In this document: one piece after another, positions 1-64,000 of the stretch
Layout: every line of letters starts with the position of its first letter
How positions within the stretch are numbered: position 1 is the first letter of the stretch
Source: an uncultured Anaerolineaceae bacterium
GTDB taxonomy: Bacteria; Chloroflexota; Anaerolineae; Anaerolineales; UBA4823
Direction: 5' to 3'
DNA length: 64,000 nucleotides
Assembly (NCBI GenBank): GCA_964391195.1
Contig: CAYMLG010000008.1
Location: 51,801-115,800 of the forward strand
Translations under genes and position numbers: made by a program
Notes under the pieces: generated by a model
The model's database searches: none
What the model was told of the DNA's origin: nothing
Seen by the model: the letters and a program-made list of their open reading frames with translations, nothing else

Positions 1-1271
1 CATCTTTCGCCTCGCCGCCAAAGCTCGACCAGCGCCCAGGCTGCCAGCAGGCATAAAAAGGGGTAGATCGGCAGGAAATAGCGGATGGACTTCACCCAGC
101 GGGTGCCCATGAACAGGAAATAGCCTCCCACCCATACGACCGGGATCAGTTGCGCGCGCCAATCCGGGCGACCGCGCAGGGTGCGCCAGCCGGCCCAGGC
201 AAAGCCCAGCCAGGCGGTGAGTCCCAGCGGCAGGCCCATCCCCCACAACACCATATTCACCCAGGGGAAGATCAGCGCCGGGCGGTGGGCCCACTGCTCA
301 GAAGGCGGGCCGCCGCCGATCCCGTTCGACTCCTTCTGCGCCACTTCCATGCTGGCCAACCAGTCCGGATTAAAGTGCAAAGTGAACAATCCGGTGTCGC
401 CCGTCTCCGCCCGAAAGCTCATCGGCTGCGCCAGGCGGAAGGTGACCAGCGAAACCACCGCGGCCAGCGCCAGGTAGGACCCGGCAATGGCGAAGATCTG
501 CAGCAGGTCCCGTTGGCTCCTCAGCTTCAGATCGGCGATGGCGATCAGGGCCGCCAGGACGATTATCCCCGCCAGCGGCGCCAGGTTAATCCGAGAAGCG
601 ACCGCCATCCCCAAAGCGATCCCGAACAAGGCGCTCCAGGTTACGGCCCGCGGAGCGAACCGGTAGCCACCCGCCTCCACGCGCAAAGCCCCCGGCTCTT
701 TGGCTAGGCGCACCGCAGCGTAGAGCGCCAGCATGGTGAACAGCACCGCAAAGTTGTCCACGGTCATAAAGTGCGACTGCTGGATCTGCATCACCGCCAG
801 AGAGCTGAGTGCCGCCCCCAGCAGACCAATCCGCCAATTGTACAGGCGCTCGCCGGTCAGCAGCAGCAGGAGCAGCGACAGGCAGTCGGCGAAAGCCGAG
901 AGCGCCCTGCCCAGCATACGGATCTCATCATAGCCGGTGTTCCCGGTCAGCTCACCGGCGGTGCGTACAATGATGATTGGCCACTGCCCCCATCGCAGGC
1001 GGTTATCCGGGCCGGGGTCCGTCGGGTTGCCGGCCTGGTCGTATTTCTGGTAGGGGCTGAGCGGTGAGAGCCGGGTGTTGAAGTAGTCGCCCAGCGACTC
1101 GGGCAGGCTGAGCTGAGTGAGGGTATTGGTGAGGCCGTACTCGTCCGGGTGCAGGTTGGTGCCCTGGTGCCAATCGAGCCCGGTGAAGCGGAACAGGATT
1201 CCGGTGAGCAGCAAGAGCAGCAGGCACAGATCGCCCGCCGCGAGCAGGATGCGGGGTAAGGGTCGGGTCAT
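1..1271 (-). CDS. Polytopic GT-C-type glycosyltransferase-like membrane protein (GT39/PMT_2-like or DUF2298 'YYY'-like); C-terminus lies beyond the window
   Basis: Not in the ORF track because no stop lies in the window. My minus-strand translation from ATG 1271-1269 (MTRPLPRILLAAGDLCLLLLLLTGILFRFTGLDWHQGTNLHPDEYGL ... FLPIYPFLCLLAAWALVELW) stays open to base 1 and has many hydrophobic helices. ATGA start/stop overlap with the upstream gene. Confidence 0.6.
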   Translation of the reverse strand, partial: MTRPLPRILLAAGDLCLLLLLLTGILFRFTGLDWHQGTNLHPDEYGLTNTLTQLSLPESLGDYFNTRLSPLSPYQKYDQAGNPTDPGPDNRLRWGQWPIIIVRTAGELTGNTGYDEIRMLGRALSAFADCLSLLLLLLTGERLYNWRIGLLGAALSSLAVMQIQQSHFMTVDNFAVLFTMLALYAAVRLAKEPGALRVEAGGYRFAPRAVTWSALFGIALGMAVASRINLAPLAGIIVLAALIAIADLKLRSQRDLLQIFAIAGSYLALAAVVSLVTFRLAQPMSFRAETGDTGLFTLHFNPDWLASMEVAQKESNGIGGGPPSEQWAHRPALIFPWVNMVLWGMGLPLGLTAWLGFAWAGWRTLRGRPDWRAQLIPVVWVGGYFLFMGTRWVKSIRYFLPIYPFLCLLAAWALVELWRRGER

Positions 1272-2437
1272 GGGTCTTGGTTTGATGGATTGGGATGGGG
1301 CAGCCCCGGCTCTTCTCCGGGGGCATCGAACAAAGCGCAGGCCACGCGGCGGCAAAGCTCGACATCCTGGAGCACATCACTGGATGGGACCAGGAACTGG
1401 TTCACCGAGCCGGCATAGGGCGGCAGGCGGCGCAGACCATCATCCTGAATCGCCGCGCGGCAGGCCTCGGCGAAGACTTCGCTGTGCAGCACCAGGAAGG
1501 GCCGGTTATGAAACGGGCTTACTTCCGCCGGGATGGGCGGGGTGATGCACAGCGAGTTGTGAAGTTCGGCTGCCGCCTGGACGGCTTGCACAAACCAGTG
1601 CTCCCGCTCGCGCCACTCCCCGGCCGCCAGTGCCCGTTCCAACGGCGGCCCGATCTGCGGGTAGCATGCCAGGCGCCGGAAGGCTGTGCCAAACCACTTG
1701 CTATAAGGGGCGTAGCGCTTTTCGATCAGGAAGCACAGGCGCATCACCCGCTCGGCCAGGCGGGCGGTGACCAGGCGGGAGCCCAGATCGTCCCCCGCCT
1801 CTCCGGTCCGCCCGAGGAAAGGCTCTTCCTGGGAGATGAGCATCCACTGGGCCGAGAGCAGGTAGAGCCAGACATCCCGGGGGTAGTACCGGAAGCGGCG
1901 CCGCACAGGTTCCAGATCCAGGCCGTCGTGAAATACGGCCCCGCCGGTCAGGCTGAGCAGGCGGTGCTCTTGGAAAGAAAGCCAATCGACCGGGCGGATC
2001 GCCGCGTTTGGGTCGATGCCCAGCTCGCGGCGGAAGTAAGCGGGTATGGTGTCGATCTCGATCAGGTGGTCCACCGGACCGTGATCGACCCGTTGGGCCA
2101 GGCGCACGCCTTCCTGGTCCGGGCGGCTGAAATGGGTTGGGTAACCGCCATAGGCGACTGGCAATTCCTGGCGCAGGACCTGATCGACCTCCAGGCGCAG
2201 TCTTTCGAAATCCTCCAGCGGCAGGAATAGCTGCAAGCGCGGCCCCCACATGTGGTCGCGGGACATGGGCGTGTCGAAACCGAGGACATCAGAGCCGAAG
2301 CCGATCAGGGCGGCTGAATAGGCGAGGCCTGGAAAATGCCGCTCCAGGATCGGGCGGACGGCTTGCTCGTAGAACCCCCGGTTTAGCTCGAGACCGGGGA
2401 CGAACGCAGGCTGCGATGGATCGGAGTTACCTGTCAT
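1268..2437 (-). CDS. DUF4037-like protein (uncharacterised, nucleotidyltransferase-associated family)
   Basis: 389-aa ORF. The N-terminal segment AALIGFGSDVLGFDTPMSRDHMWGPR matches what I recall as the DUF4037 signature. 4-nt overlaps with both neighbours. Confidence 0.6.
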   Translation of the reverse strand: MTGNSDPSQPAFVPGLELNRGFYEQAVRPILERHFPGLAYSAALIGFGSDVLGFDTPMSRDHMWGPRLQLFLPLEDFERLRLEVDQVLRQELPVAYGGYPTHFSRPDQEGVRLAQRVDHGPVDHLIEIDTIPAYFRRELGIDPNAAIRPVDWLSFQEHRLLSLTGGAVFHDGLDLEPVRRRFRYYPRDVWLYLLSAQWMLISQEEPFLGRTGEAGDDLGSRLVTARLAERVMRLCFLIEKRYAPYSKWFGTAFRRLACYPQIGPPLERALAAGEWREREHWFVQAVQAAAELHNSLCITPPIPAEVSPFHNRPFLVLHSEVFAEACRAAIQDDGLRRLPPYAGSVNQFLVPSSDVLQDVELCRRVACALFDAPGEEPGLPHPNPSNQDP

Positions 2438-5223
2438 CCGGTGTTTCTCAACCCGGCAGCGATGCCGTTGATGGTAAAGACGATCACTTCGCGCAAGGGC
2501 GCTGCCTCCGGCCCGTCCGCATCGGGCAGACTCCGCAGGCGGCGCAGCATCTCTACCTGAATATAATTCAGCGGGTCCACGTAGGGGTTTCGCAGTTGCA
2601 CCGAGCGCTGGATGATGGGGTCCGAGTCCATCAATGCCTGCTGCCCAGAGATGGCCAGGATCGCCTCAGCCGTGCGCCGATATTCCGCCTGGATGCGGGT
2701 GAAGATCTCCCGGCGCAGTTGGAGGTCCGGCACCAGGTCGGCGTACAGCCCGGCGATCCCCAGGTCGGCCTTCAGCAGCGACATCTCGGCGTTTTCCAGC
2801 AAGGTGCGGAAGAAGGGCCAGCCGGCATACATCTCCTGGCACAACCCGCTCGCCAGGTAGGGGGCCAGGGCCGTCCCCAGTCCGTACCATCCCGGGAGGT
2901 TAAAGCGGCTCTGCATCCAGGAAAAAACCCAGGGGATGGCGCGGATATTCTGGACCTGCAGAGACCCGCTGCGGCGGGCGACCGGCCGGGAACCGATATA
3001 CAGGCGGCTGATTTCGTCGATGGGCGTGGCCGCCTGCCAGAATTCCAGAAAACCCGGCGTTTGATAAACCAGGTCGCGGTAGGCCTGCCGGGCGCGGTCT
3101 GCCATGGCGGTCATCGCCTGCCGCCATTCGGGCTGCGGGTCTGGGGTATCGGGGAAGGAGGCGAGCAGCACCGCGCTGACAATCTGCTCCAGGTTGCGAT
3201 GGGCGAGGTCCGTGTTCGCGTAGCGGACGGCGATGGTCTCGCCCTGCTCGGTAAGACGGAAGCGTCCATCGACCGTACCGGGCGGCTGGGCCAGGATGGC
3301 GCGGTTGGCCGGCCCCCCGCCCCGGGCCACCGTTCCGCCGCGACCGTGGAAGAGGGTCAGGCGCACGCCCGCCTCTCGACACACCCGGGCGATCTCTTCC
3401 TGCGCCTGGTACAGCGCCCAATTGGCAGCCAGGTACCCCCCGTCCTTGTTGCTGTCCGAATAGCCGATCATCACCATCTGCTCGCAGCCGCAGGCGTCCA
3501 GGTGCCGGCGGTAGCTCTCGTTCGAAAACAGCTCGCCCAAGATCTGCGGCGCGGCTTCTAAATCGTCCAGGGTCTCGAACAGGGGGACAATGCCGAAAGG
3601 CTCCACACAGCCGGACCAGCGGGCCATGAGCAGCACCCCGAGCACATCCGCGACCCCGCGGGTCATGGAGATGACGAACGGGCCGAGCAGTTCTCGCCCG
3701 TATACCGACTGCACCCGGCCGATGAGCTGGAACAGCTTCCAGGTCTCCGCCGTATCCCTGGTGATCCCTGGATGGGCGGAGAGTTGCTGCGGTGGTTCTT
3801 CCAGCAGCCGAGCCAGGGTCTGGGCGCGAGCGGCCTCCTCAGCCTGCTCGAATTCCAGGTTCAGGTTCAGCGCGCGCAGAGTTTCTCCCAACGCCGCCTT
3901 GATGCGAGACGAATCCTCCCGCAGGTCCAGGCGGGCGGCGTGCAGGCCGAAGATTTCCAACTGCCTGCGGGTGAGGTCCAGCCCCTGGCGAGAGATGGCC
4001 TCCGGCATCGCCTCGCGGATCATGTCGATGACGGTGATAAAGTCCTGCGGGTTTGATCTGGCCTGGTGAGGGGTTTGCTCGAGCAGGCGGGCGACCATGT
4101 CGTCCTGAGAGGCGCGCTCCAGGTCGTCGGCCAGCAGCGCCAATGCCAGGCGGTAGGGTTCGTTGGCGTAGCGCTGCTCCAGGTAGGCAGCGTGCTCCGG
4201 GAGGGGGTGGCGTTCCCTCAGCCAGTCTTGCAAGGCTTGAGTGGGCGGAATACGCTGCCGGCTGACGCTGTAGAAGCGGGCGTTCGCCTGCATCGCCCGG
4301 CGGAAGTGCTCCACCGCCAGGCCGCGGTGCAGGCGCAGGGTCTCCGCGGTGACCGCGGCGGTCACATAGGGGTTGCCGTCCCGGTCGCCGCCAATCCAGG
4401 AAGCCAGGGTCAGCCAGGCAGGCCGGGCGCTGACCTGGGGGTAATGGACGGCGAGGGCGGCTTCCAACTCGGCGGAGATGCGCGGCAGAACTTCCCAAAG
4501 GATCTCATCGATGAAGAACAACCCAATGCGTACCTCATCGGTGACGGTGGGGCGCGCTGTGCGGGCCCGGTCGGTGAGCCACAAGGCGGTGATTTCGGCC
4601 CGTAGGGAGTCGATGGCCCCCTGTTTCTCGCGTGGGAGCAGGCCCGGTGTTTGCAATTGGCGCAGGCTCCGGCTGATGCGGCGCAGCTTGGAGTGGATCG
4701 TCCGGCGGCGGGCTTCCGTGGGGTGGGCGGTGAGGACCAGCTCGATATGAAAGCCGTCCAACATCGCCTGCAACTGCTCGGGGGTGACGCCGCGGCGCTT
4801 CAACAAGGATACCGCTTCGGGGATGGATTCGCCGGGCGGGATCGGGTAGAGCTCCGCTTCCCGGCGGCGAAGCGCTTCGACGCGGTAGGTCTCCTCGGCC
4901 AGGTTCACCAGGTCGAAGTACAGGGTGAAGGCCGAAGCCACGGCGCGCGCGGCATCGGGGTCAAGGGCAGCCACTTCATTCGCCAGGTCTGCAGCAGCCT
5001 GCGCCTCACCGCTGCGCCGGGCCTTGGCCGACAGGCGGATGCGTTCCTCAACCTCGAACAGCCAGGTGGATTCTTGCTCGGTTATCACTCGCCCGAGCTG
5101 CTCGCCCAACATGTGGATGGTCGCCGAGAGGTCCATAATGGGAATTATATCCGTCTTTTTCGCGCAGGAGCTGCCACGAGCACTTTCGGCGACAGGGTTT
5201 CCGGTGGATAAAACTACAGCCAC
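2434..5223 (-). CDS. ppc: Phosphoenolpyruvate carboxylase
   Basis: 929-aa ORF with PEPC hallmarks VLTAHPTE, GYSDSNKDGG, FHGRGGTVARGGGP and C-terminal GLRNTG. The true start may be the internal MDLSATIHML (ATG 5136). Confidence 0.95.
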   Translation of the reverse strand: MAVVLSTGNPVAESARGSSCAKKTDIIPIMDLSATIHMLGEQLGRVITEQESTWLFEVEERIRLSAKARRSGEAQAAADLANEVAALDPDAARAVASAFTLYFDLVNLAEETYRVEALRRREAELYPIPPGESIPEAVSLLKRRGVTPEQLQAMLDGFHIELVLTAHPTEARRRTIHSKLRRISRSLRQLQTPGLLPREKQGAIDSLRAEITALWLTDRARTARPTVTDEVRIGLFFIDEILWEVLPRISAELEAALAVHYPQVSARPAWLTLASWIGGDRDGNPYVTAAVTAETLRLHRGLAVEHFRRAMQANARFYSVSRQRIPPTQALQDWLRERHPLPEHAAYLEQRYANEPYRLALALLADDLERASQDDMVARLLEQTPHQARSNPQDFITVIDMIREAMPEAISRQGLDLTRRQLEIFGLHAARLDLREDSSRIKAALGETLRALNLNLEFEQAEEAARAQTLARLLEEPPQQLSAHPGITRDTAETWKLFQLIGRVQSVYGRELLGPFVISMTRGVADVLGVLLMARWSGCVEPFGIVPLFETLDDLEAAPQILGELFSNESYRRHLDACGCEQMVMIGYSDSNKDGGYLAANWALYQAQEEIARVCREAGVRLTLFHGRGGTVARGGGPANRAILAQPPGTVDGRFRLTEQGETIAVRYANTDLAHRNLEQIVSAVLLASFPDTPDPQPEWRQAMTAMADRARQAYRDLVYQTPGFLEFWQAATPIDEISRLYIGSRPVARRSGSLQVQNIRAIPWVFSWMQSRFNLPGWYGLGTALAPYLASGLCQEMYAGWPFFRTLLENAEMSLLKADLGIAGLYADLVPDLQLRREIFTRIQAEYRRTAEAILAISGQQALMDSDPIIQRSVQLRNPYVDPLNYIQVEMLRRLRSLPDADGPEAAPLREVIVFTINGIAAGLRNTG

Positions 5224-5261
5224 CAGGCAAAAATGCCCTTATTGGCATAACCCCACCTGGG

Positions 5262-5307
5262 TGACAAAAGCGGGTGTACAAGGCGGCGGACCGCCTCGCA
5301 CACCCGC
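5262..5307 (-). terminator. Rho-independent terminator candidate after the ABC exporter operon
   Basis: Nested GC-rich hairpin: GCGGGTGT (5270-5277) pairs with ACACCCGC (5300-5307), with inner GGCGG/CCGCC. On the minus strand it is followed by TTTTGT. It lies 24 nt downstream of the permease stop. Confidence 0.5.
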
Positions 5308-5330
5308 CTGTAGCCGGGAAGAATGCCTCG

Positions 5331-6563
5331 TTAGCCGCGCAGGGCTTTTAGGATGCGCTCCTTTTTGACCGGGTCGTAAGACAGCAGGGTGTCGGCGCGG
5401 AAGAAGCGGGCCGCCAGGACGATCATCCCGTAGGTGACCAACGCCAAACCGGCCAGGCTTAGCAAGGTCTGCCACACCGGCACGCTGGTAGCAGCCATTC
5501 GGGTGAGCATGGTCAGGGGAGCGGTGAACGGGATCAGGCTAAAGATCTGCGCGGTCAGGCTATTAGGGTGCATCAACAGGGTCTGATTCAACCACAGAGG
5601 GATCATCAAGGGCAGCAAGACAATGAAGGTGAGCTGGCCTCCCTCCTGAGCGCTGGGCGCCAGCGCCCCCACCGCCCCCAGCAGCGAAGCGTATAGCAGA
5701 TACCCGAGCAGGAAGAAGAGCAGGGCCCACACCAGAAAACTCGCCGGCAAGTTGACCGAGGTCACGCTCTCCACGAAAGCGCCGATATTGCCGAGGCCGA
5801 GCATCCCGCCCCCCAACCACAGCGCCATCTGCAGCAGGGCCACCACGCTCAGGCCGAGGATCTTTCCAAACATCATCTGGCGGGGGTTGATGCTCAGCAG
5901 CAGCACTTCTACGGTGCGGTTTTCTTTCTCTCGCGAGACACTCTGCAGCATGTAACTGCCGCTCATGGTGATCATGATGAAGAGGATGAACAACACCGCA
6001 TAAGGCACGATGAAGGCCATGGGGCCGCTCCCGCCTGCGCCGCCAGACTCGGCCTCGACCGGCGCCAGGCGTCGGCTTTCCACCACGCTGACCGGATGGC
6101 TGAAGGTCTCAGCCACGGCCGGATCCCCGGCGATGTTGTAAGCCAGGAGCTGCTCGAAGTAGAAATCTGGGGTGGCGCCCATCGGGTCAAATTCAGCCTG
6201 CACAACGGTTAACTCACCGCTCTCGATGTAACCGGCGGGGATGAACACATAGGAGCCCACTTCGCCCCGCCTCAGGGCATCCTGGGCGGCAGCTTCCGTG
6301 GGATAAGCGATCAGAGAATCGGCCGGGAACTGCTCGGGGAACCTCGAGATCAGGCCGGCTTCATCCACGTAGCCCACCGGCTTCTGGTCCTGGAGCTGCT
6401 CCTGCCCCAACCGGGATCCTTCAACCCTGTCATGCACCATGATCTGGGTGCCAATATTGAGGCCGACCAAGAAGAGCGGGAACAAGACCGTCATCACCCA
6501 GAAAGAAGGCTTGCTGAGGATGGTGATCAGTTCATACTTCATCATTAAGCGAATATTGCGCAT
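5331..6563 (-). CDS. ABC-2 type (NatB-like) transporter permease
   Basis: 410 aa with one N-terminal TM helix, a long extracytoplasmic loop, then a C-terminal bundle of TM helices. Last gene of a three-gene operon behind an ABC ATPase. Confidence 0.8.
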   Translation of the reverse strand: MRNIRLMMKYELITILSKPSFWVMTVLFPLFLVGLNIGTQIMVHDRVEGSRLGQEQLQDQKPVGYVDEAGLISRFPEQFPADSLIAYPTEAAAQDALRRGEVGSYVFIPAGYIESGELTVVQAEFDPMGATPDFYFEQLLAYNIAGDPAVAETFSHPVSVVESRRLAPVEAESGGAGGSGPMAFIVPYAVLFILFIMITMSGSYMLQSVSREKENRTVEVLLLSINPRQMMFGKILGLSVVALLQMALWLGGGMLGLGNIGAFVESVTSVNLPASFLVWALLFFLLGYLLYASLLGAVGALAPSAQEGGQLTFIVLLPLMIPLWLNQTLLMHPNSLTAQIFSLIPFTAPLTMLTRMAATSVPVWQTLLSLAGLALVTYGMIVLAARFFRADTLLSYDPVKKERILKALRG

Positions 6564-6565
6564 GG

Positions 6566-7792
6566 TTACCCCTCCTCCCGTCGCAGGGCTGCGAACACGC
6601 CTGACAAGTCAAGGTGCTGCCCGTAGCGCAGCATGCCTGCTCTGAAGATGCGCGCCGAAGCCCAGATGCTGAACAATGCTGTTCCGGTCAGGATCAGCCA
6701 ACTGGCGACCACCTGCCACAGAGGAATCACCCCCATCCCCCAGCGCAGGCTGAATGTGACGAATGAGGTGGTCGGGAAAAAGGTCAGGAACAACACGAAC
6801 GGGTGGTTGGATTCGGACATCAACATGATCACAAAGATCGGTGCCAGGAAGAGAAAGTTTAACAGGCCGGCGACTTGTTGGGCCTGCTTCAACTCGGTAA
6901 CCGCGCCGCCGATGGCCGTCATCATCCCTGCGATCAGGGCGTAAGAGGAGATGAAAAACAGGGCGATACTCAGGATATATCCCCAGGGAAGGTTGAGCTG
7001 CAGCTTCCAGTCGAAGATCCGGGCTGCAACCAGGCCGCCGACTGCGATGGTGAACAGCCAGATCACCAGTTGTGTGAGAGCCACGCCCATCAATCCCAAC
7101 GCTTTCCCGCCGATGAGCTGCTCCGGACTGAGAGAAGTGAGCAGGATCTCGATTGTGCGGTTTTCCTTTTCAGCAGTCACCACTTGCAGCAGGTAGCCGG
7201 CTGAAGTCATCACTACAAACAGAAACACGATGCTGGCGGCCAGTGGGAGGAAAAAACCGAGGACATTACTATCGCCTATCTCCCGCTCTCCGTCCATCGA
7301 ACGGATGGTGACGTCTGCCCCTTCCAGCAATCGCCTCCGCACCCCGGAGTCGAGGTCTGCTGTCAGGTTATAGCGCAGCAGTCGATCGAACTCTGCCAGG
7401 ATATCATCATCAGGATATTCATCCCAATAATAGAGGCGGACCTGGCGGTCGGATGTGAATTCCGGGGGGAAGACATAGTAAGCCTGGATCTCCACCGGAG
7501 GTACGTCTGACCCTTGACCCGCAGCCAGGGGTTCCAGAGCGAGCCGGGCGGAGGCCTCGTCGGGAAACGGGATCCATTCGAACTCGGCCTCCGGCAGGTC
7601 GTAAGACTCGATCACGCCTGCCTGATCGACAATCCCGATCGGCCGGTCATCCATGCCGGCCAGGGTGACGAATATAGTAATTCCCATGATGGCGATCAGG
7701 AACAGCGGGATACCGAGGACCCCAACCAGGAAGCCCCGGCGGGCCACCATCTTGAGGTACTCATGCCGGGCGACCAACCAGAAGTTACGCAT
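6566..7792 (-). CDS. ABC-2 type (NatB-like) transporter permease, paralogue of 5331..6563
   Basis: 408 aa with the same topology as the neighbour, and a shared EKENRT[IV]E[IV]LL[TL]S motif. 8-nt overlap with the ATPase gene. Confidence 0.8.
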   Translation of the reverse strand: MRNFWLVARHEYLKMVARRGFLVGVLGIPLFLIAIMGITIFVTLAGMDDRPIGIVDQAGVIESYDLPEAEFEWIPFPDEASARLALEPLAAGQGSDVPPVEIQAYYVFPPEFTSDRQVRLYYWDEYPDDDILAEFDRLLRYNLTADLDSGVRRRLLEGADVTIRSMDGEREIGDSNVLGFFLPLAASIVFLFVVMTSAGYLLQVVTAEKENRTIEILLTSLSPEQLIGGKALGLMGVALTQLVIWLFTIAVGGLVAARIFDWKLQLNLPWGYILSIALFFISSYALIAGMMTAIGGAVTELKQAQQVAGLLNFLFLAPIFVIMLMSESNHPFVLFLTFFPTTSFVTFSLRWGMGVIPLWQVVASWLILTGTALFSIWASARIFRAGMLRYGQHLDLSGVFAALRREEG

Positions 7793-8711
7793 GGAGCGCC
7801 TCCTTCAGCGGTGACCCGGCCGCGCCCTGTACGGTGGAGACAAAGATATCCTCCAGGGAAGGCTCCTCGATCTGGAACCGTTCGAGGCAGAAACCTTCCT
7901 GCCCGGCGAGGGCGCGGAACACCAGCTGCGGATCGGCGCCGGGATCCAGGGACAGGTGGTAGGCGCCATTGGTCCGGCGGACGTCGATCACCCCCGGCAA
8001 ACTGCCCAACTCGCCCTGGCCCTCGACAACGATCGCATCCCCCGCAAAATTGCGCTTGATCCGGTCCACCTCGCCATAAAGCACCGATTCGCCCTGGTTG
8101 ATCAGCACGATCCGGTTGCACAGGGCTTCGACCTGATACATCTGGTGGGTAGACATAATAATGGTTTTTCCCGCCCGGCGCATCTCTTCGATGATCTCTT
8201 TGATCAGGCGGGTATTGACCGGATCCAGGCCAGAGAACGGTTCATCGATCACGATCAAATCGGGGTCATGCAGCAGCGTGGCGATAAGCTGCGCTTTCTG
8301 CTGCATGCCCTTGCTCAGTTCCTGGACTTTCTTATGGCGGTGTTCCCACAGATCCAGGCGCTTCAGCCAGTCCACCAGGGCTTTCCTGGCCTCTTTCTCC
8401 TCCATCCCTTTCAAGGCGGCAAAAAAGATCAGGTTCTGCTCCAGCTTCTGATCTTTGTACATACCGCGCTCTTCGGGGAGATAACCGATACGGCGCTTTT
8501 TCTCTTCGGTGAGCTCCCCACCCAGAACAGACACGGAGCCCCCATCGGCTTTGAAGATGTCCATCATGATGCGGATCGTGGTGGTCTTGCCGGCTCCATT
8601 GGGGCCCAGCAGGCCGAATACCTCTCCAGGAAACACCTCGAAGGACACATCTCTAACAGCCTGAACTTTGCCGAAGCGTTTACGGAGTGAAGTAACTTTC
8701 AATGTTTCCAT
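7785..8711 (-). CDS. ABC transporter ATP-binding protein (NatA-like)
   Basis: Walker A GPNGAGKTT, signature LSKGMQQK, Walker B LIVIDEPFSGLD, H-loop STHQ. Confidence 0.95.
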   Translation of the reverse strand: METLKVTSLRKRFGKVQAVRDVSFEVFPGEVFGLLGPNGAGKTTTIRIMMDIFKADGGSVSVLGGELTEEKKRRIGYLPEERGMYKDQKLEQNLIFFAALKGMEEKEARKALVDWLKRLDLWEHRHKKVQELSKGMQQKAQLIATLLHDPDLIVIDEPFSGLDPVNTRLIKEIIEEMRRAGKTIIMSTHQMYQVEALCNRIVLINQGESVLYGEVDRIKRNFAGDAIVVEGQGELGSLPGVIDVRRTNGAYHLSLDPGADPQLVFRALAGQEGFCLERFQIEEPSLEDIFVSTVQGAAGSPLKEALHA

Positions 8712-8949
8712 ATTTAGTCCTGTCTGAAGGGTTAACTTATGAATGAGAACGGATGCGCGTGATAAGCGTAATCATAGCCTAAAGTTTTCTGGACGATAGA
8801 CCAACCTTGTACCCAATTTTGTGCACCTTCTTCTGCATGCCGATCATACCACCCGGGAAAAATACTGCCCTCCCTCCACAGACCAGACTTGCTCCTGACC
8901 TGCAGAATAGACACTGACCTGGTCATCAGACCAGGCCGGCGAGAAAAAA

Positions 8950-9575
8950 GCCTCCCAACCCTCACGCGCATCCGTATGGGCACGGCGGACGGATTTGCAG
9001 CGACACCCCGCACCGGGGTCGTAGGGCATGTTGCCATGCGACCGTATTTTGGTCGCCCTTGCCCGTGCCGGTGGGCGTAGGGGCACGGCGGAAAAATTCA
9101 CGGTTTCGATTTATTTACGGTGCCGCCGTGCCCCCTCCAACCCCACCCTCACCCAATGCGTGGACCCCGGCGATAGACATGTTTTTCCCCATGGAGTGAG
9201 CAAGATCGGCATCTTACCCTACGCTTCTCCATCCACATCCGTATGCGCACGGCGGAACAATCCACGGTATCGATTGATCCATGACGATGCCGTGCCCCCT
9301 CCGTCCCAACCCTCACCCGATCCACCAACCACACACGCCCACGCCACGCCGAGGTCGTAGGGCACGTTGCCATGCGACCGTATTTTGGTCGCCCTTGCCC
9401 GTGCCGGTGGGCGTAGGGGCACGGCGAGAGGGTTTACGGTATTGGTTGATTTACAGAGCAGCCGTGCCCCCTCCGACCCAACCCTCACCCAATCCACGGG
9501 CTACGGACACCCACCTCACACCGGAGTCGTAGGGCACGTTGCCATGCGACCGTATTTTGGTCGCCCTTGCCCTAC
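8950..9575. repeat. Cluster of composite hairpin repeats (REP/MITE-like or structured RNA), 3-4 units at about 170-nt spacing
   Basis: A 73-nt unit occurs at 9018-9090 and 9354-9426 with 1 mismatch, and its first 47 nt recur at 9526-9572. Long hairpins sit at 9080-9134 (12-bp perfect stem), 9247-9295 (degenerate) and 9416-9470 (10-bp perfect stem). Each is followed by CTCCNNCCCAACCCTCACCC. A remnant lies at 8951-8995. Confidence 0.85.
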
Positions 9576-9754
9576 CACACCCGCCCACCCGGCAACCCCG
9601 ACCCGCTCCTCACCCGTGAACCATAACCTCCGCCTCCCACAAAAATGGCCCTTTACTCTGCTCTCTGCGCACTCTGTGAACTCTGTGGTAAACATCTTCC
9701 GAACACAAAACCCCACCCAACCAGACACCTCATAAGTGATATACAATTACAGAC

Positions 9755-10816
9755 ATGTCCGCAAAAGAATTGGAAAAGCTGCTAACCCGCGCCTGGGAAT
9801 ACAGGCAGGGACTGCCCGAGGCGGGCGATGATCGTACAGCCCTGCGCCTGTTCAACGGCTTCTGGGAAGGCTGGCCGGATCTGGCCGTGGATCTGTACGG
9901 TGGCACCCTCGTCATTCATGGCTATGCGCAAGACGCCGGACAAAACCAGCTCGCAGCACACACCGCTCTCGCCTATTATCGCTCCGCTCTCCCCGGCCGG
10001 GTGCGCTGTGCCCTCTTGAAAGACCGCGGGGCACAGACCCAAATGCAGCGCCAGGGACTGCTGCTTGCCGGAGAACAGCCGGATAATCAAGTGCTCGAAG
10101 GCAACCTCTGGTACGCCCTCGACCTGCGGTTGCACCAGGATGCTTCTCTCTATCTGGACACCCGAATGCTGCGCGGCTGGGCGAGCGAGCACATGGAAGG
10201 AAAGCGGGCGCTCAACCTGTTCGCCTATACCGGGAGCCTCGGCGCTGCCGCTCTGGCAGGCGGGGCCCGGCAGGTAATCCAGTCTGACCTCTCGTCCGAG
10301 TTCCTCTCTCTGGCCCAGCGGACCTACCGGCTGAATGGCTGGCCGGTCCGCCGAGGAGAGTTCATTGTTGGCGATTTCTTTTCCGTCGTCGCCCGCCTCA
10401 AGCGCCAGGGAGAGCTGTTCGACTGCGCATTCCTCGACCCGCCCATCTTCTCGGTGACGGAGAAGGGGCGGGTCGATCTCAACCAGGCGGCCGGCCGGCT
10501 GATCAACAAAGTTCGCCCGCTCATCGGCGATGGCGGCCGGCTGGTGGCGGTGAACAACGCCGTGTACGTATCCGGCCGCGCTTATCTAGAGACACTCGAA
10601 AAGTTGAGCGCCAGCGGCTACATCGAATTGGAAGAGATCCTCCCCGCTCCACCCGATTTCACCGGCTTCAACCAGGGGCCGCTCACACCCCTGCCCGCCG
10701 ATCCCCAGCCGTTCAATTACTCCACCAAGATCGCCGTCCTGCGTGTCCGGCGCAAGGACGGGCGCAGGGCAGTCGCTCCTCAAACACGGCCAGGAGAAAA
10801 ATCGCTGCGGGAATAG
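9755..10816 (+). CDS. Class I SAM-dependent methyltransferase (RlmI/RlmK-like)
   Basis: 353 aa with SAM-binding motif I NLFAYTGSLGAAALAGG and motif IV FLDPPIF. Confidence 0.75.
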   Translation: MSAKELEKLLTRAWEYRQGLPEAGDDRTALRLFNGFWEGWPDLAVDLYGGTLVIHGYAQDAGQNQLAAHTALAYYRSALPGRVRCALLKDRGAQTQMQRQGLLLAGEQPDNQVLEGNLWYALDLRLHQDASLYLDTRMLRGWASEHMEGKRALNLFAYTGSLGAAALAGGARQVIQSDLSSEFLSLAQRTYRLNGWPVRRGEFIVGDFFSVVARLKRQGELFDCAFLDPPIFSVTEKGRVDLNQAAGRLINKVRPLIGDGGRLVAVNNAVYVSGRAYLETLEKLSASGYIELEEILPAPPDFTGFNQGPLTPLPADPQPFNYSTKIAVLRVRRKDGRRAVAPQTRPGEKSLRE

Positions 10817-11063
10817 AAATGAAAATGTAATGGTTTTTCCTGACAGGGTTTCCGCTTTCGCCTACAGACAAATTATGCCCCAGCCTGTATACTTAGAAGA
10901 TAGACTTAGTAAGTAAAATTCTGGTAAAAAATGCTCTCATCTGCTTGTTTAAAACTTTGAGACATTTATCAACTCAATTTCGGTCCTATTAACGTAATCC
11001 GTCACCTACTAAGAACACGCAACCCTGATTTCATCGAACCATTCTATTTTCAGGAGCACCGGG

Positions 11064-11696
11064 ATGCACACCATACAGGTCATGCTCGTAGATGACCACC
11101 CCATATTCCGTTCTGGAATCCGTTATTTCCTGGAACAAGAACCCGACATCAGAGTCCTGGCCGAGGCGGGGAATGGTATCGAAGCCCTCGAAGTCCTGGC
11201 CACCCATTACCCAGATGTCCTGCTGGTCGATCTGCGCATGCCGAAGATGAACGGTGTGGCGCTGATAAAGGAGATCCGTCTCAGGCAAATCCAGACTCGG
11301 GTCATCATCCTCAGCGGATACTACCAGATGGAAGATATTCACGATCTATTCTCCGCCGGGATCCACGGCTACCTGCTCAAAGACGAACTGCCCGAGATGA
11401 TTATCGAAGCCATTCGGGGCGTGGCTCACGGCCAGAGTGGTTGGGTGAGCCGCAAGATTGCTTCCGCCATTTCGGCCACCTTCCGCACCAAACCCAAGAC
11501 GGCGCTGTCGCTCACGCGGCGGGAGGAACAGGTGCTGCGGGCTGTGACCGAAGGCAAAACCAACACTGAGATCGCCTATAACTTGAGCATCAGCGAGAAA
11601 ACTGTCGAAAAACACCTGCAGGGGATCTTGAGCAAGCTCGGCGTAGAAAACCGGGTCGAAGCAGCCGTGTTCGCCATTCGCCAAAACATCCTGTGA
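11064..11696 (+). CDS. NarL/LuxR-family response regulator (no adjacent kinase)
   Basis: REC domain (VMLVDDHP, DVLLVDLRMPKMNG) plus LuxR HTH (LTRREEQVLRAVTEGKTNTEIAYNLSISEKTVEKHL). Preceded by a 250-bp AT-rich intergenic region. Confidence 0.9.
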   Translation: MHTIQVMLVDDHPIFRSGIRYFLEQEPDIRVLAEAGNGIEALEVLATHYPDVLLVDLRMPKMNGVALIKEIRLRQIQTRVIILSGYYQMEDIHDLFSAGIHGYLLKDELPEMIIEAIRGVAHGQSGWVSRKIASAISATFRTKPKTALSLTRREEQVLRAVTEGKTNTEIAYNLSISEKTVEKHLQGILSKLGVENRVEAAVFAIRQNIL

Positions 11697-11710
11697 TTCC
11701 CACAGGGACA

Positions 11711-11764
11711 AATCCGGGGGTGGCGGAGAGGTCTGATCTCTCTCCCACCCCCGGATTTTATTTA
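11711..11764 (+). terminator. Rho-independent terminator
   Basis: AATCCGGGGGTGG (11711-11723) pairs with CCACCCCCGGATT (11745-11757) and is followed by TTTATTT. It starts 15 nt after the regulator stop. Confidence 0.7.
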
Positions 11765-11961
11765 ACCAAATATTCGACCACTTATCCGATAGACTATACC
11801 CTTCTTTGCAATCCAGGGTACAATACCTTCCATGGGGGAACGATTTTGAGGGTCACTGTAACCGGAAAGAAGCAAGTACGTTAGTTACTACAGGAAGCTT
11901 GCGTTGGTGCTTCGCCAGTTTCTTCCCTGGCGGCTACTTACCGGTTTTGAGATAGGGTGGA

Positions 11962-13425
11962 TTGATTGGAATGAGGCCGAAGGCTGTTTTCTTCTATGCC
12001 CTCCTTGGTATCGTCTTTTTGCTAACACTGACTGCAATAGGGATCATCACCGGGCAGATGCTCCCCCGTTCTGATTCCCTTCAAGTTTTGAGGAGCCAAT
12101 CCGAGGCCAGCCCCTCCTCCGGGACGGCGGGCGAAGCATCTCATGCCATAGACGAGGAGGCGACCCCCTCGGCGACGAGCACCGCCGTTCCGCTGTACCT
12201 GGCCGATACGGGGCTGGATGTCGACTGCACCTATACCTTTCTCTATTGGCGCGAACACCCCGAATCGTGGCTGGTGGACAACATCCTCGTTGGCGAAGCC
12301 GTGTACGATAAAGCGCAGATCCAGGCCTATTTTTCGGGTGAGAGCCAGGACCCCCAGGTGCTTCTCCACCAGCAGTTTTTCGCCGCCATCCTGAACACCA
12401 TCAAAGGGGCGGATGCCAGGCAGGTGGAAACAATCCTGCAAGCCGCATCCACCTACATTTTCGCCCACCACCGGGACCGGGAGATCACCGCTGAGGAGGA
12501 TCAGCAGGCCATCAAGCTGGCCCTGGCCCTCCAGGAGTACAACCTCGGCAACAGCGGCCCAGGGAGCTGCGCCGACCAGCCGGATAACCTGATCCTGGTG
12601 GCTGCCCCTACCGCGGGGGCGCCCACCGCTACCCAGTTGGTCACCAGCATCCTGGTCAACCTGGTCACGCCCACCCCTTCGGTCACCCCAATTCGGGTCA
12701 CCGCCACCCGCCAGGCTCCGCAATCTACGGCCGGGCCGACCGGAATCCCCCTTCAGCCAACGGACACGGCTCAGAACACCCCATCCCCGAGCGCCACCGC
12801 CTCTGGCACGAGCACGTTGTCTCCCGCGCCTCCCACCGCCTCCCAAACCCTGACCCCGGCCCCCAGTTCTTCACCCACCTCCACGACCAACCCCACGCCG
12901 CCAAACACCGCCACGATCCAGCCGACCAACGTTCCCAGCCCGACCAGCTCCGCCACCAGCCAGCCAACCGCGACGCCCCAGCCGACGAGCACCAGCACGA
13001 AACGACCGACGAATACCCCCCGGCCCAGCAATACGCCGCATCCAACAAAGACCTCGCCTCCCACCGACAGCCCGGAGCCCACCAACACCAGACGACCGAC
13101 AAACACCCCTCGGCCGAGCAACACGCCCCTTCCCACGAATACCCCGGTCCCACCCACGACCATTCCGCCAAGCAGTACGCCCTTGCCGCCCACCGATACG
13201 CCTCTCCCGCCCACCGATACCCCCATGCCCACCAGCACGCCCGAACCGCCCACTACAACGTCGGAGCCACCCACTTCAACACCAGAACCTCCCACGAGTA
13301 CGCCGGAGCCGCCCACCAGCACCCCCGAACCACCCACCAGTACCCCCGAACCGCCCACAGCCACACCCATCATCATCATAATCATCACAGTGGTCGTGCC
13401 CATCTTACCGCCGATGCTGCCTTGA
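11962..13425 (+). CDS. Membrane-anchored protein with a globular N-terminal domain and a long Pro/Thr/Ser-rich repeat region
   Basis: 487 aa. N-terminal TM helix, then a 200-aa domain (DVDCTYTFLYWREHPESW ... FFAAILNTIKGAD), then a 240-aa P/T/S low-complexity region ending in six PEPPTST heptads and a hydrophobic tail (IIIIITVVVPILPPMLP). Confidence 0.7.
   Translation: MIGMRPKAVFFYALLGIVFLLTLTAIGIITGQMLPRSDSLQVLRSQSEASPSSGTAGEASHAIDEEATPSATSTAVPLYLADTGLDVDCTYTFLYWREHPESWLVDNILVGEAVYDKAQIQAYFSGESQDPQVLLHQQFFAAILNTIKGADARQVETILQAASTYIFAHHRDREITAEEDQQAIKLALALQEYNLGNSGPGSCADQPDNLILVAAPTAGAPTATQLVTSILVNLVTPTPSVTPIRVTATRQAPQSTAGPTGIPLQPTDTAQNTPSPSATASGTSTLSPAPPTASQTLTPAPSSSPTSTTNPTPPNTATIQPTNVPSPTSSATSQPTATPQPTSTSTKRPTNTPRPSNTPHPTKTSPPTDSPEPTNTRRPTNTPRPSNTPLPTNTPVPPTTIPPSSTPLPPTDTPLPPTDTPMPTSTPEPPTTTSEPPTSTPEPPTSTPEPPTSTPEPPTSTPEPPTATPIIIIIITVVVPILPPMLP
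13243..13368 (+). repeat. Six tandem 21-nt (PEPPTST heptad) coding repeats
   Basis: gaaccgcccactacaacgtcg / gagccacccacttcaacacca / gaacctcccacgagtacgccg / gagccgcccaccagcaccccc / gaaccacccaccagtaccccc / gaaccgcccacagccacaccc. The copies differ mainly at synonymous positions. Confidence 0.85.
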
Positions 13426-13446
13426 GAGGAGTGGCTAGCGTAAGAC

Positions 13447-13476
13447 ACGGGTCCTGGCAGCGCTGCCAGGACCCGT
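13447..13476. terminator. Bidirectional terminator hairpin between convergent genes
   Basis: ACGGGTCCTGGCAG-cg-CTGCCAGGACCCGT is a perfect 14-bp stem, followed by TATTATTTGATTT on the plus strand. Confidence 0.7.
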
Positions 13477-13501
13477 TATTATTTGATTTAGCCGCTTGGC
13501 T

Positions 13502-15706
13502 TCAGTTCGGGATTGGGAGGACCTTGAGGGGGTTCAGGTAGCCGCCGGGCACGCGCACTTCGAAGTGCAGGTGTGGGCCGCCGGAGTTGCCGGTGTTGCC
13601 CGACAGGCCGATCAGATCACCGGCCTGCACTTTCGCCCCGCAGTGTTTGCTCACCTGGCTGAGATGGGCGTACAGGGTGATAAATCCGTTGCCGTGATCG
13701 ATGACAATGGCGTTGCCGTAGCCAATCGCGCCCGACCAGCCGGCGAACACCACCTGGCCGGTGTCCGCAGCATAGACCGCGGTCCCTTGGGGGGCGGAGA
13801 GGTCGAGTCCGGGGTGCCCTTCGCGGAAATCTCCGCCGGACAAAGCCTGGTAGACGCTGGGCCAGACGAACTGGCCGGTCCCCACCGGGCCATCCTTGAT
13901 CCCAGGGCAGCTCTGCCGGGCCACTTCGGTGAAGTCGACTTTCCCCGGATCGTAGGGGATATCTGGGAGGGGGACCCCACCTTCCTCCGCGGGAGGCGGT
14001 TCCTGTTCGTCCGGGCTTGGCGCCGGGGTGGGCGTTGGTTCCAGCACAGCGGTGGGAGTTGGGCCAGGCGGCGAGTCTTCGGGCCTTTCCTCCGGGGCCG
14101 CCTGCGCTGGCTGGAGCAGGGCAGCCTGTGCGAGTTGGGCGAAAATGGGGGCAGCCACCTGCGAGCCTTCTCCGGAATGTTCAACCAGCACCGCGATCAC
14201 CACACTGCGACCATCCGCCTCGGCGAAGCCGGTGAACCACGCGTGGGGGAGCCGGTCCCCACCGACCTGAGCTGTGCCGGTCTTCCCTCCCACGACCAAC
14301 CCAGGGACCTGGGCCTTGCGGCCGCTGCCCTGCTCGACCACGGCAATCATCATCTCGCGGACCAGGCTGGCCGTCTCCGGTTTCATCACCCCCGGCACAA
14401 CCTGCTCGACCAACGGCCCGGGCGAGACCTCCCCGGAAGGGTGGCGAATTTCTGCTACCAGGTGAGGGGTGGGCATATCACCCCGGTTGAGGACGGCCAA
14501 CACCAGGCGGGCCATATCCAGCGGGGTGACCAGCAGTTCTCCCTGCCCAATGCCGGTTGCCGCGCGCAGCAGCCGGCTCTCATACAGGCGATCCACCTCG
14601 GCCGCCACCTGGGAGGATAGAGCCGGGAGCTCGACCGGAAAACGCTCCCGGTCCGGGGCGTGCAGGCCCAGGCGGGTGGCATACTCGATCAGCACCTCGG
14701 GCGGCAGTTCATCCGCAATGCGGGCGAAGGCTGCGTTGGCCGACTTGGCATAAGACAGTTCCAGGGAAAGTTGCGCCTCGCGGTGGTTCGGGTCGGGGAT
14801 CACCCCACCCTCCACCTCGTAGACGTAGTATGGGCCGTCCGGTCCCTGGCGCGGCTCGCCGAAATCGAAGACCCGCTCCGGAGCCAGGCGGCCGGAATCC
14901 AGGCCGGCGATCAGGGTGACGGTCTTCCAGGTGGACCCGGGGGTGTATAGGGCCTGTACCGCCCGGTTCAGGAAGGGTGCCGCGCAGGCAGCTTCGTCAC
15001 ACTCAGAGGTGAGCTCTTCTACGTAACCCGGCTCGAGGATACGGTTTGGATCGAAACGCGGCAGGCTGGCCATGGCCAGCACTGCCCCGGACTCTCCATC
15101 GAGGATGACCACCGTCCCCGAGTGGCCGGCGAGGGCCTCCTCGGCTGCCTGCTGCAGACCGCTGTCGAGGGTGAGCACCAGGTCGGACCCGGTGACCGGC
15201 TCTTTAACCATGCGGCTGATTTGGGCGTCCAGGCGGTTGAGGCCGAGCAGCGTCTCGTTATAGGTGTATTCCAGCCCGGCGATACCGGTGCGGAGCCCGG
15301 AGACATAACCGATCACCGGGGCGAGAGAAGGCTCGTTGTAGAAACGGGTGCGGTTCCCATCCTCTTCGATGCGGTCGAAAGCGAGCAGCCGGCCGGCCCG
15401 GTCGTAGATGCTCCCCCGGGTGATCGTCCCGAGCAGGTCCACCGTGCGCTGGATCACCGGCTGGGGCAGGTCCTGCAAGCTGGTGAGGGCCGGGTCTGCG
15501 GAGATCAGCTTGATCGTTTCACCCGGGTCCTGCCGGACGCTCTTCAAGCCTCCGGCGTAACGCCCGGCAGCGACGACCGGGTCGAACAGCACCGGTGAGA
15601 GCAAATCGCCTCGCGCCATCTGCCAGTAGACCAGGCGCAGCGAGAGCAAAACCACCAGCAAGGTGAAGACGTTCCCCAGGGCCCACAGGCGCTTTTCGAA
15701 CCTCAT
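13502..15706 (-). CDS. Class B penicillin-binding protein (PBP2/PbpA-type transpeptidase) fused to a C-terminal M23/LytM peptidase domain
   Basis: Start set at MRFEKRLWAL (ATG 15706, ATGA overlap with the SEDS gene). TM anchor, then SxxK (STWK), SxN (SAN) and KTG (KTGTA) motifs. A Pro/Glu linker leads to the M23 motifs HPGLD and HLHFE with GNTGNSGGPH. Confidence 0.85.
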   Translation of the reverse strand: MRFEKRLWALGNVFTLLVVLLSLRLVYWQMARGDLLSPVLFDPVVAAGRYAGGLKSVRQDPGETIKLISADPALTSLQDLPQPVIQRTVDLLGTITRGSIYDRAGRLLAFDRIEEDGNRTRFYNEPSLAPVIGYVSGLRTGIAGLEYTYNETLLGLNRLDAQISRMVKEPVTGSDLVLTLDSGLQQAAEEALAGHSGTVVILDGESGAVLAMASLPRFDPNRILEPGYVEELTSECDEAACAAPFLNRAVQALYTPGSTWKTVTLIAGLDSGRLAPERVFDFGEPRQGPDGPYYVYEVEGGVIPDPNHREAQLSLELSYAKSANAAFARIADELPPEVLIEYATRLGLHAPDRERFPVELPALSSQVAAEVDRLYESRLLRAATGIGQGELLVTPLDMARLVLAVLNRGDMPTPHLVAEIRHPSGEVSPGPLVEQVVPGVMKPETASLVREMMIAVVEQGSGRKAQVPGLVVGGKTGTAQVGGDRLPHAWFTGFAEADGRSVVIAVLVEHSGEGSQVAAPIFAQLAQAALLQPAQAAPEERPEDSPPGPTPTAVLEPTPTPAPSPDEQEPPPAEEGGVPLPDIPYDPGKVDFTEVARQSCPGIKDGPVGTGQFVWPSVYQALSGGDFREGHPGLDLSAPQGTAVYAADTGQVVFAGWSGAIGYGNAIVIDHGNGFITLYAHLSQVSKHCGAKVQAGDLIGLSGNTGNSGGPHLHFEVRVPGGYLNPLKVLPIPN

Positions 15707-17112
15707 TCCGGCTGCCCCTCCAGGCGTTGGGCGATCGCCAGCACCAATCCGGTTTCGGCCAGGTTGACCAGCAGAGAGGTGCCGCCCAGACTGAGGAATG
15801 GGATGGTGATCCCGGTGAGAGGCAGCAGGTTGAGCGTGCCGCCGGCCATAATGAACACCTGGGTAAAAAAGTGAATGGCGATACCGGTCACCAGCAGGCG
15901 CTCGAACACCTGGGAGGCCGGCAGGAGGATCGCCACCCGGAGAATGCGCAGGAACAGCATGGCGAAAACGATCAGCACGGCGATACCGATCGCGGCCCCC
16001 ATCTCTTCTATGATCGCCGCGTAGATAAAATCCGAATGGGCCAGGGGCACATACTCCGGCGAACCAAGGCCCAGGCCGGTGCCGCTCAGCCCGCCGGCTG
16101 TGATGGCGTAGATGGCCTGTTGGATCTGGTAGCCGGGGCCTTCGGAGACGGTAATCCCCGCCGGCTGGCCGTCGATCAGGATGGGTTCCGTGCTCCACGG
16201 GTCTTGAAAAGCCAGGAAGCGGTAGCGGATAACGGTTGGGATCTCCCAGGTGAAGGCCAGCGCCAGCCCGGCGAGCAGGGCCAGCACCAGGCCGATGCTG
16301 GCGATGGTTGCGAACACCCGGGTATCGAACCCGGCGTAAAGCATGCCAACGAACAGGCAGGCCATAATCAGCACCGCGCCGAAATCTGACATCGCCACCA
16401 GGGCCAGGATGGACAGGGCGACGAAGAGCGCCCCGGGGAGGAAATAGTGCAGGCCAGGCAGCCGCAGCCAGCCGAAGAGCGGGCGCGCCCGACCTTCGGC
16501 CCGGCGGCCTTCCCGGTCAATGAACCAGGCGAGGAAGACGATCAGGGATACTTTGACGAACTCGGTGGTTTGAATGGCTGGCAAGGGGCCTAATTTCAGG
16601 GCCAGGCGAGCGCCGGTTTCGTCCACCACTCCGAACAGCGCGGTAGCAAACGGCAGCGCGAGCCCTACCAGGCTGATGGGTACCGCCCAGCGGCGCAGGG
16701 TCTCCACCAGCGGGGGGCGCTGGACCAGGACCCATATCAGGGCCATCCCGGGGAGCAAGCCGCGCAGCAATTGCTGCCAGGCGCCGCCGGCCCCCTGCAG
16801 GCGGAAGATCATCACCAGGCCGGTGGAAAAGAGCAGGGCAACCAGGGGGACCATGATCTGCTCTCCACGCATCCGGCGGAAGGACAACAGCAGGTGCAGG
16901 AGGGAGAACAGCGCGCAGACGAACAGGGGGGCAGGGAGGGCGCGCAGGGTGGCTTGCAGCGGGGCAGGGCCAGGCGATCCGCTGCCGGGGCTGCTGGCGC
17001 TCAGTTCCAGGCCGGCGGCCACCAGGGCGAAACCCATCACCGCCACGGCGAACACGATGGCCAGCAAGATGGCTTCAGAAAAACGGGGGGACAACCGGCC
17101 GGGCTTGAGCAT
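15703..17112 (-). CDS. SEDS-family peptidoglycan polymerase (FtsW/RodA)
   Basis: 469 aa and about 10 TM helices. SEDS motifs PLAHSDFIYAAIIEEMG and NLLPLTGITIPFLSLGGTSL. Confidence 0.9.
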   Translation of the reverse strand: MLKPGRLSPRFSEAILLAIVFAVAVMGFALVAAGLELSASSPGSGSPGPAPLQATLRALPAPLFVCALFSLLHLLLSFRRMRGEQIMVPLVALLFSTGLVMIFRLQGAGGAWQQLLRGLLPGMALIWVLVQRPPLVETLRRWAVPISLVGLALPFATALFGVVDETGARLALKLGPLPAIQTTEFVKVSLIVFLAWFIDREGRRAEGRARPLFGWLRLPGLHYFLPGALFVALSILALVAMSDFGAVLIMACLFVGMLYAGFDTRVFATIASIGLVLALLAGLALAFTWEIPTVIRYRFLAFQDPWSTEPILIDGQPAGITVSEGPGYQIQQAIYAITAGGLSGTGLGLGSPEYVPLAHSDFIYAAIIEEMGAAIGIAVLIVFAMLFLRILRVAILLPASQVFERLLVTGIAIHFFTQVFIMAGGTLNLLPLTGITIPFLSLGGTSLLVNLAETGLVLAIAQRLEGQPE

Positions 17113-17126
17113 TGAAAGGATCCGGT

Positions 17127-17594
17127 TCAGGCCAGGAACTCGAAGCTGGTGCCGCCAATTTCAATCACCGCTGTGGGTCGGAGAGGCGCCGCCTGGTGGG
17201 GGCGGCAAGGCGCGCCATCGACGACCGTCCCGTTGCGGCTGCCCAGATCCTCGATCCACCAGGTGAACCCATCCCACCGGATACGGGCGTGGCGGGCTGA
17301 GACGTATGGGTCCGGCAATACGATATCGTTCTCCTCACTCGCGCCCAGGCGCGTTTCCGGCTGCAGGGTCATGACCGCACCCGGGTGGAATGGCGATGAG
17401 CCGGCCGTCTTGAGTACCTTCAAGCGCCCGTGGGTCGGGGCGGCGTTGGAGCGAGCAGGCGCCGGCCCGTTCACGCGCACCGACAGTTCCCGGCGCACGG
17501 CGATGAGCACCACGAACAGCGCCAGGTAGATCAGCCCGATGAAGACCCATTTGGCTGCAAATAGAAGCGTGTTCCAGTCGAGAAAATCGATCAT
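17127..17594 (-). CDS. FHA-domain protein with N-terminal TM helix (FhaB-like)
   Basis: 155 aa. FHA core TRLGASEENDIVLPDPYVSARHARI ... SRNGTVVDG. Confidence 0.85.
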   Translation of the reverse strand: MIDFLDWNTLLFAAKWVFIGLIYLALFVVLIAVRRELSVRVNGPAPARSNAAPTHGRLKVLKTAGSSPFHPGAVMTLQPETRLGASEENDIVLPDPYVSARHARIRWDGFTWWIEDLGSRNGTVVDGAPCRPHQAAPLRPTAVIEIGGTSFEFLA

Positions 17595-18385
17595 CGGCAG
17601 TCTTGAACGAAATGGAGCAGGACGGCCCCCGGAGTGTACGGGTCAGGCGCGGTGGGATGAAGGGAGGCGAGGATAATCTGATCCCCCTCCTGCAGCGCGA
17701 TCCCCTCCGGTGGGACCCTACGGCGGTTGACGAAGGTGCCGTTCGTAGAGGACTTGCCCTCCGGCGTACCGTCGAACAGGCGGTAGTTGTCCCTCTCACA
17801 GCGCAAATAAGCGTGTCGGCCGCTTACCAGGCGCTTCTCCTGCACCAGCGGGTCCCGAAAAGAGATCTCGCAGTCTGGATCACGGCCGAGGACGAGGACT
17901 CCCGGATAGAGCCGCCAGCGCTGACCGGTGGATTCCATCTCCAGGCAGGCGGGGAGGGCGTCCGGGCGGGGAGATCCGCTTTCCTCTGCCGGCGCAAAGC
18001 GGCATAGGATGCGGGCCTGGTGGTCCTGCAAACCGGCCGCGGGCCGGACTTCCAGCTCCAGGCTTCCGGCCAGGCTGTATTCTTTGCGCCCCTGGCGGCT
18101 GTTGGCGGTGGCCAGGTGTTCGAGCATCATCTCCAACCATTGTTCGACGATGCGCCCGAGCAGCGGGGCGTAATGGGCGTGGAAGTTCTCCTGCCCCAAC
18201 TCGACCACGAACTGATTGGGGACGATCTTGCGGAAATGGACGTCCTCCAGCAGGAACTTCCGGTCGAGCAAACAGTCGCACAGCGCTTCGCCCACCTCGG
18301 CCGGGCGCAGCGGGGTCTTAAGCCAGGGGAGGCGCGGCCCCACCAGCCTGCTCTTCCAGCCCATCTCGGCCTGCAGCTCGCTCAC
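17591..18385 (-). CDS. FhaA-like protein (DUF3662-like N-terminus + C-terminal FHA domain)
   Basis: 264 aa. C-terminal FHA LVLGRDPDCEISF ... SGRHAYL ... STNGTFVN. 4-nt overlaps with both neighbours. Confidence 0.8.
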   Translation of the reverse strand: MSELQAEMGWKSRLVGPRLPWLKTPLRPAEVGEALCDCLLDRKFLLEDVHFRKIVPNQFVVELGQENFHAHYAPLLGRIVEQWLEMMLEHLATANSRQGRKEYSLAGSLELEVRPAAGLQDHQARILCRFAPAEESGSPRPDALPACLEMESTGQRWRLYPGVLVLGRDPDCEISFRDPLVQEKRLVSGRHAYLRCERDNYRLFDGTPEGKSSTNGTFVNRRRVPPEGIALQEGDQIILASLHPTAPDPYTPGAVLLHFVQDCR

Positions 18386-19071
18386 CGCTCACCTTCCCGC
18401 AAGCGCAGCAGGAGCAGCGTTTCGCCGACCTGGATGCGGTCGCCTGGATCGAGCCCCTTGTCGCTGATTTCGAAATCGTTCACCCGCGTCCCGTGGGTGC
18501 TGTTTAGATCGCGCAGGCGGAGCACCAGGGCTTGCTCGTAAATTTCGGCGTGCCGGCGTGAGACGGCCAGGTCGCCGTCCAGGCGGATATCCACCCCGCT
18601 GCCGCGGCCAATGGTGAGCGGCAGTCGCTGCAAGGGATACACCCGCCCGGAGTCCGGCCCCTCGAGGACAACCAGCTCGACCCGCCGCTGTGGCGCTTCC
18701 GCCTGGCGCCCGGCGCCTGTAGCGTGGACCGGCTCGGCGATTGTTGGGTGCAGCAGGTCGGCGGCGGGGATGGTTGCCATGCGCCTGGGTTCCGGGTCAG
18801 GGGGTTTGAGCAGCGTCACCCGCCGCACCTCCCCCGGCGCTTGGGAGACGGCTGGCTCCAGCAGGTGCAGCAAGATACGGATGAACAGGTAAGCCAGGAA
18901 GCCGAGACCAGGCAGCAGGGCGACCAGGGCGAGCCAGGCAATTTGCGCCGAGGCCGGCTGCTGGCGGCGGCTGAGATCCACGTAGGTGATCGCGATCGAG
19001 GCAACCCACAACAGCAAGCCCAGGCAGCCGAGCCCGGCGATGATCAGCACTCGGGAAAATAAATCTTCCAT
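18382..19071 (-). CDS. Membrane-anchored FHA-domain protein (PLDc_N-like two-helix N-terminus + FHA)
   Basis: 229 aa. The N-terminus YVDLSRRQQPASAQIAWLALVALLPGLGFLAYLF resembles the PLD-nuclease N-terminal membrane domain. C-terminal FHA LTIGRGSGVDIRL ... SRRHAEI ... STHGTRVN. Confidence 0.75.
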   Translation of the reverse strand: MEDLFSRVLIIAGLGCLGLLLWVASIAITYVDLSRRQQPASAQIAWLALVALLPGLGFLAYLFIRILLHLLEPAVSQAPGEVRRVTLLKPPDPEPRRMATIPAADLLHPTIAEPVHATGAGRQAEAPQRRVELVVLEGPDSGRVYPLQRLPLTIGRGSGVDIRLDGDLAVSRRHAEIYEQALVLRLRDLNSTHGTRVNDFEISDKGLDPGDRIQVGETLLLLRLREGER

Positions 19072-19247
19072 ACCCTTCAGTTCGATTGGAGAACCGTTTT
19101 CACTACCGGTGTAGATTTTACCTCAGAGGAGGATAACCAAATTCTATCATCTCTTGTTCAGTTTCATCTGAGGAATCAGGGATGAGGGGCGGCAAGGAGG
19201 AAAAGGTGAAGGCCCAGGCCACGAAATGGCGGGCAGGGGTTACTGCT

Positions 19248-20366
19248 TTAGAACAGCCGGATGAAACCCAAACGCGCGAGCAGGAAGATGAACACCAACG
19301 CCGCGCTTAACCAACCCAGGAGGATGCCCAGCAGCAGGCGGCCAGCTGTCCTACGGGTCCGCTCCGGGGTGCCAGCGCCTGGCTTAGGTTCAGGAGGCGG
19401 CGGGGAAACAGCCTGGGAGGCCGGAGCGAAGGCTTCAGGACGTCGTCCCAGCGTCGGCCCGGCGGTCGCCGCCGGTGGGGTGAGCAGGGTCGGCACCCCG
19501 GTCTTGAGCGCCTGAGGGTCCTGCGGGGCGTCCGCCGCAGAATCAGCTCCCGCCTCCGGACGCGGCAAACAGCGGGCGACGATTGCAGTGCAGTTGTCGC
19601 TCCCATCCCGCGCGACGGCCTCCTCCACCAGCGCCCGTGCGGCCTCTGCCGCGTCGAGTCCAAGCGTGATCTCGGACACTTCCGAGGCGTCCAGGCTCGA
19701 CAGGCCATCGGTGCACAGGATCAGCGCATCCCCTTCCGACCAGGTGTAGTGGTACAGATCGACCTGGCAGGAGTCTGAGAGCCCCACCGCCCGGGTGATC
19801 AATCCGTTGGCCCTGGGGTCGAGGTCACCGCCCCCCGCCAGTCCGGCTTTCGCCGCTCGCACCTGCCCGCTGTGATCCTCGGTGAGCTGGCGCCGTTGGC
19901 GGTTTGCAGCCTGCACCAGGTAGGCGCGGCTGTCGCCCACGTTGGCGACCCACAGATGTTCCCCGGCCAGCACCGCCGCGACCAGGGTCGTCAGCCGCCA
20001 GGCGCCAGGATTGGGATGGCGGGCGGACTCGAGCCGGTTGAGGGCGTTCACCGCTTCGACACATTCGCGCAGCCGGTCCCCCAAATGCTCAGTCCCCATC
20101 TGGGCATAATAGAGAGCCTGCAGATAGGCCACAGCCTCACGGCTGGCTTCCCCTCCCCCCTCCAGGCCGCCGACTCCGTCGGCCACGACGATCAGGGTGC
20201 CGAAATTCGCCTCGTCTGCTCCCGAAGCCGGGAGTGACCAGGCGTCTTCGTTGCGCGACCGCAGGCGCCCGGCGGAAGTGGCTGCCGCGCACCAGGGAGG
20301 GGCGAAGGGCGGGAGCGGGCCAGGACCGGGCTGGTCGTCCCAATCTCGTAGGTTCTTGGCGGTCAT
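19248..20366 (-). CDS. PP2C-family Ser/Thr phosphatase with C-terminal TM anchor (PstP-like)
   Basis: Motifs VVADGVGG, LCTDGLS, GSDNCTAIV. Pro-rich linker and terminal hydrophobic helix LLLGILLGWLSAALVFIFLLA. Confidence 0.9.
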   Translation of the reverse strand: MTAKNLRDWDDQPGPGPLPPFAPPWCAAATSAGRLRSRNEDAWSLPASGADEANFGTLIVVADGVGGLEGGGEASREAVAYLQALYYAQMGTEHLGDRLRECVEAVNALNRLESARHPNPGAWRLTTLVAAVLAGEHLWVANVGDSRAYLVQAANRQRRQLTEDHSGQVRAAKAGLAGGGDLDPRANGLITRAVGLSDSCQVDLYHYTWSEGDALILCTDGLSSLDASEVSEITLGLDAAEAARALVEEAVARDGSDNCTAIVARCLPRPEAGADSAADAPQDPQALKTGVPTLLTPPAATAGPTLGRRPEAFAPASQAVSPPPPEPKPGAGTPERTRRTAGRLLLGILLGWLSAALVFIFLLARLGFIRLF

Positions 20367-20492
20367 CCCACCGATTATAACCTCGCTTCTGCGTATGGCT
20401 CAGCATTTTGTAGACAGCTTACAGAGATGCAATTTACTCGCTTGCCTCAGGGGGGAGGTTATGGGATAATGCCGGTGAAGCCTGGACATACC

Positions 20493-22250
20493 ATGTCGAT
20501 GAACGATCCCTTCACCGGAAAACAAGTGGAACACTTCCGCATCGAGCGGCTGCTCGGGCGCGGGGGGATGGGCAGCGTGTATTACGGGTGGGACCTGCGC
20601 CTCGATCGCCCGGTCGCAATCAAAATCCTCGACCCGCGCTACCAGGAAGACCCGGCATTTGCGGCCCGTTTCCTGCAAGAGGCGCGGGCGGTGGCCGCCT
20701 GGAAGCACCCCAACATCATCCAGGTGTACTATGCCGGTGAGGACCTGGGAGTCCATTATTTCGCCATGGAGTACGTTCCCGGGCAGGACCTGGAAGCCAG
20801 GCTGAAGAGCTACTCCGAGCGTGGAGAGCTGATCCCCCAGGGAGAAGCGCTGCGGATCGGGCGGGCGGTCGCCTCGGCCTTGGATTACGCCCATCGCCAG
20901 GGGGTGATCCACCGTGACGTCAAGCCATCCAACATCCTGTTGGCCGATGACGGGCGGGTGGTGATCACCGATTTTGGTCTGGCGATGCGGGTGACCGAGA
21001 AGTCGCTCGGAGAAGTGTTCGGCAGCCCATTCTACATCGCCCCCGAGCAGGCGCGCAGTTCAGCCAGCGCTACCCCGCTCTCAGACCTGTATTCGCTCGG
21101 AGTGATCCTCTACGAGATGCTGACCGGATCTCCGCCGTTCAGCGATCCTTCACCCACAGCCCTGGCCATCCAGCACCTCACCCTGCCCCCACCGCCCGCA
21201 CGGGAGAGAAACCCGGACCTGAACGCCGCGGTGGAACAGGTGCTTGCCAGGGCGCTGAGCAAGCAGCCGGAAGCCCGCTATCCATCCGGCCAGGCGCTGA
21301 TCGATGCCCTGGAAGCGGCGCTGGCCCAGGCGGATGAGGGAGCCGAACCGCCCACCCAACCTCTGCTGGTCTCCGAGCAGTTGGCTCCGGATGATGAAGT
21401 TCCCCACCGCGGGCAGCCGGAGCTCGGACCCGCTTCGCCCCACGGCGGCGCCAGCCAGGCGCCTCGACTGATGTGGTATTCCGCCGGCTGCGGGCTGACC
21501 ACGGTGCTCGCGGTGCTGGTCTTGCTCATCGCCTCCTTTGCGCTCTCGCAGGCTCAGGCCCAACGCAGCAAGGCCACAGAACCCGGCCAGCAGGCGCAGA
21601 CCGCGGTAGCCGGATTGGATCCCGCCAACATCGCCACCCGCACCGCCCCTCCAACTACCTCGGCCGTCACCAGGACCGCCACCTTTGAGCCAACCCCCAC
21701 CAGCCGGCCGAGCGATACCCCACTCCCGCCCAGCCCGACCCCCGAACCGCTCACGCCCACCCCGCTCCCGCCTACCATCACCCCGTCTGCGACGCCCGAG
21801 CCACCCACCGCCGCCCCGCCCCAGCCGGCTGAGGGGCAAGTAGAGGACGAGGAGGATGGGGATTTCGTGCTCTATTACGACGATTCCAGCTTTTATATCG
21901 AGAACCGCTCTGGTAAAGACCGTTCGATCTATCCCCTCTCGTTCGAGTTGCTCAACAAAGATGAGAAGCCGGTCAGGCGGTTCGACGGTTGGATCTGGGG
22001 CGAGATCTACCCAAACTTCCGGACGGGTTACTGCATGTCGCTGGAGATCATCAACATCGAGCGCCACCTGGACCCGCCGGAATGCCGGGACAAGATCCTC
22101 GTCTACCGCACACCACGCTCGGACGCCAATTACATCTTCTGGATCCGCGATAGCGACAGTAGAGAGTTCCGGGTGCTGTGGCGCGATGCCGAAGTCAAAC
22201 GGTGTAAAATAGCCCAGAAGACCTGTGCGTTCAACTTACCAGACCCATGA
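20493..22250 (+). CDS. Hanks-type Ser/Thr protein kinase with TM helix and Cys-containing C-terminal ectodomain
   Basis: The ORF opens at 20427; I prefer ATG 20493 (MSMNDPF). Kinase motifs GRGGMGSVYYG, VAIK, HRDVKPSNILL, DFGLA, APEQ. TM GLTTVLAVLVLLIASFAL, then a P/T linker and a 129-aa ectodomain. Confidence 0.9.
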   Translation: MSMNDPFTGKQVEHFRIERLLGRGGMGSVYYGWDLRLDRPVAIKILDPRYQEDPAFAARFLQEARAVAAWKHPNIIQVYYAGEDLGVHYFAMEYVPGQDLEARLKSYSERGELIPQGEALRIGRAVASALDYAHRQGVIHRDVKPSNILLADDGRVVITDFGLAMRVTEKSLGEVFGSPFYIAPEQARSSASATPLSDLYSLGVILYEMLTGSPPFSDPSPTALAIQHLTLPPPPARERNPDLNAAVEQVLARALSKQPEARYPSGQALIDALEAALAQADEGAEPPTQPLLVSEQLAPDDEVPHRGQPELGPASPHGGASQAPRLMWYSAGCGLTTVLAVLVLLIASFALSQAQAQRSKATEPGQQAQTAVAGLDPANIATRTAPPTTSAVTRTATFEPTPTSRPSDTPLPPSPTPEPLTPTPLPPTITPSATPEPPTAAPPQPAEGQVEDEEDGDFVLYYDDSSFYIENRSGKDRSIYPLSFELLNKDEKPVRRFDGWIWGEIYPNFRTGYCMSLEIINIERHLDPPECRDKILVYRTPRSDANYIFWIRDSDSREFRVLWRDAEVKRCKIAQKTCAFNLPDP

Positions 22251-24025
22251 TCCCTGAAGACTCGTTACTCAGCCGCCAACTGGACGAATACCAGATCGAA
22301 GCCCTCCTCGGCCGGGGAGGAATGGCCCGCGTCTACCGGGCGTTCGATATCCGCCTTAAGCGCCGGGTCGCGATCAAAGTGATCGACACCCCCTATCGGG
22401 CCGAGGCCGGCTATGTCACCCGCTTCGAGCGCGAGGCCCAGGTCATCGCGCAGCTGTCTCACCCCCAGGTGGTCCAACTCTACCGCTATGGGGAAGCGGA
22501 CGGCTTTTTGTATATGGTAATGCAGTACATCGACGGCGCCGACCTGCACAGCATCCTCCACAGCTACCGCCAGGACGGGGAGTTCATGCAGCCGGACGAA
22601 ATCCTGCCGGTGGTCAGAGATATCTGCGAGGCCCTGGACTATATCCACAACCACGGGGTCGTTCACCGGGATATCAAGCCGTCGAACATCATGCTCACTC
22701 GCCAGGGACGGGCTGTGCTGACGGATTTTGGCCTGGCCTTGCTGACCGATGTAGGCACCCTGGGGCACGTATTCGGCTCCCCGCAGTACATCGCCCCCGA
22801 GCAAGCCGTGTCGTCGGCCAACGCCAGCCCGGCCAGCGACCTGTATTCCCTGGGGGTGATCCTGTACGAAATCTACACCGGGCGCCTGCCATTCCTGGCC
22901 GATGACGCCGTGGAACTGGCGATGCAGCACATCACCGCCGCGCCGCCCTCCCCCCGGCAGATCCGCCCCGAGATCAGCCCCGAGGTGGAAGGGGTGATCC
23001 TGAGGCTGCTGGCGAAAGACCCGCAGGCGCGTTACAGCAGCGGATCCGCGGTGGTCCGGGCCCTGGAGCAAGCCCTGGGCGGGAGGCCGGGAGCCACTGA
23101 ACCTCTGCCCACGATCGGCCGGTTAACCATGCCCGAGCGGGTAGACCTTCACACCCCGGCCTTGTCTGAGGCAAAAGTACAGCCTGAGGCTATAGAACAG
23201 CCTGAGGCGAAAGTACAGCCTGAGGCTAATGTACAGCCTGAGGCTTCAGAACAGCCCGAGGCGAAAGCACAGGCTGGAGTGCAGCCCGAGGTCCATAACC
23301 GGCCGGCCCCGCCAACCGTGGGTGAGGGGGACGCCCCAGGCGCCCGGCCCTCCGGACCGCATACCGCCTCATCCCCTAATCTGCGTCGCAGCCTGCCCTG
23401 GATCGGGGCAGGGGCCGGGTGCCTGGCGCTGCTGGTGCTCGCCTGCCTGGTGGTGTTTTCAACTGCCCGCCTGCTCGGCATCTTCCTGCCAGACCAGCGC
23501 CTCACCGCCCCCACGGCCCAGCCGCGGGAAGAACAGGTCATCCCGAGTCCTACAGATTTGCCGCGGCCGGCCGTCGAAACCCCGCCGCCAACCAACACTC
23601 CCCAAAACACCCCCGAGGTGGCGACCCCAACCGCCACGCCCCCCGCCGGCCTCGGCCTGCTGCTGGCAAAACTGGGTAAGGACGCCCCTACCCTTGTACT
23701 GGTCAACCAGGGCCGGGAGAGCTTCCTCCTGGGCGGCTTACAACTGGGTAATACCCCCAGCAAAGTGTTCGGCCAGGACTGGGAGGTGGAGCGCCTGGAG
23801 GTTGGGCAGTGCGTGGTGGTGCAGCGCAAAGGCAAGAAAAAACCGCGGCTGGACGACATCGACTGCGAGCCGGTAGGCAAAACTCTGGAACGCGAAGGCA
23901 AGGCCACCTTCTGGATGTCCCCATTCAATGTCTACTATAACGGCCAGTACATTGGCAGTTGCGAGCAGGATGAGAACGAGTGCCGGGTGGAGATTCCCAG
24001 CGAGCTGATCCAGGGTTCCAAATAA
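22247..24025 (+). CDS. Hanks-type Ser/Thr protein kinase, paralogous architecture
   Basis: Kinase motifs GRGGMARVYRA, VAIKV, HRDIKPSNIML, DFGLA, APEQ. QPEAxV hexapeptide repeats, TM CLALLVLACLVVF, and a 125-aa Cys-containing ectodomain. 4-nt overlap with the upstream kinase. Confidence 0.9.
   Translation: MIPEDSLLSRQLDEYQIEALLGRGGMARVYRAFDIRLKRRVAIKVIDTPYRAEAGYVTRFEREAQVIAQLSHPQVVQLYRYGEADGFLYMVMQYIDGADLHSILHSYRQDGEFMQPDEILPVVRDICEALDYIHNHGVVHRDIKPSNIMLTRQGRAVLTDFGLALLTDVGTLGHVFGSPQYIAPEQAVSSANASPASDLYSLGVILYEIYTGRLPFLADDAVELAMQHITAAPPSPRQIRPEISPEVEGVILRLLAKDPQARYSSGSAVVRALEQALGGRPGATEPLPTIGRLTMPERVDLHTPALSEAKVQPEAIEQPEAKVQPEANVQPEASEQPEAKAQAGVQPEVHNRPAPPTVGEGDAPGARPSGPHTASSPNLRRSLPWIGAGAGCLALLVLACLVVFSTARLLGIFLPDQRLTAPTAQPREEQVIPSPTDLPRPAVETPPPTNTPQNTPEVATPTATPPAGLGLLLAKLGKDAPTLVLVNQGRESFLLGGLQLGNTPSKVFGQDWEVERLEVGQCVVVQRKGKKKPRLDDIDCEPVGKTLEREGKATFWMSPFNVYYNGQYIGSCEQDENECRVEIPSELIQGSK
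23168..23293 (+). repeat. About seven tandem 18-nt coding repeats (E-A-x-x-Q-P)
   Basis: gaggcaaaagtacagcct / gaggctatagaacagcct / gaggcgaaagtacagcct / gaggctaatgtacagcct / gaggcttcagaacagccc / gaggcgaaagcacaggct, plus a degenerate copy. Confidence 0.85.
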
Positions 24026-24055
24026 ACGCCGCTCAGGCCGTTGGCAATTGTTCAA

Positions 24056-24088
24056 CCGGGCAGCTAACAAGATTGTTAGCTGCCCGGC
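24056..24088 (+). terminator. Rho-independent terminator after the kinase pair
   Basis: CCGGGCAGCTAACAA-gat-TTGTTAGCTGCCCGG is a perfect 15-bp stem. It is followed by a T-rich stretch (CTCTTTCTGTCCCTTTTTGC). Confidence 0.75.
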
Positions 24089-24184
24089 GACTCTTTCTGT
24101 CCCTTTTTGCTGTTCTTATGGATAGAGGCGCTGTTTCTGCCGCTTGGTGCGCGCAGAGTTATTCTTCGTTAAACAGGAGGCAGG

Positions 24185-26308
24185 ATGGAAATGCAACCCC
24201 AACAGGCAAAAGTACCCTGGAAGATCATCCTCCCCGGGATCGCGGCCATGGTCGTGCTCTCCCTGTGCGTCGTGGCGGTCATCCTCACCGCCGGAAGCCG
24301 GATGATCTTCTCTGGAGAGGGAGAGCCCCGGGCAGAAACTGCGAACCAGGCCAGGACAGAGGGGGTGGTGAAACCGGAAGCGGAGGGGGGCGATAGTTCC
24401 AGGCCCGAAGACGCAGAGGGCGGACGCCTCCAGCTCGCGACGGAGGCGGCACAGCTCGCGGTTGAGGCGGCGCAGCTCGCGACCTACACCGGTTGGGTCG
24501 AGGTGCAGCGGGACGACGGGACCTGGGCTGCTGCGGAAGCAGGGCAGGCTCTACAGGCCGGGCAGCGCCTGCGAACGGGGGAGCTATCCTCGGCTGAAGT
24601 GATCTTCTTCGACGGCAGCCGGGCGCGCCTGCTGGCGAACAGCGAACTCTCCATCGATGAACTGCAGTGGCGGGAGAAAAGCGACCAGCGCACGATCCTG
24701 CTGACCCAGTGGGCCGGGGAGAGCGAACATGAAGTGGCGGAGAACAAAAAGGCAGGTTCGCGTTACGAAGTCCGCACCCCGGCGGGCAGCGCCGAAGCCA
24801 GGGGGACCATCTTCCTCGTCGCCGTCTCACCCGAGCAGACGGCGCGCTACGTAGTGATCGAAGGTGTGGTAGCTGTCACCCACCTGGAAGTGACTGTGCT
24901 GGTCAACGGCGGAGAAGCGACAATCGTCTACCTGGACCAGCCGCCAATGCAGCCGTTCGCCAGGGTGACCGTGGAGGGGCTGGTCTCCCAGGTGGGAGAT
25001 ACCTGGATCGCCGGCGGACAGTCCTTCATCGTTGATGGGCGGACGGCCGTGGTGGGCGACCCGCAGCTTGGCGACTGGGTGCGAATCGAGGGGCGCATCG
25101 GCCAGGACCAGGCCCGGATCGCCGATTGGATCATCCTGCTGCGCCGTTCTCCGGCCGACCGCTTCCAACTGCGAGGGGTGGTCGAGGCGATTGGCGAGGT
25201 CGAGTGGCTGGTGAACGGCCAAACCGTATTGATCTCCGCCGGCACGGTGATCGACGATGGGATTCAGACAGGGGACGCGGTCCAGGTAGCCGGGGAACTG
25301 CTCCCCGGAGGCTCGCTGCAGGCGGAAGAAATCCGTAAAATCCCGCCTGATCTGGGGCTGCCGCTGGAATTCACCGGCGTCCTGCAGGAGATGGGGACGG
25401 AGATCTGGCGGGTCTCGGGGTTGGATATCCGTATCACAGAGGACACCCTCCTGGCGCAAAACCTGGAGACCGGCGCCTCCGTCCGGGTGCGAGGATGGAT
25501 TCAAGATACGGGTGCGATCACTGCGGCGAGCATCCTGCTCGCCGGGGAGGAAGAACAGTCCTTCGAGATCACCGGCGTACTTGAGAGCCGGGAGCCGTGG
25601 CAGGTGGCCGGGGTGGGCTTCGAGGCCACCGATTGGACCGAGATGGACGGCGACCTGGCCGTTGGAGAGCTGGTGCGCGTGGAGGGGCAGATCACCGGCG
25701 ATGGGCGCTGGATCGCATCTGAAATACGGCGTGTGGCAGAACGGTCTACCCGCCTGGTGCTGGTGGGGACGGTGATGGCGATCGATCCCTGGATCGTGAG
25801 CAGTATCCCGCTCACGGTCACCGCAGAGACGGTGATCGAGGGTGAGATCACGCCGGGGATGCTGGTGCGGGTGGAGATACTGCTGCTGCCCGGGGGCGAA
25901 TGGCAGGTCTTACGCATCCAGGGCCTCGAATCGGCCGTTACCCTGCCTGTGTGCCAGGAGATTCTGGCGACCGTGGTTAGGGTGAAGAAAGAGGATATCG
26001 AGCTGTTCGGGTGGCCGGCGCTGGATCTGGGTGAAGGCATCCAGGTGGACGGCTTCCTGAGGCCAGACAGCGTGGTGCGTGTCCAGTTGTGCTTCACCGT
26101 GGAGGGGACGATTGAGGTTACCTATATCATCGTGATCGACCAGTTGGAGTTCGAGCCCGACCCGGATGACGAACCCGGGATGGGCGGGCACAAGGTGGAT
26201 ATTTGCCATAAGCCCGATAAGAAGAAAGGCGGGCACACCATCAATATCGATCAGGCGGCCATCCCTGCCCATCTGGGGCACGGAGACTACCTGGGACCCT
26301 GCCGCTGA
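24185..26308 (+). CDS. Membrane-anchored FecR-domain protein with about six DUF5666-like repeats and a Cys/His C-terminal motif
   Basis: 707 aa. N-terminal TM, then a FecR-like segment (GWVEVQRDDGTWAAAEAGQALQAGQRLRTGELSSAEVIFFDGSRARLLANSEL). About six 60-aa repeats of the type hxhxGxV ... G..V.V.G follow. The C-terminus reads KVDICHKPDKKKGGHTINIDQAAIPAHLGHGDYLGPC. Confidence 0.7.
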   Translation: MEMQPQQAKVPWKIILPGIAAMVVLSLCVVAVILTAGSRMIFSGEGEPRAETANQARTEGVVKPEAEGGDSSRPEDAEGGRLQLATEAAQLAVEAAQLATYTGWVEVQRDDGTWAAAEAGQALQAGQRLRTGELSSAEVIFFDGSRARLLANSELSIDELQWREKSDQRTILLTQWAGESEHEVAENKKAGSRYEVRTPAGSAEARGTIFLVAVSPEQTARYVVIEGVVAVTHLEVTVLVNGGEATIVYLDQPPMQPFARVTVEGLVSQVGDTWIAGGQSFIVDGRTAVVGDPQLGDWVRIEGRIGQDQARIADWIILLRRSPADRFQLRGVVEAIGEVEWLVNGQTVLISAGTVIDDGIQTGDAVQVAGELLPGGSLQAEEIRKIPPDLGLPLEFTGVLQEMGTEIWRVSGLDIRITEDTLLAQNLETGASVRVRGWIQDTGAITAASILLAGEEEQSFEITGVLESREPWQVAGVGFEATDWTEMDGDLAVGELVRVEGQITGDGRWIASEIRRVAERSTRLVLVGTVMAIDPWIVSSIPLTVTAETVIEGEITPGMLVRVEILLLPGGEWQVLRIQGLESAVTLPVCQEILATVVRVKKEDIELFGWPALDLGEGIQVDGFLRPDSVVRVQLCFTVEGTIEVTYIIVIDQLEFEPDPDDEPGMGGHKVDICHKPDKKKGGHTINIDQAAIPAHLGHGDYLGPCR

Positions 26309-26328
26309 GCGGGGTTCCGCTGCCGAAC

Positions 26329-26353
26329 GGCCGGGCTGAGGCGCAGCCCGGCC
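26329..26353 (+). terminator. Terminator-like hairpin
   Basis: GGCCGGGCTG-aggcg-CAGCCCGGCC lies 21 nt after the stop. The T-run (26374-26379) is about 20 nt away, so the intrinsic-terminator call is weak. Confidence 0.4.
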
Positions 26354-26472
26354 GGATCGATTTAAACCTGCCCTTTTTTCGTAACAAGAGGATTAGAGAA
26401 AGGAGGTGTGACTGGACAAGCCTTTAGATATATGTAACAATTCTCTTAACGATTATTCTGAAATGAGAGACT

Positions 26473-28056
26473 GTGGTGGATGCTCATTCGCGTGATATCC
26501 AAAAACTGAAGGCCCGCCTGAGGTCCCTTTCGGCCTCCCTACAGCGCTCCGAAAAAAGCCGCCGCCGCTACCAGGCCTTGTTCGAACACGCCCCCAACGG
26601 CTATCTGCTCACCGACCTGTCCGGGACGATCTACGAAGTAAACCAGGCCGCAGCCCATCTGCTGAACACCTCTGCGACCGCAATCCGGGGGAAATCTCTC
26701 CTGCAGTTCCACCCACCCCAAGAGCGGATGGATTTGCTGCGCCGGCTCGCCCACCTCCAAAACGACCTGAAAAAAGCCATGTCCGATTCCGGCCTGGGCG
26801 CCGGCCCTGGCCAGGCGCCGGACTGCCGGCGCTGCTTCCAGGAATGGGAGACGATGATCCAACCTGCGGAGAAAGAGGCCTTCTACGCCGCCCTCGCCAC
26901 TTCGCCGGTGTGGATCGAAGATCGTTTGGGGTTGATGTGGTCGATCCGCAGCATCCACACCTACAAGCTGGAAGTGAAAGCGGCGCAGGACAGCGAGAAG
27001 CACTTCCGCACCCTGGCCGAGACCAGCTCGGTAGCCATCTTCCTGGTGCAAGGAGATCAGATCGAGTACGCCAACCAGGCGGCCATCCAGATGCTCGGCT
27101 ACTCGCAGGCGGAGATCCTCCACCGCCCCTTCTCCGATTTCATCCGCCCTCCCGACGACGCCCGCATCGCCCGCCTGCTGCAGGTGACCAACCGCAAGGA
27201 GATGAGCGAGCGCACCACCCCGCTCAACGCCCTGCGCTCCGAGGTCTCCCTGATCCCCAAAAACGAAGACGAGTGCTGGGTGGACCTGACCCTCGGCGTT
27301 ACAGAGATCGGGGAAAGGATCATGTGGGTCGTCACCGCCTACGATACCACCCAGCGCGTACAGGGAGAGCGGCGGCAGAAAGAACTGCTCCAGGCCATTG
27401 TGTCGTTCCTGGAGGCGGAACGCGGGCGCATCGCCAGGGAGATGCACGACCAGATGGGGCAGACCGTTACCGCGCTGATCCTGGGGCTGAAAGGGCTGGA
27501 GCCCTATCTGCGGGCCGGGGTGGCGGTGAGGCGGCGGTTGGAGCAATTGCAGGCGATGGTTGACGAGCTCAGCCAGGATATGCACCGGGTGGCCTTCGAG
27601 CTGCGACCCACTTCGCTGGATGATCTTGGACTGAAATCGGCGCTTGCCAACCTGATCGACGACTGGGGCGAGCGCCATCAAATCACGACAGAATTCGAGG
27701 TGGTCGCCTACCCCGATGAACCTCTGTCGGGTGAAGTGACTTCGGCCATCTATCGTATCGTACAGGAGGCGCTGAACAATATCTTGAAGCACGCCGGCGC
27801 CTCCCAGGTCAGCGTAATTCTCGACTGCCGGAATGGGATGGCTAAGGCGGTGATCGAGGATAACGGAGCAGGATTCGATTTCAAAGAGGGCATGCACTGG
27901 CAGGGGGGGCCGCATCGATTGGGTTTATATGGAATGATGGAACGCGCGGCTCTATTGGGGGGTAAAGTAAATATAGAAACTGCACCCGGCCAGGGAACCA
28001 CGATTTACGCCAGTATTCCTTACCAGACCGTAGGACGAGATAGCGCAAATGGATAA
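26473..28056 (+). CDS. Cytoplasmic PAS-domain sensor histidine kinase (HisKA_3/NarX-class)
   Basis: 527 aa, GTG start, no TM helix seen. Coiled-coil plus two PAS-like regions. H-box RIAREMHDQMGQ, N-box EALNNILKHA, G1 DNGAGF, G2 GLYGMMERA. Confidence 0.9.
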   Translation: MVDAHSRDIQKLKARLRSLSASLQRSEKSRRRYQALFEHAPNGYLLTDLSGTIYEVNQAAAHLLNTSATAIRGKSLLQFHPPQERMDLLRRLAHLQNDLKKAMSDSGLGAGPGQAPDCRRCFQEWETMIQPAEKEAFYAALATSPVWIEDRLGLMWSIRSIHTYKLEVKAAQDSEKHFRTLAETSSVAIFLVQGDQIEYANQAAIQMLGYSQAEILHRPFSDFIRPPDDARIARLLQVTNRKEMSERTTPLNALRSEVSLIPKNEDECWVDLTLGVTEIGERIMWVVTAYDTTQRVQGERRQKELLQAIVSFLEAERGRIAREMHDQMGQTVTALILGLKGLEPYLRAGVAVRRRLEQLQAMVDELSQDMHRVAFELRPTSLDDLGLKSALANLIDDWGERHQITTEFEVVAYPDEPLSGEVTSAIYRIVQEALNNILKHAGASQVSVILDCRNGMAKAVIEDNGAGFDFKEGMHWQGGPHRLGLYGMMERAALLGGKVNIETAPGQGTTIYASIPYQTVGRDSANG

Positions 28057-28708
28057 GATCAAAATCTTCCTGGCCGAAGATCACTCCGTCGTGCGTGAAG
28101 GCGTAAAAATGCTGATCAACGCCCAACCCGATATGATCGTGATCGGTGAAGCGAGCGATGGAAGAGAAGCGGTGACGAAAGTGCTCGAGCTAAATCCGGA
28201 CGTGGTGATTCTGGATGTGACCATGCCGGTGCTCACCGGCACGAGCGCGGCCATCGAGCTGAGACAGAAGAGACCAGACATCCTGATCCTGGCTCTCAGC
28301 GTGCACGAAGACAAAAGCTACTTTCGCGAGCTGTTCCAGGCGGGCATTTCCGGTTATGTGCTCAAACGCTCGGCGGCCAACGAACTGATCAACGCCATCC
28401 GCATCGTCTCCAGCGGTGGGATCTACCTCGACCCTTCGATCGCCGGCAAGGTGGTCAGCGAATTTGTCGACCCAAGCGAGCCGGTGACTTTCTTGGCCGA
28501 GGGGCAGCTTCTCAGCCAGCGTGAACGTGAAGTGCTGCGCCTGATCGCTCATGGCTATACGAATAAAGAGATCGCTTCCGAACTCAACATCAGCATTAAA
28601 ACCGTCGAAACTTACCGCTCCCGTGCCATGCAGAAAATCGGTCTCAACAGCCGGGCGGATATCGTCCGTTTTGCCGTCCAGGCCGGCTGGTTAACCGACG
28701 AATTGTGA
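28049..28708 (+). CDS. NarL/LuxR-family response regulator
   Basis: REC (IFLAEDHSVVREG, DVVILDVTMPVLTG) plus LuxR HTH (LSQREREVLRLIAHGYTNKEIASELNISIKTVETYR). 8-nt overlap with the kinase gene. Confidence 0.9.
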   Translation: MDKIKIFLAEDHSVVREGVKMLINAQPDMIVIGEASDGREAVTKVLELNPDVVILDVTMPVLTGTSAAIELRQKRPDILILALSVHEDKSYFRELFQAGISGYVLKRSAANELINAIRIVSSGGIYLDPSIAGKVVSEFVDPSEPVTFLAEGQLLSQREREVLRLIAHGYTNKEIASELNISIKTVETYRSRAMQKIGLNSRADIVRFAVQAGWLTDEL

Positions 28709-28841
28709 ACCAAATCGCCTCTTTTGACGTCTACTATTTATAGCGATTTGCGTTCACCGATCGGCTCTTTTCTCGATTCGGACCGGCTGCGAGTAAACCG
28801 GTAGCGGCCGGGTTATTTCTTCAATCAAGGAGGGCAACCAT

Positions 28842-31580
28842 ATGCCTGGTAAAGGCTCACGCGGTTTCCAGATCGTATCTGTCCTGTTAGCGGTCATCCT
28901 GTTGTTCAACATCACCGCTTGTACGTCAAGGACTCCCCAACCCGGCTCCGATGGCCCCAAGGCGACTTCGGCCAACGCCCCCGCCGGCGAACTTGACGAC
29001 GGTCCGGCTTCGATCACCTTCGCCATGAACGAATATGAGGCCCGGATGTACGAGCCCCTCATTGAACAGTTCATGGCCGAAAACCCCGACATCACCGTGC
29101 AAATTGTGGAACCGCCTCAGTTCGGTCCGGACGACCAGCCGGAGAACATCAACTGGTGGCGGCTCATGGCCTCGGCCTCCGACACGACCATCATCTGGGG
29201 CGGATCGATGGATCCCAACCAGTCCCACTACTTCCGCGACCTGGGGCCGCTGATGGATGTGGACCCCACCTTCGATGCGGATGACTTTTGGCCCGGGGCC
29301 CTGGACGCCTGCACCGACGCCGAAGGGCGGGTGCTGGGGATTCCGTTGAACTTCACAGTCAACGGCGTTTTCTTCGATGAAGAAGCTTTCGATGCCGCCG
29401 GACTCCCACACCCCGGCCCCGGCTGGACCTTCGAGGACCTCCAGAAGGCCGCCCGGACTCTGACCGAACAGCGGGGCGACCAGACCCGCTATGGCCTGGC
29501 CGAGCGCGAGTCGCTTTACAGTTCGATCGTCGCGCCTCTCGTCGTCACCCACCTGTTAGAACAGGGCGATGACCCAGACGGGGAAGGACTGGAAGCCGAG
29601 TTGGGTTGGTATCTATCTCTGGCGAAGGAAGATGTAATTTATGCCATCCGCCAGGTGGAAGATTGGAGCAAGAGTTGGGAAGAGTGGATGGCCTTGTTCT
29701 CAGGCGACGCGCGCCCGGCGATGTGGGCCGGATCGATCTCCGAAAGCCTGCCCGTAAATGGACCCATGGGTATCAATGCGAGTGACCCGTTCTCCTACAT
29801 GGCGTTCAGGACCTATGGTTTTGCCCCCTATCCGATCGACTCGGAGCGCCCGGAGCTCGGCACCACGCCGGTATACCCCATGTGCATCGCCATCAGCTCC
29901 GGTTCCCTACACCCTCGCGCCGCCTGGGCCTGGGTGAATTTCCTGACCAGGCAGGTGCTGACGCTCGACGAGTACAACGTGTACGAGCGGCTGAGGGTGC
30001 CGTCGCGCATCTCCGTCGCAGAGGCGAGCGGCTACTGGGATATGCTCCCCAAGGAGATCGGCGATGCGGTTCGCTACGGGATCGAGCACGCCTGGATCAG
30101 CACCTTCTTCCCGGAGAGCTTCAGCGCGGTTGAGAAAGCGATCGTGGAAGCGATCTATCAGGGCGCCGACCTTTCCACGGCTTTAGATAGCGCCATGGCC
30201 GAGATCGTCAAAATGCCGACGCCCACCCCAGACACGGTAGAAGTCGTGGTCGCTACGCCGCCGGCGCCTCCGCCCGAAGATGCTACCGTGATCAAGTTCA
30301 TGATGCAGAATTACTCGCCGGATAGCAACCAGTTGATCAAAGAGACGATCGCCGCCTTCCAGCAGGCTCACCCCGACATTTACATCGATCTCTCGACCGA
30401 CCCCGGAATCACCGGGCCGGATGCCATCGACGACTGGTACGACTTCCTGGGTGGAAAATTCGACTGCTATTCCTGGTGGCCGTCCTTCAGCCCTGAATTT
30501 CCGCCGAACTCCGCACTCAGCCTGAACGCCCTGATCGAAGCCGAGGGCCCGGAGTTCATCCAGGATTTCCCCGCCGACCAGTTGGATGTCTACCGGGTGG
30601 GTGGTGAGCTGTACGGCCTGCCGGCTTTCTCTCAGCCACGGATCGTATCCTACAACATCGATCTTCTCGAAAAACGCGGAGTCGAACCCCCCAGCCCGGA
30701 TTGGACCATGGACGATTTCATCGAGCTGATCTCCAAAGTCGCCTCCACTTCGGCCTCCGACCCCAGCTACGGCCTGCTCTACAGCACCTGGGAAGATGTC
30801 CTGCTGTCGGGCCGGGGGGTGAAATGGCTGGACGCGACGAAGGACCCGCCCGAACCTCTGTTCGACTCGCCCGATATGGTCAGCGCTTTGGCCTGGCTGT
30901 CGGATTTGGTGCAGTCCAACGGAGTGATCTTACAGGATGGCACCAACTGGGAGAAGGTCGACGAGGCGCTCCGCACGGGCAAGGTGGGTTTCTGGTTCTC
31001 ACAGGCCGGGATGACCGATTGGTTCTTGATGGGTCCAAGCGGCCAACCGTCCTTCAAGGTCGGTGTCGTTCCGCTGCCGGTCATGCAAGAAGGGACCGAT
31101 TATGCGAATATCTACGCCTCAACGAATTCACAGGGGCTGTTCATCTCTGCCACTACCGAACACGTCCAGGCATGTTGGGATTGGATCAAATTCCTATCCG
31201 AACAGCCAAACGCTTTCTCCGGGGTCCCTTCCCGGATCTCGGTAGTCGAATCGCCTGCCTACAAGGCGCTGGTTGGCGAGCAGGTGGCCGAAGCTTACAT
31301 CGCTGCTGTGAAACAGTCCGTTCAGCCCGACCCAAACCAACCGACCTACGGCCCATTGACCTGGCCTATGTACGAGTGGCGCAACCAGGCGATAACCGCT
31401 GTGCTGGGCGGTGAAGACGCCGAAGAGGTGCTCACCGACACGCAGCAAAAAGCTGAGGACTTCCTTTCCTGTGCGGTGCTCATCGACCTGGAGGGCAAGG
31501 ATGATATGGAGCTGTCCAAAGAAGTGTACGGCTGCGCCCGGCAGGTGGACCCCCAAGGAAACTGGCCCGTGTACGAATAG
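28842..31580 (+). CDS. Lipoprotein made of two tandem family-1-type extracellular solute-binding domains
   Basis: 912 aa with lipobox LFNITAC. Two SBP-like modules each begin with a typical strand-helix (ITFAMNEYEARMYEPLIEQFMAENPDITVQIV and VIKFMMQNYSPDSNQLIKETIAAFQQAHPDIYIDL). Confidence 0.75.
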   Translation: MPGKGSRGFQIVSVLLAVILLFNITACTSRTPQPGSDGPKATSANAPAGELDDGPASITFAMNEYEARMYEPLIEQFMAENPDITVQIVEPPQFGPDDQPENINWWRLMASASDTTIIWGGSMDPNQSHYFRDLGPLMDVDPTFDADDFWPGALDACTDAEGRVLGIPLNFTVNGVFFDEEAFDAAGLPHPGPGWTFEDLQKAARTLTEQRGDQTRYGLAERESLYSSIVAPLVVTHLLEQGDDPDGEGLEAELGWYLSLAKEDVIYAIRQVEDWSKSWEEWMALFSGDARPAMWAGSISESLPVNGPMGINASDPFSYMAFRTYGFAPYPIDSERPELGTTPVYPMCIAISSGSLHPRAAWAWVNFLTRQVLTLDEYNVYERLRVPSRISVAEASGYWDMLPKEIGDAVRYGIEHAWISTFFPESFSAVEKAIVEAIYQGADLSTALDSAMAEIVKMPTPTPDTVEVVVATPPAPPPEDATVIKFMMQNYSPDSNQLIKETIAAFQQAHPDIYIDLSTDPGITGPDAIDDWYDFLGGKFDCYSWWPSFSPEFPPNSALSLNALIEAEGPEFIQDFPADQLDVYRVGGELYGLPAFSQPRIVSYNIDLLEKRGVEPPSPDWTMDDFIELISKVASTSASDPSYGLLYSTWEDVLLSGRGVKWLDATKDPPEPLFDSPDMVSALAWLSDLVQSNGVILQDGTNWEKVDEALRTGKVGFWFSQAGMTDWFLMGPSGQPSFKVGVVPLPVMQEGTDYANIYASTNSQGLFISATTEHVQACWDWIKFLSEQPNAFSGVPSRISVVESPAYKALVGEQVAEAYIAAVKQSVQPDPNQPTYGPLTWPMYEWRNQAITAVLGGEDAEEVLTDTQQKAEDFLSCAVLIDLEGKDDMELSKEVYGCARQVDPQGNWPVYE

Positions 31581-31615
31581 CCAGCCTTGAACCAACCTTT
31601 ACCAGGGAGCGAACT

Positions 31616-34519
31616 TTGGCATTGATCAACAGCTTTTCATTTGCTCTCAAACGGCTCTGGTCCCACCGCTGGCTGGTGCTGTGCCTGGCAGTGGGGCTGA
31701 CGGTGGCGGTAGCCCTGGCGGTCGCTGTACCGCTGTACGCCGACTCGATCCACTACGCGCTGCTGAGCGAAAGCCTGGAGCGCTCGGCTGCCGCCACCCG
31801 CCGCTCGCCGTTCACCTTCATCTTTCACTACGTCGGCGCCTGGTACGACCCGGTCACCCTGGAGCAGTACCAGCCGGTGGACGCCTATCTGAGCGAGCAA
31901 ATGGCGGGGGTGATCGGTCTGCCCCTGGATGAAACCGCGGGCGGGGTAACGCGTTACGTTGCCACCGACAACATCCAGCTCTACCCGAATGGGCCCACCA
32001 TCCGCCGCAGCGAGCGCATCGACCTGGTGCGGCTGACCTATGTCGAGGGCATCTTCGAGAACATCCAACTGGTGGAAGGTGAGCTCCCCAGGCCGGCCGG
32101 GGAAAACGGGATCGAGGGCGAGGACGGTGTGATCGAAGTCCTGGTCTCGCTGGCCATGGCTAACGAGCTTGGCTTGCAGGCCGGCGATGTATACCGCCTG
32201 CAGCGCCCCGGCGAGCCGGGCGAGGAATCCTTCCAGATGCGCATGCGCATCTCCGGCATCTGGGCCCCTCTGGATGAGAGCAGCAGCTTCTGGTTTTACC
32301 CGCCGGGCTCTTTCGACAAAAAGCCGTTGGTGCCGGAGGAGACCTTTTTCGAGGCTGTCGCGCCCAGGATCGCGCGGCCGGTCTACGAAGCTGTATGGAG
32401 CCTGTCTTTCGATGGGAGCGGCGTGCACAGCGAGGATGTCCCCGGCCTGCTGAGGCGGGTGAGCCGGGCGCAGACCGAGGCCAACGCCCTGCTGCCCCAC
32501 ACCGACCTGGAGGCCTCCCCGGTCACGGCGCTGCGCGGCTACCGCCAGCAGGCCCTGGGCCTGACCAACCTGCTGTTCGTGGTGGCCGCGCCGGTGCTGG
32601 GCCTGGCGCTGTACTTCCTGGGCCTGGTGGCAGCGATGCTGGTGCGCCGCCAGCGGAATGAGATCGCCGTGCTGCGCAGCCGGGGCGCTTCGCAGCGCTG
32701 GGTGGCCGGGGTGTACTTGCTGGAATGGTCGCTGCTCGGGGTCGTTGGCCTGGCGGCAGGGCCCTGGTTCGGGATGGCGGTCGCCCGCCTGGTGGGGCAG
32801 ACCGAATCTTTCCTGGTCTTCTCCACCCGCACTAATCTGGCCCTGCGCCTGACCCCGGGCACGGTGACCTTCGGCCTGCTGTCCGTGGGGTTGGCGCTGG
32901 TGTTCAGCCTGGTGCCGGCCTGGCAGGCCGGGAAGTTCACCATCATCTCGTATAAACAAGAACGGGCGCGGGCCAGCCGGCGCCCGCTGTGGCAGCGGGC
33001 CTACCTGGACCTGATCGTCCTGGCCCCAGCCCTGTACGGCCTGTATACACTGCGGGCCCAAGGCAAGCTCCAACTGCTGGGACGGACGCTGGGCAGCAGT
33101 GACCCCTTCGAGAACCCGCTGCTGTTCCTGCTGCCCACCCTGTTCATCGTCGCCCTCAGCCTGCTGGTGCTGCGGATCCTGCCTTACCTCCTCTTGGGGC
33201 TCGCCTGGCTGGCGGCCCAGTTCCCGGGCACCGTCCCGGTGCTGGCCCTGCGCCAGTTGGCGCGCTCCTCCGGGGCGCACACCGCCCCGCTGATGCTGCT
33301 GATCATCACCCTGAGCCTGGCAGGGTTCGTCGCCTCCATGGCTCACACCCTCGACCGGTCGCTGGCCGACAGCGTCTACTATGCCGTCGGAGCCGACCTG
33401 AACCTGGTGGAAGGTGGAGAATACACCGGGGAAGAGGAGGACGGAGTCCGGCCCCAGGACATTTTTACCCAGGGTGGCCCGCAGCCTCCCACCCGCCAGA
33501 TCAGCGAGGCGGCGGTGTGGAACTTCCTCCCCGCCTCGGACCACTTGAATCTGCCCGGGGTAGAGGCGGTCGCGCGGGTGGGACGCTACAGCTCCCGCCT
33601 GCATGCCGGCGGACGCTCGGCCAGTGGGCGGCTGCTGGGGATTGACCGCGTCGATTTCCCCAACGTCGCTTTCTTCCGCCCCGACTTCGGCAGCGAGCAC
33701 CTGGTGGCCCTGATGAACCGCCTGGCCTCCGAACCTTCTGCCCTGCTGGTGGACCGGCGGACCTGGGAGCAGTACAACTTGAGCACCGGCGATACCGTGG
33801 AAATGACGGTGGACCTCAGCCAACGGCAGCGGCTGCCCTTCAAGGTGGCCGGGTTTGTGGAGTATTTCCCCACCATGTACCCGGAAGACGGCCCGTTTTT
33901 CATCGCCAACCTGGACTACATCTTCGAATCAGCCGGCGGGCTGCAGCCCTACGACGTCTGGCTGCGGACCGCGCCGGACGCCGACAGCCGGGCGATCGTC
34001 TCCGGCATCCAGGCCCTGGGGGTGGCGGTGCTGCGGGCGCAGGACGCCCGGCAGATTTTGGACGATACGCTCAACGCCCCCAACCGCCAGGGGATGCTCG
34101 GCCTGCTCTCTGTGGGCTTCCTGGCGGCTTCGGTGCTGACGGTGATCGGCTTCCTGCTGTACGCCGTCCTTTCCTTCCGCGAGCGCTTTGTGCAGCTTGG
34201 GGTGCTGCGCGCCCTGGGCCTCTCCATGCGCCAGATGGCGGCCGCCCTGGCCCTGGAGCAGTTCATCCTGATCCTGGCCGGGATCGCCGCCGGCACAATG
34301 ATCGCCGTGCTGGCCGCTTCTCTGTTCATCCCCCACCTGCCGGTCACCTTCGGCAGCCATCCGGGCACGCCGCCCAACTCGATCCAGATCGGCTGGATTG
34401 AGATCGCTCGGGTTTACCTGATCTTCGCCGCGGTGCTGGTGCTCGGGGTGAGCGCCACCCTGTGGTCCCTGCGCCGCATGAAAGTCTTCCAGGCAGTAAA
34501 AATGGGCGAAAACGTCTAA
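31616..34519 (+). CDS. MacB/FtsX-type ABC permease with two FtsX modules (about 10 TM)
   Basis: 967 aa, TTG start. N-terminus ALKRLWSHRWLVLCLAVGL, a large extracytoplasmic domain, a 3-TM FtsX bundle (EIAVLRSRGAS), a second extracytoplasmic domain, and a second FtsX bundle (RFVQLGVLRALGLS). Confidence 0.85.
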   Translation: MALINSFSFALKRLWSHRWLVLCLAVGLTVAVALAVAVPLYADSIHYALLSESLERSAAATRRSPFTFIFHYVGAWYDPVTLEQYQPVDAYLSEQMAGVIGLPLDETAGGVTRYVATDNIQLYPNGPTIRRSERIDLVRLTYVEGIFENIQLVEGELPRPAGENGIEGEDGVIEVLVSLAMANELGLQAGDVYRLQRPGEPGEESFQMRMRISGIWAPLDESSSFWFYPPGSFDKKPLVPEETFFEAVAPRIARPVYEAVWSLSFDGSGVHSEDVPGLLRRVSRAQTEANALLPHTDLEASPVTALRGYRQQALGLTNLLFVVAAPVLGLALYFLGLVAAMLVRRQRNEIAVLRSRGASQRWVAGVYLLEWSLLGVVGLAAGPWFGMAVARLVGQTESFLVFSTRTNLALRLTPGTVTFGLLSVGLALVFSLVPAWQAGKFTIISYKQERARASRRPLWQRAYLDLIVLAPALYGLYTLRAQGKLQLLGRTLGSSDPFENPLLFLLPTLFIVALSLLVLRILPYLLLGLAWLAAQFPGTVPVLALRQLARSSGAHTAPLMLLIITLSLAGFVASMAHTLDRSLADSVYYAVGADLNLVEGGEYTGEEEDGVRPQDIFTQGGPQPPTRQISEAAVWNFLPASDHLNLPGVEAVARVGRYSSRLHAGGRSASGRLLGIDRVDFPNVAFFRPDFGSEHLVALMNRLASEPSALLVDRRTWEQYNLSTGDTVEMTVDLSQRQRLPFKVAGFVEYFPTMYPEDGPFFIANLDYIFESAGGLQPYDVWLRTAPDADSRAIVSGIQALGVAVLRAQDARQILDDTLNAPNRQGMLGLLSVGFLAASVLTVIGFLLYAVLSFRERFVQLGVLRALGLSMRQMAAALALEQFILILAGIAAGTMIAVLAASLFIPHLPVTFGSHPGTPPNSIQIGWIEIARVYLIFAAVLVLGVSATLWSLRRMKVFQAVKMGENV

Positions 34520-34530
34520 GGAGCCAATCG

Positions 34531-35937
34531 ATGATAAAACAAGCGCGAATTTTACTGCTGATCTTTGCGTTCATCTTATCCGCCTGCGGCGTCTCGGGGG
34601 CGGCGGAACCCACTCCGACCCCGGCCCCCACCCCCATCGTTGCCCAAAAGCCGACTTACACCGTCGCCCGGGGTGAAGTGACCCGCACCCTGCGCCTGAC
34701 CGGTCGGGTGACCCCGGTGCAGCAGCAGGACCTGTTCTTCCGGGCGGACGGCTTCGTGCGCGAGGTGTACGTCAAGCGGGGGGATACCGTGAACGAGGGC
34801 GATGTGCTCGCCCGGCTGGACGACCCGGAGAAATTCCTGGCCGATCTGTCGGCGGCGGAGCTCGCCCTGGAGCAAGCGCGGGTAGACCTGGAAAAGTTGA
34901 TCCTGGAGGCGCCGGTGAAGGCAGCCGAAGCCCAACAGGCCCTGGTGGAGGCCGAGCTGGAGTTGAAAAAGGCCCAAAACCGCCGTACGTACATGAACTA
35001 CGACAAAGTGGCCGACGACCTCATCATCCAAAAAGCGGAAGCCGAGTACCTGACCGCCAAGCAGCGGGTGAAGGAAGCCCAGAAGGCGTTCGACGCGGTG
35101 GCGCATAAGAAGCTCACCAACCCGGAACGCATGGCCGCTGTGGAAGCCCTGCTAGCTGCTAAACAGGAGATGGACCGCGCGTTGTCTCTTTATAACTGGT
35201 ATCTTCTCCCGCACTCCCCTGCCGATGTGGCCCAGGCGGACGCCGACCTGGCCCTGGCCGAGGCCGAATACACGACTGCCCTGGCCGAGTGGGAGCGGCT
35301 GAAAGACGGGCCGGACGAACACGACCTGCGGCTGGCGGAGGCCAAAGTGGCCGACGCCGAAGCCCGCCTGGCCATCGCCCAGAAAGCGCTGGAGAACATC
35401 GAACTGCGCGCCCCCTTCTCCGGGCAGGTGCTTTCCATCGCCCTCACACCCGGCAGCCAGGTTACCGCCTTCCGCCCGGTGCTCACCGTGGCAGACCCCT
35501 CCCAGCTCAATATCACCGCCTTCCCCACCCAGGAGGAGCTGCGCGACCTGGGCGTTGGCCAGCCCGCCGTGATCCAGCTCAGCAGCCGCCAGGGCCAGAA
35601 CCTGACGGGCCGCATCACCCAGACGCCGATCGCCGAGACCACCGGGGGCCAGGAGCAGGGCCAGCAGCAAGACCAGGCCCTCCATATCGCCCTCGATGAC
35701 CCCGACATCCCCCTCACCCTGGGCGAAGTTGCCAGCATCACCATCCAGGTAGAGAGCCGGGAGGATGTGCTCTGGCTGCCCGTGGCCGCCCTGCGCACCT
35801 TCCAGGGGAGGGACTTCGTCTTCGTTGAAGAGAACGGCATCCAGCGCCGGGTGGACGTGGTCCTGGGCCTGCGCAGCAACGAGCGTGTGGAAATCGTCGA
35901 GGGCCTGCAAGAGGGCCAGACCGTGATTGGACAGTAG
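34531..35937 (+). CDS. HlyD/MacA-type periplasmic adaptor (membrane-fusion protein), lipoprotein
   Basis: Start set at ATG 34531 (AAGGAG RBS at 34518-34523) rather than the ORF-track start 34462. Lipobox ILSACG, lipoyl-like GDTVNEGDVLARLD, a long coiled-coil, and a beta-barrel C-terminus. Confidence 0.85.
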   Translation: MIKQARILLLIFAFILSACGVSGAAEPTPTPAPTPIVAQKPTYTVARGEVTRTLRLTGRVTPVQQQDLFFRADGFVREVYVKRGDTVNEGDVLARLDDPEKFLADLSAAELALEQARVDLEKLILEAPVKAAEAQQALVEAELELKKAQNRRTYMNYDKVADDLIIQKAEAEYLTAKQRVKEAQKAFDAVAHKKLTNPERMAAVEALLAAKQEMDRALSLYNWYLLPHSPADVAQADADLALAEAEYTTALAEWERLKDGPDEHDLRLAEAKVADAEARLAIAQKALENIELRAPFSGQVLSIALTPGSQVTAFRPVLTVADPSQLNITAFPTQEELRDLGVGQPAVIQLSSRQGQNLTGRITQTPIAETTGGQEQGQQQDQALHIALDDPDIPLTLGEVASITIQVESREDVLWLPVAALRTFQGRDFVFVEENGIQRRVDVVLGLRSNERVEIVEGLQEGQTVIGQ

Positions 35938-35940
35938 CCG

Positions 35941-37101
35941 ATGGCTGAACCGCTCATCGTTTGTGAAGGCCTGGTAAAGATCTATTCTCTGCAGGGGGTC
36001 GAGGTTCTCGCCCTGCAGGGGCTGGACCTGACGGTGGAAGCAGGCGAGCTGCTGGGGATGGTGGGCGCTTCCGGCTCGGGGAAATCCACCCTGCTCAACG
36101 TGCTCGGCGGGCTGGACCGCCCCTCGGCGGGCAAGGTGACGGTGGGTGGGCGCGACCTGCTCAAGCTCTCGGACGCAGAGTTGGATGAGTACCGCCGCAC
36201 TCAGGTGGGGTTCGTCTGGCAGCAGACCACTCGTAACCTGATCCCCTACCTGACCGCCCGGGAGAACGTCGAACTGCCGCTGCGGCTGACCAACATGGGG
36301 CGGGCGCAGCGCCGCCAGCGGGCCGAAGAGTTGCTGCAGGCGGTGGGGCTTAGCCACCGTATGGAACACCTGCCCGCCCACCTGTCCGGCGGCGAACAGC
36401 AGCGGGTAGCGATCGCAGTTGCCCTGGCTAACCGGCCGTTGATCTTGCTGGCGGACGAACCGACGGGTGAAGTGGATACAGCCACCGCCCAGGAGATCTA
36501 CGCCGTCTTGCGTAAGATTAATCAGGAATACGGGATGACGACCATCATCGTCTCCCACGACCAGGACCTGAGCCGCCACACCGATCGTGTAGTGGCGATT
36601 CGTGACGGGAAAACCAGCACAGAAACCGTGCGCTACGTCCGCCGGGCGGCCATCCACAGTGGCGCAGCCCTCGGCCTGGACAGAGCGGACCACCCGGCCG
36701 GTGATGATCAACCGGGCGGTGAAGAGCACCCCGCCGGAGGTGACCATGCGGAGGAAACGGCGCACAGGCCGCCGGAGTTCGAAGAATTGGTGGTGCTGGA
36801 CAGCGCCGGTCGCTTGCAGTTGCCGCGCGAATATTTGGAAGCGCTCAATATCGGCGACCGGGTGCGGGTGGAGTTGAAAGACGGTGGGATACAGATCCGC
36901 CCGGTCGAGGGCCGCGGCCGCAACCAGAACCAGACCCCGGCCGAGGAGCTTTCCAGCCCGGTAGACCTGTACGAACCCGAGCCTGACGGTGCGCCGCCCA
37001 GAGAAAGCCAGCCCGGAGCGTTCGTAAAGCGGGTGCGCGACCTCATCACCCAGGTGCGCCTGCCCCTCCCCCGGCAGGCGAAGCGCGAGAAGAAGGAGTA
37101 A
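35941..37101 (+). CDS. ABC ATP-binding protein (MacB/LolD class) with a 150-aa C-terminal extension containing an AbrB/SpoVT-like segment
   Basis: Walker [25 protein letters not shown], Walker [13 protein letters not shown]-loop VSHD. The extension includes [38 protein letters not shown]. Confidence 0.9.
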
Positions 37102-37110
37102 CCCGGCGAA

Positions 37111-37815
37111 ATGGAGACACAGCACAACGGGAACCAATCAGACGGGACCCTCGTCAGCGTACGCCAGGCGACCCGCACCTACCATGTGGACGGGCGAGAA
37201 GTGCACGCACTGCGCGGGGTGAATCTGGACCTGCAGCGCGGGGTCCTGGCAGCGCTGAAAGGCCGCTCCGGCTCGGGGAAGACCACCCTGCTCAACCTGA
37301 TCGGCGGGCTGGACCGCCCCACCAGCGGCAGCGTGTACTTCGAAGGCCAGCCGCTGGGCGAGTTGAGCGACAATGAATTGACCCGCCTGCGCCGCAGCCG
37401 GATGGGCTTTGTGTTCCAATCATTCGCCCTGCTGCCCACCTACTCGGCCTACGAGAACGTCGAACTCATGCTGCGCCTGGCGGGGATGAACCGGCAAGAG
37501 CGCACCGAGCGGGTGCGCCGCTCTCTGCGCGTGGTAGGGCTGGAAGGGCGGATGCAGCATCGCCCGGACGAAATGTCGGGCGGGCAGCAGCAGCGGGTAG
37601 CGATCGCCCGCGCCCTGGCCACCAAACCGGTGCTCATCCTGGCCGATGAGCCCACCGGCGAATTGGATACGACCACCACCCGCCAGATCCTGTCCCTGTT
37701 CCGTTATCTGGTGGAGCGCGAGGGGGTCACCATCCTGACCACTACCCACGACCCGATCGTGGATGAATACGCCGACGTGATCTACACCCTGCATGACGGC
37801 CAGTTGGTTGAATAA
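37111..37815 (+). CDS. ABC ATP-binding protein (MacB/LolD class), second ATPase of the locus
   Basis: Walker [25 protein letters not shown], Walker [13 protein letters not shown]-loop TTHD. Confidence 0.9.
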
Positions 37816-37828
37816 CGCCTACACGAAA

Positions 37829-37863
37829 AAGAGAGGGTTTCCCCGGAAGGACAACCCTCTCTT
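37829..37863. terminator. Bidirectional terminator hairpin between convergent operons
   Basis: AAGAGAGGGTT (37829-37839) pairs with AACCCTCTCTT (37853-37863), with A-run/T-run flanks. Confidence 0.6.
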
Positions 37864-37892
37864 GTTACCCATTTCGAAATTCGATATCCTCC

Positions 37893-39230
37893 CTACCTCG
37901 CCATCCCCACTTCTTCCCTGGCGATCTGAGCGAAGACGCACTCGAAGACATCAATCGCCAGATCGATCTCTTCCGGCTGGATCACCAGGGGCGGGGCGAT
38001 CCGGATAATATTGCCGAACTGCCCCACCTTTCCGAGTAGCACCCCGCGTTCGGCCGCGCCAAAGATAATGCGGCGGGTGAGCTCAGGCGAAGGCTTCTTC
38101 CCCCCGGAAGGCTCGACGATCTCCAGCCCGAACACCAGCCCCCGGCCGCGCACGTCGCCCAGGAAGGCATACTTCTTCTGCAGGGCCTCCAGCCGGGGTT
38201 TGAGATATTCACCCATCCGGAGCGCCCGCTGCGGCAGGTTCTCTTCTTCCATCGCATCCAGCACGGCGAGCACCGCCGCGCTGGCCAGGGGGTTGCCGCC
38301 CCAGGTGGAGGATAACTCGCCGGGCGACATGCATTCGAAGATGCGGCTCTCGGCAGCCACCGCAGAAGCGGGGATGCCGCTGCCCATGCCCTTGCCCAGG
38401 CAGAGCATATTGGGCTCGACCCCTTCCCATTCGATGGCGTACATCTTCCCCGTGCGTCCAAAGCTGGCCTGCACCTCATCGACGATCAGCACCAGGTCGC
38501 GCTCGCGCGCCCAGTTCGCCAGAGCTGCCAGCCAACCGTCCGGGGGGAAGATGAATCCGGCCGCGCCCTGGTAGGGCTCGACGATCACCGTGCCCAGATC
38601 GCCCGACGAAGAGCAAGCGATCAACTGGTCCAGGGCCTTCAGGCAGTACATCTCACAGTCGGGGTAGGTCTTCCCGTAGAAGCAGCGGTAGCAGTAACCG
38701 TAGGGAGCCATGATCCCACCCGGGACGGGGACGCCAAAGCCGCGGCGAGTGCCCCGGCTGCCGGCGACCCCCATCGCCCCATAAGTGCGGCCATGGAACC
38801 CGCCGTAGAACGCCAGCACTTCCTGCTTGCCGGTGAAACGGCGCGAAACCCGCAGAGCAGCCTCCGTCGCTTCGGCGCCGGTGCTCAGCATGAACACACG
38901 GTCCAGGTTTTTCGGGAACGTTTTCACCAGCCGGCTGGAAGCGGTGATCCGCTCCGGGGTGGGGAAAGAATAGGTGTTCATCAAGCGTGGAGCCTGGTTC
39001 TGGATGGCGCTTACCAGGCCGGGGTGATTGTGGCCCAGGTTGGTGACCAGCACCCCGGAAGTGAAGTCAATATATGGGTTGCCATCCACATCCCATATCC
39101 ATACCCCCTGTCCGTGATCCCAGACAATCGGCGTCTGGTCGGCCGCGCAGGGCGGTTCACAAGTCCCCCCGATCTGCAAATACTCCCGGGATTTTGGCCC
39201 CGGCACCTCTCGCAAAGGGAGCGATTTCAT
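37893..39230 (-). CDS. Class III (acetylornithine/GABA-type) PLP-dependent aminotransferase
   Basis: 445 aa with motifs STGAEATEAALR, DEVQASFGRTGKMYA and LCLGKGMGSG (PLP lysine). Confidence 0.85.
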   Translation of the reverse strand: MKSLPLREVPGPKSREYLQIGGTCEPPCAADQTPIVWDHGQGVWIWDVDGNPYIDFTSGVLVTNLGHNHPGLVSAIQNQAPRLMNTYSFPTPERITASSRLVKTFPKNLDRVFMLSTGAEATEAALRVSRRFTGKQEVLAFYGGFHGRTYGAMGVAGSRGTRRGFGVPVPGGIMAPYGYCYRCFYGKTYPDCEMYCLKALDQLIACSSSGDLGTVIVEPYQGAAGFIFPPDGWLAALANWARERDLVLIVDEVQASFGRTGKMYAIEWEGVEPNMLCLGKGMGSGIPASAVAAESRIFECMSPGELSSTWGGNPLASAAVLAVLDAMEEENLPQRALRMGEYLKPRLEALQKKYAFLGDVRGRGLVFGLEIVEPSGGKKPSPELTRRIIFGAAERGVLLGKVGQFGNIIRIAPPLVIQPEEIDLAIDVFECVFAQIAREEVGMAR

Positions 39231-39281
39231 CTCATTACCTCCAAAATCATGGATTGCCTCGAACGGGCTCGGTGCAAGCCC

Positions 39282-40331
39282 TCAGCGCTGGACCCGCCCG
39301 GAGGCATCCCCTTTCATCAGTTTTTCCACCTCAGCCGCGCTCACCCGGTTGAAATCACCCGGGATCGAATGTTTGAGGCAGGAGGCCGCCACCGCGAACT
39401 CGAGCGCGGTCCGGTCGTCCATATCGTTCACCAGGCCGTGGATCAGGCCCGCTGCAAAGGCGTCGCCCCCGCCCACTCGATCGACGATATCGGTGATGTC
39501 GTAACGCCGGCTGACAAAGAACTCCCGGCCATTGTGCAGGCAAGCCGACCAGCCGTTGTGATTGGCGCTCAAACTCTGGCGCAGGGTGATAGCCTGCTTT
39601 TTCAAGTTCGGGAAGGTTTCCAGCATCTTCTCGGCCAGGCAGCGGTAATGATCCAGGTCCAGCTCGCCGGAGAGGATGGCCTCATCCATCTTCCCCGCCG
39701 TTTCCACCTGCACGCCCAGCGATTTCTGGCAGTCTTCCTCATTGGCGATACCGATATCCACACAGCGGACGATTTCGCGCATCACTTCTGGGGCTTTCTT
39801 CCCGTACTTCCACAGATTCTTCCGGAAGTTGTAGTCACAAGACACGGTCAGGCCCATGGATTTCGCGGCATGCACTGCGGCCAGGGTCAGGCGGGCGGCG
39901 CTTTCGCTGATCGCCGGGGTAATCCCGGTGACATGGAACCAGGCTGCGCCGGTGAAGATTTCTTCCCAGTCCAGGCAGTCTTCACCCGCTTCAGCGATGG
40001 CAGAGTGCGCCCGGTCATAAACCACCACCGAGGGGCGCTGGTTGCCGCCGGCTTCCAGATAATAAGTGCCCAGGCGTTCGCCGCCATAGGCGATCCAGCG
40101 CGTATCGACCCCGAAGCGACGCAGTTCGGCGACACAGGCCTCTCCCACCAGGTTCCGGGGGACCACGGTCACATAGGCGGCTTCATCACCAAAGTTCGCC
40201 AGAGAGACGGCAACATTCGCCTCGCCTCCACCGAAAGTCGCTTCCAACGTCGGAGATTGAAACAGGCGCTCGTATCCCGGCGATTTCAAGCGCAGCATAA
40301 TCTCGCCGAAAGTCACAATTCGCTTGACCAT
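39282..40331 (-). CDS. kdgK: PfkB-family sugar kinase, 2-dehydro-3-deoxygluconokinase-like
   Basis: 349 aa. N-terminus [10 protein letters not shown] ... GGGEANVAV and PfkB signature [16 protein letters not shown]. Adjacent to the KDPG aldolase gene. Confidence 0.75.
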
Positions 40332-40335
40332 GGGA

Positions 40336-41016
40336 TCAAACCTCCTCCCCCCGCGCCATGCGGATCCAGCGAATCACTTCCTGGGTCTTCTGTTGAATGT
40401 GGTCGAAGTCACGGTTTTTGACCCAATCCTTGCGGACCAGGTCGGAGCCGATGCCCACCGCGGCCACTCCGGCTTTGAACCAGGCTTCGATGCTCTCCTG
40501 AGTCGCCTGGACGCCGCCGGTGGGCATGATGCGCGTCCAGGGCATCGGGCCGAGTATCGATTTGACAAACTTCGGCCCCCCCACAGCATCGCCGGGGAAG
40601 ACCTTGACGATCTCCACCCCCAGCTCTTCGGCCTGCATGATCTCCGTGGCGGAACCGCAGCCCGGGCTGTAGGCGATCTTCCGGCGGTTGCAGGTGCGGG
40701 CCACCTCTGCGTTCAACACCGGCCCAACCACGAAATTCGCCCCGCTCTCGATATAAATCGCCGCGGTGCCGGGATCAAGCACCGACCCGACCCCCAGGAT
40801 CACGTCCGGGTTGGCCTTGGAAAAGTGGAGCACCAGGTCGGAGAAGATGCGGTAAGCGTTATCCCCGCGGTTGGTAAATTCGATCGTCCGCACCCCTCCG
40901 GCGCAGAGCGCTTCGATGGTGTTGATCGCCACCTCCAGGTCGCCCTGGTAGAACACCGGAACCAGTCCCGTGTGGATGATTTCATTTAATACTTCCAGTC
41001 GTTTGAATCGCGCCAT
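40336..41016 (-). CDS. eda: KDPG / 4-hydroxy-2-oxoglutarate aldolase
   Basis: 226 aa. Family-typical N-terminus [34 protein letters not shown], and VKVFPG. Confidence 0.8.
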
Positions 41017-41033
41017 ATAAGCCTCCTTCCTTT

Positions 41034-42251
41034 TCAGGCGAAATTCTGGCAGAAATCGAAGAGGATTTCCGCGCCTTTCAGGATCTCATCCAGGCGAATA
41101 TGCTCTTCTTTGGAGTGGGCTACAGAGAGCGAGCCGGGACCGAAGACTACAGTGGGGATATTGGCCTGGTTCTGGTAGCGCCAGGCATCGCAAGCTGCCG
41201 TCATGGCCCGGGTTGTGGCCGGAAGGCCGTTTTTATCCACAGCCTCCAGCAGACCCTTCACCAGGGGATGATCTTCGGGGAGCATATTCCCATCGTTGTT
41301 CAGCATGGGGAAGGTGAGCTCGAAATTCTGTCTGAGCCATTCATCTCCCTGGGTGAGCAGCGCCTGGCGCAGGCCTTCCTGCACCTGGAAGCGGTTTTTA
41401 TTGGGCAGAAAACCGATCAACCCTTTGATCACCGCTTCGGCCGGTACGCTGGCCGGCCACTTGCCTGCCGTGCATTGGCCGATGGTGAGCGGCATCGGGT
41501 CCGGGTGGACGTCGAACAGGGGCATCCCCCGCGATTCGGACAGCAGTTGGTCGTGATATTCCCTGAGGATCTGGATAGCCTGAAAAGCCTTATCCAGGGC
41601 GCTGATCCGGCCGAGGGTGTTCCCGCTGTGCGTGGCGCGGCCAAAGACCTTCAGCTCGAACCAGACTGCGCCGCGTACCGCGGGGATTACCACCAGTTCA
41701 GACGGCTCCAGGACAACCGCCGCCTCCGCCTCGACCCCTCTGCGAACCATTGCCAGGCTGCCGTTGCCGCCGTTTTCTTCTTCGATGACGAAGTGGATGA
41801 GCAGGTCAACCGGCGGGCGCACTCGCCGCGCCTGGTACAACAAGGCCAGAGCATACAGAGTCGCGGCCTGTCCCTTGGCGTCGCAAGCCCCGCGCCCGTA
41901 AACCACCCCATCTCTCACTTCCGGGACGAAGGCTTTGTCTTGCCCTTCACTGGCCGGGACGACATCCAGGTGGGTGTTGAACACGACCCGCCGCCCGGTC
42001 CCGCCTCCTTTCAACTCACATTCGACATTCGGAGTGTCAGTGTAGCAGAATCCAGGCAGACGGAAGGCATAGTCTGGATCATCGACGATGGAGTCCGGGA
42101 CAGGCACCAGTTCCGAACGGTCCACCAGGTTTTGCATGGCCTGGTGGACGTAGTGGCTGGCCGGCCCTTCATTCCCTCGCGTCGAAGGGATGGCGATTAG
42201 ATCGAGGAGGAATTTCTGGGTTTGAATGCGTACAGATTCCGGGATGCTCAT
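41034..42251 (-). CDS. M20-family metallopeptidase / deacylase (ArgE/DapE-like)
   Basis: 405 aa with motifs NTHLDVVPA, GRGACDAKG, EEENGGNGS. Confidence 0.8.
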   Translation of the reverse strand: MSIPESVRIQTQKFLLDLIAIPSTRGNEGPASHYVHQAMQNLVDRSELVPVPDSIVDDPDYAFRLPGFCYTDTPNVECELKGGGTGRRVVFNTHLDVVPASEGQDKAFVPEVRDGVVYGRGACDAKGQAATLYALALLYQARRVRPPVDLLIHFVIEEENGGNGSLAMVRRGVEAEAAVVLEPSELVVIPAVRGAVWFELKVFGRATHSGNTLGRISALDKAFQAIQILREYHDQLLSESRGMPLFDVHPDPMPLTIGQCTAGKWPASVPAEAVIKGLIGFLPNKNRFQVQEGLRQALLTQGDEWLRQNFELTFPMLNNDGNMLPEDHPLVKGLLEAVDKNGLPATTRAMTAACDAWRYQNQANIPTVVFGPGSLSVAHSKEEHIRLDEILKGAEILFDFCQNFA

Positions 42252-42263
42252 AGATACCGCTCC

Positions 42264-43307
42264 TTAAGGGATCAGAAGTGCTTTGAGCCCGCAGGCATTC
42301 TCCAGGTCATCGAACACCGCCTCCCAATTCGCCAGGGGTTCGCGGTGGGAGATGATCTTTGAAACGTCGATTTTCTTGGAAGCGACCAGGCCGATCGCCC
42401 GGTCCCAGCAGGTGTAGCCGGTGCTCAGGTTGAAAATGATCGAGCACACTTTCCAGGAGGCAGCATCCCAGGGGAAGCTGACCGACTCCCGCCCGGTGAG
42501 CCCGATCTGGGTGATGCGGCCCATGCGCCGGACCATATGGACTGTCGAAGCGATCGCGTGTGGCGAGCCGGATGCTTCCACCACCAGGTCAGCCCCTCGG
42601 CCGCCGGTGATGCGCTTCACGGCTTCCACCGGATCTTCTTCTTCCACCTGGATCACTTCGTCAGCCCCCAGTTCCTTTGCTTTGGGGAGGCGCATGGGAG
42701 CATCCCCCCTGGCGCCGACAACGATCACTTTGCCGGCTCCCGCCGCCCGGGCGGCCATCACCGATAACAGTCCGATCGTGCCCGGCCCCAGGATGACCAC
42801 CGTATCGTTGGGCTCCACCCGGCCGCGTTCGAGGACGTCCTGCACGACGTTGGCAGTGGGTTCCACCACCGCAGCTTCTTCGTAACTCATCGAATCGGGG
42901 ATGCGGTGCAGCAGATGGGTGGGCATTGCCAGGTATCTGGCGAACGCGCCGTTGATGCCCCATCCTGGCGACCGCTTCTGCGCGCAGAGCTGGATGTTCC
43001 CGGTGCGGCACAGCTCGCACCGTCCGCAGGCTTTGGTGTGCGGTTCCCCCACCACCCGGTCGCCGATCTGGTAATCCTTCACCTGGCTTCCTACAGCGAC
43101 AATCACGCCGGAGAATTCGTGGCCCATGATCACCGGCGGCCAGTACGGGTACTGGTCATGCCGGATGTGGATGTCTGTCCCGCAGATGCCGGCTGCTTTC
43201 ACTTCCAGGAGGACTTCGTCCGGCCGGGGTTCCGGCACCGGCGTCTCGCGCAGTTCCATATTCCCCGGGCCTTTCGCCGTCTTGAACAGGCCCTGCATTG
43301 TTTCCAT
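42264..43307 (-). CDS. Zinc-dependent medium-chain alcohol/polyol dehydrogenase
   Basis: Start set at METMQGLF (ATG 43307, AGGAAG RBS). The track ORF extends to 43436 across the upstream gene end. Motifs GICGTDIH, GHEFSG, CGRCELCRTGNIQLC, GPGTIGLL. Confidence 0.85.
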   Translation of the reverse strand: METMQGLFKTAKGPGNMELRETPVPEPRPDEVLLEVKAAGICGTDIHIRHDQYPYWPPVIMGHEFSGVIVAVGSQVKDYQIGDRVVGEPHTKACGRCELCRTGNIQLCAQKRSPGWGINGAFARYLAMPTHLLHRIPDSMSYEEAAVVEPTANVVQDVLERGRVEPNDTVVILGPGTIGLLSVMAARAAGAGKVIVVGARGDAPMRLPKAKELGADEVIQVEEEDPVEAVKRITGGRGADLVVEASGSPHAIASTVHMVRRMGRITQIGLTGRESVSFPWDAASWKVCSIIFNLSTGYTCWDRAIGLVASKKIDVSKIISHREPLANWEAVFDDLENACGLKALLIP

Positions 43308-43321
43308 CGTGTGCTTCCTTT

Positions 43322-44335
43322 CTAATCCTGTGACCCTGGTTCCGGGCTCAGCACAGAAGGGTTGAGGACATTCTGCAGCGGCTGGCCATCGATCATGCGG
43401 CGCACCTGGTCGAGGATTTTCTGGCGGATCGTCCATCCCGATTCTTCCGACAACCAGGAGAGGTGCGGGGTGCAGATTGCCCGCTCGTTCTTCAACAAAG
43501 GCAGGTCGGCAGGAGGCGGCTCCGTTTCATACACATCGATGCCTGCCTGGGCGATCTCGCCGGCGCGCAGCGCCTGGTCCAGGGCCTCCAGGTTGACGAC
43601 CCCCCCGCGAGCGGTGTTCACCAGAATGGCCGTTTCTTTCATCATCTGGAATTGGGGGGTGTCGAACATGTGGTAGGTCTCATCCCATTTCAGCGGGCAG
43701 TGGATGGTGATCACATCCGCCTCTTTCAACACTTCTTCGAAAGAGGTGGTCTCTACCCCATATTCCTGTTTGCGCTTCTCGGAAAGGTAGGGATCGCAGA
43801 TCAGGAAATTGACCCCGAAGCCCTGGAGCATGCGGTAGACCGTCCCGCCGATGCGCCCCAGGCCGATAATACCCACCGTCTTCCCCCGCAGTTGATATAC
43901 GGGATACACAGGCTCGAACACCCACTTTCCAGAGGCGGTCGAGGCGTCCAACGAGCGGAGTTGGGTGACCAGTTTGCGCTGGCAGGCCATGATGAGCATG
44001 ACAGCCTGTTCTGCGACCTCATGCACACAGTAATCGGGGATATTGACCACGATGATTCCCTTGCGCGTGGCGGCTTCCACATCCACATTGTCGTAGCCGA
44101 TCCCGTGACGAATGATCAGGCGACAGCGTTCCAGCCCGGAGATCAGGGCTTCATCGAACAAGGCCATGTTGACGATGATGATATCCGCATCCCGTACCGC
44201 GGCCAGGAGTTCCTGGCGAGGAGCGAATTTCAATTGGTAGTGGGCAAAATCAACACCCCACTCTTTCAGGATACCGGCTTCCCATTCCAAATCCGGCTCG
44301 ATGTAATCGGTGACGACCACCTTTAAGCGTTCCAT
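43322..44335 (-). CDS. D-isomer-specific 2-hydroxyacid dehydrogenase family protein
   Basis: 337 aa. NAD motif GIIGLGRIGGTV, NTARGGVV, and catalytic His context TPHLSW. Confidence 0.85.
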   Translation of the reverse strand: MERLKVVVTDYIEPDLEWEAGILKEWGVDFAHYQLKFAPRQELLAAVRDADIIIVNMALFDEALISGLERCRLIIRHGIGYDNVDVEAATRKGIIVVNIPDYCVHEVAEQAVMLIMACQRKLVTQLRSLDASTASGKWVFEPVYPVYQLRGKTVGIIGLGRIGGTVYRMLQGFGVNFLICDPYLSEKRKQEYGVETTSFEEVLKEADVITIHCPLKWDETYHMFDTPQFQMMKETAILVNTARGGVVNLEALDQALRAGEIAQAGIDVYETEPPPADLPLLKNERAICTPHLSWLSEESGWTIRQKILDQVRRMIDGQPLQNVLNPSVLSPEPGSQD

Positions 44336-44435
44336 TTGACCTCCTACGGTTCCTGAGCACTCAACAATGCAGTCGAGGTTGGTATCAATATCCGGACCCT
44401 AAGTGAACAAACTCGTTCGCGCCAACCGCCCGCGC

Positions 44436-45278
44436 TCACCGCCCCGGGAAGTACGTGCGGGCCACGGTTAGCGCCAGATTGGTGCATACGATCCGCACCT
44501 GCTGCAGACGGCGATAATCATCCGCCTCGAAAGCCACGGTGCGCCCATCGACGCGTTCCACGGTCGGGATGAACTCGCACAGGTCGGCCGCCTGAGGCAG
44601 AACGAACTCGATTTCCATGCGGAAGCGGTCTGGGAGAGCGAGCGGTTGGATCTCCGGGCAGCGGGCGACTGCCCGAGCGGCTGCAGCTTGCACCAGCTCA
44701 TGGGCCTCTCCGAGCGGCAGGTGATGGGCAGTGTATGCGGCTATCCCATGTTTGACCACCGCGGTCTCAATCCCGGGCACCGTCCGCCGGGCTTCTTCAC
44801 AGTACCGGTCGTCGCCCACGGCCAGGACGACCGGCACTTGATGATAGCCTGCCCATAAAGCCGACATCCCAAATTCGCCGACCGGCTGGCCGTTGATGCG
44901 GATCTCAACCAGGTCGCGCATCACGTAGGTGTGAGCCAGGACTCCCCGCTGTGTGCCCGCCTGCGCATGGCCCATGATGATCGCCCCGGCGAAAGAGGAA
45001 TCCAGGCCGTGCATCTGGTTATCCGCTTTCAGGTAGCCGGAGATCAGGCTGGCTTTGGGGTGTAACCGTTCCAGGTCCAGGTAGTTCATCTCGGCGTGAG
45101 CCTCGTTGACCACCACTGTCTGAGCTCCCCCCGCCAGGGCGCCTGCGACGATGGCATTGATCTCTGCCGTCCACAGCCGCCGCCCGGTTTCGAACGATGG
45201 ATGACCCGCAAAGCACTGGCGGGGGTCGACAATCCCTACCGCGCCTTCGAAATCTGCGGAGACGTAAATCTTGCTCAT
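44436..45278 (-). CDS. Peptidase M55 (DppA-type D-aminopeptidase) family protein
   Basis: 280 aa. Family-typical N-terminus MSKIYVSADFEGAVGIV and NEAHAEMNYL. Confidence 0.75.
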   Translation of the reverse strand: MSKIYVSADFEGAVGIVDPRQCFAGHPSFETGRRLWTAEINAIVAGALAGGAQTVVVNEAHAEMNYLDLERLHPKASLISGYLKADNQMHGLDSSFAGAIIMGHAQAGTQRGVLAHTYVMRDLVEIRINGQPVGEFGMSALWAGYHQVPVVLAVGDDRYCEEARRTVPGIETAVVKHGIAAYTAHHLPLGEAHELVQAAAARAVARCPEIQPLALPDRFRMEIEFVLPQAADLCEFIPTVERVDGRTVAFEADDYRRLQQVRIVCTNLALTVARTYFPGR

Positions 45279-46405
45279 AGCAGGCAGTTCTCTCCGGTCT
45301 CTTTATTGAAGTAGTGGATGCAGTCGGGGGAAAAGGTAACGCCCACGACCTCGCCCTCGTGGAGCTGCATTTCAGGGTTCACCAGGCAGGTGACGTCCAC
45401 TCGATTCTCAGACCGCAGGCGCACGAAATTCGTTTGCCCAAAAGGCTCGATCGTCAGGACTTCAAAAGGCAGTGCCGCCGGGTCCGACCGGCTGCCAATG
45501 CAAACGGACTCCGGCCGGATACCCAGGACAACTTCTGCATATTCCTGTCCCAGGCGCTTCAGCGATTCTGCCCCCCGGGCGCCTGCGGGAACTTTCATCC
45601 CCTGGAATTCGAATGTGGTCGAACCGTTGCTGCCCTGAAGGCTCCCCTCGACCAGGTTCATCTCCGGGCTGCCGACGAAGGTCGCCACGAACAGGTTCTG
45701 GGGCGTCTTGTACAGTTCCTTGGGGGGAGAGAACTGGACCACCTTACCCTTATAGATCACCGCCACACGGGTGCCCAGCGTCATCGCCTCGATCTGATCG
45801 TGGGTGACGTAGATGAAAGTCCCCAAGCTGCCTTCCTGCTCGTTCAGACTGCGGTGGAGCAGTTTGAACTCCGAACGCATCCCGGCTCGGAGCTTGGCAT
45901 CCAGCGCGGCCAGAGGCTCGTCCAGGAGGAAGACTTTCGGGCTGCGGACCAGCGCCCGGGCCAGGGCCACCCGCTGCCGCTGCCCGCCGCTCAACTGGTT
46001 CGGCCGGCGATCGAGCAGCTCTTCGATCTCCACCCGCCGGGCGGCCTGGCGGACCCGCCGGTCGATCTCGTCCTTCGGGGTGCGCATGTTCTGCAGGTAA
46101 AAAGCGATGTTCTGGTACACGCTCATATGTGGATACAGGGCCAGGTTTTGGAACACCATGGCCATATCCCGCCTCTCCGGCGGCGTGTCCGACACATCCT
46201 TTCCGTCCAGGATCACCTTACCGGATGACTGGATCTCCAACCCGGCGATGATCCGCAGTGTGGTTGTTTTGCCGCAGCCGGAAGGGCCGAGCAGGACGAT
46301 GAACTCTCCCTGATCGACTTCAAGATCCAGTTCATCCACCGCTTTACAGCCCGGGAAATTCTTGGTTATTTTTTCGAGACTGAGATAAGACATCGTTTCC
46401 TCCAC
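45275..46405 (-). CDS. Sugar-type ABC importer ATP-binding protein (MalK/UgpC-like)
   Basis: Walker A GPSGCGKTT, LSGGQRQRVALARAL, Walker B FLLDEPLAALD, plus a C-terminal regulatory domain. Confidence 0.9.
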   Translation of the reverse strand: MEETMSYLSLEKITKNFPGCKAVDELDLEVDQGEFIVLLGPSGCGKTTTLRIIAGLEIQSSGKVILDGKDVSDTPPERRDMAMVFQNLALYPHMSVYQNIAFYLQNMRTPKDEIDRRVRQAARRVEIEELLDRRPNQLSGGQRQRVALARALVRSPKVFLLDEPLAALDAKLRAGMRSEFKLLHRSLNEQEGSLGTFIYVTHDQIEAMTLGTRVAVIYKGKVVQFSPPKELYKTPQNLFVATFVGSPEMNLVEGSLQGSNGSTTFEFQGMKVPAGARGAESLKRLGQEYAEVVLGIRPESVCIGSRSDPAALPFEVLTIEPFGQTNFVRLRSENRVDVTCLVNPEMQLHEGEVVGVTFSPDCIHYFNKETGENCLL

Positions 46406-46412
46406 AGGGCCA

Positions 46413-47324
46413 TTAGCTGGTGCCCAGTTTTGAAGTCAGACCATCAATGATTTGTTTGCGGAAAAGAATGGCGATGATGATCGGGGGGATGATCGCCAGC
46501 ACAGAGGCGGCCGAGACCATGCCCTTGCTCACGCTGATCCCCGAGGCCAGGCTGGCCAGCACTGCTGTCTGGGTCCGTGAAGCGATTGTGCGGGTCAGGA
46601 TCGTAGCAAAGATGAACTCGCCGTACGCAGTCATGAATGCGAAGATACCGGCGGCGACGATCCCCGGTTTCGCGATCGGCAGCACCACTTTGATGAGGGA
46701 GCGAATGTAGCTGCAGCCATCCATCCGGGCTGCCTCTTCGTATTCCACCGGCAGGTTTTTAAAGTAGGAGCGTAAGATCCAGATTGTAAAGGGGATGGTT
46801 GTCGCCGAATACAGGCCGATCAGCCCGGTTTTGCTGTCGATCAGATCGAACTTTTGCATCAATATGTACACCGGCACTACGATGGAAATCGACGGGAGCA
46901 GCCGGGTAGCGACGAGGACGCCGAACAGCTTTCCATCTCCCCAGAAGCGGTAGCGAGAAAATACGTGCCCGGCGGGGAAGCCGATGATGATATTGATCAC
47001 CGTCACCGATAGGGCGATGATCAAACTGTTAATCACCGAAGGCCAGACCAGGGTGCCGCTCATCGTGTATTGAGCCTGGATCATGATTGTGGAACCCTCC
47101 GGCACCACGCCGGTGAAGAGGAAAGAGTAATGATCCAGGGTGAAGATATCACTGGTGGGGAAGAAATGCGGAGGCCGGTCGTTGAGCGCCGATTCTTTCT
47201 GGAAGCTGGATACGCACACCCAGTAGATCGGAGAGAGCACATAGAACAGCACCGCCAGGCTGGCCAGGAGAATGACCAGTTTTTTTAGGCGAAGCCGTCC
47301 TGAAATGGTGTTCATGAACATCAT
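46413..47324 (-). CDS. Carbohydrate ABC transporter permease (MalG-like)
   Basis: 303 aa, 6 TM, EAA loop YEEAARMDGCSYIRSLIKVVLP. Confidence 0.9.
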   Translation of the reverse strand: MMFMNTISGRLRLKKLVILLASLAVLFYVLSPIYWVCVSSFQKESALNDRPPHFFPTSDIFTLDHYSFLFTGVVPEGSTIMIQAQYTMSGTLVWPSVINSLIIALSVTVINIIIGFPAGHVFSRYRFWGDGKLFGVLVATRLLPSISIVVPVYILMQKFDLIDSKTGLIGLYSATTIPFTIWILRSYFKNLPVEYEEAARMDGCSYIRSLIKVVLPIAKPGIVAAGIFAFMTAYGEFIFATILTRTIASRTQTAVLASLASGISVSKGMVSAASVLAIIPPIIIAILFRKQIIDGLTSKLGTS

Positions 47325-47349
47325 GGTTTTCCTTTCCGCCAGGCTTCGC

Positions 47350-48309
47350 TCAGGCCTGTGATTTCTTCCGCTCTGGATTGAGTAGTACCAGGTAGATGTA
47401 GATGAAGATGATCATAATCAACGACAAGATGATCGCCATCGCCGATCCACGGCCGAAGCGGGTGTAGGTGAAGGATTCCTGGTAGATCAACCAGGGCAAG
47501 GTGCGGGTGGCGTCGCCCGGCCCGCCGCCGGTCATGACGAAGATCAGGCCGAAGTGCAGCAGTAAGGCGAAGATGGTTTGCACCACCAGGGTGAGCTGCA
47601 GCACAGGCATCAGCAGCGGCAGTGTAACCTTGAAGAAAGTGCCTACCATCCCACTGCGGTCCATGCGCGCAGCTTCGTACACCGAGCTGGGGATGGTCGA
47701 TAGGCCGGCGGACAACAGAAAAGAACTGTAAGGGACCATCTTCCAGACATAGGCGAACCAGATCGCCCACAGCGCCAGCCTCTCATCAGCGATGATAGTG
47801 AGGTAAGAATCGATCAGGCCCAGGGAGTAGAGCAGCCCATTCAAGACCCCGAAATTGGCATCGTAGATCCAGTTCCAGATCACCGCGCTGGCGATTCCTG
47901 GGATGGCATACGGAAGCAGCAGCGAGACTTTGATCAGGCTGCTGCCCCGAAAATTTTCGTTGATCAGGAAGGCGACCGCCATCGAGATGACGATCACTGC
48001 GGCCACGGCAGCCACTGTGAACAGCATTGTCAGCCACAGGGATTTGTAAAACCCCGGAGCCACAGTGGATTTCGTGAAAATATCGATAAAATTCTGGAAA
48101 CCGACAAACTCACCGGTAGGGACGCCATACTTAAACCCCTGGAAGGCCAGGGAAATCGAGTAAAACAGGGGGAAGGCGATGAATACGACGATGAACAGCA
48201 AGGACGGCAGCAGCATCTTGTACGCAAACACAGATGTCTGCCGAAATCTTTTCGCCTCGTAATCAGGCTGACCAGCCCGCAATCGGTCTTTTAGAACTGC
48301 CGTCTGCAT
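47350..48309 (-). CDS. Carbohydrate ABC transporter permease (MalF-like)
   Basis: 319 aa, 6 TM, EAA loop YEAARMDRSGMVGTFFKVTLP. Confidence 0.9.
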   Translation of the reverse strand: MQTAVLKDRLRAGQPDYEAKRFRQTSVFAYKMLLPSLLFIVVFIAFPLFYSISLAFQGFKYGVPTGEFVGFQNFIDIFTKSTVAPGFYKSLWLTMLFTVAAVAAVIVISMAVAFLINENFRGSSLIKVSLLLPYAIPGIASAVIWNWIYDANFGVLNGLLYSLGLIDSYLTIIADERLALWAIWFAYVWKMVPYSSFLLSAGLSTIPSSVYEAARMDRSGMVGTFFKVTLPLLMPVLQLTLVVQTIFALLLHFGLIFVMTGGGPGDATRTLPWLIYQESFTYTRFGRGSAMAIILSLIMIIFIYIYLVLLNPERKKSQA

Positions 48310-48392
48310 AGGGTTTGTCCTTCAGTTGAAGAATATGGATTACAGGAGCGGGGTGGGGGGAACACCCCCCCACCCCTAGGGCAGATAGCGGT

Positions 48393-49787
48393 TTATTCCG
48401 AGCTCAGATCCAACCACTGCTGCTTCAGGTTCTCAAGTACACCGGCAGTGGTGGCGTCACGCAGTAGAGCCTTCTGCACATCGGTGCGGACGAAGCTGAT
48501 CCACTCTGCGAACCACGGAGCCTGCATCCCATCCTTCGAGCGGGCCAGTCCCTTCTGCTTGGCGAGGATTGTAGGATCGGCCATGCTGGAGAAGACCTTT
48601 TCCACCTCGGCATCATTCCACAGAGGCTCGGCCGAGAAGCCCAGGCTGTTTTCCACCGCCCAGCGCTTGGCGATATGGTATGTGGTCACCCCGTCAACGG
48701 TCGTAGAACCGCCCAGGTGCTCAAGGAGAACCAGCGAGGCAGCCAGGGTGGCGTCATCTTCCACCGCGCCGCTGCCCAGCAGGTACATGCGGGTGAAGCC
48801 ATTGGTCTCGTGAGTCGTGCCAGGCATCATCGAGATTTTGGCACTGCCCGCGATCTTCGACAGGCCGGGGGTGTTGAACTCGGCCATCATATAGCCAGGG
48901 ACGATCACGAAAGCGGCATCGCCGTTCTTGAAGGCTTCCTGAACGTCGGGGGCAGCCATTTCCATAACTTTCTTGGGGATAATCTGGGTATCGTGGATGG
49001 AGGCGGCCAACCACTCCAGCATCTCAAAGATCGGGCCACTGTTGGTCTCGAACACCGGGTTCATGTCGTCATCGAAGAAGTCCCCGCCCCTCGAGTAGGC
49101 CAGAGCGAAGAAGGCTTCATCGAACCAGGAACCGGCCTGCAGACCGACCAGGAACGGAGTATCGGTGATGCCCTTTTCCTTCAAGATCAGCGACTGTTCC
49201 GTGACTTCTTCCCAGGTGGTGGGAGGCGCAGCGATCCCGGCGTCTTCCAGCATCTTGGCGTTGTAGACAAAGTACATCACATCCGAATAATAGGGCAGCC
49301 CATAGACCTTGCCCTTATAGGTGAGGGCGCTGACCGAGAAGGCAGAGATCTCCTTCATATAGTCCTTTGCCTCGGGGAAGTAGTCTTCCAGAGGCAGCAC
49401 CCAACCTGCTTCCGCCCACTTCGCCAGCCAGTGATCGGAGCTGTAGAGCACATCGAACTTGCTGCCACCGGCGTAGTTGGTGGTGATGAAGGTGTCGTAT
49501 TCACCGTACCCGGAATCCGACATCGTCACCTCGACCGTCATCGCCGGGTCGTGCTGGGTGGCAACCCATTGTTCGAACTTATCGAGGATATCGTGGGCTT
49601 TCTCGCTGTCATAATTCCAGCCGGCGAAATCCAGGGCGATCGGGCCCGAGGGCGCGGGCGCTTCGCCTTGTGTTTCGCCTGCGGGTTGTTCAGCGCTCGG
49701 CGCCGGGGCGGCCGGGGCGCAGCCTGACAGGGCGGCTGACAGTACGAGGGTGGTCAGTAAGACCAAATTGAGCAAACGCTTTTTCAT
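48393..49787 (-). CDS. Extracellular solute-binding lipoprotein (family 1, sugar-type)
   Basis: 464 aa, lipobox LSGCAP. Heads the permease/ATPase genes. Confidence 0.9.
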   Translation of the reverse strand: MKKRLLNLVLLTTLVLSAALSGCAPAAPAPSAEQPAGETQGEAPAPSGPIALDFAGWNYDSEKAHDILDKFEQWVATQHDPAMTVEVTMSDSGYGEYDTFITTNYAGGSKFDVLYSSDHWLAKWAEAGWVLPLEDYFPEAKDYMKEISAFSVSALTYKGKVYGLPYYSDVMYFVYNAKMLEDAGIAAPPTTWEEVTEQSLILKEKGITDTPFLVGLQAGSWFDEAFFALAYSRGGDFFDDDMNPVFETNSGPIFEMLEWLAASIHDTQIIPKKVMEMAAPDVQEAFKNGDAAFVIVPGYMMAEFNTPGLSKIAGSAKISMMPGTTHETNGFTRMYLLGSGAVEDDATLAASLVLLEHLGGSTTVDGVTTYHIAKRWAVENSLGFSAEPLWNDAEVEKVFSSMADPTILAKQKGLARSKDGMQAPWFAEWISFVRTDVQKALLRDATTAGVLENLKQQWLDLSSE

Positions 49788-49861
49788 GGTTCCTCCGCAT
49801 TCAATATGTGCTTATGTTTCTCTTCTACACGGGGCCTAACGGCTCCCGTACCACACTGAGG

Positions 49862-50554
49862 CTAGAGATCCTTTCGACCCGTTTTTTCCGAGGCCTCTAC
49901 TGCCGAGACACCATCCTTGAGCATCCCCCGCGTTAAGGTCTCCAGCTCGCCAATGCGCTCGGCTTCGAGCAGCACTTCTTCGGCGATCTCTTGAGGAATA
50001 ACCAACACACCATCACTGTCACCGACCAAAAAGTCACCCGGATTGATCCGAACGCCGTTGAACCAGATTGGAACCTGCCAGGCATGCAGGCGTGAGCGGT
50101 AGAAACCGTCCACCGGGCTGCTAAACCTGCAGAAGATCGGGAAGCCCATCTTCTTCACAAAACCGGTATCCTTTGCTCCGCCATTGATCACGGCCCCTCG
50201 TACTCCATTGCGGATACAAACGGTTGTCGCCAGTTCGCCCCAAAATCCTGAAACCTGATCCGCCCCGGTATCCACCACGATCAGGGAGTAGGCTGGGTAG
50301 GATTCGACCATCTTGGCCGCCGGCTTATCCCGCTCATCGGGGAGGGGATCGTGGATCCACTGCACCGTGAACGCGAACCCGGCAACGACATCTCTTCCAA
50401 GTTCTTTCGTGATGCATTTAATATCGGGACCGAGCCATTGGTTGTGCATCCCGCGGGACTGGAAGATATCGTTGATCGCGGCCGTATAGATCTTCTCGTA
50501 ACGCTCAACCATTTCATTGATCGGAATTTTGTAGGGGTATAACTTACCGTCCAC
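49862..50554 (-). CDS. RraA-family protein (class II aldolase / oxaloacetate decarboxylase-like)
   Basis: 230 aa with motifs GELATTVCIRNGVRGAVINGGAKD and GDFLVGDSDGVLVIP. Confidence 0.75.
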   Translation of the reverse strand: MDGKLYPYKIPINEMVERYEKIYTAAINDIFQSRGMHNQWLGPDIKCITKELGRDVVAGFAFTVQWIHDPLPDERDKPAAKMVESYPAYSLIVVDTGADQVSGFWGELATTVCIRNGVRGAVINGGAKDTGFVKKMGFPIFCRFSSPVDGFYRSRLHAWQVPIWFNGVRINPGDFLVGDSDGVLVIPQEIAEEVLLEAERIGELETLTRGMLKDGVSAVEASEKTGRKDL

Positions 50555-50692
50555 GCTGTACTCCTTTCGATGGTCATGAGGATTGATTTGCCATAAAGGC
50601 TTGAGACCGGCCGAAAATTCGGGTGCTTAGCCCTGAGCCGCTTCCGGCATCAATGGAGAGCGCCCACCGGTTTTCGGGCGGATACAAAACAA

Positions 50693-51781
50693 TTAGATCT
50701 CTGAGAGTTCAACCGGACGTCCTTCGAGAATACTCTTCTGCACCGCTTCGGCGGTGTGGGTGGCCCACAGGCCGTCCACGCCGGACGGATAACGGCCGGA
50801 GAGCTGCTCGAGCGTCCCGCCATGCTTCAAAAACCAGATGTTGAGGTAGAAATCTTTGATCGGGTCGACGTAGTAGCCGGACACAGCCTGATAGCCGAGC
50901 AGACTCGCCTGGCTGACGAGCGCTCCCAGGTTGGGGGTGACCGTGCCGCCGGCGGTGGTGCTGTATCGCAGACCCCGGTCCTGCCCATCGATCTCGACGA
51001 TGCCTTCGCTCCCCACCAGGCGCAGGCCTTGATTCACCAGGGCTTCGAACCCCTCGGGGACGATCCAGTTCACGTCGATCGTGCAGGTGAAGCCGTCCTC
51101 GAAAGTGATCCAGGCGCTGACGGAGTCGTAGGTGTCGATCCCCTCGCTCAGCAGCTTACCCTTGCGCCCGTGGGCGCTGACGCTGACCGGGTTGAGCCCG
51201 GTGACCCAACGCAGCAGATCGAGTTTATGCACACCAATGAACCAGAAGGGCGATGAGTGGCCCGCCCAATTGCGGAGCATCTTCAGCGGGACGGTGATCT
51301 TATCCTCCATGTAGGCATAAGCGTGATAGGGGGTCCCGATCTGCCCGGATCGCACCTTGAACATAATGTCCTGGTTATAAGTATCGTAACGCTTATGGAA
51401 ATCGACCATCAGAAGGAGCTGTTGGCTCTCGGCGCAGGCGACCATCTCCCGGCAGCCGGCTGTGGTCAGGTCCAGCGGTTTCTCGATCAGGACATGCTTT
51501 CCCTGCTGCATGGCATACATGGCTACCGCGCGGTGAAGGTGGTCAGGGGTGGCAATGGTAACTGCGTCCAGGTCTTCATCCTGGATCATTTGGCGGTAAT
51601 CCGTATATTTTTTGATTCCAAACGCCTGGGCTTGCTTTTCCGCTGTGGGTTCGTACTCGTCGGCGATGGCCACCAGGCTGACCTTCCCCTCGGCCTCCAA
51701 CTGCCTGGCCGCCAACAGATGATAATTTCCCCAGGTGCCCCCTCCGATGACACCAACGCGTACACGCTTCTCTTCCATCAT
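50693..51781 (-). CDS. Gfo/Idh/MocA-family NAD(P)-dependent oxidoreductase
   Basis: Start set at MMEEKRVRVGVIGGGTWG (ATG 51781/51778 behind GGAGGA) rather than track start 51877. Rossmann motif and EKPL motif (VLIEKPL). Confidence 0.85.
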   Translation of the reverse strand: MMEEKRVRVGVIGGGTWGNYHLLAARQLEAEGKVSLVAIADEYEPTAEKQAQAFGIKKYTDYRQMIQDEDLDAVTIATPDHLHRAVAMYAMQQGKHVLIEKPLDLTTAGCREMVACAESQQLLLMVDFHKRYDTYNQDIMFKVRSGQIGTPYHAYAYMEDKITVPLKMLRNWAGHSSPFWFIGVHKLDLLRWVTGLNPVSVSAHGRKGKLLSEGIDTYDSVSAWITFEDGFTCTIDVNWIVPEGFEALVNQGLRLVGSEGIVEIDGQDRGLRYSTTAGGTVTPNLGALVSQASLLGYQAVSGYYVDPIKDFYLNIWFLKHGGTLEQLSGRYPSGVDGLWATHTAEAVQKSILEGRPVELSEI

Positions 51782-51900
51782 ATTCCTCCGGTTTGTGTTT
51801 TCGATAAACTGGGATGCCAGTATTGTGGGCTGGTGGGTCAGATGGGCGGTGGTGGGTGTGCCCACCCCAGAAAGCAAAAGGAGGACGGTTGAACGTCCTC

Positions 51901-52671
51901 CTAGCTAATAAACCGCTGGCTGATCTTCTTAGCCGTCATCACCACGTGATCACGCAGGAAGGAATCCATCCCTTTGCTGCGGATGCGGGTCGCCGGGCCG
52001 GATACGGATATTGCAGCAATCACCTCTCCATCCAGCCCGATCAGCGGAGCGGAAACACAGCAGATCCCTTCCTCCGCCTCTTCATTATCGGTGGCATAAC
52101 CACACTGGCGGATTTTCTCCAATTCAAGGCGCAGCGCTTCTGCGGTGGTGATCGTATTCTCCGTTACTTTCGGGTACGTCCCCCGGCTGAGATAAATATT
52201 CAGGCTGCGGGGAGAGAGGTTGGCGAGCAGCGTTTTGCCCAACGAAGTGCAGTGAGCGTATTGGCGACGGCCGATCTGGGGTGTAATCCTCAGGGTATGG
52301 TCGAGCGAGTCTACATGATCGATGTACACCAGCTCGTAGTCGTCCAAAATGCCCATGAACGCGGTTTCGCCTACGGCCTTGGAGAGTTCTCCCAGATAAG
52401 GGTGCGCGATGCTGACAAAGTCAAACTGGTCCACAACGGCCTTGCCATAGAGCAGCATCGTAGGGGCCAGCCCATACTGGCGGGTGCGGGGATTCTGGCG
52501 GACTGCTTTCACGCAAACCAGGGTTTTCAGGATGCGATGGACGGTGGTGACGTTCAAGCTCAGATGTCCGGCGATCTCATGGACACCCAGCTCCTGGCGT
52601 TCATCCCGAAGAAGCTCGAGAATCTGGAAAGCACGCTCGATCGATTGGACTGAGTTCTGCTCTTTGGCCAT
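51901..52671 (-). CDS. IclR-family transcriptional regulator
   Basis: 256 aa. N-terminal wHTH (SIERAFQILELL ... IAGHLSLNVTTVHRILKTL) plus an IclR effector domain. Confidence 0.9.
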   Translation of the reverse strand: MAKEQNSVQSIERAFQILELLRDERQELGVHEIAGHLSLNVTTVHRILKTLVCVKAVRQNPRTRQYGLAPTMLLYGKAVVDQFDFVSIAHPYLGELSKAVGETAFMGILDDYELVYIDHVDSLDHTLRITPQIGRRQYAHCTSLGKTLLANLSPRSLNIYLSRGTYPKVTENTITTAEALRLELEKIRQCGYATDNEEAEEGICCVSAPLIGLDGEVIAAISVSGPATRIRSKGMDSFLRDHVVMTAKKISQRFIS

Positions 52672-52742
52672 AAGCTATTTCGCATTGTGAAATATTGTTT
52701 CGGATAGTGATATTATATAATAATTTGAAGGACAATTCTAGC

Positions 52743-52775
52743 GACAAATGTCATGCCTGCAATATGACATTTGTC
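52743..52775. promoter_or_regulatory. Perfect 12-bp inverted repeat (candidate IclR operator or esterase terminator)
   Basis: GACAAATGTCAT-n9-ATGACATTTGTC lies 72-104 nt upstream of the IclR start, in an AT-rich stretch. Confidence 0.3.
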
Positions 52776-52982
52776 ATATGGGCTTTTTTCCGTTCTTTGG
52801 GTGACCGTAGAAATGGGAGTCTCACCGCTGGTACGCCCGGGGACGCGCAGTTCTCGCCCACCTGCCTCGCTTTCTACCCCTGGAAACACGCCGCCTCCCT
52901 GATTCTCAAGAAAACTGTGAGAACCAGGGAGGCGGTCGTTAGGCGCTCCCTCAGCAGGCACGGGTCTGGTGCGCCTGCGGGG

Positions 52983-53957
52983 TCAGACTCCCCAATGCCC
53001 TTTAATAAAGCGGATCTTTTCCAGGTCGTGGTCGCTGCCCCCGCCTTCGTGGTGGTTGAAGCGGTAAACCCGGATCTGCTTGGGGCCGCAGTAATGGTTG
53101 TAGGCCGCGAACACGGTGGATGGCGGGCACACTTCGTCCATCAGCCCCACCGAGAACAGCGCCGGGGCGTTGGCCCGCTTCACGAAATTCAGCCCGTCGA
53201 AGTACGACAGCGTGTGGAAGACCTCCTCCACCCGGTTGCGGTGCACCTGGCAGTAGACCGCGATCTCCCGGTAAGGCATCGCGTCGGTGATCTCAGTCGC
53301 CCGGCGGAAGTGGCACAGGAAGGGCACATCCGCCATCACCGCCCACACGTCCGGCGCCAGCCCGCTCACCGCCAGAGATAGCCCTCCTCCCTGGCTACCC
53401 CCCGTCACCGCCACTCTCCCGGCATCGATTCTCGGGTGCAGCCGGGCCGTCTCCACCGCCCGCACCGCGTCGACGTACAGGCGGCGGTAATAGTAGCGCT
53501 CGGGCGATTCGATACCATGAGTCAGAAAGCCCGGGAAGTGCGGCCCGGCGCCATGCGGGTTGAGATCCACCGTATCTCCCCGCCGCGAGGCGCTGCCCTG
53601 GCCGCGAGTGTCCATCACCAGGTGGGCGAACCCGGCCGCCGACCAGGTCAGCCAATCGAAGGGATTGCTCCGCCCGCCGCCGTAACCGATATACTGCACG
53701 ATGCAGGGGAGCGGACCTGGACGCCCGTCCGGCAGCAGCAGCCAGGCTTTCACCGGCTGGCCCAGGTATCCCTGGAAGGTTACATCGTAAACCTGGACCG
53801 TCACCAGCCCGAAATCGACCGGCTCGAAACTCGGCTCGAGTGGAACGCGGCGGGATTCGGCCAGGGTCTCCTGCCAGAAGCGGTCGAAATCTTCCGGCTC
53901 CTGGCGCTCGGGCAAATAGGCCTCTAATTGGGGAAGGGGGAAATCGAATAAAGCCAT
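52983..53957 (-). CDS. CE7 acetyl xylan esterase / cephalosporin-C deacetylase family
   Basis: Start set at MALFDFPLPQLEAY (ATG 53957). CE7 motifs DTRGQG, nucleophile elbow GGSQGG, and C-terminal HE (NHHEGG). Confidence 0.85.
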   Translation of the reverse strand: MALFDFPLPQLEAYLPERQEPEDFDRFWQETLAESRRVPLEPSFEPVDFGLVTVQVYDVTFQGYLGQPVKAWLLLPDGRPGPLPCIVQYIGYGGGRSNPFDWLTWSAAGFAHLVMDTRGQGSASRRGDTVDLNPHGAGPHFPGFLTHGIESPERYYYRRLYVDAVRAVETARLHPRIDAGRVAVTGGSQGGGLSLAVSGLAPDVWAVMADVPFLCHFRRATEITDAMPYREIAVYCQVHRNRVEEVFHTLSYFDGLNFVKRANAPALFSVGLMDEVCPPSTVFAAYNHYCGPKQIRVYRFNHHEGGGSDHDLEKIRFIKGHWGV

Positions 53958-54081
53958 GTATTTTGATACTCCTGAGAACGGCGTAATTGGCGAATATTGT
54001 AATCGGAAATCGTTAAAAATAGGACGAGCCCGTCTGTGCCGGGCCCGCCCTGGTATCACTCGCAGCTTGCGACCGGTCCTT

Positions 54082-55263
54082 TTACATGGACCTGGCCGTC
54101 ACCTGTTTCCGGGCTGCTGTCTTTTGGAACTTGCGCTCAAAAGGGATCGAACGGGCCGGCAAGGTCGAAACCAGCGCCTCGGCGATGGCCTGTTTCATCC
54201 ACGCCCAGGCCTGGTCCCAGGCGTAAGTGGGCAGCCCGGCATCGATCTTCTCCAGCCAGCGATCTCCCAGGCGACGCTGGGCCAGCGCGTTTTCGAGCCC
54301 CTGGCAGAACTGCTCCGGAGTCTCCCCGAACCAGACCATATCCCGCCCGGTGTACACATTTTGCAGCACCGGGATGGGGGACGAAACCACCGGCAGGCCG
54401 GCAGCCAGGTACTGGGGGACTTGAATGGCGGCCGCCCGCTTAAGGCCGGAATCCCGGCGCAGGGGAAGGATGGCGGCATCCCAGCCAGACAGATACGCCG
54501 GGTGGTCGGAAAAGGCCCGGTCGCCCACGTAGTGCACGTTCCTACGGGCCAGCGCCCGGCTGATGTCGATGTTAACCGGCCCGACCAGGACGAATTGCCA
54601 CTCCGGGCGCAGGCTGGCAACCGCTTCCAGCAGCTCGAAATCAAAAGTGTGGTTGAGCACGCCGAGGAAGCCGATTCGCGGGGAGGGGATTTTTGCCTGA
54701 TCGGCCGGATCGGCAGCCTGCTCACGCGCCCGGTAATAATGATCGATCTCCATGCTGCCGGGAACAAACACCGGTCCCGATCCCTGCGCGGGCAGCACCC
54801 GGCACTCCCTGGCCCCATCGTTCAAAACCAGTTCGGCGCTGCGGAGTAACTGTCGCTCCAGGTCCACCAACTCCCTGTCGTCCTGATCCACCGGTCCGAT
54901 GGAGTCGTAGATCACCAGTTGCGGGCACAACTGCCGGGTGTATTCGAGAAACCGGGGGGTAAAGTGCCAGAGGATGAAATTCTGGATTTGGAAGGTGTTA
55001 ACCAGTTGATTGATCAGAGAAACCAGGAAATACCGTTTTTCCAGATCGCTGATATGTTCCGGCAGCCGGGGCGTAAAGACCCGTACCGAACTGTCCCCGC
55101 TTTCCTCCCCCTCTAGCCTGGCGGTCGGGCTGCCGGATACCGGTTCCTGGATGTAGAACACCCGCCGCTCACGAGCAAAGCGACGAAGCAGTTGGTGTGG
55201 GCGCTGCCATTCTACATCCCAACCTACCGGCGAAAAACAAACGATGTCGTAATCTCCACCCAA
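54082..55263 (-). CDS. GT-B fold glycosyltransferase (family 1/4-like)
   Basis: 393 aa, TTG start. N-terminus DIVCFSPVGWDVEWQRPHQLLRRFA, and a C-terminal nucleotide-sugar binding half. Confidence 0.65.
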   Translation of the reverse strand: MGGDYDIVCFSPVGWDVEWQRPHQLLRRFARERRVFYIQEPVSGSPTARLEGEESGDSSVRVFTPRLPEHISDLEKRYFLVSLINQLVNTFQIQNFILWHFTPRFLEYTRQLCPQLVIYDSIGPVDQDDRELVDLERQLLRSAELVLNDGARECRVLPAQGSGPVFVPGSMEIDHYYRAREQAADPADQAKIPSPRIGFLGVLNHTFDFELLEAVASLRPEWQFVLVGPVNIDISRALARRNVHYVGDRAFSDHPAYLSGWDAAILPLRRDSGLKRAAAIQVPQYLAAGLPVVSSPIPVLQNVYTGRDMVWFGETPEQFCQGLENALAQRRLGDRWLEKIDAGLPTYAWDQAWAWMKQAIAEALVSTLPARSIPFERKFQKTAARKQVTARSM

Positions 55264-55444
55264 GATACAACTCCTATTCGATCGATTTTGGGCGCTCCCG
55301 TCACCCGCCTCGGGCGGGGGTTGGCCGGAGCAGAACTGTTCTTTGTTTGTACGAACTGTCCGCTGCGTGCTTGAACGAACTTAGTGAGCGAACATCCAGT
55401 ATACTCACCCCGTACGCATCCCACAATAAGGAGATCTACTACCC

Positions 55445-55485
55445 AATTGAAAGGTAAGGCCTGTCAGGGGAAACCCCTACAGGCC
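55445..55485 (-). terminator. Rho-independent terminator candidate for rpsD
   Basis: GGCCTGTCAGGGG-aaa-CCCCTACAGGCC (55458-55485) lies 32 nt after the rpsD stop. On the minus strand it is followed by TTACCTTTCAATT. Confidence 0.5.
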
Positions 55486-55516
55486 TGATCCTGAGGTCAA
55501 AGGCTTCCTCACCGCT

Positions 55517-56119
55517 TCAGCGGGAATAGAACTCCACAATCCGCTGCTCCTGGATATCCGGATCGATCTCTTCTCGCGCGGGTTCGCGCAGGACGCGCCC
55601 CCCCAATGTCTCCCGGGCCAGCCACCCGGGGATGGGCGGCGGATTCTCCATAAGCTCCTGCACGTCTGGGATCTGGCGCAGGTCGTCACTGAGGGTAATT
55701 TCCTGCCCGGGTTTGACCAGGTAAGAAGGAATGTCCACGCGCTCGCCATCCACCCGCACATGCCCGTGGTTGACAAACTGGCGCGCCTGCGGGCGCGAGC
55801 GGGCAAAGCCCAACCGGTAGACAACGTTGTCCAGGCGGCGCTCCAGCAGCTTGAGCAGGGCCGTCCCGGTGATCTCCTTGGACCGCAGAGCCTGCGCGTA
55901 GAAGCGGCGGAACTGGCTTTCGCGCAGCCCGTACATCCGCTTCACCTTTTGTTTTTCACGCAGTTGGAGGGCGTACTCGCTCTCCCGCCGGCGGGGCCGC
56001 GCGCCGTGCACCCCCGGCGGCCTGCCCAGGCGCCGCCGCAGACTCTCCCCGCCGGTGCCGAAGATGTCCACCCCTTCCCGGCGCGACTGTTTGTGTTTTG
56101 GTTTCCGATCACGTCCCAT
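55517..56119 (-). CDS. rpsD: 30S ribosomal protein S4
   Basis: Start set at MGRDRKPKHKQSRREGVDIF (ATG 56119). Motifs YALQLREKQKVKRMYGL and S4 RNA-binding domain LERRLDNVVYRLGFARSRPQARQFVNHGHVRVDGERV. Confidence 0.9.
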   Translation of the reverse strand: MGRDRKPKHKQSRREGVDIFGTGGESLRRRLGRPPGVHGARPRRRESEYALQLREKQKVKRMYGLRESQFRRFYAQALRSKEITGTALLKLLERRLDNVVYRLGFARSRPQARQFVNHGHVRVDGERVDIPSYLVKPGQEITLSDDLRQIPDVQELMENPPPIPGWLARETLGGRVLREPAREEIDPDIQEQRIVEFYSR

Positions 56120-56433
56120 ACCTGATAACCTCTCTTGATCCCCCACTGCTATTCCAGCTACCCCTTCCCAACCATGTATTTCTACCCCCAAGTATAGTGA
56201 CTTGCGGACATAAAATCAATGGTGGAAACTCCTGCCCGCCGGAAAATCATTATTTCCAAACAATCATCCTTTTCTCCTGACAAGTTGTGCGTGCAAACCT
56301 TCCGCCTGATCAGTGGCTATCTACATAATGGGGTTAGGACATGGGCGGGCTGGATCGCCCGCCCATATCCCAACCCCCTCTCCTCATAAAACCTGGCCTA
56401 CGACTTTAGGAAAGCCGAGCTGCCTGATCGATT

Positions 56434-56463
56434 TTGATCTAGAATCATTGAATTAGGTATAAT
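56434..56463 (+). promoter_or_regulatory. Sigma-70-like promoter candidate for the P-type ATPase
   Basis: TTGATC (56434-56439), an 18-nt spacer, then TATAAT (56458-56463). It lies 59 nt upstream of the GTG start, which has an AAAGGAG RBS. Confidence 0.35.
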
Positions 56464-56521
56464 CATCGTGGTAGCAAAGCTGCGAATTTCTGTTCCCAGG
56501 GGGCAAAAGGAGTAATCATCA

Positions 56522-59368
56522 GTGCCCGAAGTTTACCAGCAGTCATCCGAAGAAGCAGTTCGCGAGTTGGGGAGCGACCTCCAGAACGGCCTATCCGATG
56601 AAGAGGCCGCCAGCCGGCTCGAACGCTATGGGCCGAACGAATTGGTCGAACGCGAGCAAATCCGGCCGTGGCAGATCCTGTTGGCCCAATTCACCGAGAC
56701 GATGGTCGTGGTGCTGATCATCGCTGCGGTGATCTCCCTCTTCCTGGGCGAGTACATCGACGCCATCGCCATCGCCGCCATCGTCGTGCTCAATGCGTTG
56801 TTGGGCTTCCGCCAGGAGTACCAGGCGGAACAGGCGATGGCGGCCTTAAAAAAGCTGGCCGTGCCCACCGTGCGCGTCCGGCGCAGCGGGCATATCCGCG
56901 AGGTGTCGGCCAGGGAGATCGTCCCGGGCGATATCGTCATCCTCGAGGCGGGCAACACAGTCCCCGCCGACATGCGCCTGGTCGAGGCGGCCAATATGCG
57001 CACACAGGAAGCTGCCCTGACCGGGGAAAGTGAGCCGGTGTCGAAGACCAGCGAGCCCATCCGGGGGGAAGTGCCCCTGGCCGAACGCACCAACATGGCC
57101 TTCATGGGCACCACGGTCACCTTCGGGCGAGGGGTGGGGGTTGTTTCGGGCACAGGGATGAACACCCAATTGGGGGCAATCGCCGAGCTGATCCAGACCG
57201 CCGGTTTCGAACCTACCCCCCTGCAGCGGCGGCTTGCCCAGCTCGGCAAGTCGCTGGCGGTGGTCGCCTTCATCCTCGTGCTGATTGTTGCCGGGATCGG
57301 GGTGGTCCAGGGGCAAGAGCTGTTGCAGACCTTCGAGGCGGCAATCGCCCTGGCGGTGGCTGCCGTGCCCGAGGGGCTGCCGGCGGTGGTAACCATTGCC
57401 CTGGCGTTGGGAGCGCGGCGCATGTTGAACCGCCGGGCGCTCATCCGTAAACTCCCGGCGGTGGAAACGCTGGGCAGCGTGACCGTGATCTGCAGTGACA
57501 AGACCGGCACCCTGACCGAGAACCGAATGACGGTAACGGTGATCGACGTCGCCGATCACCGCGTTGACCTGACCGAGACCAGGCCGCGGCTGGGATTTCG
57601 CGCCTCCACCGCCCCCTGCGAGGACAAAACCCCTACCGATGAGGAGCAGCAGGCGATGGCAAGCTTCCCCGCGCTGACCTTGCTGCTCACCGGGGGAGCC
57701 CTGGCGAACGATTCGACTCTCGAGTGCGAAGAGGGCCGGCCGGATGTCTTCCACGTGGTCGGCGACCCGACGGAGGGGGCCCTGGTCGTCGCCGCTGCAC
57801 GCATCGGCCTGCTCAAGGAGATCCTGGAAGAGCTATTCCCGCGCGAGGCGGAGGTGCCGTTCGAGAGTGAGCGCAAACGGATGAGCACCATTCACCACCT
57901 CCCGCGCATCGATCAGATCCCACCCGCCCTACGGCGAGCCTGGGACTGGGAAAAATGGTCGGACCGGGAACATGTGATCTTTACCAAGGGCGCCATGGAC
58001 AGCCTGCTGCAGGTCTCCGACCGGGTGTGGGTCGAGGATCACATGGAGCCGCTCAATGAACACTGGGTCGGCCGCATCGAGGAGAGCAACCGCAAGCTGG
58101 CGGCCTCCGGAATGCGCGTGCTCGGGGTCGCCGTGCGGGCCATCGACGCCATCCCGGCCGATGTCTCTGTGGAGACCATCGAACATAACCTGATCTTCGT
58201 AGGGCTGGTGGGCATGATCGATCCGGCCCGGGCGGAAGTAAAGGACGCGGTGGCCACATGCAAGACAGCCGGCATCCGGCCGATCATGATCACCGGCGAC
58301 CATCCGCTCACCGCCCGGTTCATCGCCGAAGAGTTGGGGATCGCTAGTGACTCGATGGGCGGATCGGAGCCTTCCACCCGGGACGGGAGCACCCGCGTGG
58401 TGACCGGGCAGGAGCTGGAAGGGATGCCGCCCGAAGAACTCGAACGCTTGGTGGCGAACACCAACGTCTTCGCTCGGGTTTCGCCGGAGCACAAGCTGCT
58501 CATCGTGCAGGCGCTGCAGAAGCAAGGCCATATCGTGGCCATGACCGGCGACGGCGTGAACGATGCGCCGGCACTTAAGAAGGCGGATATCGGCGTGGCG
58601 ATGGGGATCACCGGGACGGATGTATCCAAGGAAGCCGCCGATATGGTGCTCCTGGACGATAACTTCGCCACCATCGTCGCCGCGGTGGAAGAAGGGCGCA
58701 CGATCTACGATAACATCCGCAAGTTTATCCGCTACATGCTCAGCGCCAACGCGGCCGAGGTGTGGCTGATGCTGGTAGCGCCCTTCCTCGGGATGCCTCT
58801 GCCCCTCACCCCGCTGCAAATCCTGTGGATCAATCTGGTGACCGACGGTCTGCCTGGGCTGGCCCTCGGGGTGGAGAAGTCCGAGCCAGACACCATGCAG
58901 CGTCCCCCGCACCCCACCGGCGAGGGCATCTTCGCCCGCGGTTTGGGCTGGAGTATCATCTGGGTGGGGATCCTGATGGGCTCGATATCGATTGGCCTGG
59001 GCTGGTGGTACTGGAGTCAGGGCGCCCCGATCGACCTGGTGCGCACGATTGTGTTCACCACGATCGTGTTCAGCGAGATGGGGTATGTGCTCTCCATCCG
59101 CTCTTCGACCTATTCGATCTTCCAGATCGGGCTCTTCACCAATCGCTTCCTGCTCGGCGCGGTGGCCCTGACGGTGGTGCTCCAGCTCCTGGTGGTGTAC
59201 GTGCCCTTCTTGCAGGTCATCTTCGAAACCCAGGCCCTGTCCGGACTAGACTTGCTGCTCTGCGCCGTCGCCGGTTCAGCCCTGTTCTTCTTCGTGGAGT
59301 TGGAAAAATGGATCCGCAGGCTGAGCAGGCCGGCGGCGAGTTTGAAACGCACGCCCACCAGCGCCTGA
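56522..59368 (+). CDS. P2-type cation-transporting ATPase (Ca2+-ATPase-like)
   Basis: 948 aa with motifs LTGESEPV, DKTGTLT, TGDHPLTA, MTGDGVNDAPALKKADIGVAMG and 10 TM helices. Confidence 0.95.
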   Translation: MPEVYQQSSEEAVRELGSDLQNGLSDEEAASRLERYGPNELVEREQIRPWQILLAQFTETMVVVLIIAAVISLFLGEYIDAIAIAAIVVLNALLGFRQEYQAEQAMAALKKLAVPTVRVRRSGHIREVSAREIVPGDIVILEAGNTVPADMRLVEAANMRTQEAALTGESEPVSKTSEPIRGEVPLAERTNMAFMGTTVTFGRGVGVVSGTGMNTQLGAIAELIQTAGFEPTPLQRRLAQLGKSLAVVAFILVLIVAGIGVVQGQELLQTFEAAIALAVAAVPEGLPAVVTIALALGARRMLNRRALIRKLPAVETLGSVTVICSDKTGTLTENRMTVTVIDVADHRVDLTETRPRLGFRASTAPCEDKTPTDEEQQAMASFPALTLLLTGGALANDSTLECEEGRPDVFHVVGDPTEGALVVAAARIGLLKEILEELFPREAEVPFESERKRMSTIHHLPRIDQIPPALRRAWDWEKWSDREHVIFTKGAMDSLLQVSDRVWVEDHMEPLNEHWVGRIEESNRKLAASGMRVLGVAVRAIDAIPADVSVETIEHNLIFVGLVGMIDPARAEVKDAVATCKTAGIRPIMITGDHPLTARFIAEELGIASDSMGGSEPSTRDGSTRVVTGQELEGMPPEELERLVANTNVFARVSPEHKLLIVQALQKQGHIVAMTGDGVNDAPALKKADIGVAMGITGTDVSKEAADMVLLDDNFATIVAAVEEGRTIYDNIRKFIRYMLSANAAEVWLMLVAPFLGMPLPLTPLQILWINLVTDGLPGLALGVEKSEPDTMQRPPHPTGEGIFARGLGWSIIWVGILMGSISIGLGWWYWSQGAPIDLVRTIVFTTIVFSEMGYVLSIRSSTYSIFQIGLFTNRFLLGAVALTVVLQLLVVYVPFLQVIFETQALSGLDLLLCAVAGSALFFFVELEKWIRRLSRPAASLKRTPTSA

Positions 59369-59488
59369 ACCCCGGCGCAGCGATGTAATAGATGCCAGGA
59401 ATGAACGGCCTCACCCCTATCGATCACAGGGTGAGGCCGGCAATTTTTACCATGCTGCCGGGCAAACGCTTCCAACCGGGGCGGCCCC

Positions 59489-59728
59489 TCATCGGCGATC
59501 TCCCCGCCGGGCCCACAGCCGGGGTTTTCCGCCGGAACAGGCTGAAGGAGAAGCACAGCCGTGGCACCCCCCCTCGCTGCAGCCATCCACTTCTTTCAGA
59601 TACCCCAGCCGCCTCAAGTGGTCCAGGGCCTGCTCCACCAGCTCTGGGCTGGCATCCAGCTTCCTCGCCAGGCTGGCGGGCCGCACCGCCCCCTCCCTTT
59701 CGATGAGCTCCAACATCCGCTTCAGCAT
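59489..59728 (-). CDS. feoC: FeoC-like protein (winged helix + Cys cluster)
   Basis: 79 aa, the in-frame tail of track ORF 59489..61060: MLKRMLELIEREGAVRPASLARKLDASPELVEQALDHLRRLGYL, then GCSEGGCHGCASPSAC. This parallels the Cys cluster of E. coli FeoC as I remember it. Confidence 0.7.
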   Translation of the reverse strand: MLKRMLELIEREGAVRPASLARKLDASPELVEQALDHLRRLGYLKEVDGCSEGGCHGCASPSACSGGKPRLWARRGDRR

Positions 59729-59890
59729 CTCACACCCCCCAGCCAATGAAATGCGCCACCTGATCGATGAGCACCCCGGATGCCATCGAAATGATAAACA
59801 GCCATTTGCTGTGCATCTCACACCCCCCAGCCAATGAGGCGCGCCACCTGATAGATGAGCACCCCGGATGCCATCGAAATCCCAAACAGC
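59725..59890. repeat. Direct 78-nt duplication (88-nt period) of the feoB 3' end and the feoB/feoC junction
   Basis: Copy A at 59725-59802 and copy B at 59813-59890 are about 71/78 identical. Both start with GCATCTCACACCCCCCAGCCAATGA. Confidence 0.9.
59730..59816 (-). other. 28-codon mini-ORF created by the duplication (relic of the FeoB C-terminus)
   Basis: MHSKWLFIISMASGVLIDQVAHFIGWGV, compared with the FeoB end ISMASGVLIYQVARLIGWGV. Its ATG lies 1 nt after the feoB stop, and its stop lies 1 nt before the feoC ATG. Confidence 0.5.
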
Positions 59891-61842
59891 AACAGGACAC
59901 TGACCAACGTCCAGCGCCACGAACCGGTCTCCTGGCGCATGGTGGCCACCGTGGCCACGCAGGGGATGAAAAGCACCTGTACCGCCAGGAAAGCCAGGGC
60001 CGAGGCCGGCAGCAGCCGGGCGCCAAGCACCCCGGCCAGGCCAAGGCTGCTCTGCCCGGCATCGTATAACACCGCCAGGGTGGAGATGGTGTTTTCCTTG
60101 CGCACGAAGCTGGTCAGCAGGGCGACCATCATCTCCCACTCCAGGCCCATCAACTCGCCCAGCGGAGTCAGCCAACGCCCTACCTCGGCCAGATAGCTGG
60201 ACTCGATCTCGCCGCCTGGATAAGTGGACAGCCCCCACAGCACCACCGAGACGACCAGGATGATAGTGGCCGCGCCTTTGAGAAAATCGATCACCCGCTG
60301 CCAGATGCCCTGCCCGATGGTGTGCAGGTTTGGCCGGTGGTAAAGCGGCAGCTCCATAATGAACGAATTTTGCTCCCCGCGGAACAGCAGCTTGTGGAAC
60401 GCTATCCCCAGCGCGGTGAAGACGACCAGCGCCAGCCCGATCAGGCCCAAGCTGACCCAAATCGCTCGAGGCCCGAAAAAGATCGGAGCAAGGATTGCCA
60501 ACACCGACAGCCGCGCAGTGCAAGGGATGAGCGGGGCGACCAGGATGGTGATCAGCTTCGCCCTGGGCGATTCGATGATCCGTGTGCCCATGATGGCGGG
60601 CACATTGCAGCCGAAGCCGAGGAAGACCGGCAGGAAGCTCTTGCCGTGCAGCCCCATCAGGTGCATGAAACGGTCCATCACGAACGCCGCCCTGGCCATA
60701 TAGCCCACATCTTCCAGCAGCCCGAGACCGGTGAAGAAGATCACCAGGATCGGCAGCAGGGTGAGCACAGTGCCAACCCCAGACACGATCCCATCCGCCA
60801 GCAAGCCGCTGGCCCAATCCGGCGCCCCCACCAGGCTCGCCCGGAGCCAGGCCGCCCCTGCCTGGACGACGTGCGTCTCCAGCCAGCCCTGGAGTGGGGT
60901 GCCCACCGCATAAGTTAACCAGAAAAGGATCCCCAGCAAGCCGATCAGGATCAGCATCCCGGCGACCGGGTGAGTGGCGAACCGGTCCAGCCGGTCGGTG
61001 ATGGTGACCTGCCCGGCTTTCGGCCGGACGATGGCCGCCCTGACCATGCGCCCAATCCATTCATAGCGACCGCTGGCCACTGCCAGGAAAGCATCATCGT
61101 GCTGCAACAGGATCTCGTGGATCTGCTCCCAATCCGGCCCCAGGCGTTCCCGCACCAGGCAGGTGATCTCCTCATCCCCTTCGAGCAGCTTCAACGCCAC
61201 CCAGCCGGGCGGATAGGCAACCGGGCCGGGCAGCCGCCCGGCGATCAGCGCTTCGATCTCGTCCAGCACTGCCCGGTGATCCTCGTGAATATCCGGGCGC
61301 GCCGGGTTCCAAGCTTGCGGGTTATGAGCGACCCGCAGCGCCGTCTCCACCAAAGTCCGCACCCCCTTGCCCTGGCTGGCGACCAGCGGCACCACCGGCA
61401 GCCCCAAGGCCGCTTCAAGCACGTGCGGCTCAACCCGTATTCCCTGCTGTTCGGCCACATCCAGCATATTCAGGCCGATGACCAGGGGCACCGGCAGCGA
61501 AAGCAGCTCGGCCACCAGATAAAGGTTCCGCTCCAGCGAAACCACATCGACGATGACTACGACCACATCCGGAGGGCAGCTCAGCAGATAATCGCGCGCG
61601 ATCAATTCATCGGCTGAGTTGGAAGAGAGGCTGTACGTTCCGGGCAGGTCCACAATCGCCACCGGTTCCTGGCTGCCGTGGTGGTCGCTCAGATGGCACA
61701 ACCCCGTCTTTACCTCGCAGGTTTTCCCCGGCCAATTGCTCACATATTGGGCCTGCCCTGTCAGTTCGTTGTATACCGTTGATTTTCCGACGTTCGGCTG
61801 CCCGGCGAGGGCGATGGTGATGGTGGGCTCGCGGCGATTCAT
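59818..61842 (-). CDS. feoB: Ferrous iron transporter FeoB
   Basis: 674 aa. N-terminal G-domain (GQPNVGKST, DLPGTYS, NMLD) plus a polytopic permease domain. Confidence 0.95.
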   Translation of the reverse strand: MNRREPTITIALAGQPNVGKSTVYNELTGQAQYVSNWPGKTCEVKTGLCHLSDHHGSQEPVAIVDLPGTYSLSSNSADELIARDYLLSCPPDVVVVIVDVVSLERNLYLVAELLSLPVPLVIGLNMLDVAEQQGIRVEPHVLEAALGLPVVPLVASQGKGVRTLVETALRVAHNPQAWNPARPDIHEDHRAVLDEIEALIAGRLPGPVAYPPGWVALKLLEGDEEITCLVRERLGPDWEQIHEILLQHDDAFLAVASGRYEWIGRMVRAAIVRPKAGQVTITDRLDRFATHPVAGMLILIGLLGILFWLTYAVGTPLQGWLETHVVQAGAAWLRASLVGAPDWASGLLADGIVSGVGTVLTLLPILVIFFTGLGLLEDVGYMARAAFVMDRFMHLMGLHGKSFLPVFLGFGCNVPAIMGTRIIESPRAKLITILVAPLIPCTARLSVLAILAPIFFGPRAIWVSLGLIGLALVVFTALGIAFHKLLFRGEQNSFIMELPLYHRPNLHTIGQGIWQRVIDFLKGAATIILVVSVVLWGLSTYPGGEIESSYLAEVGRWLTPLGELMGLEWEMMVALLTSFVRKENTISTLAVLYDAGQSSLGLAGVLGARLLPASALAFLAVQVLFIPCVATVATMRQETGSWRWTLVSVLLLFGISMASGVLIYQVARLIGWGV

Positions 61843-62084
61843 GCTCCCACCCGGACGAATATCTTTTCCGCTTCCCCCTGGCCCAACGCGATCCGCGTCC
61901 CGCGTACACCCACTAACAGCGGACCGTGATGGTGATTCTGGATAACGGTAATTTCAACCCCTGGGGTCAAACCCATAGCGGCGACGCGGGTTGTGAAGTG
62001 CAGCCCCCCCTGCAGCCGGTCAACCACACCCACGGTGCCCGCCCGAAGTTCGCAAAGCGGCGGCATATCAGCTCCTAGAAACAA
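61839..62084 (-). CDS. feoA: FeoA-family protein
   Basis: 81 aa, SH3-like FeoA pattern (LCELRAGTVGVVDRL ... GLTPGVEITVI ... GPLLVGVRGTRIALGQGEAEKIFV). 4-nt overlap with feoB. Confidence 0.9.
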   Translation of the reverse strand: MFLGADMPPLCELRAGTVGVVDRLQGGLHFTTRVAAMGLTPGVEITVIQNHHHGPLLVGVRGTRIALGQGEAEKIFVRVGA

Positions 62085-62516
62085 TCAGGATGATGCAGCG
62101 CGGCAGTCCCCGCACAGGCCGCGCAGATGCAGGTCCACCGAACTGACTTCGAATTGTTCACGCTCGCACAGCGATTGGATCATCGCCTCGATTCCCGGAA
62201 CGCTGAACTCCACCACCCTCCCGCAGCACAGGCAGGTGAAGTGGTAGTGTGGATCGTTCTGGATGGTTTCAAAATGGCCGTGGTTTTCACCCAGGCTGTG
62301 CTCTTCCACCAGGCCGAGGTCTTTCAACAATGCCAGCGAGCGATATACGGTCGCCAGGCTGATATTGGGATCGCGCTCTTTGGCCCGCGCGTAGACGCAT
62401 TCGGCATCCAGATGTTCCTGGCTCTTTTCGAGGATTTCCAAGACCAGGCGGCGTTGAGGCGTTACGCGATGGCCGCGCCCGCGCAGCTTTTTTACGAGCG
62501 CATCGGTTTGAACCAT
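62085..62516 (-). CDS. fur: Fur-family metalloregulator
   Basis: Start set at MVQTDALVKKL (ATG 62516) rather than 62615. Motifs VTPQRRLVLEIL, HHFTCLCCGRVVEF, LCGDC. The stop abuts the feoA start. Confidence 0.9.
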   Translation of the reverse strand: MVQTDALVKKLRGRGHRVTPQRRLVLEILEKSQEHLDAECVYARAKERDPNISLATVYRSLALLKDLGLVEEHSLGENHGHFETIQNDPHYHFTCLCCGRVVEFSVPGIEAMIQSLCEREQFEVSSVDLHLRGLCGDCRAASS

Positions 62517-62593
62517 AAGTCCACTCGTTCGAATCCAGGCTGTCCCCTGGTCTACAGGAGGCAGCGAGAGATGTAATTGATTGTGGAATTTAT

Positions 62594-62620
62594 TGAGAAT
62601 ATATCTCATTATCAATTATA
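62594..62620 (-). promoter_or_regulatory. Fur box overlapping a TATAAT -10 element upstream of fur-feoABC
   Basis: The minus strand reads TATAAT-T-GATAATGAGATATATTCTC. The 19-mer matches the classical GATAATGATAATCATTATC at 14/19 and contains the palindrome TGAGA-ATATA-TCTCA (62594-62608). Confidence 0.55.
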
Positions 62621-62951
62621 GGCAGAATGGAGCCTAAAGCAAGGTGACAAATGTCAGGGATGTGCAGGCCATTTTGCGGTCTGAGAGGGCGATGAACAGC
62701 CGCCCGGAAGATCGCCGGCCTGTTGGGCGAGACCAACGCCAAGACGAAAGTGAGACTGCTCAACTGCTCACCCCTGTGAAGGATGAGCTCGCGTGATCTG
62801 ATCTGTCTTACTTTCTGTCCTACCCTTTGTCCACTATTTTGTAAGCTCAAGGGACACCTAGTCCCCACCGGTGGATGCTTTAATCGGCACAGCTAAGCAG
62901 AACAATGATCATCGGCTTAGTCCAAGTAATATCGCAAAAGGAGTTGAACGT

Positions 62952-64000
62952 ATGTATTCCTGGAACCTCCGCTCACTACGGAACAAAATCCATGCCCCCA
63001 GGGCCAAAGCGCTAATCGGCGCGCTGCTGGGCCTGATGGTCCTCATCGGCGGCGCCTTCTCAGCATACGCACAGGGCCCGGGAGGGGGGAACACGATCTA
63101 CATGCCCCTGCTGTCCAAAGGCCAACAGACCACCCAGGCTCCTCCGACGCAGGCGCCGCCTACCCAACCGCCGCCCACTCAGCCGCCTCCCACCCAGCCG
63201 CCGCCTGGCGACAGTGGTTCGTTCTGGGTTTTCCCTGAAAGCAAGACACAAAGCGGGGCCATCCAGGTAGATGCGGATGGCGGGATGCACCTCGGCTTCG
63301 CGGTCTCGGCCCCTGCCGCTGATAACCCGCCGGCGATCTACATGTACTGCCCGGGCAAGGGCGTGGAATGTGCCGACCCGACGAACTGGAACGGCGTGTC
63401 GATGGCTATGCAGGTCGATGAAGTGCAGCTTCAATTGAGCAGCGATGGACAGCCGCATATGCTGATCCGGGCCGTCTCCCAGGTGATGAACGGCGGCAAG
63501 GATTACCTGTACGCCACCTGCCCGGTTGATTGCACCGACCCGGCGAACTGGGCGGTCTCCCTGGTGTGGACGAGTTGGGGGACCGACATCTTCGACGTCA
63601 GCGACCGCTCCTCCCCCAACCGCAGCTTTGCCCTGGACCCGCAAGGTCGACCGCGCTTCATCTTCTTCGATCGCAATTACCTGGCCGAGCCCGACCACAC
63701 TGGTGTGTACTATGCCCAATGTGATGCTGACTGCGCCACCGACCCCGGGGCCTGGAGCATCACCCTGATGACCCCGGCAGACGAACTCGGATACGATTAC
63801 GAATACCTGGCGCACCCGTCGCTCACCTTCACCAGCAGCGGCGCGCCGCGGGTTGTGGGCCAACTGGACCCACTAAATTCGCTGAACCTCGAAATGGGGG
63901 TTTACTACCTCGAATGTGATACCGGATGCGAGTCCTCCGACAATTGGAGCCGTGTGTGGCTGTACGACCGGGGCTCGACCCCGGAAGTGGCCTGGGATAT
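62952..64000 (+). CDS. Secreted repeat protein (beta-propeller-like, Cys-pair blades), 3' end beyond window
   Basis: Not in the ORF track (no stop in the window). ATG 62952 lies 8 nt after AAGGAG. My translation is open to 64000: signal anchor LIGALLGLMVLIGGAFSAYA, a (Q/T)PPPT linker, then four 57-67-aa repeats each with Y-x(1-3)-C-x(3-6)-C-x(2-4)-[NA]-W. Confidence 0.7.
   Translation, partial: MYSWNLRSLRNKIHAPRAKALIGALLGLMVLIGGAFSAYAQGPGGGNTIYMPLLSKGQQTTQAPPTQAPPTQPPPTQPPPTQPPPGDSGSFWVFPESKTQSGAIQVDADGGMHLGFAVSAPAADNPPAIYMYCPGKGVECADPTNWNGVSMAMQVDEVQLQLSSDGQPHMLIRAVSQVMNGGKDYLYATCPVDCTDPANWAVSLVWTSWGTDIFDVSDRSSPNRSFALDPQGRPRFIFFDRNYLAEPDHTGVYYAQCDADCATDPGAWSITLMTPADELGYDYEYLAHPSLTFTSSGAPRVVGQLDPLNSLNLEMGVYYLECDTGCESSDNWSRVWLYDRGSTPEVAWD

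What the first reader, a model, noticed from the sequence alone, without database searches (positions are those of the whole stretch)
8712..9754. One-kilobase non-coding gap filled with a composite hairpin repeat family
The divergent natA-like and methyltransferase genes are separated by 1043 nt with no convincing ORF. A 73-nt unit, GTCGTAGGGCAYGTTGCCATGCGACCGTATTTTGGTCGCCCTTGCCCGTGCCGGTGGGCGTAGGGGCACGGCG, occurs at 9018-9090 and 9354-9426 with 1 mismatch. Its first 47 nt recur at 9526-9572. That part contains its own hairpin GCGACC-gtatttt-GGTCGC. Each full unit runs into a long hairpin, GGGGCACGGCGG ... CCGCCGTGCCCC, at 9080-9134 and 9416-9470. A degenerate third copy sits at 9247-9295. The 31-35-nt loops share the core ACGGTWTYGRTTKAT, and each hairpin is followed by CTCCNNCCCAACCCTCACCC. 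Hairpin spacing is about 167-170 nt. Conservation of loop sequence as well as stems argues for a selected structure (REP/MITE-like element, protein-binding site or structured RNA) rather than random slippage.
Basis: seen in the sequence. Interest (0 to 1): 0.6.

Follow-up and report, generated by a model that had tools for sequence, protein, structure and literature searches.

The report
REP-like hairpin repeat cluster
The 1-kb gap between two divergent genes of an uncultured Anaerolineales (Chloroflexota) bacterium holds a cluster of short hairpin DNA repeats from families scattered about 100 and 200 times through this genome, most like the selfish REP/BIME elements known in other bacteria.

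Summary
The gap (window 8712-9754) holds three copies of a ~45-nt nested hairpin (module A), three copies of a ~55-nt long hairpin (module B), fragments of both, and one copy of a third module (C).

These are not a local curiosity. In the 5.8-Mb host genome A occurs 99 times and B 213 times, at 149 loci. About 98% of copies lie outside predicted genes, often in mixed arrays, and many arrays sit at contig ends.

- A starts with GT[A/G]G, the hallmark of REP elements.
- B is a 10-12-bp palindrome, often extended to GTAG...CTAC, around a conserved 29-31-nt loop.
- Neither module has target-site duplications, compensatory stem changes, a fixed orientation to genes, or an Rfam match.
- Both are absent from 440 related genomes.
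- The C-rich "tail" after each hairpin is local. It shows that this array also grew by tandem duplication of a ~168-nt segment.

The genome has two single-copy IS200-type Y1 transposase genes, each embedded in other dispersed repeat families (D, F) that share arrays with A and B. Homologues in relatives are likewise bracketed by their own repeats.

Best reading: a BIME-like cluster of REP-type non-autonomous elements. Mobilisation by a Y1 transposase is inferred, not shown. This is a new member of a known kind, of modest interest.

The parts
8950..8989 (+). Left edge of the array: a C-rich tail copy (8950-8968) joined to a truncated left arm of module B (CATCCGTATGGGCACGGCGGA, 8969-8989).
   Evidence: Direct-repeat families D3 and D4; sequence read.
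9018..9064 (+). Module A, copy 1. A GT[A/G]G-headed nested hairpin: outer stem GGGCAYG/CTTGCCC, inner stem GCGACC-GTATTTT-GGTCGC.
   Evidence: nhmmer hit 9021-9063, E = 2.7e-14; fold; family of 99 copies.
9065..9079 (+). A-to-B linker GTGCCGGTGGGCGTA. The GTA plus the first G of module B forms a GTAG head.
   Evidence: The linker is covered by about 40-50 other genomic copies, which form an A-B composite.
9080..9134 (+). Module B, copy 1: a perfect 12-bp stem with a 31-nt loop.
   Evidence: Inverted repeat I2; nhmmer hit 9081-9133, E = 2.4e-12; family of 213 copies.
9135..9155 (+). C-rich tail, copy 2. It is local to this array, and with the hairpin's CCCC it forms four C-runs.
   Evidence: D3; 13 or fewer hits elsewhere, falling to 0; C-run pattern.
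9200..9224 (-). Inverted fragment of the module A head. GGCATCTTACCCTACG is the reverse complement of CGTAGGGTAAGATGCC.
   Evidence: 7 genomic hits; compared by eye with the A consensus.
9247..9297 (+). Module B, copy 2 (degenerate).
   Evidence: nhmmer E = 5.5e-6.
9298..9319 (+). C-rich tail, copy 3.
9354..9400 (+). Module A, copy 2, followed by the same linker (9401-9415).
9416..9470 (+). Module B, copy 3: a 10-bp stem, of the subfamily with A at model position 44.
   Evidence: nhmmer E = 5.6e-14; subfamily markers.
9471..9491 (+). C-rich tail, copy 4.
9526..9572 (+). Module A, copy 3. It stands alone, with no B after it.
   Evidence: Independent metagenome contigs break inside it.
9598..9616 (+). 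Degenerate C-rich tail, copy 5 (79% identical to the reference copy).
   Evidence: D3.
9655..9698 (+). Module C: three direct CTCTGTG words (CTCTGCGCACTCTGTGAACTCTGTGGTAAA), preceded by a decayed A head.
   Evidence: nhmmer family of 97 copies; this copy has E = 2.7e-10. Tandem Repeats Finder reports period 9.

Best explanation
The gap is a mosaic (BIME-like) cluster of short non-autonomous hairpin repeats of the GTAG-tagged REP kind.

Two families fill it:
- Module A, ~45 nt. Consensus: cGTAGGGTAAGATGCCATGCGACCGTATTTTGGTCGCCCTTGCCC.
- Module B, ~55 nt. Consensus: (GTA)GGGGCACGGCGG, then a 29-31-nt loop holding TTTACGG twice, then CCGCCGTGCCCC(TAC).

Fragments of both and one copy of a third family (C) are also present. 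These families colonised intergenic DNA throughout this one Anaerolineales lineage.

Shown:
- The families are dispersed, intergenic and restricted to this lineage.
- They carry GTAG heads and lack target-site duplications.
- This array also grew by local tandem duplication of a ~168-nt block (B, C-rich tail, spacer, with or without A).

Inferred:
- Copies spread as single-stranded hairpins that are cut at the GTAG head and re-inserted by a Y1 (HUH) transposase of the IS200/IS605 superfamily, as established for E. coli REPs and their RAYT.
- The genome's two single-copy Y1 genes, each embedded in related repeat families, are the candidate enzymes.
- The array sits between the two divergent promoter regions, where insertions are tolerated. 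Any effect on the ABC-transporter operon or the methyltransferase gene would be a by-product.
For: - **Copy number.** A has 99 copies on 47 contigs and B has 213 copies on 84 contigs, at 149 loci. Arrays hold up to 10 modules.
- **Location.** 98% of copies lie outside predicted CDS, against 15% expected for random 53-mers. The median host intergenic length is 699 nt, against 72 nt genome-wide.
- **GTAG heads.** The A head reads G, T, A (65) or G (14), G in essentially all aligned copies. B is flanked by GTAG on the 5' side in about half of copies and by CTAC on the 3' side in 75 of 134.
- **No target-site duplication** above a shuffled control.
- **Stable folds**.
- **Constraint on stems.** Inner stem columns are 95-99% invariant, whereas loop columns carry 10-40% variants and define subfamilies.
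- **Local growth.** Within-array copies are more alike than copies from different arrays. The tail is local only.
- **Independent assemblies.** Metagenome assemblies from sludge, digester, soil and compost tile the same array and break only inside A copies. Word depth at A is about 56 times that of the flank.
- **Lineage restriction.** There is no match in 40 relatives, in 400 genomes of the order, or in an exact-word scan of 185,579 species.
- **Candidate enzymes.** Two single-copy PF01797 Y1 genes are present. One is bracketed by GTAG-tagged family D and the other abuts family F. D and F both share arrays with A and B.
- **Relatives.** Y1 homologues in relatives G001, G003 and G005 are bracketed by their own hairpin repeats. 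In G001 those repeats are dispersed, with 23 hits.
- **Literature.** GTAG REPs, clusters, REPtrons and TIRtrons are described in PMC3733652 (which reports GTAG repeats in Chloroflexi) and PMC2817692.
Against: - Neither Y1 gene is flanked by A or B themselves.
- Both Y1 proteins score as IS200/IS605 transposases (72 bits, cut-off 55). They fall below the cut-off of the NCBIfam RAYT model (24-26 bits, cut-off 80) and match IS200-type structures, not the E. coli RAYT.
- Same-type neighbours in arrays are almost always direct (B-B: 67 direct, 3 inverted; A-A: 15 direct, 0 inverted). Classical BIMEs alternate orientation.
- There is no preference for gene 3' ends or convergent gaps.
- There is no orientation bias against GC skew.
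- The B loop (29-31 nt) is longer than the 2-20 nt reported for GTAG REPs.
- No insertion polymorphism or empty site could be shown. The strains found in metagenomes are nearly identical, and relatives are too distant for comparison.
Confidence: 0.7

Rival explanations
1. Host-selected structural elements. The hairpins would be kept because they serve the cell, either as RNA stem-loops that stabilise or insulate transcripts, or as DNA binding sites for nucleoid or topology proteins, as proposed for E. coli REP/BIME. How they arose would be secondary.
For: - Inner stems are far better conserved than loops despite about 15% overall divergence of B copies.
- A position 7 varies T/C opposite an invariant G, which keeps a G-U or G-C pair only on the plus-sense strand.
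- The B loop holds a conserved tandem TTTACGG word that could bind a protein.
Against: - Orientation relative to flanking genes is not fixed (B: 24 same, 40 opposite; A: 20 same, 13 opposite) and there is no 3'-end preference.
- The families are absent from the same-genus genome and from 440 relatives, so no conserved cellular role depends on them.
- There are no compensatory changes.
- No RNA data exist.
Confidence: 0.15
2. Miniature inverted-repeat transposable elements (MITEs). Module B would be a 55-nt deletion derivative of an insertion sequence, moved in trans by a DDE transposase that recognises its 12-15-bp terminal inverted repeats.
For: The B arms are perfect terminal inverted repeats that are almost invariant. 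Variants with the same arms but unrelated loops exist at C7:100413, C3:28520 and C29:41984.
Against: - No target-site duplication beyond the shuffled control, for B or A.
- No pair of B arms enclosing a transposase-sized segment turned up in a partial check: occurrences of the arm word outside B copies were listed and a few inspected, and those were short hairpins.
- GTAG/CTAC tags point to the Y1/REP world.
- A has no terminal inverted repeats.
Confidence: 0.07
3. A family of small structured RNA genes, either trans-acting sRNAs or element-borne guide-like RNAs. The conserved B loop or the A internal loop would be the functional single-stranded part.
For: The folds are stable with conserved unpaired segments: A internal loop ATGCCAT and hairpin loop GTATTTT are at least 90% conserved, and B loop positions 23 and 34 are nearly invariant.
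Against: - No Rfam family matches (best E = 0.076, far below gathering score).
- No promoter-like sites were found in the gap.
- Copies lie on both strands without relation to genes.
- There is no covariation.
- The families are restricted to one lineage.
- No transcript data are available.
Confidence: 0.05
4. A purely local duplication or slippage product without any wider family.
For: The C-rich tails and spacers are local, and the array has a ~168-nt period.
Against: A and B occur at 148 other loci on most contigs. Independent assemblies confirm the high copy depth.
Confidence: 0.01

Closest known systems
GTAG-tagged REP elements and their clusters (BIMEs) with RAYT / REPtron units (Nunvar 2010, PMC2817692; Di Nocera 2013, PMC3733652; E. 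coli TnpA-REP work cited there)
   Same: - Short imperfect palindromes with a GT[A/G]G head.
- About 100-200 copies, extragenic, several families per genome, clustered into mosaics.
- No target-site duplications and a species-restricted distribution.
- Single-copy Y1 transposase genes embedded in such repeats in the same genome and in relatives.
   Different: - No Y1 gene is flanked by A or B themselves.
- The Y1 proteins are IS200-like by sequence, not of the gammaproteobacterial RAYT clade.
- Repeats flank the Y1 genes in direct, not inverted, orientation.
- Arrays hold same-type modules in direct orientation rather than alternating.
- There is no 3'-end preference.
- The B loop is 29-31 nt, beyond the reported 2-20 nt.
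REPINs (REP doublets forming hairpins; Bertels and Rainey 2011, PMC3116915)
   Same: B is a symmetric long hairpin whose two arms often carry GTAG at the outer ends, like two inverted REP heads around a spacer. Copies form a cloud of variants around master sequences.
   Different: Each B arm (15 nt) has no palindrome of its own. The cognate RAYT of REPIN groups 2/3 is not present. Population dynamics were not tested.
TIR repeat families and TIRtrons/TIRYTs (Di Nocera 2013, PMC3733652)
   Same: Moderately abundant repeat families that are long inverted repeats. Y1 transposase genes are flanked by lineage-specific repeats that are sometimes only local, as in relatives G003 and G005.
   Different: B carries GTAG tags, which TIR families were described as lacking. 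No Y1 gene lies between B arms.
MITEs such as Correia/NEMIS, RUP and ERIC
   Same: Small, non-coding, dispersed elements with terminal inverted repeats (B) and hairpin potential, found intergenically.
   Different: No target-site duplication, no related full-length IS, much shorter (45-55 nt), and GTAG heads.

Membership tests
REP (GTAG-tagged superfamily) | Short imperfect palindrome able to form a stem-loop | tested here: met
   A folds at -19.6 kcal/mol (z = -3.6) and B at -31.5 kcal/mol (z = -4.5). Stem cells are 95-100% paired.
REP (GTAG-tagged superfamily) | GT[A/G]G head at one end | tested here: met
   A model positions 1-4 read G (73/73), T (76/76), A 65 / G 14, G (88/90). B has GTAG on the 5' side in about half of copies and CTAC on the 3' side in 75 of 134, so the match for B is only partial.
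REP (GTAG-tagged superfamily) | High copy number, dispersed, extragenic | tested here: met
   99 and 213 copies at 149 loci. 98% lie outside crude CDS calls, against 15% expected.
REP (GTAG-tagged superfamily) | Cognate RAYT gene flanked by the same REPs (REPtron) | tested here: not met
   The two PF01797 genes are flanked by families D and F, not by A or B. The assembly is fragmented, so a further gene could be missing.
REP (GTAG-tagged superfamily) | Preferential location downstream of genes or in convergent gaps | tested here: not met
   Flank contexts: 52 co-directional, 21 divergent, 14 convergent. Divergent gaps are over-represented relative to background.
BIME | Clusters of REPs in regularly alternating orientation with defined linkers | tested here: not met
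   Clusters exist, but same-type neighbours are direct (B-B 67:3, A-A 15:0). A fixed A-B linker occurs in only about 40 copies.
RAYT (REP-associated tyrosine transposase), for the two Y1 genes | Sequence membership in the RAYT clade | tested here: not met
   NF047646 scores 24-26 bits (cut-off 80), while NF033573 IS200/IS605 scores 72 bits (cut-off 55). PDB hits are IS200-type TnpA only.
RAYT (REP-associated tyrosine transposase), for the two Y1 genes | Single copy per genome and flanked by dispersed hairpin repeats | tested here: met
   There are two different genes, one copy each. One is flanked by dispersed family D, the other by family F. Homologues in G001, G003 and G005 are likewise flanked. 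The flanking copies are direct, not inverted.
REPIN | Two REPs in inverted orientation forming one long hairpin, replicated as a unit | tested here: inconclusive
   B is symmetric with GTAG...CTAC in about half of copies, but its arms are not palindromes themselves. Replication as a unit is not testable here.
MITE | Terminal inverted repeats plus target-site duplication and a related autonomous IS | tested here: not met
   B has terminal inverted repeats. There is no duplication above the shuffled control, and no IS bounded by B arms was seen in a partial check of arm-word occurrences outside B copies.
Known structured RNA (Rfam 15) | Match to a covariance model at gathering score | tested here: not met
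   The best matches are mir-55 at 23 bits (gathering score 53) and twister-sister at 20 bits (gathering score 34). These are chance-level.

The most novel reading that the evidence does not exclude
Anaerolineales may carry their own long-lived repeat-plus-enzyme system. In it, single-copy IS200-type Y1 transposases, not the RAYT clade, would be vertically inherited. The C43 gene has a 57%-identical, repeat-bracketed homologue in the same genus. These enzymes would drive many co-resident GTAG-tagged hairpin families (A, B, D and others) that turn over completely between species and assemble into direct-orientation mosaics. The recurring GGGCACG word next to GTAG in A, B and D would be the shared recognition signal. 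The long conserved B loop, with its tandem TTTACGG, would be a second protein-binding module.
Probability: 0.25. Interest if true: 0.5.

Novelty: new member of a known kind. Interest (0 to 1): 0.3.

Why it matters
REP-type elements are well studied in Proteobacteria but barely described in Chloroflexota. This genome holds several GTAG-headed hairpin families (A, B, D and a 71-copy family) among many short repeat families, plus two single-copy IS200-like Y1 genes embedded in such repeats.

That makes it a compact case for asking whether domesticated Y1 transposases outside the RAYT clade also maintain REP populations.

There is a practical side too. These repeats break short-read assemblies of this lineage: 58 of 149 repeat loci lie within 600 nt of a contig end. 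They also inflate intergenic gaps, which should not be mistaken for missing genes or regulatory RNAs.

Tried and rejected
- **Rfam scan of the gap at permissive E-values.** Only chance-level miRNA and ribozyme hits.
- **Exact-word scans for the A core.** No hits in 185,579 species genomes or in JGI metagenome contigs. The host genome's own records may be left out of those collections.
- **BLAST of the A and B consensus.** Nothing in 40 relatives or in 400 genomes of the order.
- **Empty-site comparison.** The methyltransferase has no orthologue in the same-genus genome, and other relatives are at most 57% identical, so intergenic regions cannot be compared.
- **Strain polymorphism.** Metagenome contigs from four studies show the same array and no precise-excision joints. 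The strains differ by at most 2 SNPs in 549 nt, so this test is uninformative.
- **RNA evidence.** No RNA run holds the sequence.
- **Target-site duplications.** None above control.
- **Orientation against GC skew.** No bias, but skew itself does not track gene strand here, so the test is weak.
- **Extending the contig upstream of the C89 Y1 gene.** Exact-protein look-up was not on record for two candidate start codons.
- **Promoter scan of the gap.** No sigma-70-like sites. The "terminator" hits are just a 5-bp stem inside module A followed by its own T-rich hairpin loop (GTATTTT).
- **Apparent intragenic copies.** Nearly all are artefacts of over-long ORF calls or overlap only the last codons.
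- **Formal covariation tool.** Not run. Direct pair counts showed only 4 double-sided changes among roughly 1,500 stem cells.

Full report
**Observation.** The region 8712-9754 is a gene-free gap. It lies between a minus-strand ABC ATPase (7785-8711; PF00005 plus the DrrA-type C-terminal domain, followed by two ABC-2 permeases) and a plus-strand SAM-dependent methyltransferase (9755-10816; PF10672).
- One correction: the third hairpin (9416-9470) has a 10-bp stem, not a 12-bp stem.
- The consensus hairpins fold far better than shuffled sequence. A gives -19.6 kcal/mol (z = -3.6) and B gives -31.5 kcal/mol (z = -4.5).

**Genome-wide census.** The window is contig C8:51801-115800 of a 5.8-Mb, 199-contig, 61% G+C assembly.
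- Iterated nhmmer searches on the whole genome find 99 copies of module A on 47 contigs. Its 43-nt model consensus is GTAGGGTAAGATGCCATGCGACCGTATTTTGGTCGCCCTTGCC.
- They find 213 copies of module B on 84 contigs. Its 53-nt model consensus is GGGCACGGCGGGAGGGTTTACGGTTTCGGGTGATTTACGGTGCCGCCGTGCCC.
- Both strands are hit equally.
- The copies group into 149 loci: 79 single copies and 70 arrays of 2-10 modules. 58 loci lie within 600 nt of a contig end.
- A BLAST coverage profile of the gap shows which parts are dispersed: A, B, the 15-nt A-to-B linker (about 40-50 copies), an inverted A-head fragment at 9200-9224, and a third module at about 9655-9698.
- The C-rich tail and the spacers are essentially unique to this locus.
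- That third module, C, has 97 copies. It consists of three direct CTCTGTG words and often abuts the GTAG end of an inverted A.

**Anatomy.**
- A begins with G-T-(A 65 / G 14)-G, the GT[A/G]G head that defines REPs. Then come an outer 7-bp stem (GGGYAWG/CTTGCCC), an asymmetric internal loop (ATGCCAT), a 6-7-bp inner stem (GCGACC/GGTCGC) and a GTATTTT loop.
- B is a 10-12-bp G+C-rich palindrome. GTAG precedes it in about half of copies and CTAC follows it in 75 of 134, so the full element reads GTAGGGGCACGGCGG...CCGCCGTGCCCCTAC.
- The 29-31-nt B loop carries TTTACGG twice.
- Inner stem columns are 95-99% invariant, while loop columns carry 10-40% variants.
- The strongest column correlations mark subfamilies, not base pairs. 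B positions 11/44 are T with C, or G with A. A positions 7/9/11 co-vary.
- Only four stem cells out of roughly 1,500 show double-sided changes, so there is no covariation support for a selected RNA fold.
- Hairpins with B arms but unrelated loops also exist.

**How this array was built.**
- The order of elements is: tail and truncated B arm (8950-8989), A, linker, B, tail, inverted A fragment, B, tail, A, linker, B, tail, A, tail remnant, C.
- The five tails (8950, 9137, 9301, 9473, 9598) and the 84% and 80% identical 161-167-nt direct repeats show local tandem duplication of a ~168-nt block, on top of whatever brought A and B here.
- Genome-wide, copies within an array are more alike than copies in different arrays. 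For A the values are 92.5% and 86.8%; for B they are 80.1% and 76.3%.
- Same-type neighbours are almost always in direct orientation (B-B 67:3; A-A 15:0), whereas A and B pair in all four orientations.

**Context.** These figures rest on a crude in-house gene caller (4,491 genes, 86.5% coding).
- 98% of copies lie outside CDS, against 15% expected for random 53-mers.
- Host gaps have a median length of 699 nt, against 72 nt genome-wide.
- Flanking genes are co-directional at 52 loci, divergent at 21 and convergent at 14. There is therefore no 3'-end preference, and no fixed orientation relative to transcription.
- Neither family shows target-site duplications above a shuffled control.
- Orientation does not follow local GC skew.
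- Nearly all apparent intragenic overlaps are ORF-end effects.

**Independent support and host identity.**
- Exact-protein look-ups of both flanking genes recover contigs from unrelated public metagenome runs (SRR31189352-57, SRR9016293-98, SRR15327641). These contigs end inside A copies, at about window 9048 and 9544.
- Contigs from sludge, digester, soil and compost runs tile the whole gap without differences. Word depth at A is about 56 times that of the flank.
- The array is therefore not an assembly artefact, although short reads cannot verify its exact copy number.
- The N-terminal half of RpoB is 84-88% identical to Anaerolineales and Anaerolinea MAGs. The host is an uncultured Anaerolineales bacterium (Chloroflexota).
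- No RNA run holds the sequence.

**Distribution.**
- The 24-nt A core has no exact match in 185,579 species genomes or in JGI metagenome contigs.
- The A and B consensus sequences give no hit in 40 relatives, including the same-genus genome, or in 400 genomes from 124 genera of the order.
- Modules C and D do occur at low copy number in a few other families of the order.
- A and B are therefore young and lineage-restricted, which is typical of REP families.

**Candidate enzymes.**
- The genome has exactly two PF01797 Y1 transposase genes, each in one copy.
- Both score as IS200/IS605 transposases and fall below the cut-off of the RAYT model. In the PDB they match IS200-type TnpA structures only.
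- The C43 gene has two copies of family D upstream and one downstream. D contains GTAG-CC-GCGACT-TC-AGTCGC on its minus strand plus a second palindrome, and has about 20 copies.
- The C89 gene starts 2 nt after the end of a ~150-nt composite repeat, F, which has 14-35 copies.
- D and F both occur next to A/B arrays.
- Homologues of the C43 protein in G001 (same genus, 57% identity), G003 and G005 are also bracketed, in direct orientation, by their own hairpin repeats.
- The G001 repeats are dispersed (23 hits), whereas those of G003 and G005 are local to the Y1 locus.
- A k-mer census shows many further short families in this genome. Several are classic GTAG-plus-palindrome units, such as CGTAGCGCAAGATGCCAATCTTGCGGC with 71 copies.
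- As a lead only: the word GGGCACG sits next to GTAG or CTAC in A (this window's variant), B and D, and the A inner stem GCGACC/GGTCGC resembles the D stem GCGACT/AGTCGC.

**Interpretation.**
- The defining features of GTAG-tagged REPs are met for A and largely for B. These are a short palindrome, a GT[A/G]G head, high copy number, extragenic location, clustering, several families per genome, and Y1 transposase genes embedded in such repeats (PMC2817692, PMC3733652).
- Some features are not met. There is no Y1 gene flanked by A or B themselves, no RAYT-clade membership of the enzymes, no alternating BIME orientation and no 3'-end bias.
- I therefore file this as a REP-like, BIME-like cluster, a new member of a known kind. 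Mobilisation by a Y1 transposase is inferred, not shown.
- The rivals are less likely for the reasons listed under each one: host-selected hairpins, DDE-type MITEs and sRNA genes. The purely local-duplication null is refuted.
- Earlier notes of this scan on other Anaerolineales genomes describe similar hairpin repeats. They agree with this reading but are not independent evidence.

Noticed in passing
window 9655-9698: Module C is a separate dispersed family of about 97 copies, made of three direct CTCTGTG words (consensus CTCTCTGTGTTCTCTGTGAACTCTGTGGTGAAA). It often abuts the GTAG end of an inverted A copy. It has no fixed orientation or distance to genes. It is also present at low copy number in other families of the order.
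   Followed up: partly
window 8749-8762 and 8962-8975: A perfect 14-nt inverted repeat (ACGGATGCGCGTGA / TCACGCGCATCCGT) encloses the 199-nt unique region upstream of the ABC operon. The 14-mer occurs nowhere else in the genome. Its right arm overlaps the left edge of the repeat array. Its function is unexplained.
   Followed up: partly
window 9131-9154, 9295-9318, 9467-9490, 9564-9604: The array spacers are strongly C-rich on the plus strand (for example 34 C against 7 G). Each B hairpin runs into four C-runs, which is a G-quadruplex motif on the minus strand or an i-motif on the plus strand. This is local and not a genome-wide property of B flanks.
   Followed up: partly
genome contig C43:5000-5800 (outside the window): A single-copy IS200-type Y1 transposase gene (128 aa) has two copies of dispersed GTAG-tagged family D upstream and one downstream, all in the same orientation. 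A 57%-identical homologue in the same-genus genome is bracketed by a different, also dispersed, repeat.
   Followed up: partly
genome contig C89:1-522 (outside the window): A second Y1 transposase gene starts 2 nt after a ~150-nt composite four-hairpin repeat (family F, 14-35 copies). The contig ends inside that repeat.
   Followed up: partly
whole genome (k-mer census): There are many further short repeat families. Examples are CGTAGCGCAAGATGCCAATCTTGCGGC (71 copies; a classic GTAG plus 8-bp palindrome), GTAGGGGCGGGTC... (about 30) and TCAGCAATCCGTGAAATCCGTGACAAAA (32).
   Followed up: no
genome contig C9:29501-29553 (outside the window): One B copy lies inside a 1,506-aa PKS/NRPS-like ORF, in the linker after a carrier-protein-like segment. 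It may be an in-frame intragenic copy.
   Followed up: no
window 11962-13425: The 487-aa plus-strand ORF has no Pfam match. A codon-usage score prefers a minus-strand ORF at 12771-13448, so the gene call here is uncertain.
   Followed up: no

What the first reader, a model, noticed from the sequence alone, without database searches (positions are those of the whole stretch)
13502..15706. Peptidoglycan transpeptidase (class B PBP) and M23 endopeptidase fused in one polypeptide and translationally coupled to a SEDS polymerase
The 734-aa protein has a TM anchor and intact transpeptidase motifs STWK / SAN / KTGTA. After a Pro/Glu/Thr linker it carries a complete LytM-type domain with the Zn-ligand motifs HPGLD (HxxxD) and HLHFE (HxH). 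Its ATG overlaps the stop of the FtsW/RodA gene (ATGA). In the model systems I know, cross-link-making bPBPs and cross-link-cleaving M23 endopeptidases (MepM, LytM, ShyA, EnvC-like) are separate proteins. A covalent synthase-hydrolase fusion sitting on a SEDS partner would hard-wire a make-and-break mechanism for wall insertion.
Basis: partly seen in the sequence, partly recalled or inferred. Interest (0 to 1): 0.65.

Follow-up and report, generated by a model that had tools for sequence, protein, structure and literature searches.

The report
Cell-wall synthase fused to hydrolase
One clade of uncultured Anaerolineae (Chloroflexota) carries, in a single conserved protein, the enzyme domain that cross-links the cell wall and a zinc peptidase domain of the type that cuts such cross-links; this natural fusion, which I did not find described in the literature I could search, could help test how wall building and wall cutting are coordinated.

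Summary
Window 13502-15706 (-) is one 734-aa ORF containing a TM anchor, a PbpA-type pedestal, a transpeptidase domain (STWK/SAN/KTG), a Pro/Thr/Ala/Glu linker and an M23 module (HPGLD, YAHL, HLHFE). Its ATG overlaps the SEDS stop codon (ATGA).

It is not an assembly or frameshift artefact. The identical protein occurs on 9 independently assembled contigs. At least 120 protein clusters at 53-61% identity share the architecture. In 98 aligned homologs the PBP motifs are invariant and the five M23 catalytic residues are kept in 95-98 sequences.

The fusion has a single origin inside Anaerolineae. Its PBP part nests among unfused PbpA orthologs at the same FhaA/FhaB/SEDS/PbpA locus. Its M23 module is closest to a stand-alone TM-LysM-M23 protein of the same class.

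A neighbouring lineage fused a polysaccharide deacetylase at the same position. The fold is closest to actinobacterial PbpA.

The "hard-wired make-and-break" reading is plausible but inferred; M23 activity, substrate and coupling are untested. No paper found describes the fusion, including a 2025 survey of bPBP architectures. Verdict: real, a new variant of a known kind, moderately interesting.

The parts
13502..15706 (-). PBP::M23 fusion gene (734 aa plus stop)
   Evidence: Uninterrupted ORF. Pfam Transpeptidase and Peptidase_M23. The identical protein occurs on 9 independent contigs.
15620..15688 (-). N-terminal membrane anchor (residues about 7-29)
   Evidence: Hydrophobic stretch after MRFEKR. 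AlphaFold helix at residues 2-31. The N-in/C-out topology is inferred from bPBP homology.
15119..15466 (-). PbpA-type pedestal / dimerisation domain (residues 81-196)
   Evidence: PF21922 hit at residues 97-174, 24.2 bits, under its cutoff of 27. Foldseek TM-score (target-normalised) 0.83-0.88 to PbpA-type structures 4mnr, 4n1x and 3upp.
14129..15118 (-). DD-transpeptidase domain (residues 197-526) with S258xxK261, S322xN324, K475TG
   Evidence: PF00905, E 3.9e-53. All three motifs are invariant in 98/98 homologs.
13970..14116 (-). Pro/Thr/Ala/Glu-rich flexible linker (residues 531-579)
   Evidence: pLDDT below 50 for residues 539-575. Lowest conservation of any region and variable length, 42-101 aa measured over residues 531-595.
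13505..13969 (-). M23 module (residues 580-734). It comprises a conserved N-terminal extension (PDIP..C600) and the LytM-type core (Pfam residues 630-726, window 13529-13819) with H631, D635, H681, H712, H714.
   Evidence: PF01551, E 6.4e-33. Catalytic residues are kept in 95-98 of 98 homologs and Cys600/Cys689 are invariant. The nearest solved relatives are active M23 peptidases: 3slu, 6muk, 5j1l, 6jmx and ShyA 6ue4.
15703..17112 (-). SEDS glycosyltransferase gene (FtsW/RodA family, 469 aa); its stop overlaps the PBP start (ATGA)
   Evidence: PF01098, E 4e-53. NCBIfam FtsW 184 bits and RodA 161 bits, both below their cutoffs. The overlap is conserved in L001-L004 and L085, and the same ATGA start context is present in L081.
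17127..17594 (-). FhaB-like gene: TM plus FHA domain (155 aa)
   Evidence: PF00498, E 1e-18. Syntenic in L001-L004.
17591..18385 (-). FhaA-like FHA protein (264 aa)
   Evidence: PF00498, E 1.8e-13, plus a weak FhaA_N hit. Syntenic in related loci.
18382..19071 (-). PLDc_N plus FHA membrane protein (229 aa)
   Evidence: Pfam. Syntenic in L001-L004.
19248..20366 (-). PP2C Ser/Thr phosphatase (PstP-like, 372 aa)
   Evidence: PF13672 and PF00481.
20427..24025 (+). Two Ser/Thr protein kinase genes (607 and 592 aa), transcribed divergently from the phosphatase
   Evidence: PF00069, E 1.8e-50 and 1.7e-54; no PASTA hit at E<=1e-4.
13447..13476 (.). Perfect 13-bp GC-rich hairpin between the fusion gene and the convergent + strand ORF; probable bidirectional terminator and end of the operon
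   Evidence: Terminator scan.

Best explanation
The gene encodes a genuine bifunctional, membrane-anchored, extracytoplasmic enzyme of an Anaerolineae clade.

Components:
- A PbpA-type class B PBP (DD-transpeptidase). It is the partner of the translationally coupled SEDS polymerase.
- A catalytically competent LytM/M23 zinc peptidase module at its C-terminus, held on a 40-100-residue Pro-rich flexible tether.

Setting: the pair sits in a Chloroflexota version of the actinobacterial fhaA-fhaB-pstP-rodA-pbpA Ser/Thr-kinase-regulated cell-wall cluster.

Origin: the fusion replaced the TM anchor and LysM targeting domains of a stand-alone Anaerolineae M23 hydrolase with the synthase itself.

Proposed mechanism (inferred): M23 activity is confined to a radius of a few tens of nanometres around an active SEDS-bPBP synthase, and is present 1:1 with it. 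The peptidase opens peptide cross-links in the existing wall exactly where and when new strands are polymerised and cross-linked. This is a space-maker tethered to the maker.

Shown: architecture, conservation, single origin, intact catalytic residues, synteny. Inferred: extracytoplasmic topology, endopeptidase activity, cross-link substrate, functional coupling.
For: Architecture and motifs.

Not an artefact: 9 independent contigs carry the identical protein. All 120 listed homologous clusters contain both domains.

Purifying selection on both halves:
- Mean pairwise identity is 0.63 for the TP domain, 0.68 for the M23 module and 0.34 for the linker.
- SxxK, SxN and KTG are kept in 98/98 homologs.
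- H631 and D635 are kept in 98/98, H681 in 97/98, H712 in 95/98 and H714 in 97/98.

Single origin:
- The M23 modules of the 98 fusions form one clade against 75 stand-alone modules.
- The PBP parts of the fusions are monophyletic. They are sister to unfused PbpA proteins P0122, P0123 and P0132.
- At 50% clustering the fusion family collapses to one full-length representative plus fragments.

Source of the M23 module: stand-alone M23 proteins of 353-468 aa (most open frames), 45-59% identical, in Anaerolinea, Bellilinea, Leptolinea, Longilinea and others. The A. thermophila example is a TM, LysM-like, M23 protein by my reading of its sequence.

SEDS partnership:
- The ATGA overlap is conserved in L001-L004 and L085, and the same ATGA start context is present in L081.
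- SEDS::PbpA single-chain fusions occur among relatives and are described in PMC12516126.

PbpA identity: Foldseek TM-score (target-normalised) 0.83-0.88 to Eggerthella, Atopobium and M. tuberculosis PBPA.

Tether: residues 539-575 have pLDDT below 50, between two confident domains.

M23 type: the nearest relatives are active DD-endo/carboxypeptidases. By sequence to solved structures these are 3slu, 6muk, 5j1l, 6jmx and 6ue4. By NCBIfam they are MepM, Pgp3 and ShyA.

A parallel PBP::polysaccharide-deacetylase fusion sits at the orthologous locus. This suggests the PbpA C-terminus is a docking point for wall-tailoring enzymes.
Against: - There is no biochemical or genetic evidence of any kind.
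- Close M23 relatives such as Neisseria NMB0315/Mpg, Helicobacter Csd3 and Campylobacter Pgp3 are, from my own knowledge, carboxypeptidases as well as endopeptidases. The bond cleaved is therefore uncertain.
- The peptidoglycan chemotype of this lineage is unknown.
- A long floppy tether is also what one would expect if the PBP merely serves as a membrane anchor, with no kinetic coupling.
- Sister lineages manage with an unfused PbpA and a free LysM-M23. The fusion is therefore not mechanistically required.
- Whether this SEDS-bPBP pair acts in elongation or in septation is unresolved. FtsW and RodA models score similarly.
Confidence: 0.55

Rival explanations
1. Trimming rather than breaking. 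The tethered M23 module is mainly a DD- or LD-carboxypeptidase. It shortens stem peptides on nascent or nearby glycan strands, tuning how many donor or acceptor peptides the adjacent transpeptidase can use. It would control cross-linking degree or cell shape rather than make space.
For: By sequence, the nearest solved relatives include Neisseria NMB0315/Mpg (3slu, 6muk), Helicobacter TagE/Csd-type proteins (5j1l) and Campylobacter Pgp3 (6jmx). NCBIfam Pgp3 scores 83.6 bits, nearly equal to MepM at 86.2 bits. From my own knowledge these enzymes have carboxypeptidase activity as well as endopeptidase activity and act in shape control.
Against: MepM and ShyA, classical space-making DD-endopeptidases, score comparably. 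Sequence cannot separate the two activities.
Confidence: 0.17
2. Septum-specific role. The SEDS-PBP::M23 pair is a division or septation synthase. The M23 module would split or thin septal wall, giving cell separation or controlled filament fragmentation in these filamentous bacteria, rather than serving lateral insertion.
For: The SEDS protein scores slightly better on the FtsW model than on the RodA model (184 against 161 bits, both below cutoff). From my own knowledge, mycobacterial PbpA has been linked to septation and many M23 proteins act at the septum.
Against: The locus lacks dcw genes. The PBP matches the PBP2/MrdA model best (233 bits) and PbpA structures. PMC12516126 treats kinase-flanked PbpA_dimer bPBPs as a third, non-FtsI class.
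Confidence: 0.13
3. Anchor only. The PBP simply replaces the TM and LysM anchor of the ancestral hydrolase. This retains it at the membrane of a bacterium without an outer membrane. The two activities are not functionally coordinated beyond co-expression.
For: The ancestral-type stand-alone protein is TM plus LysM-like plus M23 by my reading of its sequence. The linker is long, disordered and variable in length. Chloroflexota are increasingly regarded as monoderm (abstract of bioRxiv 10.1101/2025.08.19.671072).
Against: The stand-alone form already has its own TM anchor, so anchoring alone gives no obvious gain. The fusion is stably conserved across at least 120 clusters. A second wall-tailoring enzyme was independently fused at the same position, which suggests that proximity to the synthase is what is selected.
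Confidence: 0.1
4. Non-catalytic LytM factor. The M23 domain is a regulator or binding module in the manner of EnvC, NlpD, DipM or SpoIIQ. It would activate an amidase or another autolysin, or bind peptidoglycan, next to the synthase.
For: NCBIfam models for ActS, DipM, NlpD and EnvC all give significant sub-threshold hits to residues about 600-732.
Against: All five Zn-ligand or catalytic residues are present here and kept in 95-98 of 98 homologs. Degenerate LytM factors are defined by having lost them.
Confidence: 0.04
5. Artefact. A missed stop or frameshift, or a chimeric assembly, joins two separate genes.
For: None found.
Against: The identical protein occurs on 9 independently assembled contigs. 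All 120 listed clusters at 53-61% identity show the same in-frame fusion despite different linker lengths. The same synteny is seen in four GTDB genomes.
Confidence: 0.01

Closest known systems
Actinobacterial RodA-PbpA pair in the fhaA-fhaB-pstP-rodA-pbpA-pknA-pknB cluster (M. tuberculosis Rv0014c-Rv0020c; PBPA structures 3lo7, 3un7, 3upp)
   Same: The gene order FHA, FHA, (PP2C), SEDS, bPBP is shared, with Ser/Thr kinases next door. The PbpA-type short pedestal (PF21922) and the fold match (TM-score about 0.84-0.85 to M. tuberculosis PBPA). The SEDS and PBP genes overlap.
   Different: This protein has an extra C-terminal linker and M23 module. Here the kinases are divergent rather than downstream, and no PASTA domain was detected. 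There is an additional PLDc_N-FHA gene.
Stand-alone M23/LytM DD-endopeptidases (E. coli MepM, V. cholerae ShyA, Neisseria NMB0315/Mpg, Helicobacter Csd3, Campylobacter Pgp3), and the TM-LysM-M23 protein of Anaerolinea and relatives
   Same: Same catalytic core: HxxxD, a catalytic His and HxH. The module is 45-59% identical to the Anaerolineae stand-alone proteins, including the Cys-containing N-terminal extension.
   Different: The stand-alone enzymes are separate, diffusible or self-anchored proteins with LysM or other targeting and inhibitory N-terminal domains. Here that N-terminal part is replaced by a complete bPBP.
Single-chain synthase fusions: class A PBPs (GT51 plus TP) and SEDS::bPBP 'giant' proteins (PMC12516126)
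   Same: Cooperating wall enzymes are covalently joined. SEDS::PbpA fusions are among the nearest relatives of this PBP (P0136 and P0143).
   Different: Those fusions join two synthetic activities. This one joins a synthetic activity to a hydrolytic one.
Hoeltje's multi-enzyme 'three-for-one' / make-before-break complexes, and the endopeptidase requirement for wall expansion
   Same: The concept is the same: a synthase and a cross-link-cleaving hydrolase act together at the insertion site (reviewed in PMC6403190). The abstract of PMC8092314 states that the coordination is poorly understood.
   Different: In model organisms the association is hypothetical, transient or indirect. Here it is a covalent 1:1 link.
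L,D-transpeptidase (YkuD) proteins carrying an additional M23 domain, catalogued in PMC6403190 Table 3
   Same: A cross-link-forming domain and an M23 domain occur in one polypeptide.
   Different: The transpeptidase family is unrelated (Cys-based YkuD, 3-3 cross-links). It has no SEDS partner, and as far as I could find it is listed only as an architecture.

Membership tests
Class B penicillin-binding protein, PbpA type | Transpeptidase domain with the SxxK, SxN and KTG active-site motifs | tested here: met
   PF00905, E 3.9e-53. STWK, SAN and KTG are present and invariant in 98/98 homologs.
Class B penicillin-binding protein, PbpA type | N-terminal membrane anchor followed by a non-catalytic pedestal (PbpA dimerisation type), with no GT51 domain | tested here: met
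   Helix at residues 2-31. PF21922 scores 24.2 bits, just below its cutoff of 27. Foldseek TM-score (target-normalised) is 0.83-0.88 to PbpA structures that include this domain. No GT51 hit.
Class B penicillin-binding protein, PbpA type | Cognate SEDS glycosyltransferase partner | tested here: met
   The adjacent SEDS gene has a 4-nt ATGA overlap with the PBP start. The overlap is conserved in L001-L004 and L085, and the same ATGA start context is present in L081. Physical interaction was not tested.
Class B penicillin-binding protein, PbpA type | DD-transpeptidase activity and beta-lactam acylation | not testable with these tools
   Needs Bocillin binding and lipid II cross-linking assays.
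NCBIfam equivalogs PBP2/MrdA, FtsI, SpoVD | Score above the curated equivalog cutoff | tested here: not met
   Best hit is TIGR03423 pbp2_mrdA at 232.8 bits against a cutoff of 455. SpoVD and FtsI score far lower. It is therefore not filed as MrdA, FtsI or SpoVD.
Peptidase family M23 (LytM/lysostaphin type), catalytically active | M23 domain above the Pfam gathering score | tested here: met
   113.3 bits against 28.7, covering profile positions 2-96 of 96.
Peptidase family M23 (LytM/lysostaphin type), catalytically active | Zn ligands HxxxD and the second His of HxH, plus two catalytic His residues | tested here: met
   H631, D635, H681, H712 and H714 are present. They are conserved in 98, 98, 97, 95 and 97 of 98 homologs respectively. 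They align with 3slu/6muk.
Peptidase family M23 (LytM/lysostaphin type), catalytically active | Zn-dependent cleavage of peptidoglycan peptides; bond specificity | not testable with these tools
   Needs an enzyme assay on sacculi or muropeptides.
Degenerate LytM factors (EnvC, NlpD, DipM, SpoIIQ) | Loss of one or more Zn-ligand or catalytic residues | tested here: not met
   All residues are intact. It is not filed here.
Actinobacterial-type FHA/PP2C/SEDS/PbpA/STPK cell-wall regulatory cluster | FhaA-like and FhaB-like FHA genes, a PP2C phosphatase, SEDS, PbpA and Ser/Thr kinase(s) together | tested here: met
   All are present within window 13502-24025. The FHA/FHA/SEDS/PBP core is conserved in related loci, which also carry a kinase gene nearby.
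Actinobacterial-type FHA/PP2C/SEDS/PbpA/STPK cell-wall regulatory cluster | PASTA-domain kinase (PknB type) co-transcribed downstream of pbpA | tested here: not met
   The kinases are divergently transcribed and gave no PASTA hit at E<=1e-4. A relative (L088) does have a kinase directly downstream of pbpA.

The most novel reading that the evidence does not exclude
The fusion is a self-contained wall 'insertase'. In this reading M23 cleavage is mechanistically gated by the state of the SEDS-bPBP synthase: for example it is released or activated only when the PBP adopts its extended, active conformation or engages a nascent strand. Each synthesis event would then be obligatorily paired with a local cross-link cleavage. 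In these Anaerolineae the fusion would replace the free space-making endopeptidases. That would be direct natural evidence for Hoeltje-type coupled make-and-break. Together with the PBP::deacetylase and SEDS::PBP fusions at the same locus, it would reveal the composition of a PbpA-centred multi-enzyme complex that also exists non-covalently in Actinobacteria and other bacteria.
Probability: 0.22. Interest if true: 0.8.

Novelty: new variant of a known kind. Interest (0 to 1): 0.55.

Why it matters
How bacteria coordinate cutting of the stress-bearing wall with insertion of new material is a decades-old open question. In model organisms the hydrolases are redundant and separate, and their physical link to the Rod/SEDS machinery is indirect or disputed.

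A conserved, single-origin, covalent bPBP-M23 fusion with both active sites under purifying selection is 'Rosetta-stone' evidence. It indicates that these two activities are advantageously kept within nanometres of each other and at 1:1 stoichiometry.

It also offers a compact experimental object. One polypeptide plus its SEDS partner could be reconstituted to ask whether hydrolysis depends on synthesis.

The parallel deacetylase fusion suggests a more general rule: the C-terminus of PbpA is where wall-tailoring enzymes are docked.

Limits on the impact: the clade is uncultured, the effect may be plain tethering, and domain shuffling among wall enzymes is common.

Tried and rejected
1. Global architecture search. 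No tool can query 'PF00905 and PF01551' directly. As a substitute I used the exhaustive representative search. Among the 150 best of 161,432 hits, only one full-length representative (P0028) and about eight fragments span both domains. All other two-stretch or long hits proved to be SEDS::PBP, PBP::deacetylase or multi-M23/BlaR1-like proteins. Independent PBP-M23 fusions in other phyla with weaker similarity cannot be excluded.

2. GTDB genome scan. The 4 fusion-bearing species genomes (L001-L004) are therefore a lower bound, and the absence of the fusion from cultured genera (Anaerolinea, Bellilinea and others) is not established.

3. Origin by read-through of an adjacent M23 gene. I found no support for this. 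There is no M23 gene next to unfused pbpA in L081, L086 or L088. There is no PBP within 8 kb of the 76 stand-alone M23 genes.

4. Second M23 gene in the window: none found.

5. Inter-domain docking in the AlphaFold model. Coordinates and PAE are not exposed, so I could not tell whether the M23 groove is occluded by its N-terminal extension or by the PBP.

6. Literature. Eight full-text searches and four papers read found no description of a bPBP-M23 fusion. The supplementary tables of PMC12516126 are not held, so the architecture could be buried there.

7. Rfam scan of the window: no hits.

8. Elongation versus division assignment from HMM scores: inconclusive.
Full report
**1. What is in the sequence**

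On the minus strand, window 13502-15706 is a single open frame of 734 codons plus a stop. Its ATG (15706-15704) overlaps the TGA of the preceding gene at 15703-17112, giving ATGA. A GGAGGGG stretch lies a few bases upstream.

Pfam places three domains:
- a PbpA-type pedestal (PF21922, residues 97-174, 24.2 bits, just under its cutoff);
- a Transpeptidase domain (residues 197-526, E 3.9e-53);
- a full-length Peptidase_M23 domain (residues 630-726, E 6.4e-33).

The upstream gene is an FtsW/RodA/SpoVE (SEDS) protein (E 4e-53).

These are STWK (S258/K261), SAN (S322/N324), KTGTA (K475), HPGLD (H631/D635) and HLHFE (H712/H714), plus the catalytic His of YAHL (H681).

**2. Is it an artefact?**

No.
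- The identical 734-aa protein was called on nine separately assembled contigs from several sequencing runs, always after the same SEDS gene.
- All 120 best clusters in the 5.8-billion-protein database (53-61% identity, nearly all 704-783 aa) carry both PF00905 and PF01551.
- In an alignment of 98 full-length homologs the linker varies from 42 to 101 residues and is only 34% identical on average, yet it never breaks the frame.

**3. Are both halves functional?**

Conservation says both are under purifying selection.
- Mean pairwise identity is 0.63 for the TP domain, 0.68 for the M23 module and 0.34 for the linker.
- SxxK, SxN and KTG are invariant (98/98).
- The M23 residues are kept as follows: H631 98/98, D635 98/98, H681 97/98, H712 95/98, H714 97/98.

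Four cysteines are invariant: C236/C241 in the PBP and C600/C689 in the M23 module. This would fit extracytoplasmic disulfides, but that is an inference I could not test.

By sequence, the nearest solved M23 structures are active peptidases:
- Neisseria NMB0315/Mpg (3slu, 6muk);
- Helicobacter TagE/Csd-type (5j1l);
- Campylobacter Pgp3 (6jmx);
- Vibrio ShyA (6ue4).

The best NCBIfam M23 models are MepM, Pgp3 and ShyA-type.

**4. Structure**

AlphaFold2 with the 98-sequence alignment gives mean pLDDT 86 and pTM 0.70.
- The PBP body and the M23 module are confident.
- Residues 539-575 are disordered (pLDDT below 50).
- A short conserved segment just before the M23 core (residues 581-590, PDIPxDP) is confident. 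It also aligns in several of the stand-alone M23 proteins, so I assign it to the M23 module.

Foldseek against the PDB puts the PBP part closest to actinobacterial PbpA-type proteins: Eggerthella 4mnr, Atopobium 4n1x and others, and M. tuberculosis PBPA 3upp/3un7. Target-normalised TM-scores are 0.83-0.88. These rank ahead of PBP2 and PBP3.

I could not inspect coordinates or PAE, so whether the M23 groove is occluded is unknown.

**5. Genomic setting**

Upstream on the same strand are:
- an FhaB-like TM-FHA gene (17127-17594);
- an FhaA-like FHA gene (17591-18385);
- a PLDc_N-FHA gene (18382-19071);
- a PP2C phosphatase (19248-20366).

Two Ser/Thr kinase genes diverge from the phosphatase (20427-24025). 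Neither has a detectable PASTA domain.

This is the Chloroflexota counterpart of the actinobacterial fhaA-fhaB-pstP-rodA-pbpA-pknA-pknB cluster (my own knowledge for the actinobacterial order). PMC12516126 likewise notes kinase- and phosphatase-flanked PbpA_dimer bPBPs as a third class beside FtsI and MrdA.

A perfect 13-bp hairpin at 13447-13476 separates the fusion gene from a convergent gene and probably ends the operon.

**6. Distribution and origin**

Distribution:
- Source names of homologs are Anaerolineales, Anaerolineaceae, Anaerolineae or Chloroflexi/Chloroflexota bacterium.
All four show the same PLDcN-FHA / FhaA / FhaB / SEDS / PBP::M23 synteny and the ATGA overlap.
- The exhaustive search of 1.84 billion 50%-identity representatives returned one full-length fusion representative (P0028) and a handful of fragments.
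- The next-best hits are unfused PbpA proteins of 516-576 aa (47-52% identity), SEDS::PBP single-chain fusions, and two PBP::polysaccharide-deacetylase fusions.

Phylogeny (neighbour-joining trees):
- The PBP parts of the fusions are monophyletic. They are sister to the unfused P0122/P0123/P0132, then to P0124/P0125/P0129, then to the deacetylase fusions.
- The M23 modules of the 98 fusions are monophyletic against 75 stand-alone modules.

Source of the M23 module:
- The stand-alone proteins (open frames mostly 353-468 aa, 45-59% identical in the module) occur in Anaerolinea, Bellilinea, Leptolinea, Longilinea, Flexilinea, Pelolinea and other genera. They have no PBP within 8 kb.
- The A. thermophila example, by my reading of its sequence, is TM plus two LysM-like repeats plus M23, and lies just downstream of a gene that looks like rho.

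Unfused sister PbpA genes sit in the same FhaA/FhaB/SEDS/PbpA locus with no M23 gene next to them.

The simplest history is this. Once, inside Anaerolineae, the catalytic module of the class's own LysM-M23 hydrolase was transplanted onto the C-terminus of PbpA. The synthase thereby replaced the hydrolase's anchor and targeting domains. Read-through of a neighbouring gene is not supported.

**7. How it most likely works**

Shown:
- There is a 1:1 covalent link between a competent-looking DD-transpeptidase and a competent-looking M23 peptidase.
- The two are joined by a flexible Pro-rich tether.
- Both lie C-terminal to the single N-terminal membrane anchor.
- The gene is translationally coupled to a SEDS polymerase and embedded in a Ser/Thr-phosphorylation control cluster.

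Inferred:
- Both catalytic domains are outside the membrane.
- The M23 module cuts peptide cross-links (or stems) only within reach of the synthase.
- Opening of the old wall is therefore spatially and stoichiometrically matched to insertion of new strands.
- In an envelope without an outer membrane this also prevents loss or off-target action of a dangerous hydrolase. Chloroflexota are increasingly regarded as monoderm.

I put about 0.55 on this tethered space-maker reading. The rivals are:
- a stem-trimming carboxypeptidase role (0.17), because the closest characterised M23 enzymes do both;
- a septum-specific role (0.13);
- mere anchoring without coupling (0.10);
- a non-catalytic LytM factor (0.04);
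- an artefact (0.01).

The strongest version, hydrolysis gated by the synthase's conformational or catalytic state, is not excluded. I give it about 0.22.

**8. Comparison with what is known, and novelty**

- The parts are classical (PbpA-type bPBP, SEDS, M23), and so is the regulatory cluster.
- SEDS::PbpA giant fusions are already described (PMC12516126).
- YkuD-type L,D-transpeptidases with an extra M23 domain are catalogued (PMC6403190, Table 3).
- Eight full-text searches and four papers read found no description of a bPBP-M23 fusion.
- The 2025 InterPro-based survey of bPBP architectures lists PASTA, Peptidase_M56, OB, MecA_N, PBPA_dimer and SEDS partners. Its main text contains no M23, LytM or deacetylase.
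- Public annotations call these proteins only 'penicillin-binding protein A', 'peptidoglycan glycosyltransferase' or 'transpeptidase domain-containing protein'.

I therefore rate it a new variant of a known kind. It is real, conserved and confined (as far as seen) to one Anaerolineae clade, with a plausible but untested mechanistic meaning.

Interest is 0.55. A peptidoglycan specialist would find it a useful natural experiment bearing on a long-standing question. However, domain shuffling among wall enzymes is common and the hosts are uncultured.

Noticed in passing
L085 8001-10169 (P0126, 722 aa); also P0135 (716 aa): At the orthologous FHA/FHA/SEDS/PbpA locus of another MAG (assembly GCA_964389925.1), PbpA carries a C-terminal polysaccharide deacetylase domain (PF01522, PgdA-like) instead of M23. 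It has the same ATGA overlap with SEDS. In the PBP tree these proteins branch just outside the M23-fusion clade and its unfused sisters. This is a second, independent fusion of a wall-tailoring enzyme to the PbpA C-terminus.
   Followed up: partly
P0136, P0143 and other representatives of about 870-984 aa: P0136 and P0143 are single-chain SEDS::bPBP fusions (FTSW_RODA_SPOVE plus PBP_dimer_2 and/or Transpeptidase). Roughly a dozen further representatives have the same size and match position. They are among the closest relatives of this PBP, and PMC12516126 describes this kind of protein. They reinforce that the adjacent SEDS is the cognate partner.
   Followed up: partly
window 8969-9572: The region between an ABC ATPase gene (7785-8711, -) and an unannotated 353-aa ORF (9755-10816, +) holds 3-4 diverged copies (80-84% identity) of a roughly 165-172-nt unit. 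Each unit contains GC-rich hairpins, for example GGCACGGCGG..N31..CCGCCGTGCC at 9082-9132. One unit folds with z = -4.0. There is no Rfam hit and TRF does not call it. Its nature is unknown (structured repeat, MITE-like element or small RNA array).
   Followed up: partly
window 11962-13425 (+) versus 12771-13448 (-): There is a 487-aa + strand ORF consisting of a TM segment, a domain of about 200 aa and a long Pro/Thr/Ser-rich tail with 21/42-nt tandem repeats (13176-13368). It lies convergent to the fusion gene and has no Pfam hit. A public gene call instead annotates the antisense 210-aa Gly/Val-rich ORF (L082 4304-4936). The hairpin terminator at 13447-13476, with a T-rich tail on the + strand, favours the + strand ORF.
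   Followed up: partly
window 18382-19071 (-): A membrane protein combines a PLDc_N (short membrane) domain with a C-terminal FHA domain. It is a third FHA gene in the cluster and is syntenic in all four fusion-bearing genomes. The two unfused relatives and the deacetylase locus I examined (L085, L086, L088) show only two FHA genes.
   Followed up: no
L086 8713-12993: In an unfused relative, pbpA is followed by four genes: a PA14/SH3_3 protein, a sortase, a VanW/PG_binding_4 protein and a LysM protein. The sortase hints at a monoderm-type envelope, and the gene content hints at a larger wall-remodelling neighbourhood.
   Followed up: no
window 24185-26308 (+) and 28842-34519 (+): There is a 707-aa FecR plus triple DUF5666 protein next to the kinases. 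Further on lie an unusually large (912 aa) SBP_bac_1 solute-binding protein and a 967-aa FtsX-like permease. I did not examine these further.
   Followed up: no

What the first reader, a model, noticed from the sequence alone, without database searches (positions are those of the whole stretch)
21861..24022. Both kinases end in the same uncharacterised about 125-aa four-cysteine ectodomain instead of PASTA repeats
The extracytoplasmic C-termini (21861..22247 and 23648..24022) align by eye. Each starts with a hydrophobic strand (FVLYYDDSSFYIENRS vs LVLVNQGRESFLLGG). Both share F-x-x-x-W (FDGWIW / FGQDWEV), G-x-C (TGYC / VGQC), C 18 residues later (PPEC / IDC), FW (YIFWI / TFWM) and a terminal C-x6-C (KRCKIAQKTC / GSCEQDENEC). 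Cys spacing is 18 / 40 / 7 versus 18 / 32 / 7. I cannot assign the module to a known sensor family (PASTA, PQQ/beta-propeller, SBP, NHL). Two paralogous copies on adjacent kinases suggest a dedicated ligand-sensing or heterodimerising domain.
Basis: seen in the sequence. Interest (0 to 1): 0.6.

Follow-up and report, generated by a model that had tools for sequence, protein, structure and literature searches.

The report
Four-cysteine sensor domain on paired kinases
Two neighbouring membrane protein kinases of an uncultured Anaerolineae bacterium, placed like the cell-wall kinases PknA and PknB, both end outside the cell in the same uncatalogued four-cysteine beta-sandwich domain, whose predicted fold resembles the lamin tail domain and which probably senses or binds the cell envelope where other bacteria use PASTA repeats.

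Summary
The two C-terminal ectodomains (D1, 21861-22247; D2, 23648-24022) are homologous. BLASTP does not show this (E 3.7), but profile-profile comparison does (hhalign 97 %, E 7e-11, about 108 columns, all four Cys aligned; shuffled controls score 17 or less against 63).

Neither domain matches Pfam or NCBIfam. Independent AlphaFold models (pLDDT 79 and 91) share one strand order. For both models, every top PDB match is the lamin-tail Ig-like domain (probability 0.99, TM only 0.4-0.5). Sequence support for LTD homology is weak (hhalign 17 %).

The four Cys are present in 193 of 197 collected domain copies. The genome encodes VKOR and DsbA-like proteins, so two disulfides are likely but unproven.

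The family is rare: about 4 % of sampled Anaerolineae genomes for each type. The kinase-D1 then kinase-D2 gene pair recurs in eight related loci, in three of them next to recognisable cell-wall cluster genes, as with actinobacterial pknA/pknB. The genome has no PASTA domain.

The domain is not kinase-specific. One Anaerolineae family fuses it to CAP, HTTM/VKGC and PASTA modules.

Best reading: an envelope-binding sensor module. An obligatory heterodimer is unlikely. This is a new variant of a known kind, of moderate interest.

The parts
20427..22250 (+). Kinase 1 gene (PknA-position Hanks-type Ser/Thr kinase, 607 aa as the longest ORF). The real start is probably 20469 or 20493, where database orthologues begin.
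   Evidence: ORF. Pkinase PF00069 E 1.8e-50, residues 38-290. GRGGMG, VAIK, HRDVKPSN, DFG and APE motifs are intact. Orthologue starts.
21474..21542 (+). Single transmembrane helix of kinase 1 (about residues 350-372), followed by a 106-aa linker rich in Pro/Thr/Ser/Ala (21543-21860).
   Evidence: Kyte-Doolittle maximum 2.53 in a single hydrophobic stretch; linker is 61 % P+T+S+A.
21861..22247 (+). Ectodomain D1: four-Cys, all-beta, LTD-like sandwich. Cys codons at 22032, 22083, 22203 and 22224.
   Evidence: Translation. Family alignments. AlphaFold pLDDT 79, pTM 0.78. Foldseek top 15 hits are lamin Ig-like tails. Cys codons checked.
22247..24025 (+). Kinase 2 gene (PknB-position Hanks-type Ser/Thr kinase, 592 aa). 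Its start overlaps the kinase 1 stop codon (ATGA).
   Evidence: ORF. Pkinase E 1.7e-54, residues 15-267. VAIK, HRDIKPSN, DFG and APE motifs. Overlap sequence.
23402..23476 (+). Single transmembrane helix of kinase 2 (about residues 386-410), followed by a Pro/Thr-rich linker of about 56 aa (23477-23647).
   Evidence: Kyte-Doolittle maximum 2.63 in a single stretch; linker is 57 % P+T+S+A.
23648..24022 (+). Ectodomain D2: four-Cys, all-beta, LTD-like sandwich. Cys codons at 23810, 23864, 23960 and 23981. The folded core is about residues 2-117.
   Evidence: Translation. 245 family representatives at E<=1e-3. AlphaFold pLDDT 90.6, pTM 0.84. Foldseek top 13 hits are lamin Ig-like tails. Cys codons checked.
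13502..20366 (-). Divergently transcribed cell-wall and phospho-signalling genes: bPBP transpeptidase+M23 (ORF 13502-16198), RodA/FtsW (15703-17112), FHA protein (17591-18385), PLDc_N+FHA protein (18382-19071), PP2C phosphatase (19248-20366).
   Evidence: Pfam scan. Parts of the same cluster lie next to the kinase pair in related loci L010, L012 and L014.
24185..26308 (+). FecR + DUF5666-repeat membrane protein directly downstream. It is a recurrent neighbour of D2-bearing genes; whether it belongs to the system is not tested.
   Evidence: Pfam. Homologue present in L002, L006 and L007. One protein, P0093, carries a sub-threshold DUF5666 match (22.8 bits, cut-off 27) plus two D2 copies.

Best explanation
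D1 and D2 are two diverged copies of one uncatalogued extracytoplasmic domain family. The domain is a beta-sandwich of about 115-125 aa and nine strands with a lamin-tail-like (Ig-like) fold, and is probably stapled by two disulfides formed from four invariant cysteines. Each copy sits on a long Pro/Thr-rich stalk outside the membrane, at the C-terminus of one of two translationally coupled, catalytically intact Hanks-type Ser/Thr kinases.

These kinases occupy the pknA/pknB position of an FHA-FHA-PP2C-RodA-bPBP cluster.

Proposed mechanism (inferred). The sandwich binds a component of the cell envelope, such as peptidoglycan, its precursor, or another wall or surface polymer. Binding localises the kinases, clusters them, or both. 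They then autophosphorylate and signal through the FHA proteins and the PP2C phosphatase to the RodA-PBP wall synthase. In this genome, which has no PASTA, this is the role PASTA repeats play for PknB and PrkC.

Shown: domain homology, predicted fold, topology, Cys invariance, synteny, absence of PASTA.
Inferred: disulfides, ligand class, signalling route.
For: - Homology of D1 and D2: hhalign 97 %, E 7e-11, with clean controls. Bridging members hit both HMMs.
- Fold: two independent AlphaFold models share one strand order, and both have only lamin Ig-like tails as top PDB hits.
- Topology: one TM helix plus a Pro/Thr-rich stalk. The domain lies within 25 aa of the C-terminus in 145 of 151 family representatives.
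- Cysteines: all four are present in 193 of 197 copies, with almost no other Cys. The genome has 2 VKOR and at least 4 DsbA-like genes.
- Kinase linkage: 52 of 54 D2-family proteins of 450 aa or more carry a kinase domain.
- Context: the cluster is present in the window. The adjacent kinase-D1/kinase-D2 pair recurs in L004, L005, L006, L009, L010, L011, L012 and L014. L012 is colinear FHA-FHA-RodA-PBP-kinase-kinase.
- PASTA: none above the cut-off in the own genome, which is rated 100 % complete.
- Fusions: recurrent PASTA-D and PASTA-D-D proteins in four other genomes link the module to wall-binding contexts.
- Precedent: PknB PASTA binds muropeptides and lipid II (PMC3145798, PMC6428115).
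Against: - No ligand or binding site has been identified. The conserved aromatics (W, FW, F) may simply be core residues.
- I had no model coordinates, so Cys-Cys distances were not checked.
- The LTD resemblance is modest (TM 0.4-0.5, rmsd 5-8 A). Sequence support is weak (hhalign 17 %, P 0.0014, N-terminal half only).
- Other genomes carrying the domain also have PASTA proteins, so it is not a simple PASTA substitute.
- D1-type kinases in G079, G264, G229 and G298 lie away from any recognisable wall cluster.
- The module is also fused to CAP and HTTM/VKGC proteins. It may therefore be a generic surface-anchoring or spacer domain rather than a specific sensor.
Confidence: 0.5

Rival explanations
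1. Dimerisation module. D1 and D2 bind each other, or D2 binds D2. They bring the two kinase domains together for trans-activation without any small or polymeric ligand, so the ectodomain is a constitutive or redox-gated pairing device.
For: - Adjacent, translationally coupled genes.
- The pair is conserved in eight loci.
- Rosetta-stone forms exist: kinase-kinase fusions with tandem D2-D2 (P0031, L003), and single kinases with tandem D2-D2. Two ectodomain copies per signalling unit is therefore a recurrent state.
- Lamin Ig-like domains can form beta-strand-mediated dimers (PDB 7crg is among the Foldseek hits).
Against: - D1-type kinases occur alone in G079, G264, G229 and G298.
- D2-type kinases occur with a single copy and without D1.
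- The module occurs in one to three copies on non-kinase secreted proteins.
- No complex prediction could be run.
Confidence: 0.2
2. Passive surface spacer or anchor. The domain is a generic LTD-type Ig-like module that holds or orients proteins in the envelope or S-layer and has no signalling input. The kinases are regulated from the cytoplasmic side only.
For: - Canonical LTDs are abundant in Anaerolineae (40 of 41 genomes, often many tandem copies in large surface proteins).
- The four-Cys module is promiscuously fused to CAP, HTTM/VKGC, PPC and PASTA.
Against: - There is strong purifying conservation of a specific motif set beyond the Cys (N, W, FW, F at over 90 %).
- Orthologous D1 and D2 types have been retained on orthologous kinases across families.
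- Receptor kinases with a long stalk and one terminal globular domain are typically ligand-regulated (general knowledge of PknB and PrkC).
Confidence: 0.2
3. Redox or metal sensor. The four invariant cysteines form a metal site or a reversible thiol switch that reports extracytoplasmic redox state to the kinases.
For: Four invariant Cys and virtually no others. One fusion partner elsewhere is a vitamin-K-dependent-carboxylase-like HTTM/VKGC protein.
Against: - The spacing (C-x17/18-C ... C-x6-C) is not a typical CxxC metal knuckle.
- There are no conserved His or Asp partners among the columns conserved at 70 % or more.
- The domain is extracytoplasmic and the genome has VKOR and DsbA, which favours stable disulfides.
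Confidence: 0.08

Closest known systems
Mycobacterium tuberculosis PknA/PknB in the fhaA-fhaB-pstP-rodA-pbpA-pknA-pknB cluster (and the PASTA kinases PrkC/Stk1)
   Same: Two adjacent Hanks-type kinases with one TM helix lie next to FHA proteins, a PP2C phosphatase, a SEDS polymerase and a class B PBP. The kinase domains score best against the NCBIfam model PknB_PASTA_kin (317 bits). The presumed role is control of wall synthesis from an extracytoplasmic cue (PMC3145798, PMC6428115).
   Different: - There is no PASTA repeat. The score is below the model cut-off of 450, and no PASTA is found anywhere in the genome.
- Both kinases, not only the PknB-like one, carry a globular ectodomain.
- The ectodomain is a single four-Cys beta-sandwich on a long Pro/Thr stalk.
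- Here the kinases are divergently transcribed from the rest of the cluster.
Lamin tail domain (LTD, Pfam PF00932; PDB 1ifr, 1ufg, 3jt0, 3umn)
   Same: - It is the top and only consistent structural match for both models (Foldseek probability 0.99).
- The size (about 110-125 aa) and the all-beta sandwich agree.
- The N-terminal half aligns in the same register: 'x-I/V-x-N-x-g-x-x-x-h-x-L', then 'L-x-pG-x-x-V-x-V'.
- LTD is the only Pfam family hit by more than one member below threshold.
- Bacterial LTDs are extracytoplasmic (PMC5630835 for their occurrence in bacteria).
   Different: - It fails the Pfam gathering score. There is no hit for D1 or D2 at E<=1, and the best family member scores 18 bits against a cut-off of 34.3.
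- hhalign gives only 17 %.
- TM is 0.4-0.5 with rmsd 5-8 A.
- The four invariant Cys and the FW / F-x-V-Y-Y / C-x6-C C-terminal half are not part of the LTD alignment built here.
Other non-PASTA ectodomains of bacterial Hanks kinases, e.g. the PknD beta-propeller (NHL) of M. tuberculosis
   Same: The architecture is the same: kinase, TM helix, linker, then one globular extracytoplasmic sensor.
   Different: The fold is different (beta-propeller against a small Ig-like sandwich). No sequence or structure match was seen here. Knowledge of the PknD fold is from memory and was not tested.

Membership tests
Hanks-type (eukaryotic-like) Ser/Thr protein kinase, Pfam PF00069 | Pkinase domain above the gathering score, with the catalytic Lys, HRD loop, DFG and APE motifs | tested here: met
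   E 1.8e-50 and 1.7e-54. VAIK, HRDxKPSN, DFG and APE are present in both. In kinase 2 the Gly-rich loop is GRGGMA.
PASTA kinase (NCBIfam NF033483 PknB_PASTA_kin) | One or more PASTA (PF03793) repeats in the extracytoplasmic part, and a score above the 450-bit cut-off | tested here: not met
   317 bits for both, with matches limited to the kinase and juxtamembrane part. No PASTA in either protein or anywhere in the genome above the cut-off.
Actinobacterial-type fhaA-fhaB-pstP-rodA-pbpA-pknA-pknB cluster | Two adjacent kinases next to two FHA proteins, a PP2C phosphatase, a SEDS protein and a class B PBP | tested here: met
   All seven components lie between 13502 and 24025, although the kinases are divergent from the rest. 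The colinear form is in L012, where no PP2C was detected by the phmmer search. The divergent form is in L014.
Lamin tail domain, Pfam PF00932 | Sequence match above the Pfam gathering score (34.3 bits) | tested here: not met
   No LTD hit for D1 or D2 at E<=1. 3 of 40 family members hit at E 0.05-1. The best is 18 bits, in P0019. The own-genome LTD search at E<=10 does not list the kinases.
Lamin tail domain, Pfam PF00932 | LTD-type Ig-like beta-sandwich fold | tested here: inconclusive
   Foldseek top 15 (D1) and top 13 (D2) PDB hits are all lamin tails, with probability up to 0.99. However E is only 3e-3 to 1e-1 and TM 0.35-0.51. hhalign against 30 Anaerolineae LTDs gives 17 %, P 0.0014, score 23.7, against 14.2 or less in shuffles.
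Disulfide-stabilised extracytoplasmic domain | Cysteines conserved in pairs, outside location, oxidative folding machinery present, Cys pairs in bonding distance | tested here: inconclusive
   Four Cys are present in 193 of 197 copies. The outside location follows from the single TM helix. VKOR x2 and DsbA-like x4 are encoded.

The most novel reading that the evidence does not exclude
The four-Cys sandwich is the founding example of a new extracytoplasmic sensor-domain family. It would be a disulfide-stapled offshoot of the LTD fold that, in PASTA-less Anaerolineae, reads the state of the cell wall for a PknA/PknB-type kinase pair. The same module would be reused on CAP, VKGC-like and PASTA proteins as a portable envelope-recognition unit with a defined, still unknown ligand.
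Probability: 0.35. Interest if true: 0.6.

Novelty: new variant of a known kind. Interest (0 to 1): 0.45.

Why it matters
How bacteria outside Firmicutes and Actinobacteria couple wall synthesis to Ser/Thr phosphorylation is poorly known. Anaerolineae are abundant, filamentous and mostly uncultured.

This locus shows the actinobacterial-type FHA/PP2C/RodA/PBP/two-kinase module with a different outside sensor. That gives a defined small domain (about 115 aa, confidently modelled) that can be expressed and tested for ligands.

It also defines a domain family that Pfam and NCBIfam do not cover. There are 245 cluster representatives at 50 % identity for the D2 type alone, and the family could be added to domain databases.

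If the LTD relationship holds, it extends the known repertoire of bacterial LTD-like modules to receptor kinases.

Tried and rejected
- BLASTP of D1 against D2 was not significant (E 3.7). hhalign with thin profiles was only suggestive (probability 15 %). Both were superseded by deeper profiles.
- The word-indexed homology search found only 6 (D1) and 2 (D2) proteins. This gave a false impression of extreme rarity. The exhaustive HMMER search found 245 representatives.
- The HMM of the six close D1 sequences did not find D2 in the own genome even at E<=10.
- A profile search of PDB sequences found nothing at E<=10.
- Foldseek against viral structures (BFVD) gave nothing at E<=0.001 (best hit E 0.012, probability 0.87).
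- The search for related loci with the broad alignment failed for lack of a conserved stretch. It was repeated with a tighter alignment.
- Complementary distribution with PASTA was tested and rejected. Families f5 and f21 have both, and the own order has neither PASTA nor, mostly, the domain.
- Strict D1/D2 co-occurrence was tested and rejected.
- Literature searches for a described LTD-like or Cys-rich kinase ectodomain in Chloroflexota or Anaerolineae found nothing relevant.
- Earlier notes of this scan contain no look-alike.
Full report
WHAT IS THERE. Two ORFs on the + strand, 20427-22250 (607 aa as the longest ORF) and 22247-24025 (592 aa), overlap by ATGA. Both have a full Pkinase domain (E 1.8e-50 and 1.7e-54) with intact VAIK, HRDxKPSN, DFG and APE motifs. 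Each has one strongly hydrophobic helix (residues about 350-372 and 386-410). Each then has a linker rich in Pro, Thr, Ser and Ala, of 106 aa in kinase 1 and 56 aa in kinase 2. Each ends in a terminal domain of about 125 aa, D1 at 21861-22247 and D2 at 23648-24022. Neither terminal domain matches any Pfam or NCBIfam model, even at E<=1.

ARE D1 AND D2 RELATED? Direct BLASTP says no (E 3.7). A comparison of the thin first alignments gave only P 0.002. An exhaustive HMMER search with D2 found 245 cluster representatives at E<=1e-3. From these I built a family alignment of 160 domains. The D1 family first looked tiny, with six proteins. It was enlarged from loci fetched with a D2-type alignment, because the gene upstream of the D2 kinase carries a D1-type tail in eight loci.

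Profile-profile comparison then gives probability 91 % and E 1e-6 with the six-sequence D1 profile. With fourteen D1 sequences it gives 97 % and E 7e-11 over about 108 columns. All four Cys, the G-x-C, the FW and the C-x6-C are aligned. Reversed or column-shuffled D1 alignments score at most 17.2, against 63.2 for the real one. In a six-frame search of the whole genome (50,599 ORFs), kinase 1's tail is the only non-self hit of the D2 HMM. Intermediate D1 members hit the D2 HMM at 1e-5 to 8e-4.

The D1 Cys spacing is 17/40/7.

FOLD. AlphaFold2 with the family alignments gave pLDDT 79 and pTM 0.78 for D1, and pLDDT 90.6 and pTM 0.84 for D2. Both models are all-beta, with the same order of nine strands and one short helix after strand 4. 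Foldseek against the PDB returned only lamin Ig-like tail domains as the first 15 hits for D1 and the first 13 for D2. Probabilities reach 0.99, but E is only 3e-3 to 1e-1 and TM only 0.35-0.51. Nothing useful came from viral structures or from PDB sequences.

At the sequence level, Pfam LTD (PF00932) is the only family touched by more than one member. It is hit by 3 of 40 members at E 0.05-1 and by P0019 at 18 bits against a cut-off of 34.3. An LTD profile built from 30 Anaerolineae LTDs aligns with the N-terminal half in the structurally expected register. That comparison gives hhalign 17 %, P 0.0014 and score 23.7, against 14.2 or less in shuffles. I therefore call the fold LTD-like. Membership of the LTD family is not established.

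CYSTEINES. I collected 197 domain copies: 160 of D2 type, 13 of D1 type, and 24 from a distant Anaerolineae family. All four Cys are present in 193 of them, and the four exceptions lack only the last Cys. Almost no other Cys occurs. The domain is outside the membrane. The genome encodes two VKOR homologues and at least four DsbA-like thioredoxins. Two disulfides are the natural reading. By position, C1-C2 and the hairpin-closing C3-C4 are plausible partners. I had no model coordinates, so this is an inference.

CONTEXT. Divergently upstream lie a PP2C phosphatase, two FHA proteins, RodA/FtsW and a bPBP transpeptidase fused to an M23 peptidase.

The adjacent pair kinase-D1 then kinase-D2 recurs in L004, L005, L006, L009, L010, L011, L012 and L014. 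In each case the D1 kinase matches kinase 1's catalytic domain best, and the D2 kinase matches kinase 2's best. Both parts are therefore orthologous, and the duplication is old. L012 is colinear FHA-FHA-RodA-PBP-kinase-kinase. L014 is divergent like the window. L010 has the PBP directly upstream of the pair. All but one of the named records are Chloroflexota MAGs, mostly labelled Anaerolineae or Anaerolineales, Promineifilaceae or Ardenticatenaceae.

The own genome, rated 100 % complete, has no PASTA domain above the cut-off. Nine genomes of the same order have none either.

DISTRIBUTION AND ARCHITECTURES. The D2 type was found in 13 of 301 sampled genomes of the class, and the D1 type in 10 of 301. 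These counts are lower bounds, because only part of the first-look candidates was scored.

Among D2-family proteins of 450 aa or more, 52 of 54 are kinases. The domain lies within 25 aa of the C-terminus in 145 of 151. Variants include:
- a single kinase with tandem D2-D2 (P0015, P0019, P0024, P0033, P0068);
- kinase-kinase fusions with a D2 tail (P0031, L003, L031), in tandem D2-D2 in P0031 and L003.

D1-type kinases also occur alone, away from any wall cluster.

In one Anaerolineae family (f32), a more distant form of the module hits both the D1 and D2 HMMs and is not kinase-linked. There it follows a CAP domain in one to three copies, an HTTM plus VKGC-lumenal domain, a PPC domain, or a PASTA repeat. 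PASTA directly followed by the module recurs in four genomes (G074, G149, G229, G298), with two copies in the two examined by Pfam.

INTERPRETATION. The anatomy is that of a receptor kinase: a cytoplasmic catalytic domain, one TM helix, a stalk and a terminal globular domain. Three things favour an envelope-binding or sensing module that plays, for this PASTA-less organism, the role PASTA plays for PknB and PrkC (PMC3145798, PMC6428115). They are the position in the RodA/PBP/FHA/PP2C cluster, the recurrent fusion to PASTA elsewhere, and the LTD-like or carbohydrate-binding-like sandwich. This is an inference, and I put it at about 0.5.

The heterodimer idea has support from translational coupling, the conserved pair and the tandem or fused forms. 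It is weakened by solitary D1 and D2 kinases and by the non-kinase contexts. I put it at about 0.2. A passive spacer or anchor role (about 0.2) and a redox or metal sensor (below 0.1) remain possible.

NOVELTY. I found no description in Pfam, NCBIfam, PDB sequences or the searchable literature. The system as a whole is a known kind, a PknA/PknB-type module, with a new uncatalogued sensor domain that is probably a disulfide-stapled relative of the LTD fold. I rate it a new variant of a known kind, of moderate interest.

Noticed in passing
window 24185-26308; L002 5595-8369; L006 1-1134; L007 11047-13428: A FecR + DUF5666-repeat membrane protein is a recurrent neighbour of D2-bearing genes. One database protein (P0093, 468 aa) carries a sub-threshold DUF5666 match (22.8 bits, cut-off 27) together with two D2 copies. 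This hints at a functional link.
   Followed up: partly
P0031 (1044 aa); L003 6127-9336; L031 1788-4673: In some Anaerolineae MAGs the two kinases are fused into one polypeptide with two Pkinase domains, one membrane part and a D2 tail. The tail is a tandem D2-D2 in P0031 and L003. This is Rosetta-stone type evidence that the pair works together.
   Followed up: partly
L022 2839-4764; L023 2415-4343; L029 2792-4336; L041 3047-4567: In one Anaerolineae family, secreted CAP (PF00188) proteins carry one to three tandem copies of the four-Cys module at the C-terminus. These copies hit both the D1 and D2 HMMs.
   Followed up: partly
L027 2298-4130; L028 1325-3085: HTTM + VKGC-lumenal (vitamin-K-dependent-carboxylase-like) membrane proteins end in one copy of the module.
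   Followed up: no
L034 3203-4324; L036 2334-3407; G074:C192:16389-16922; G149:C146:10324-10869: Proteins of 358-467 aa consist of one PASTA repeat directly followed by the four-Cys module. There are two copies in L034 and L036. No kinase or PBP domain is present in the two scanned with Pfam.
   Followed up: partly
window 23168-23293: The juxtamembrane (E-A-x-x-Q-P)n repeat of kinase 2 is much shorter in the 96 %-identical orthologue P0011 (563 aa against 592 aa). The repeat number therefore varies between close relatives.
   Followed up: partly
L012 (DATHSI010000347.1): A MAG labelled Candidatus Sulfomarinibacteraceae (Acidobacteriota) carries the complete Anaerolineae-like FHA-FHA-RodA-PBP-kinase-D1-kinase-D2 cluster. 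This could be a mis-binned contig or a horizontal transfer.
   Followed up: no
L005 3526-5277: The D1 tail of this kinase stops after the first Cys. This could be a truncation, a frameshift or an assembly error. The downstream kinase has tandem D2-D2, and a 265-aa kinase fragment lies between the two.
   Followed up: no
own genome and 9 genomes of the same order: No PASTA domain above the Pfam cut-off in any of them, although PASTA occurs in several other sampled families of the class (f5, f10, f21, f32).
   Followed up: partly
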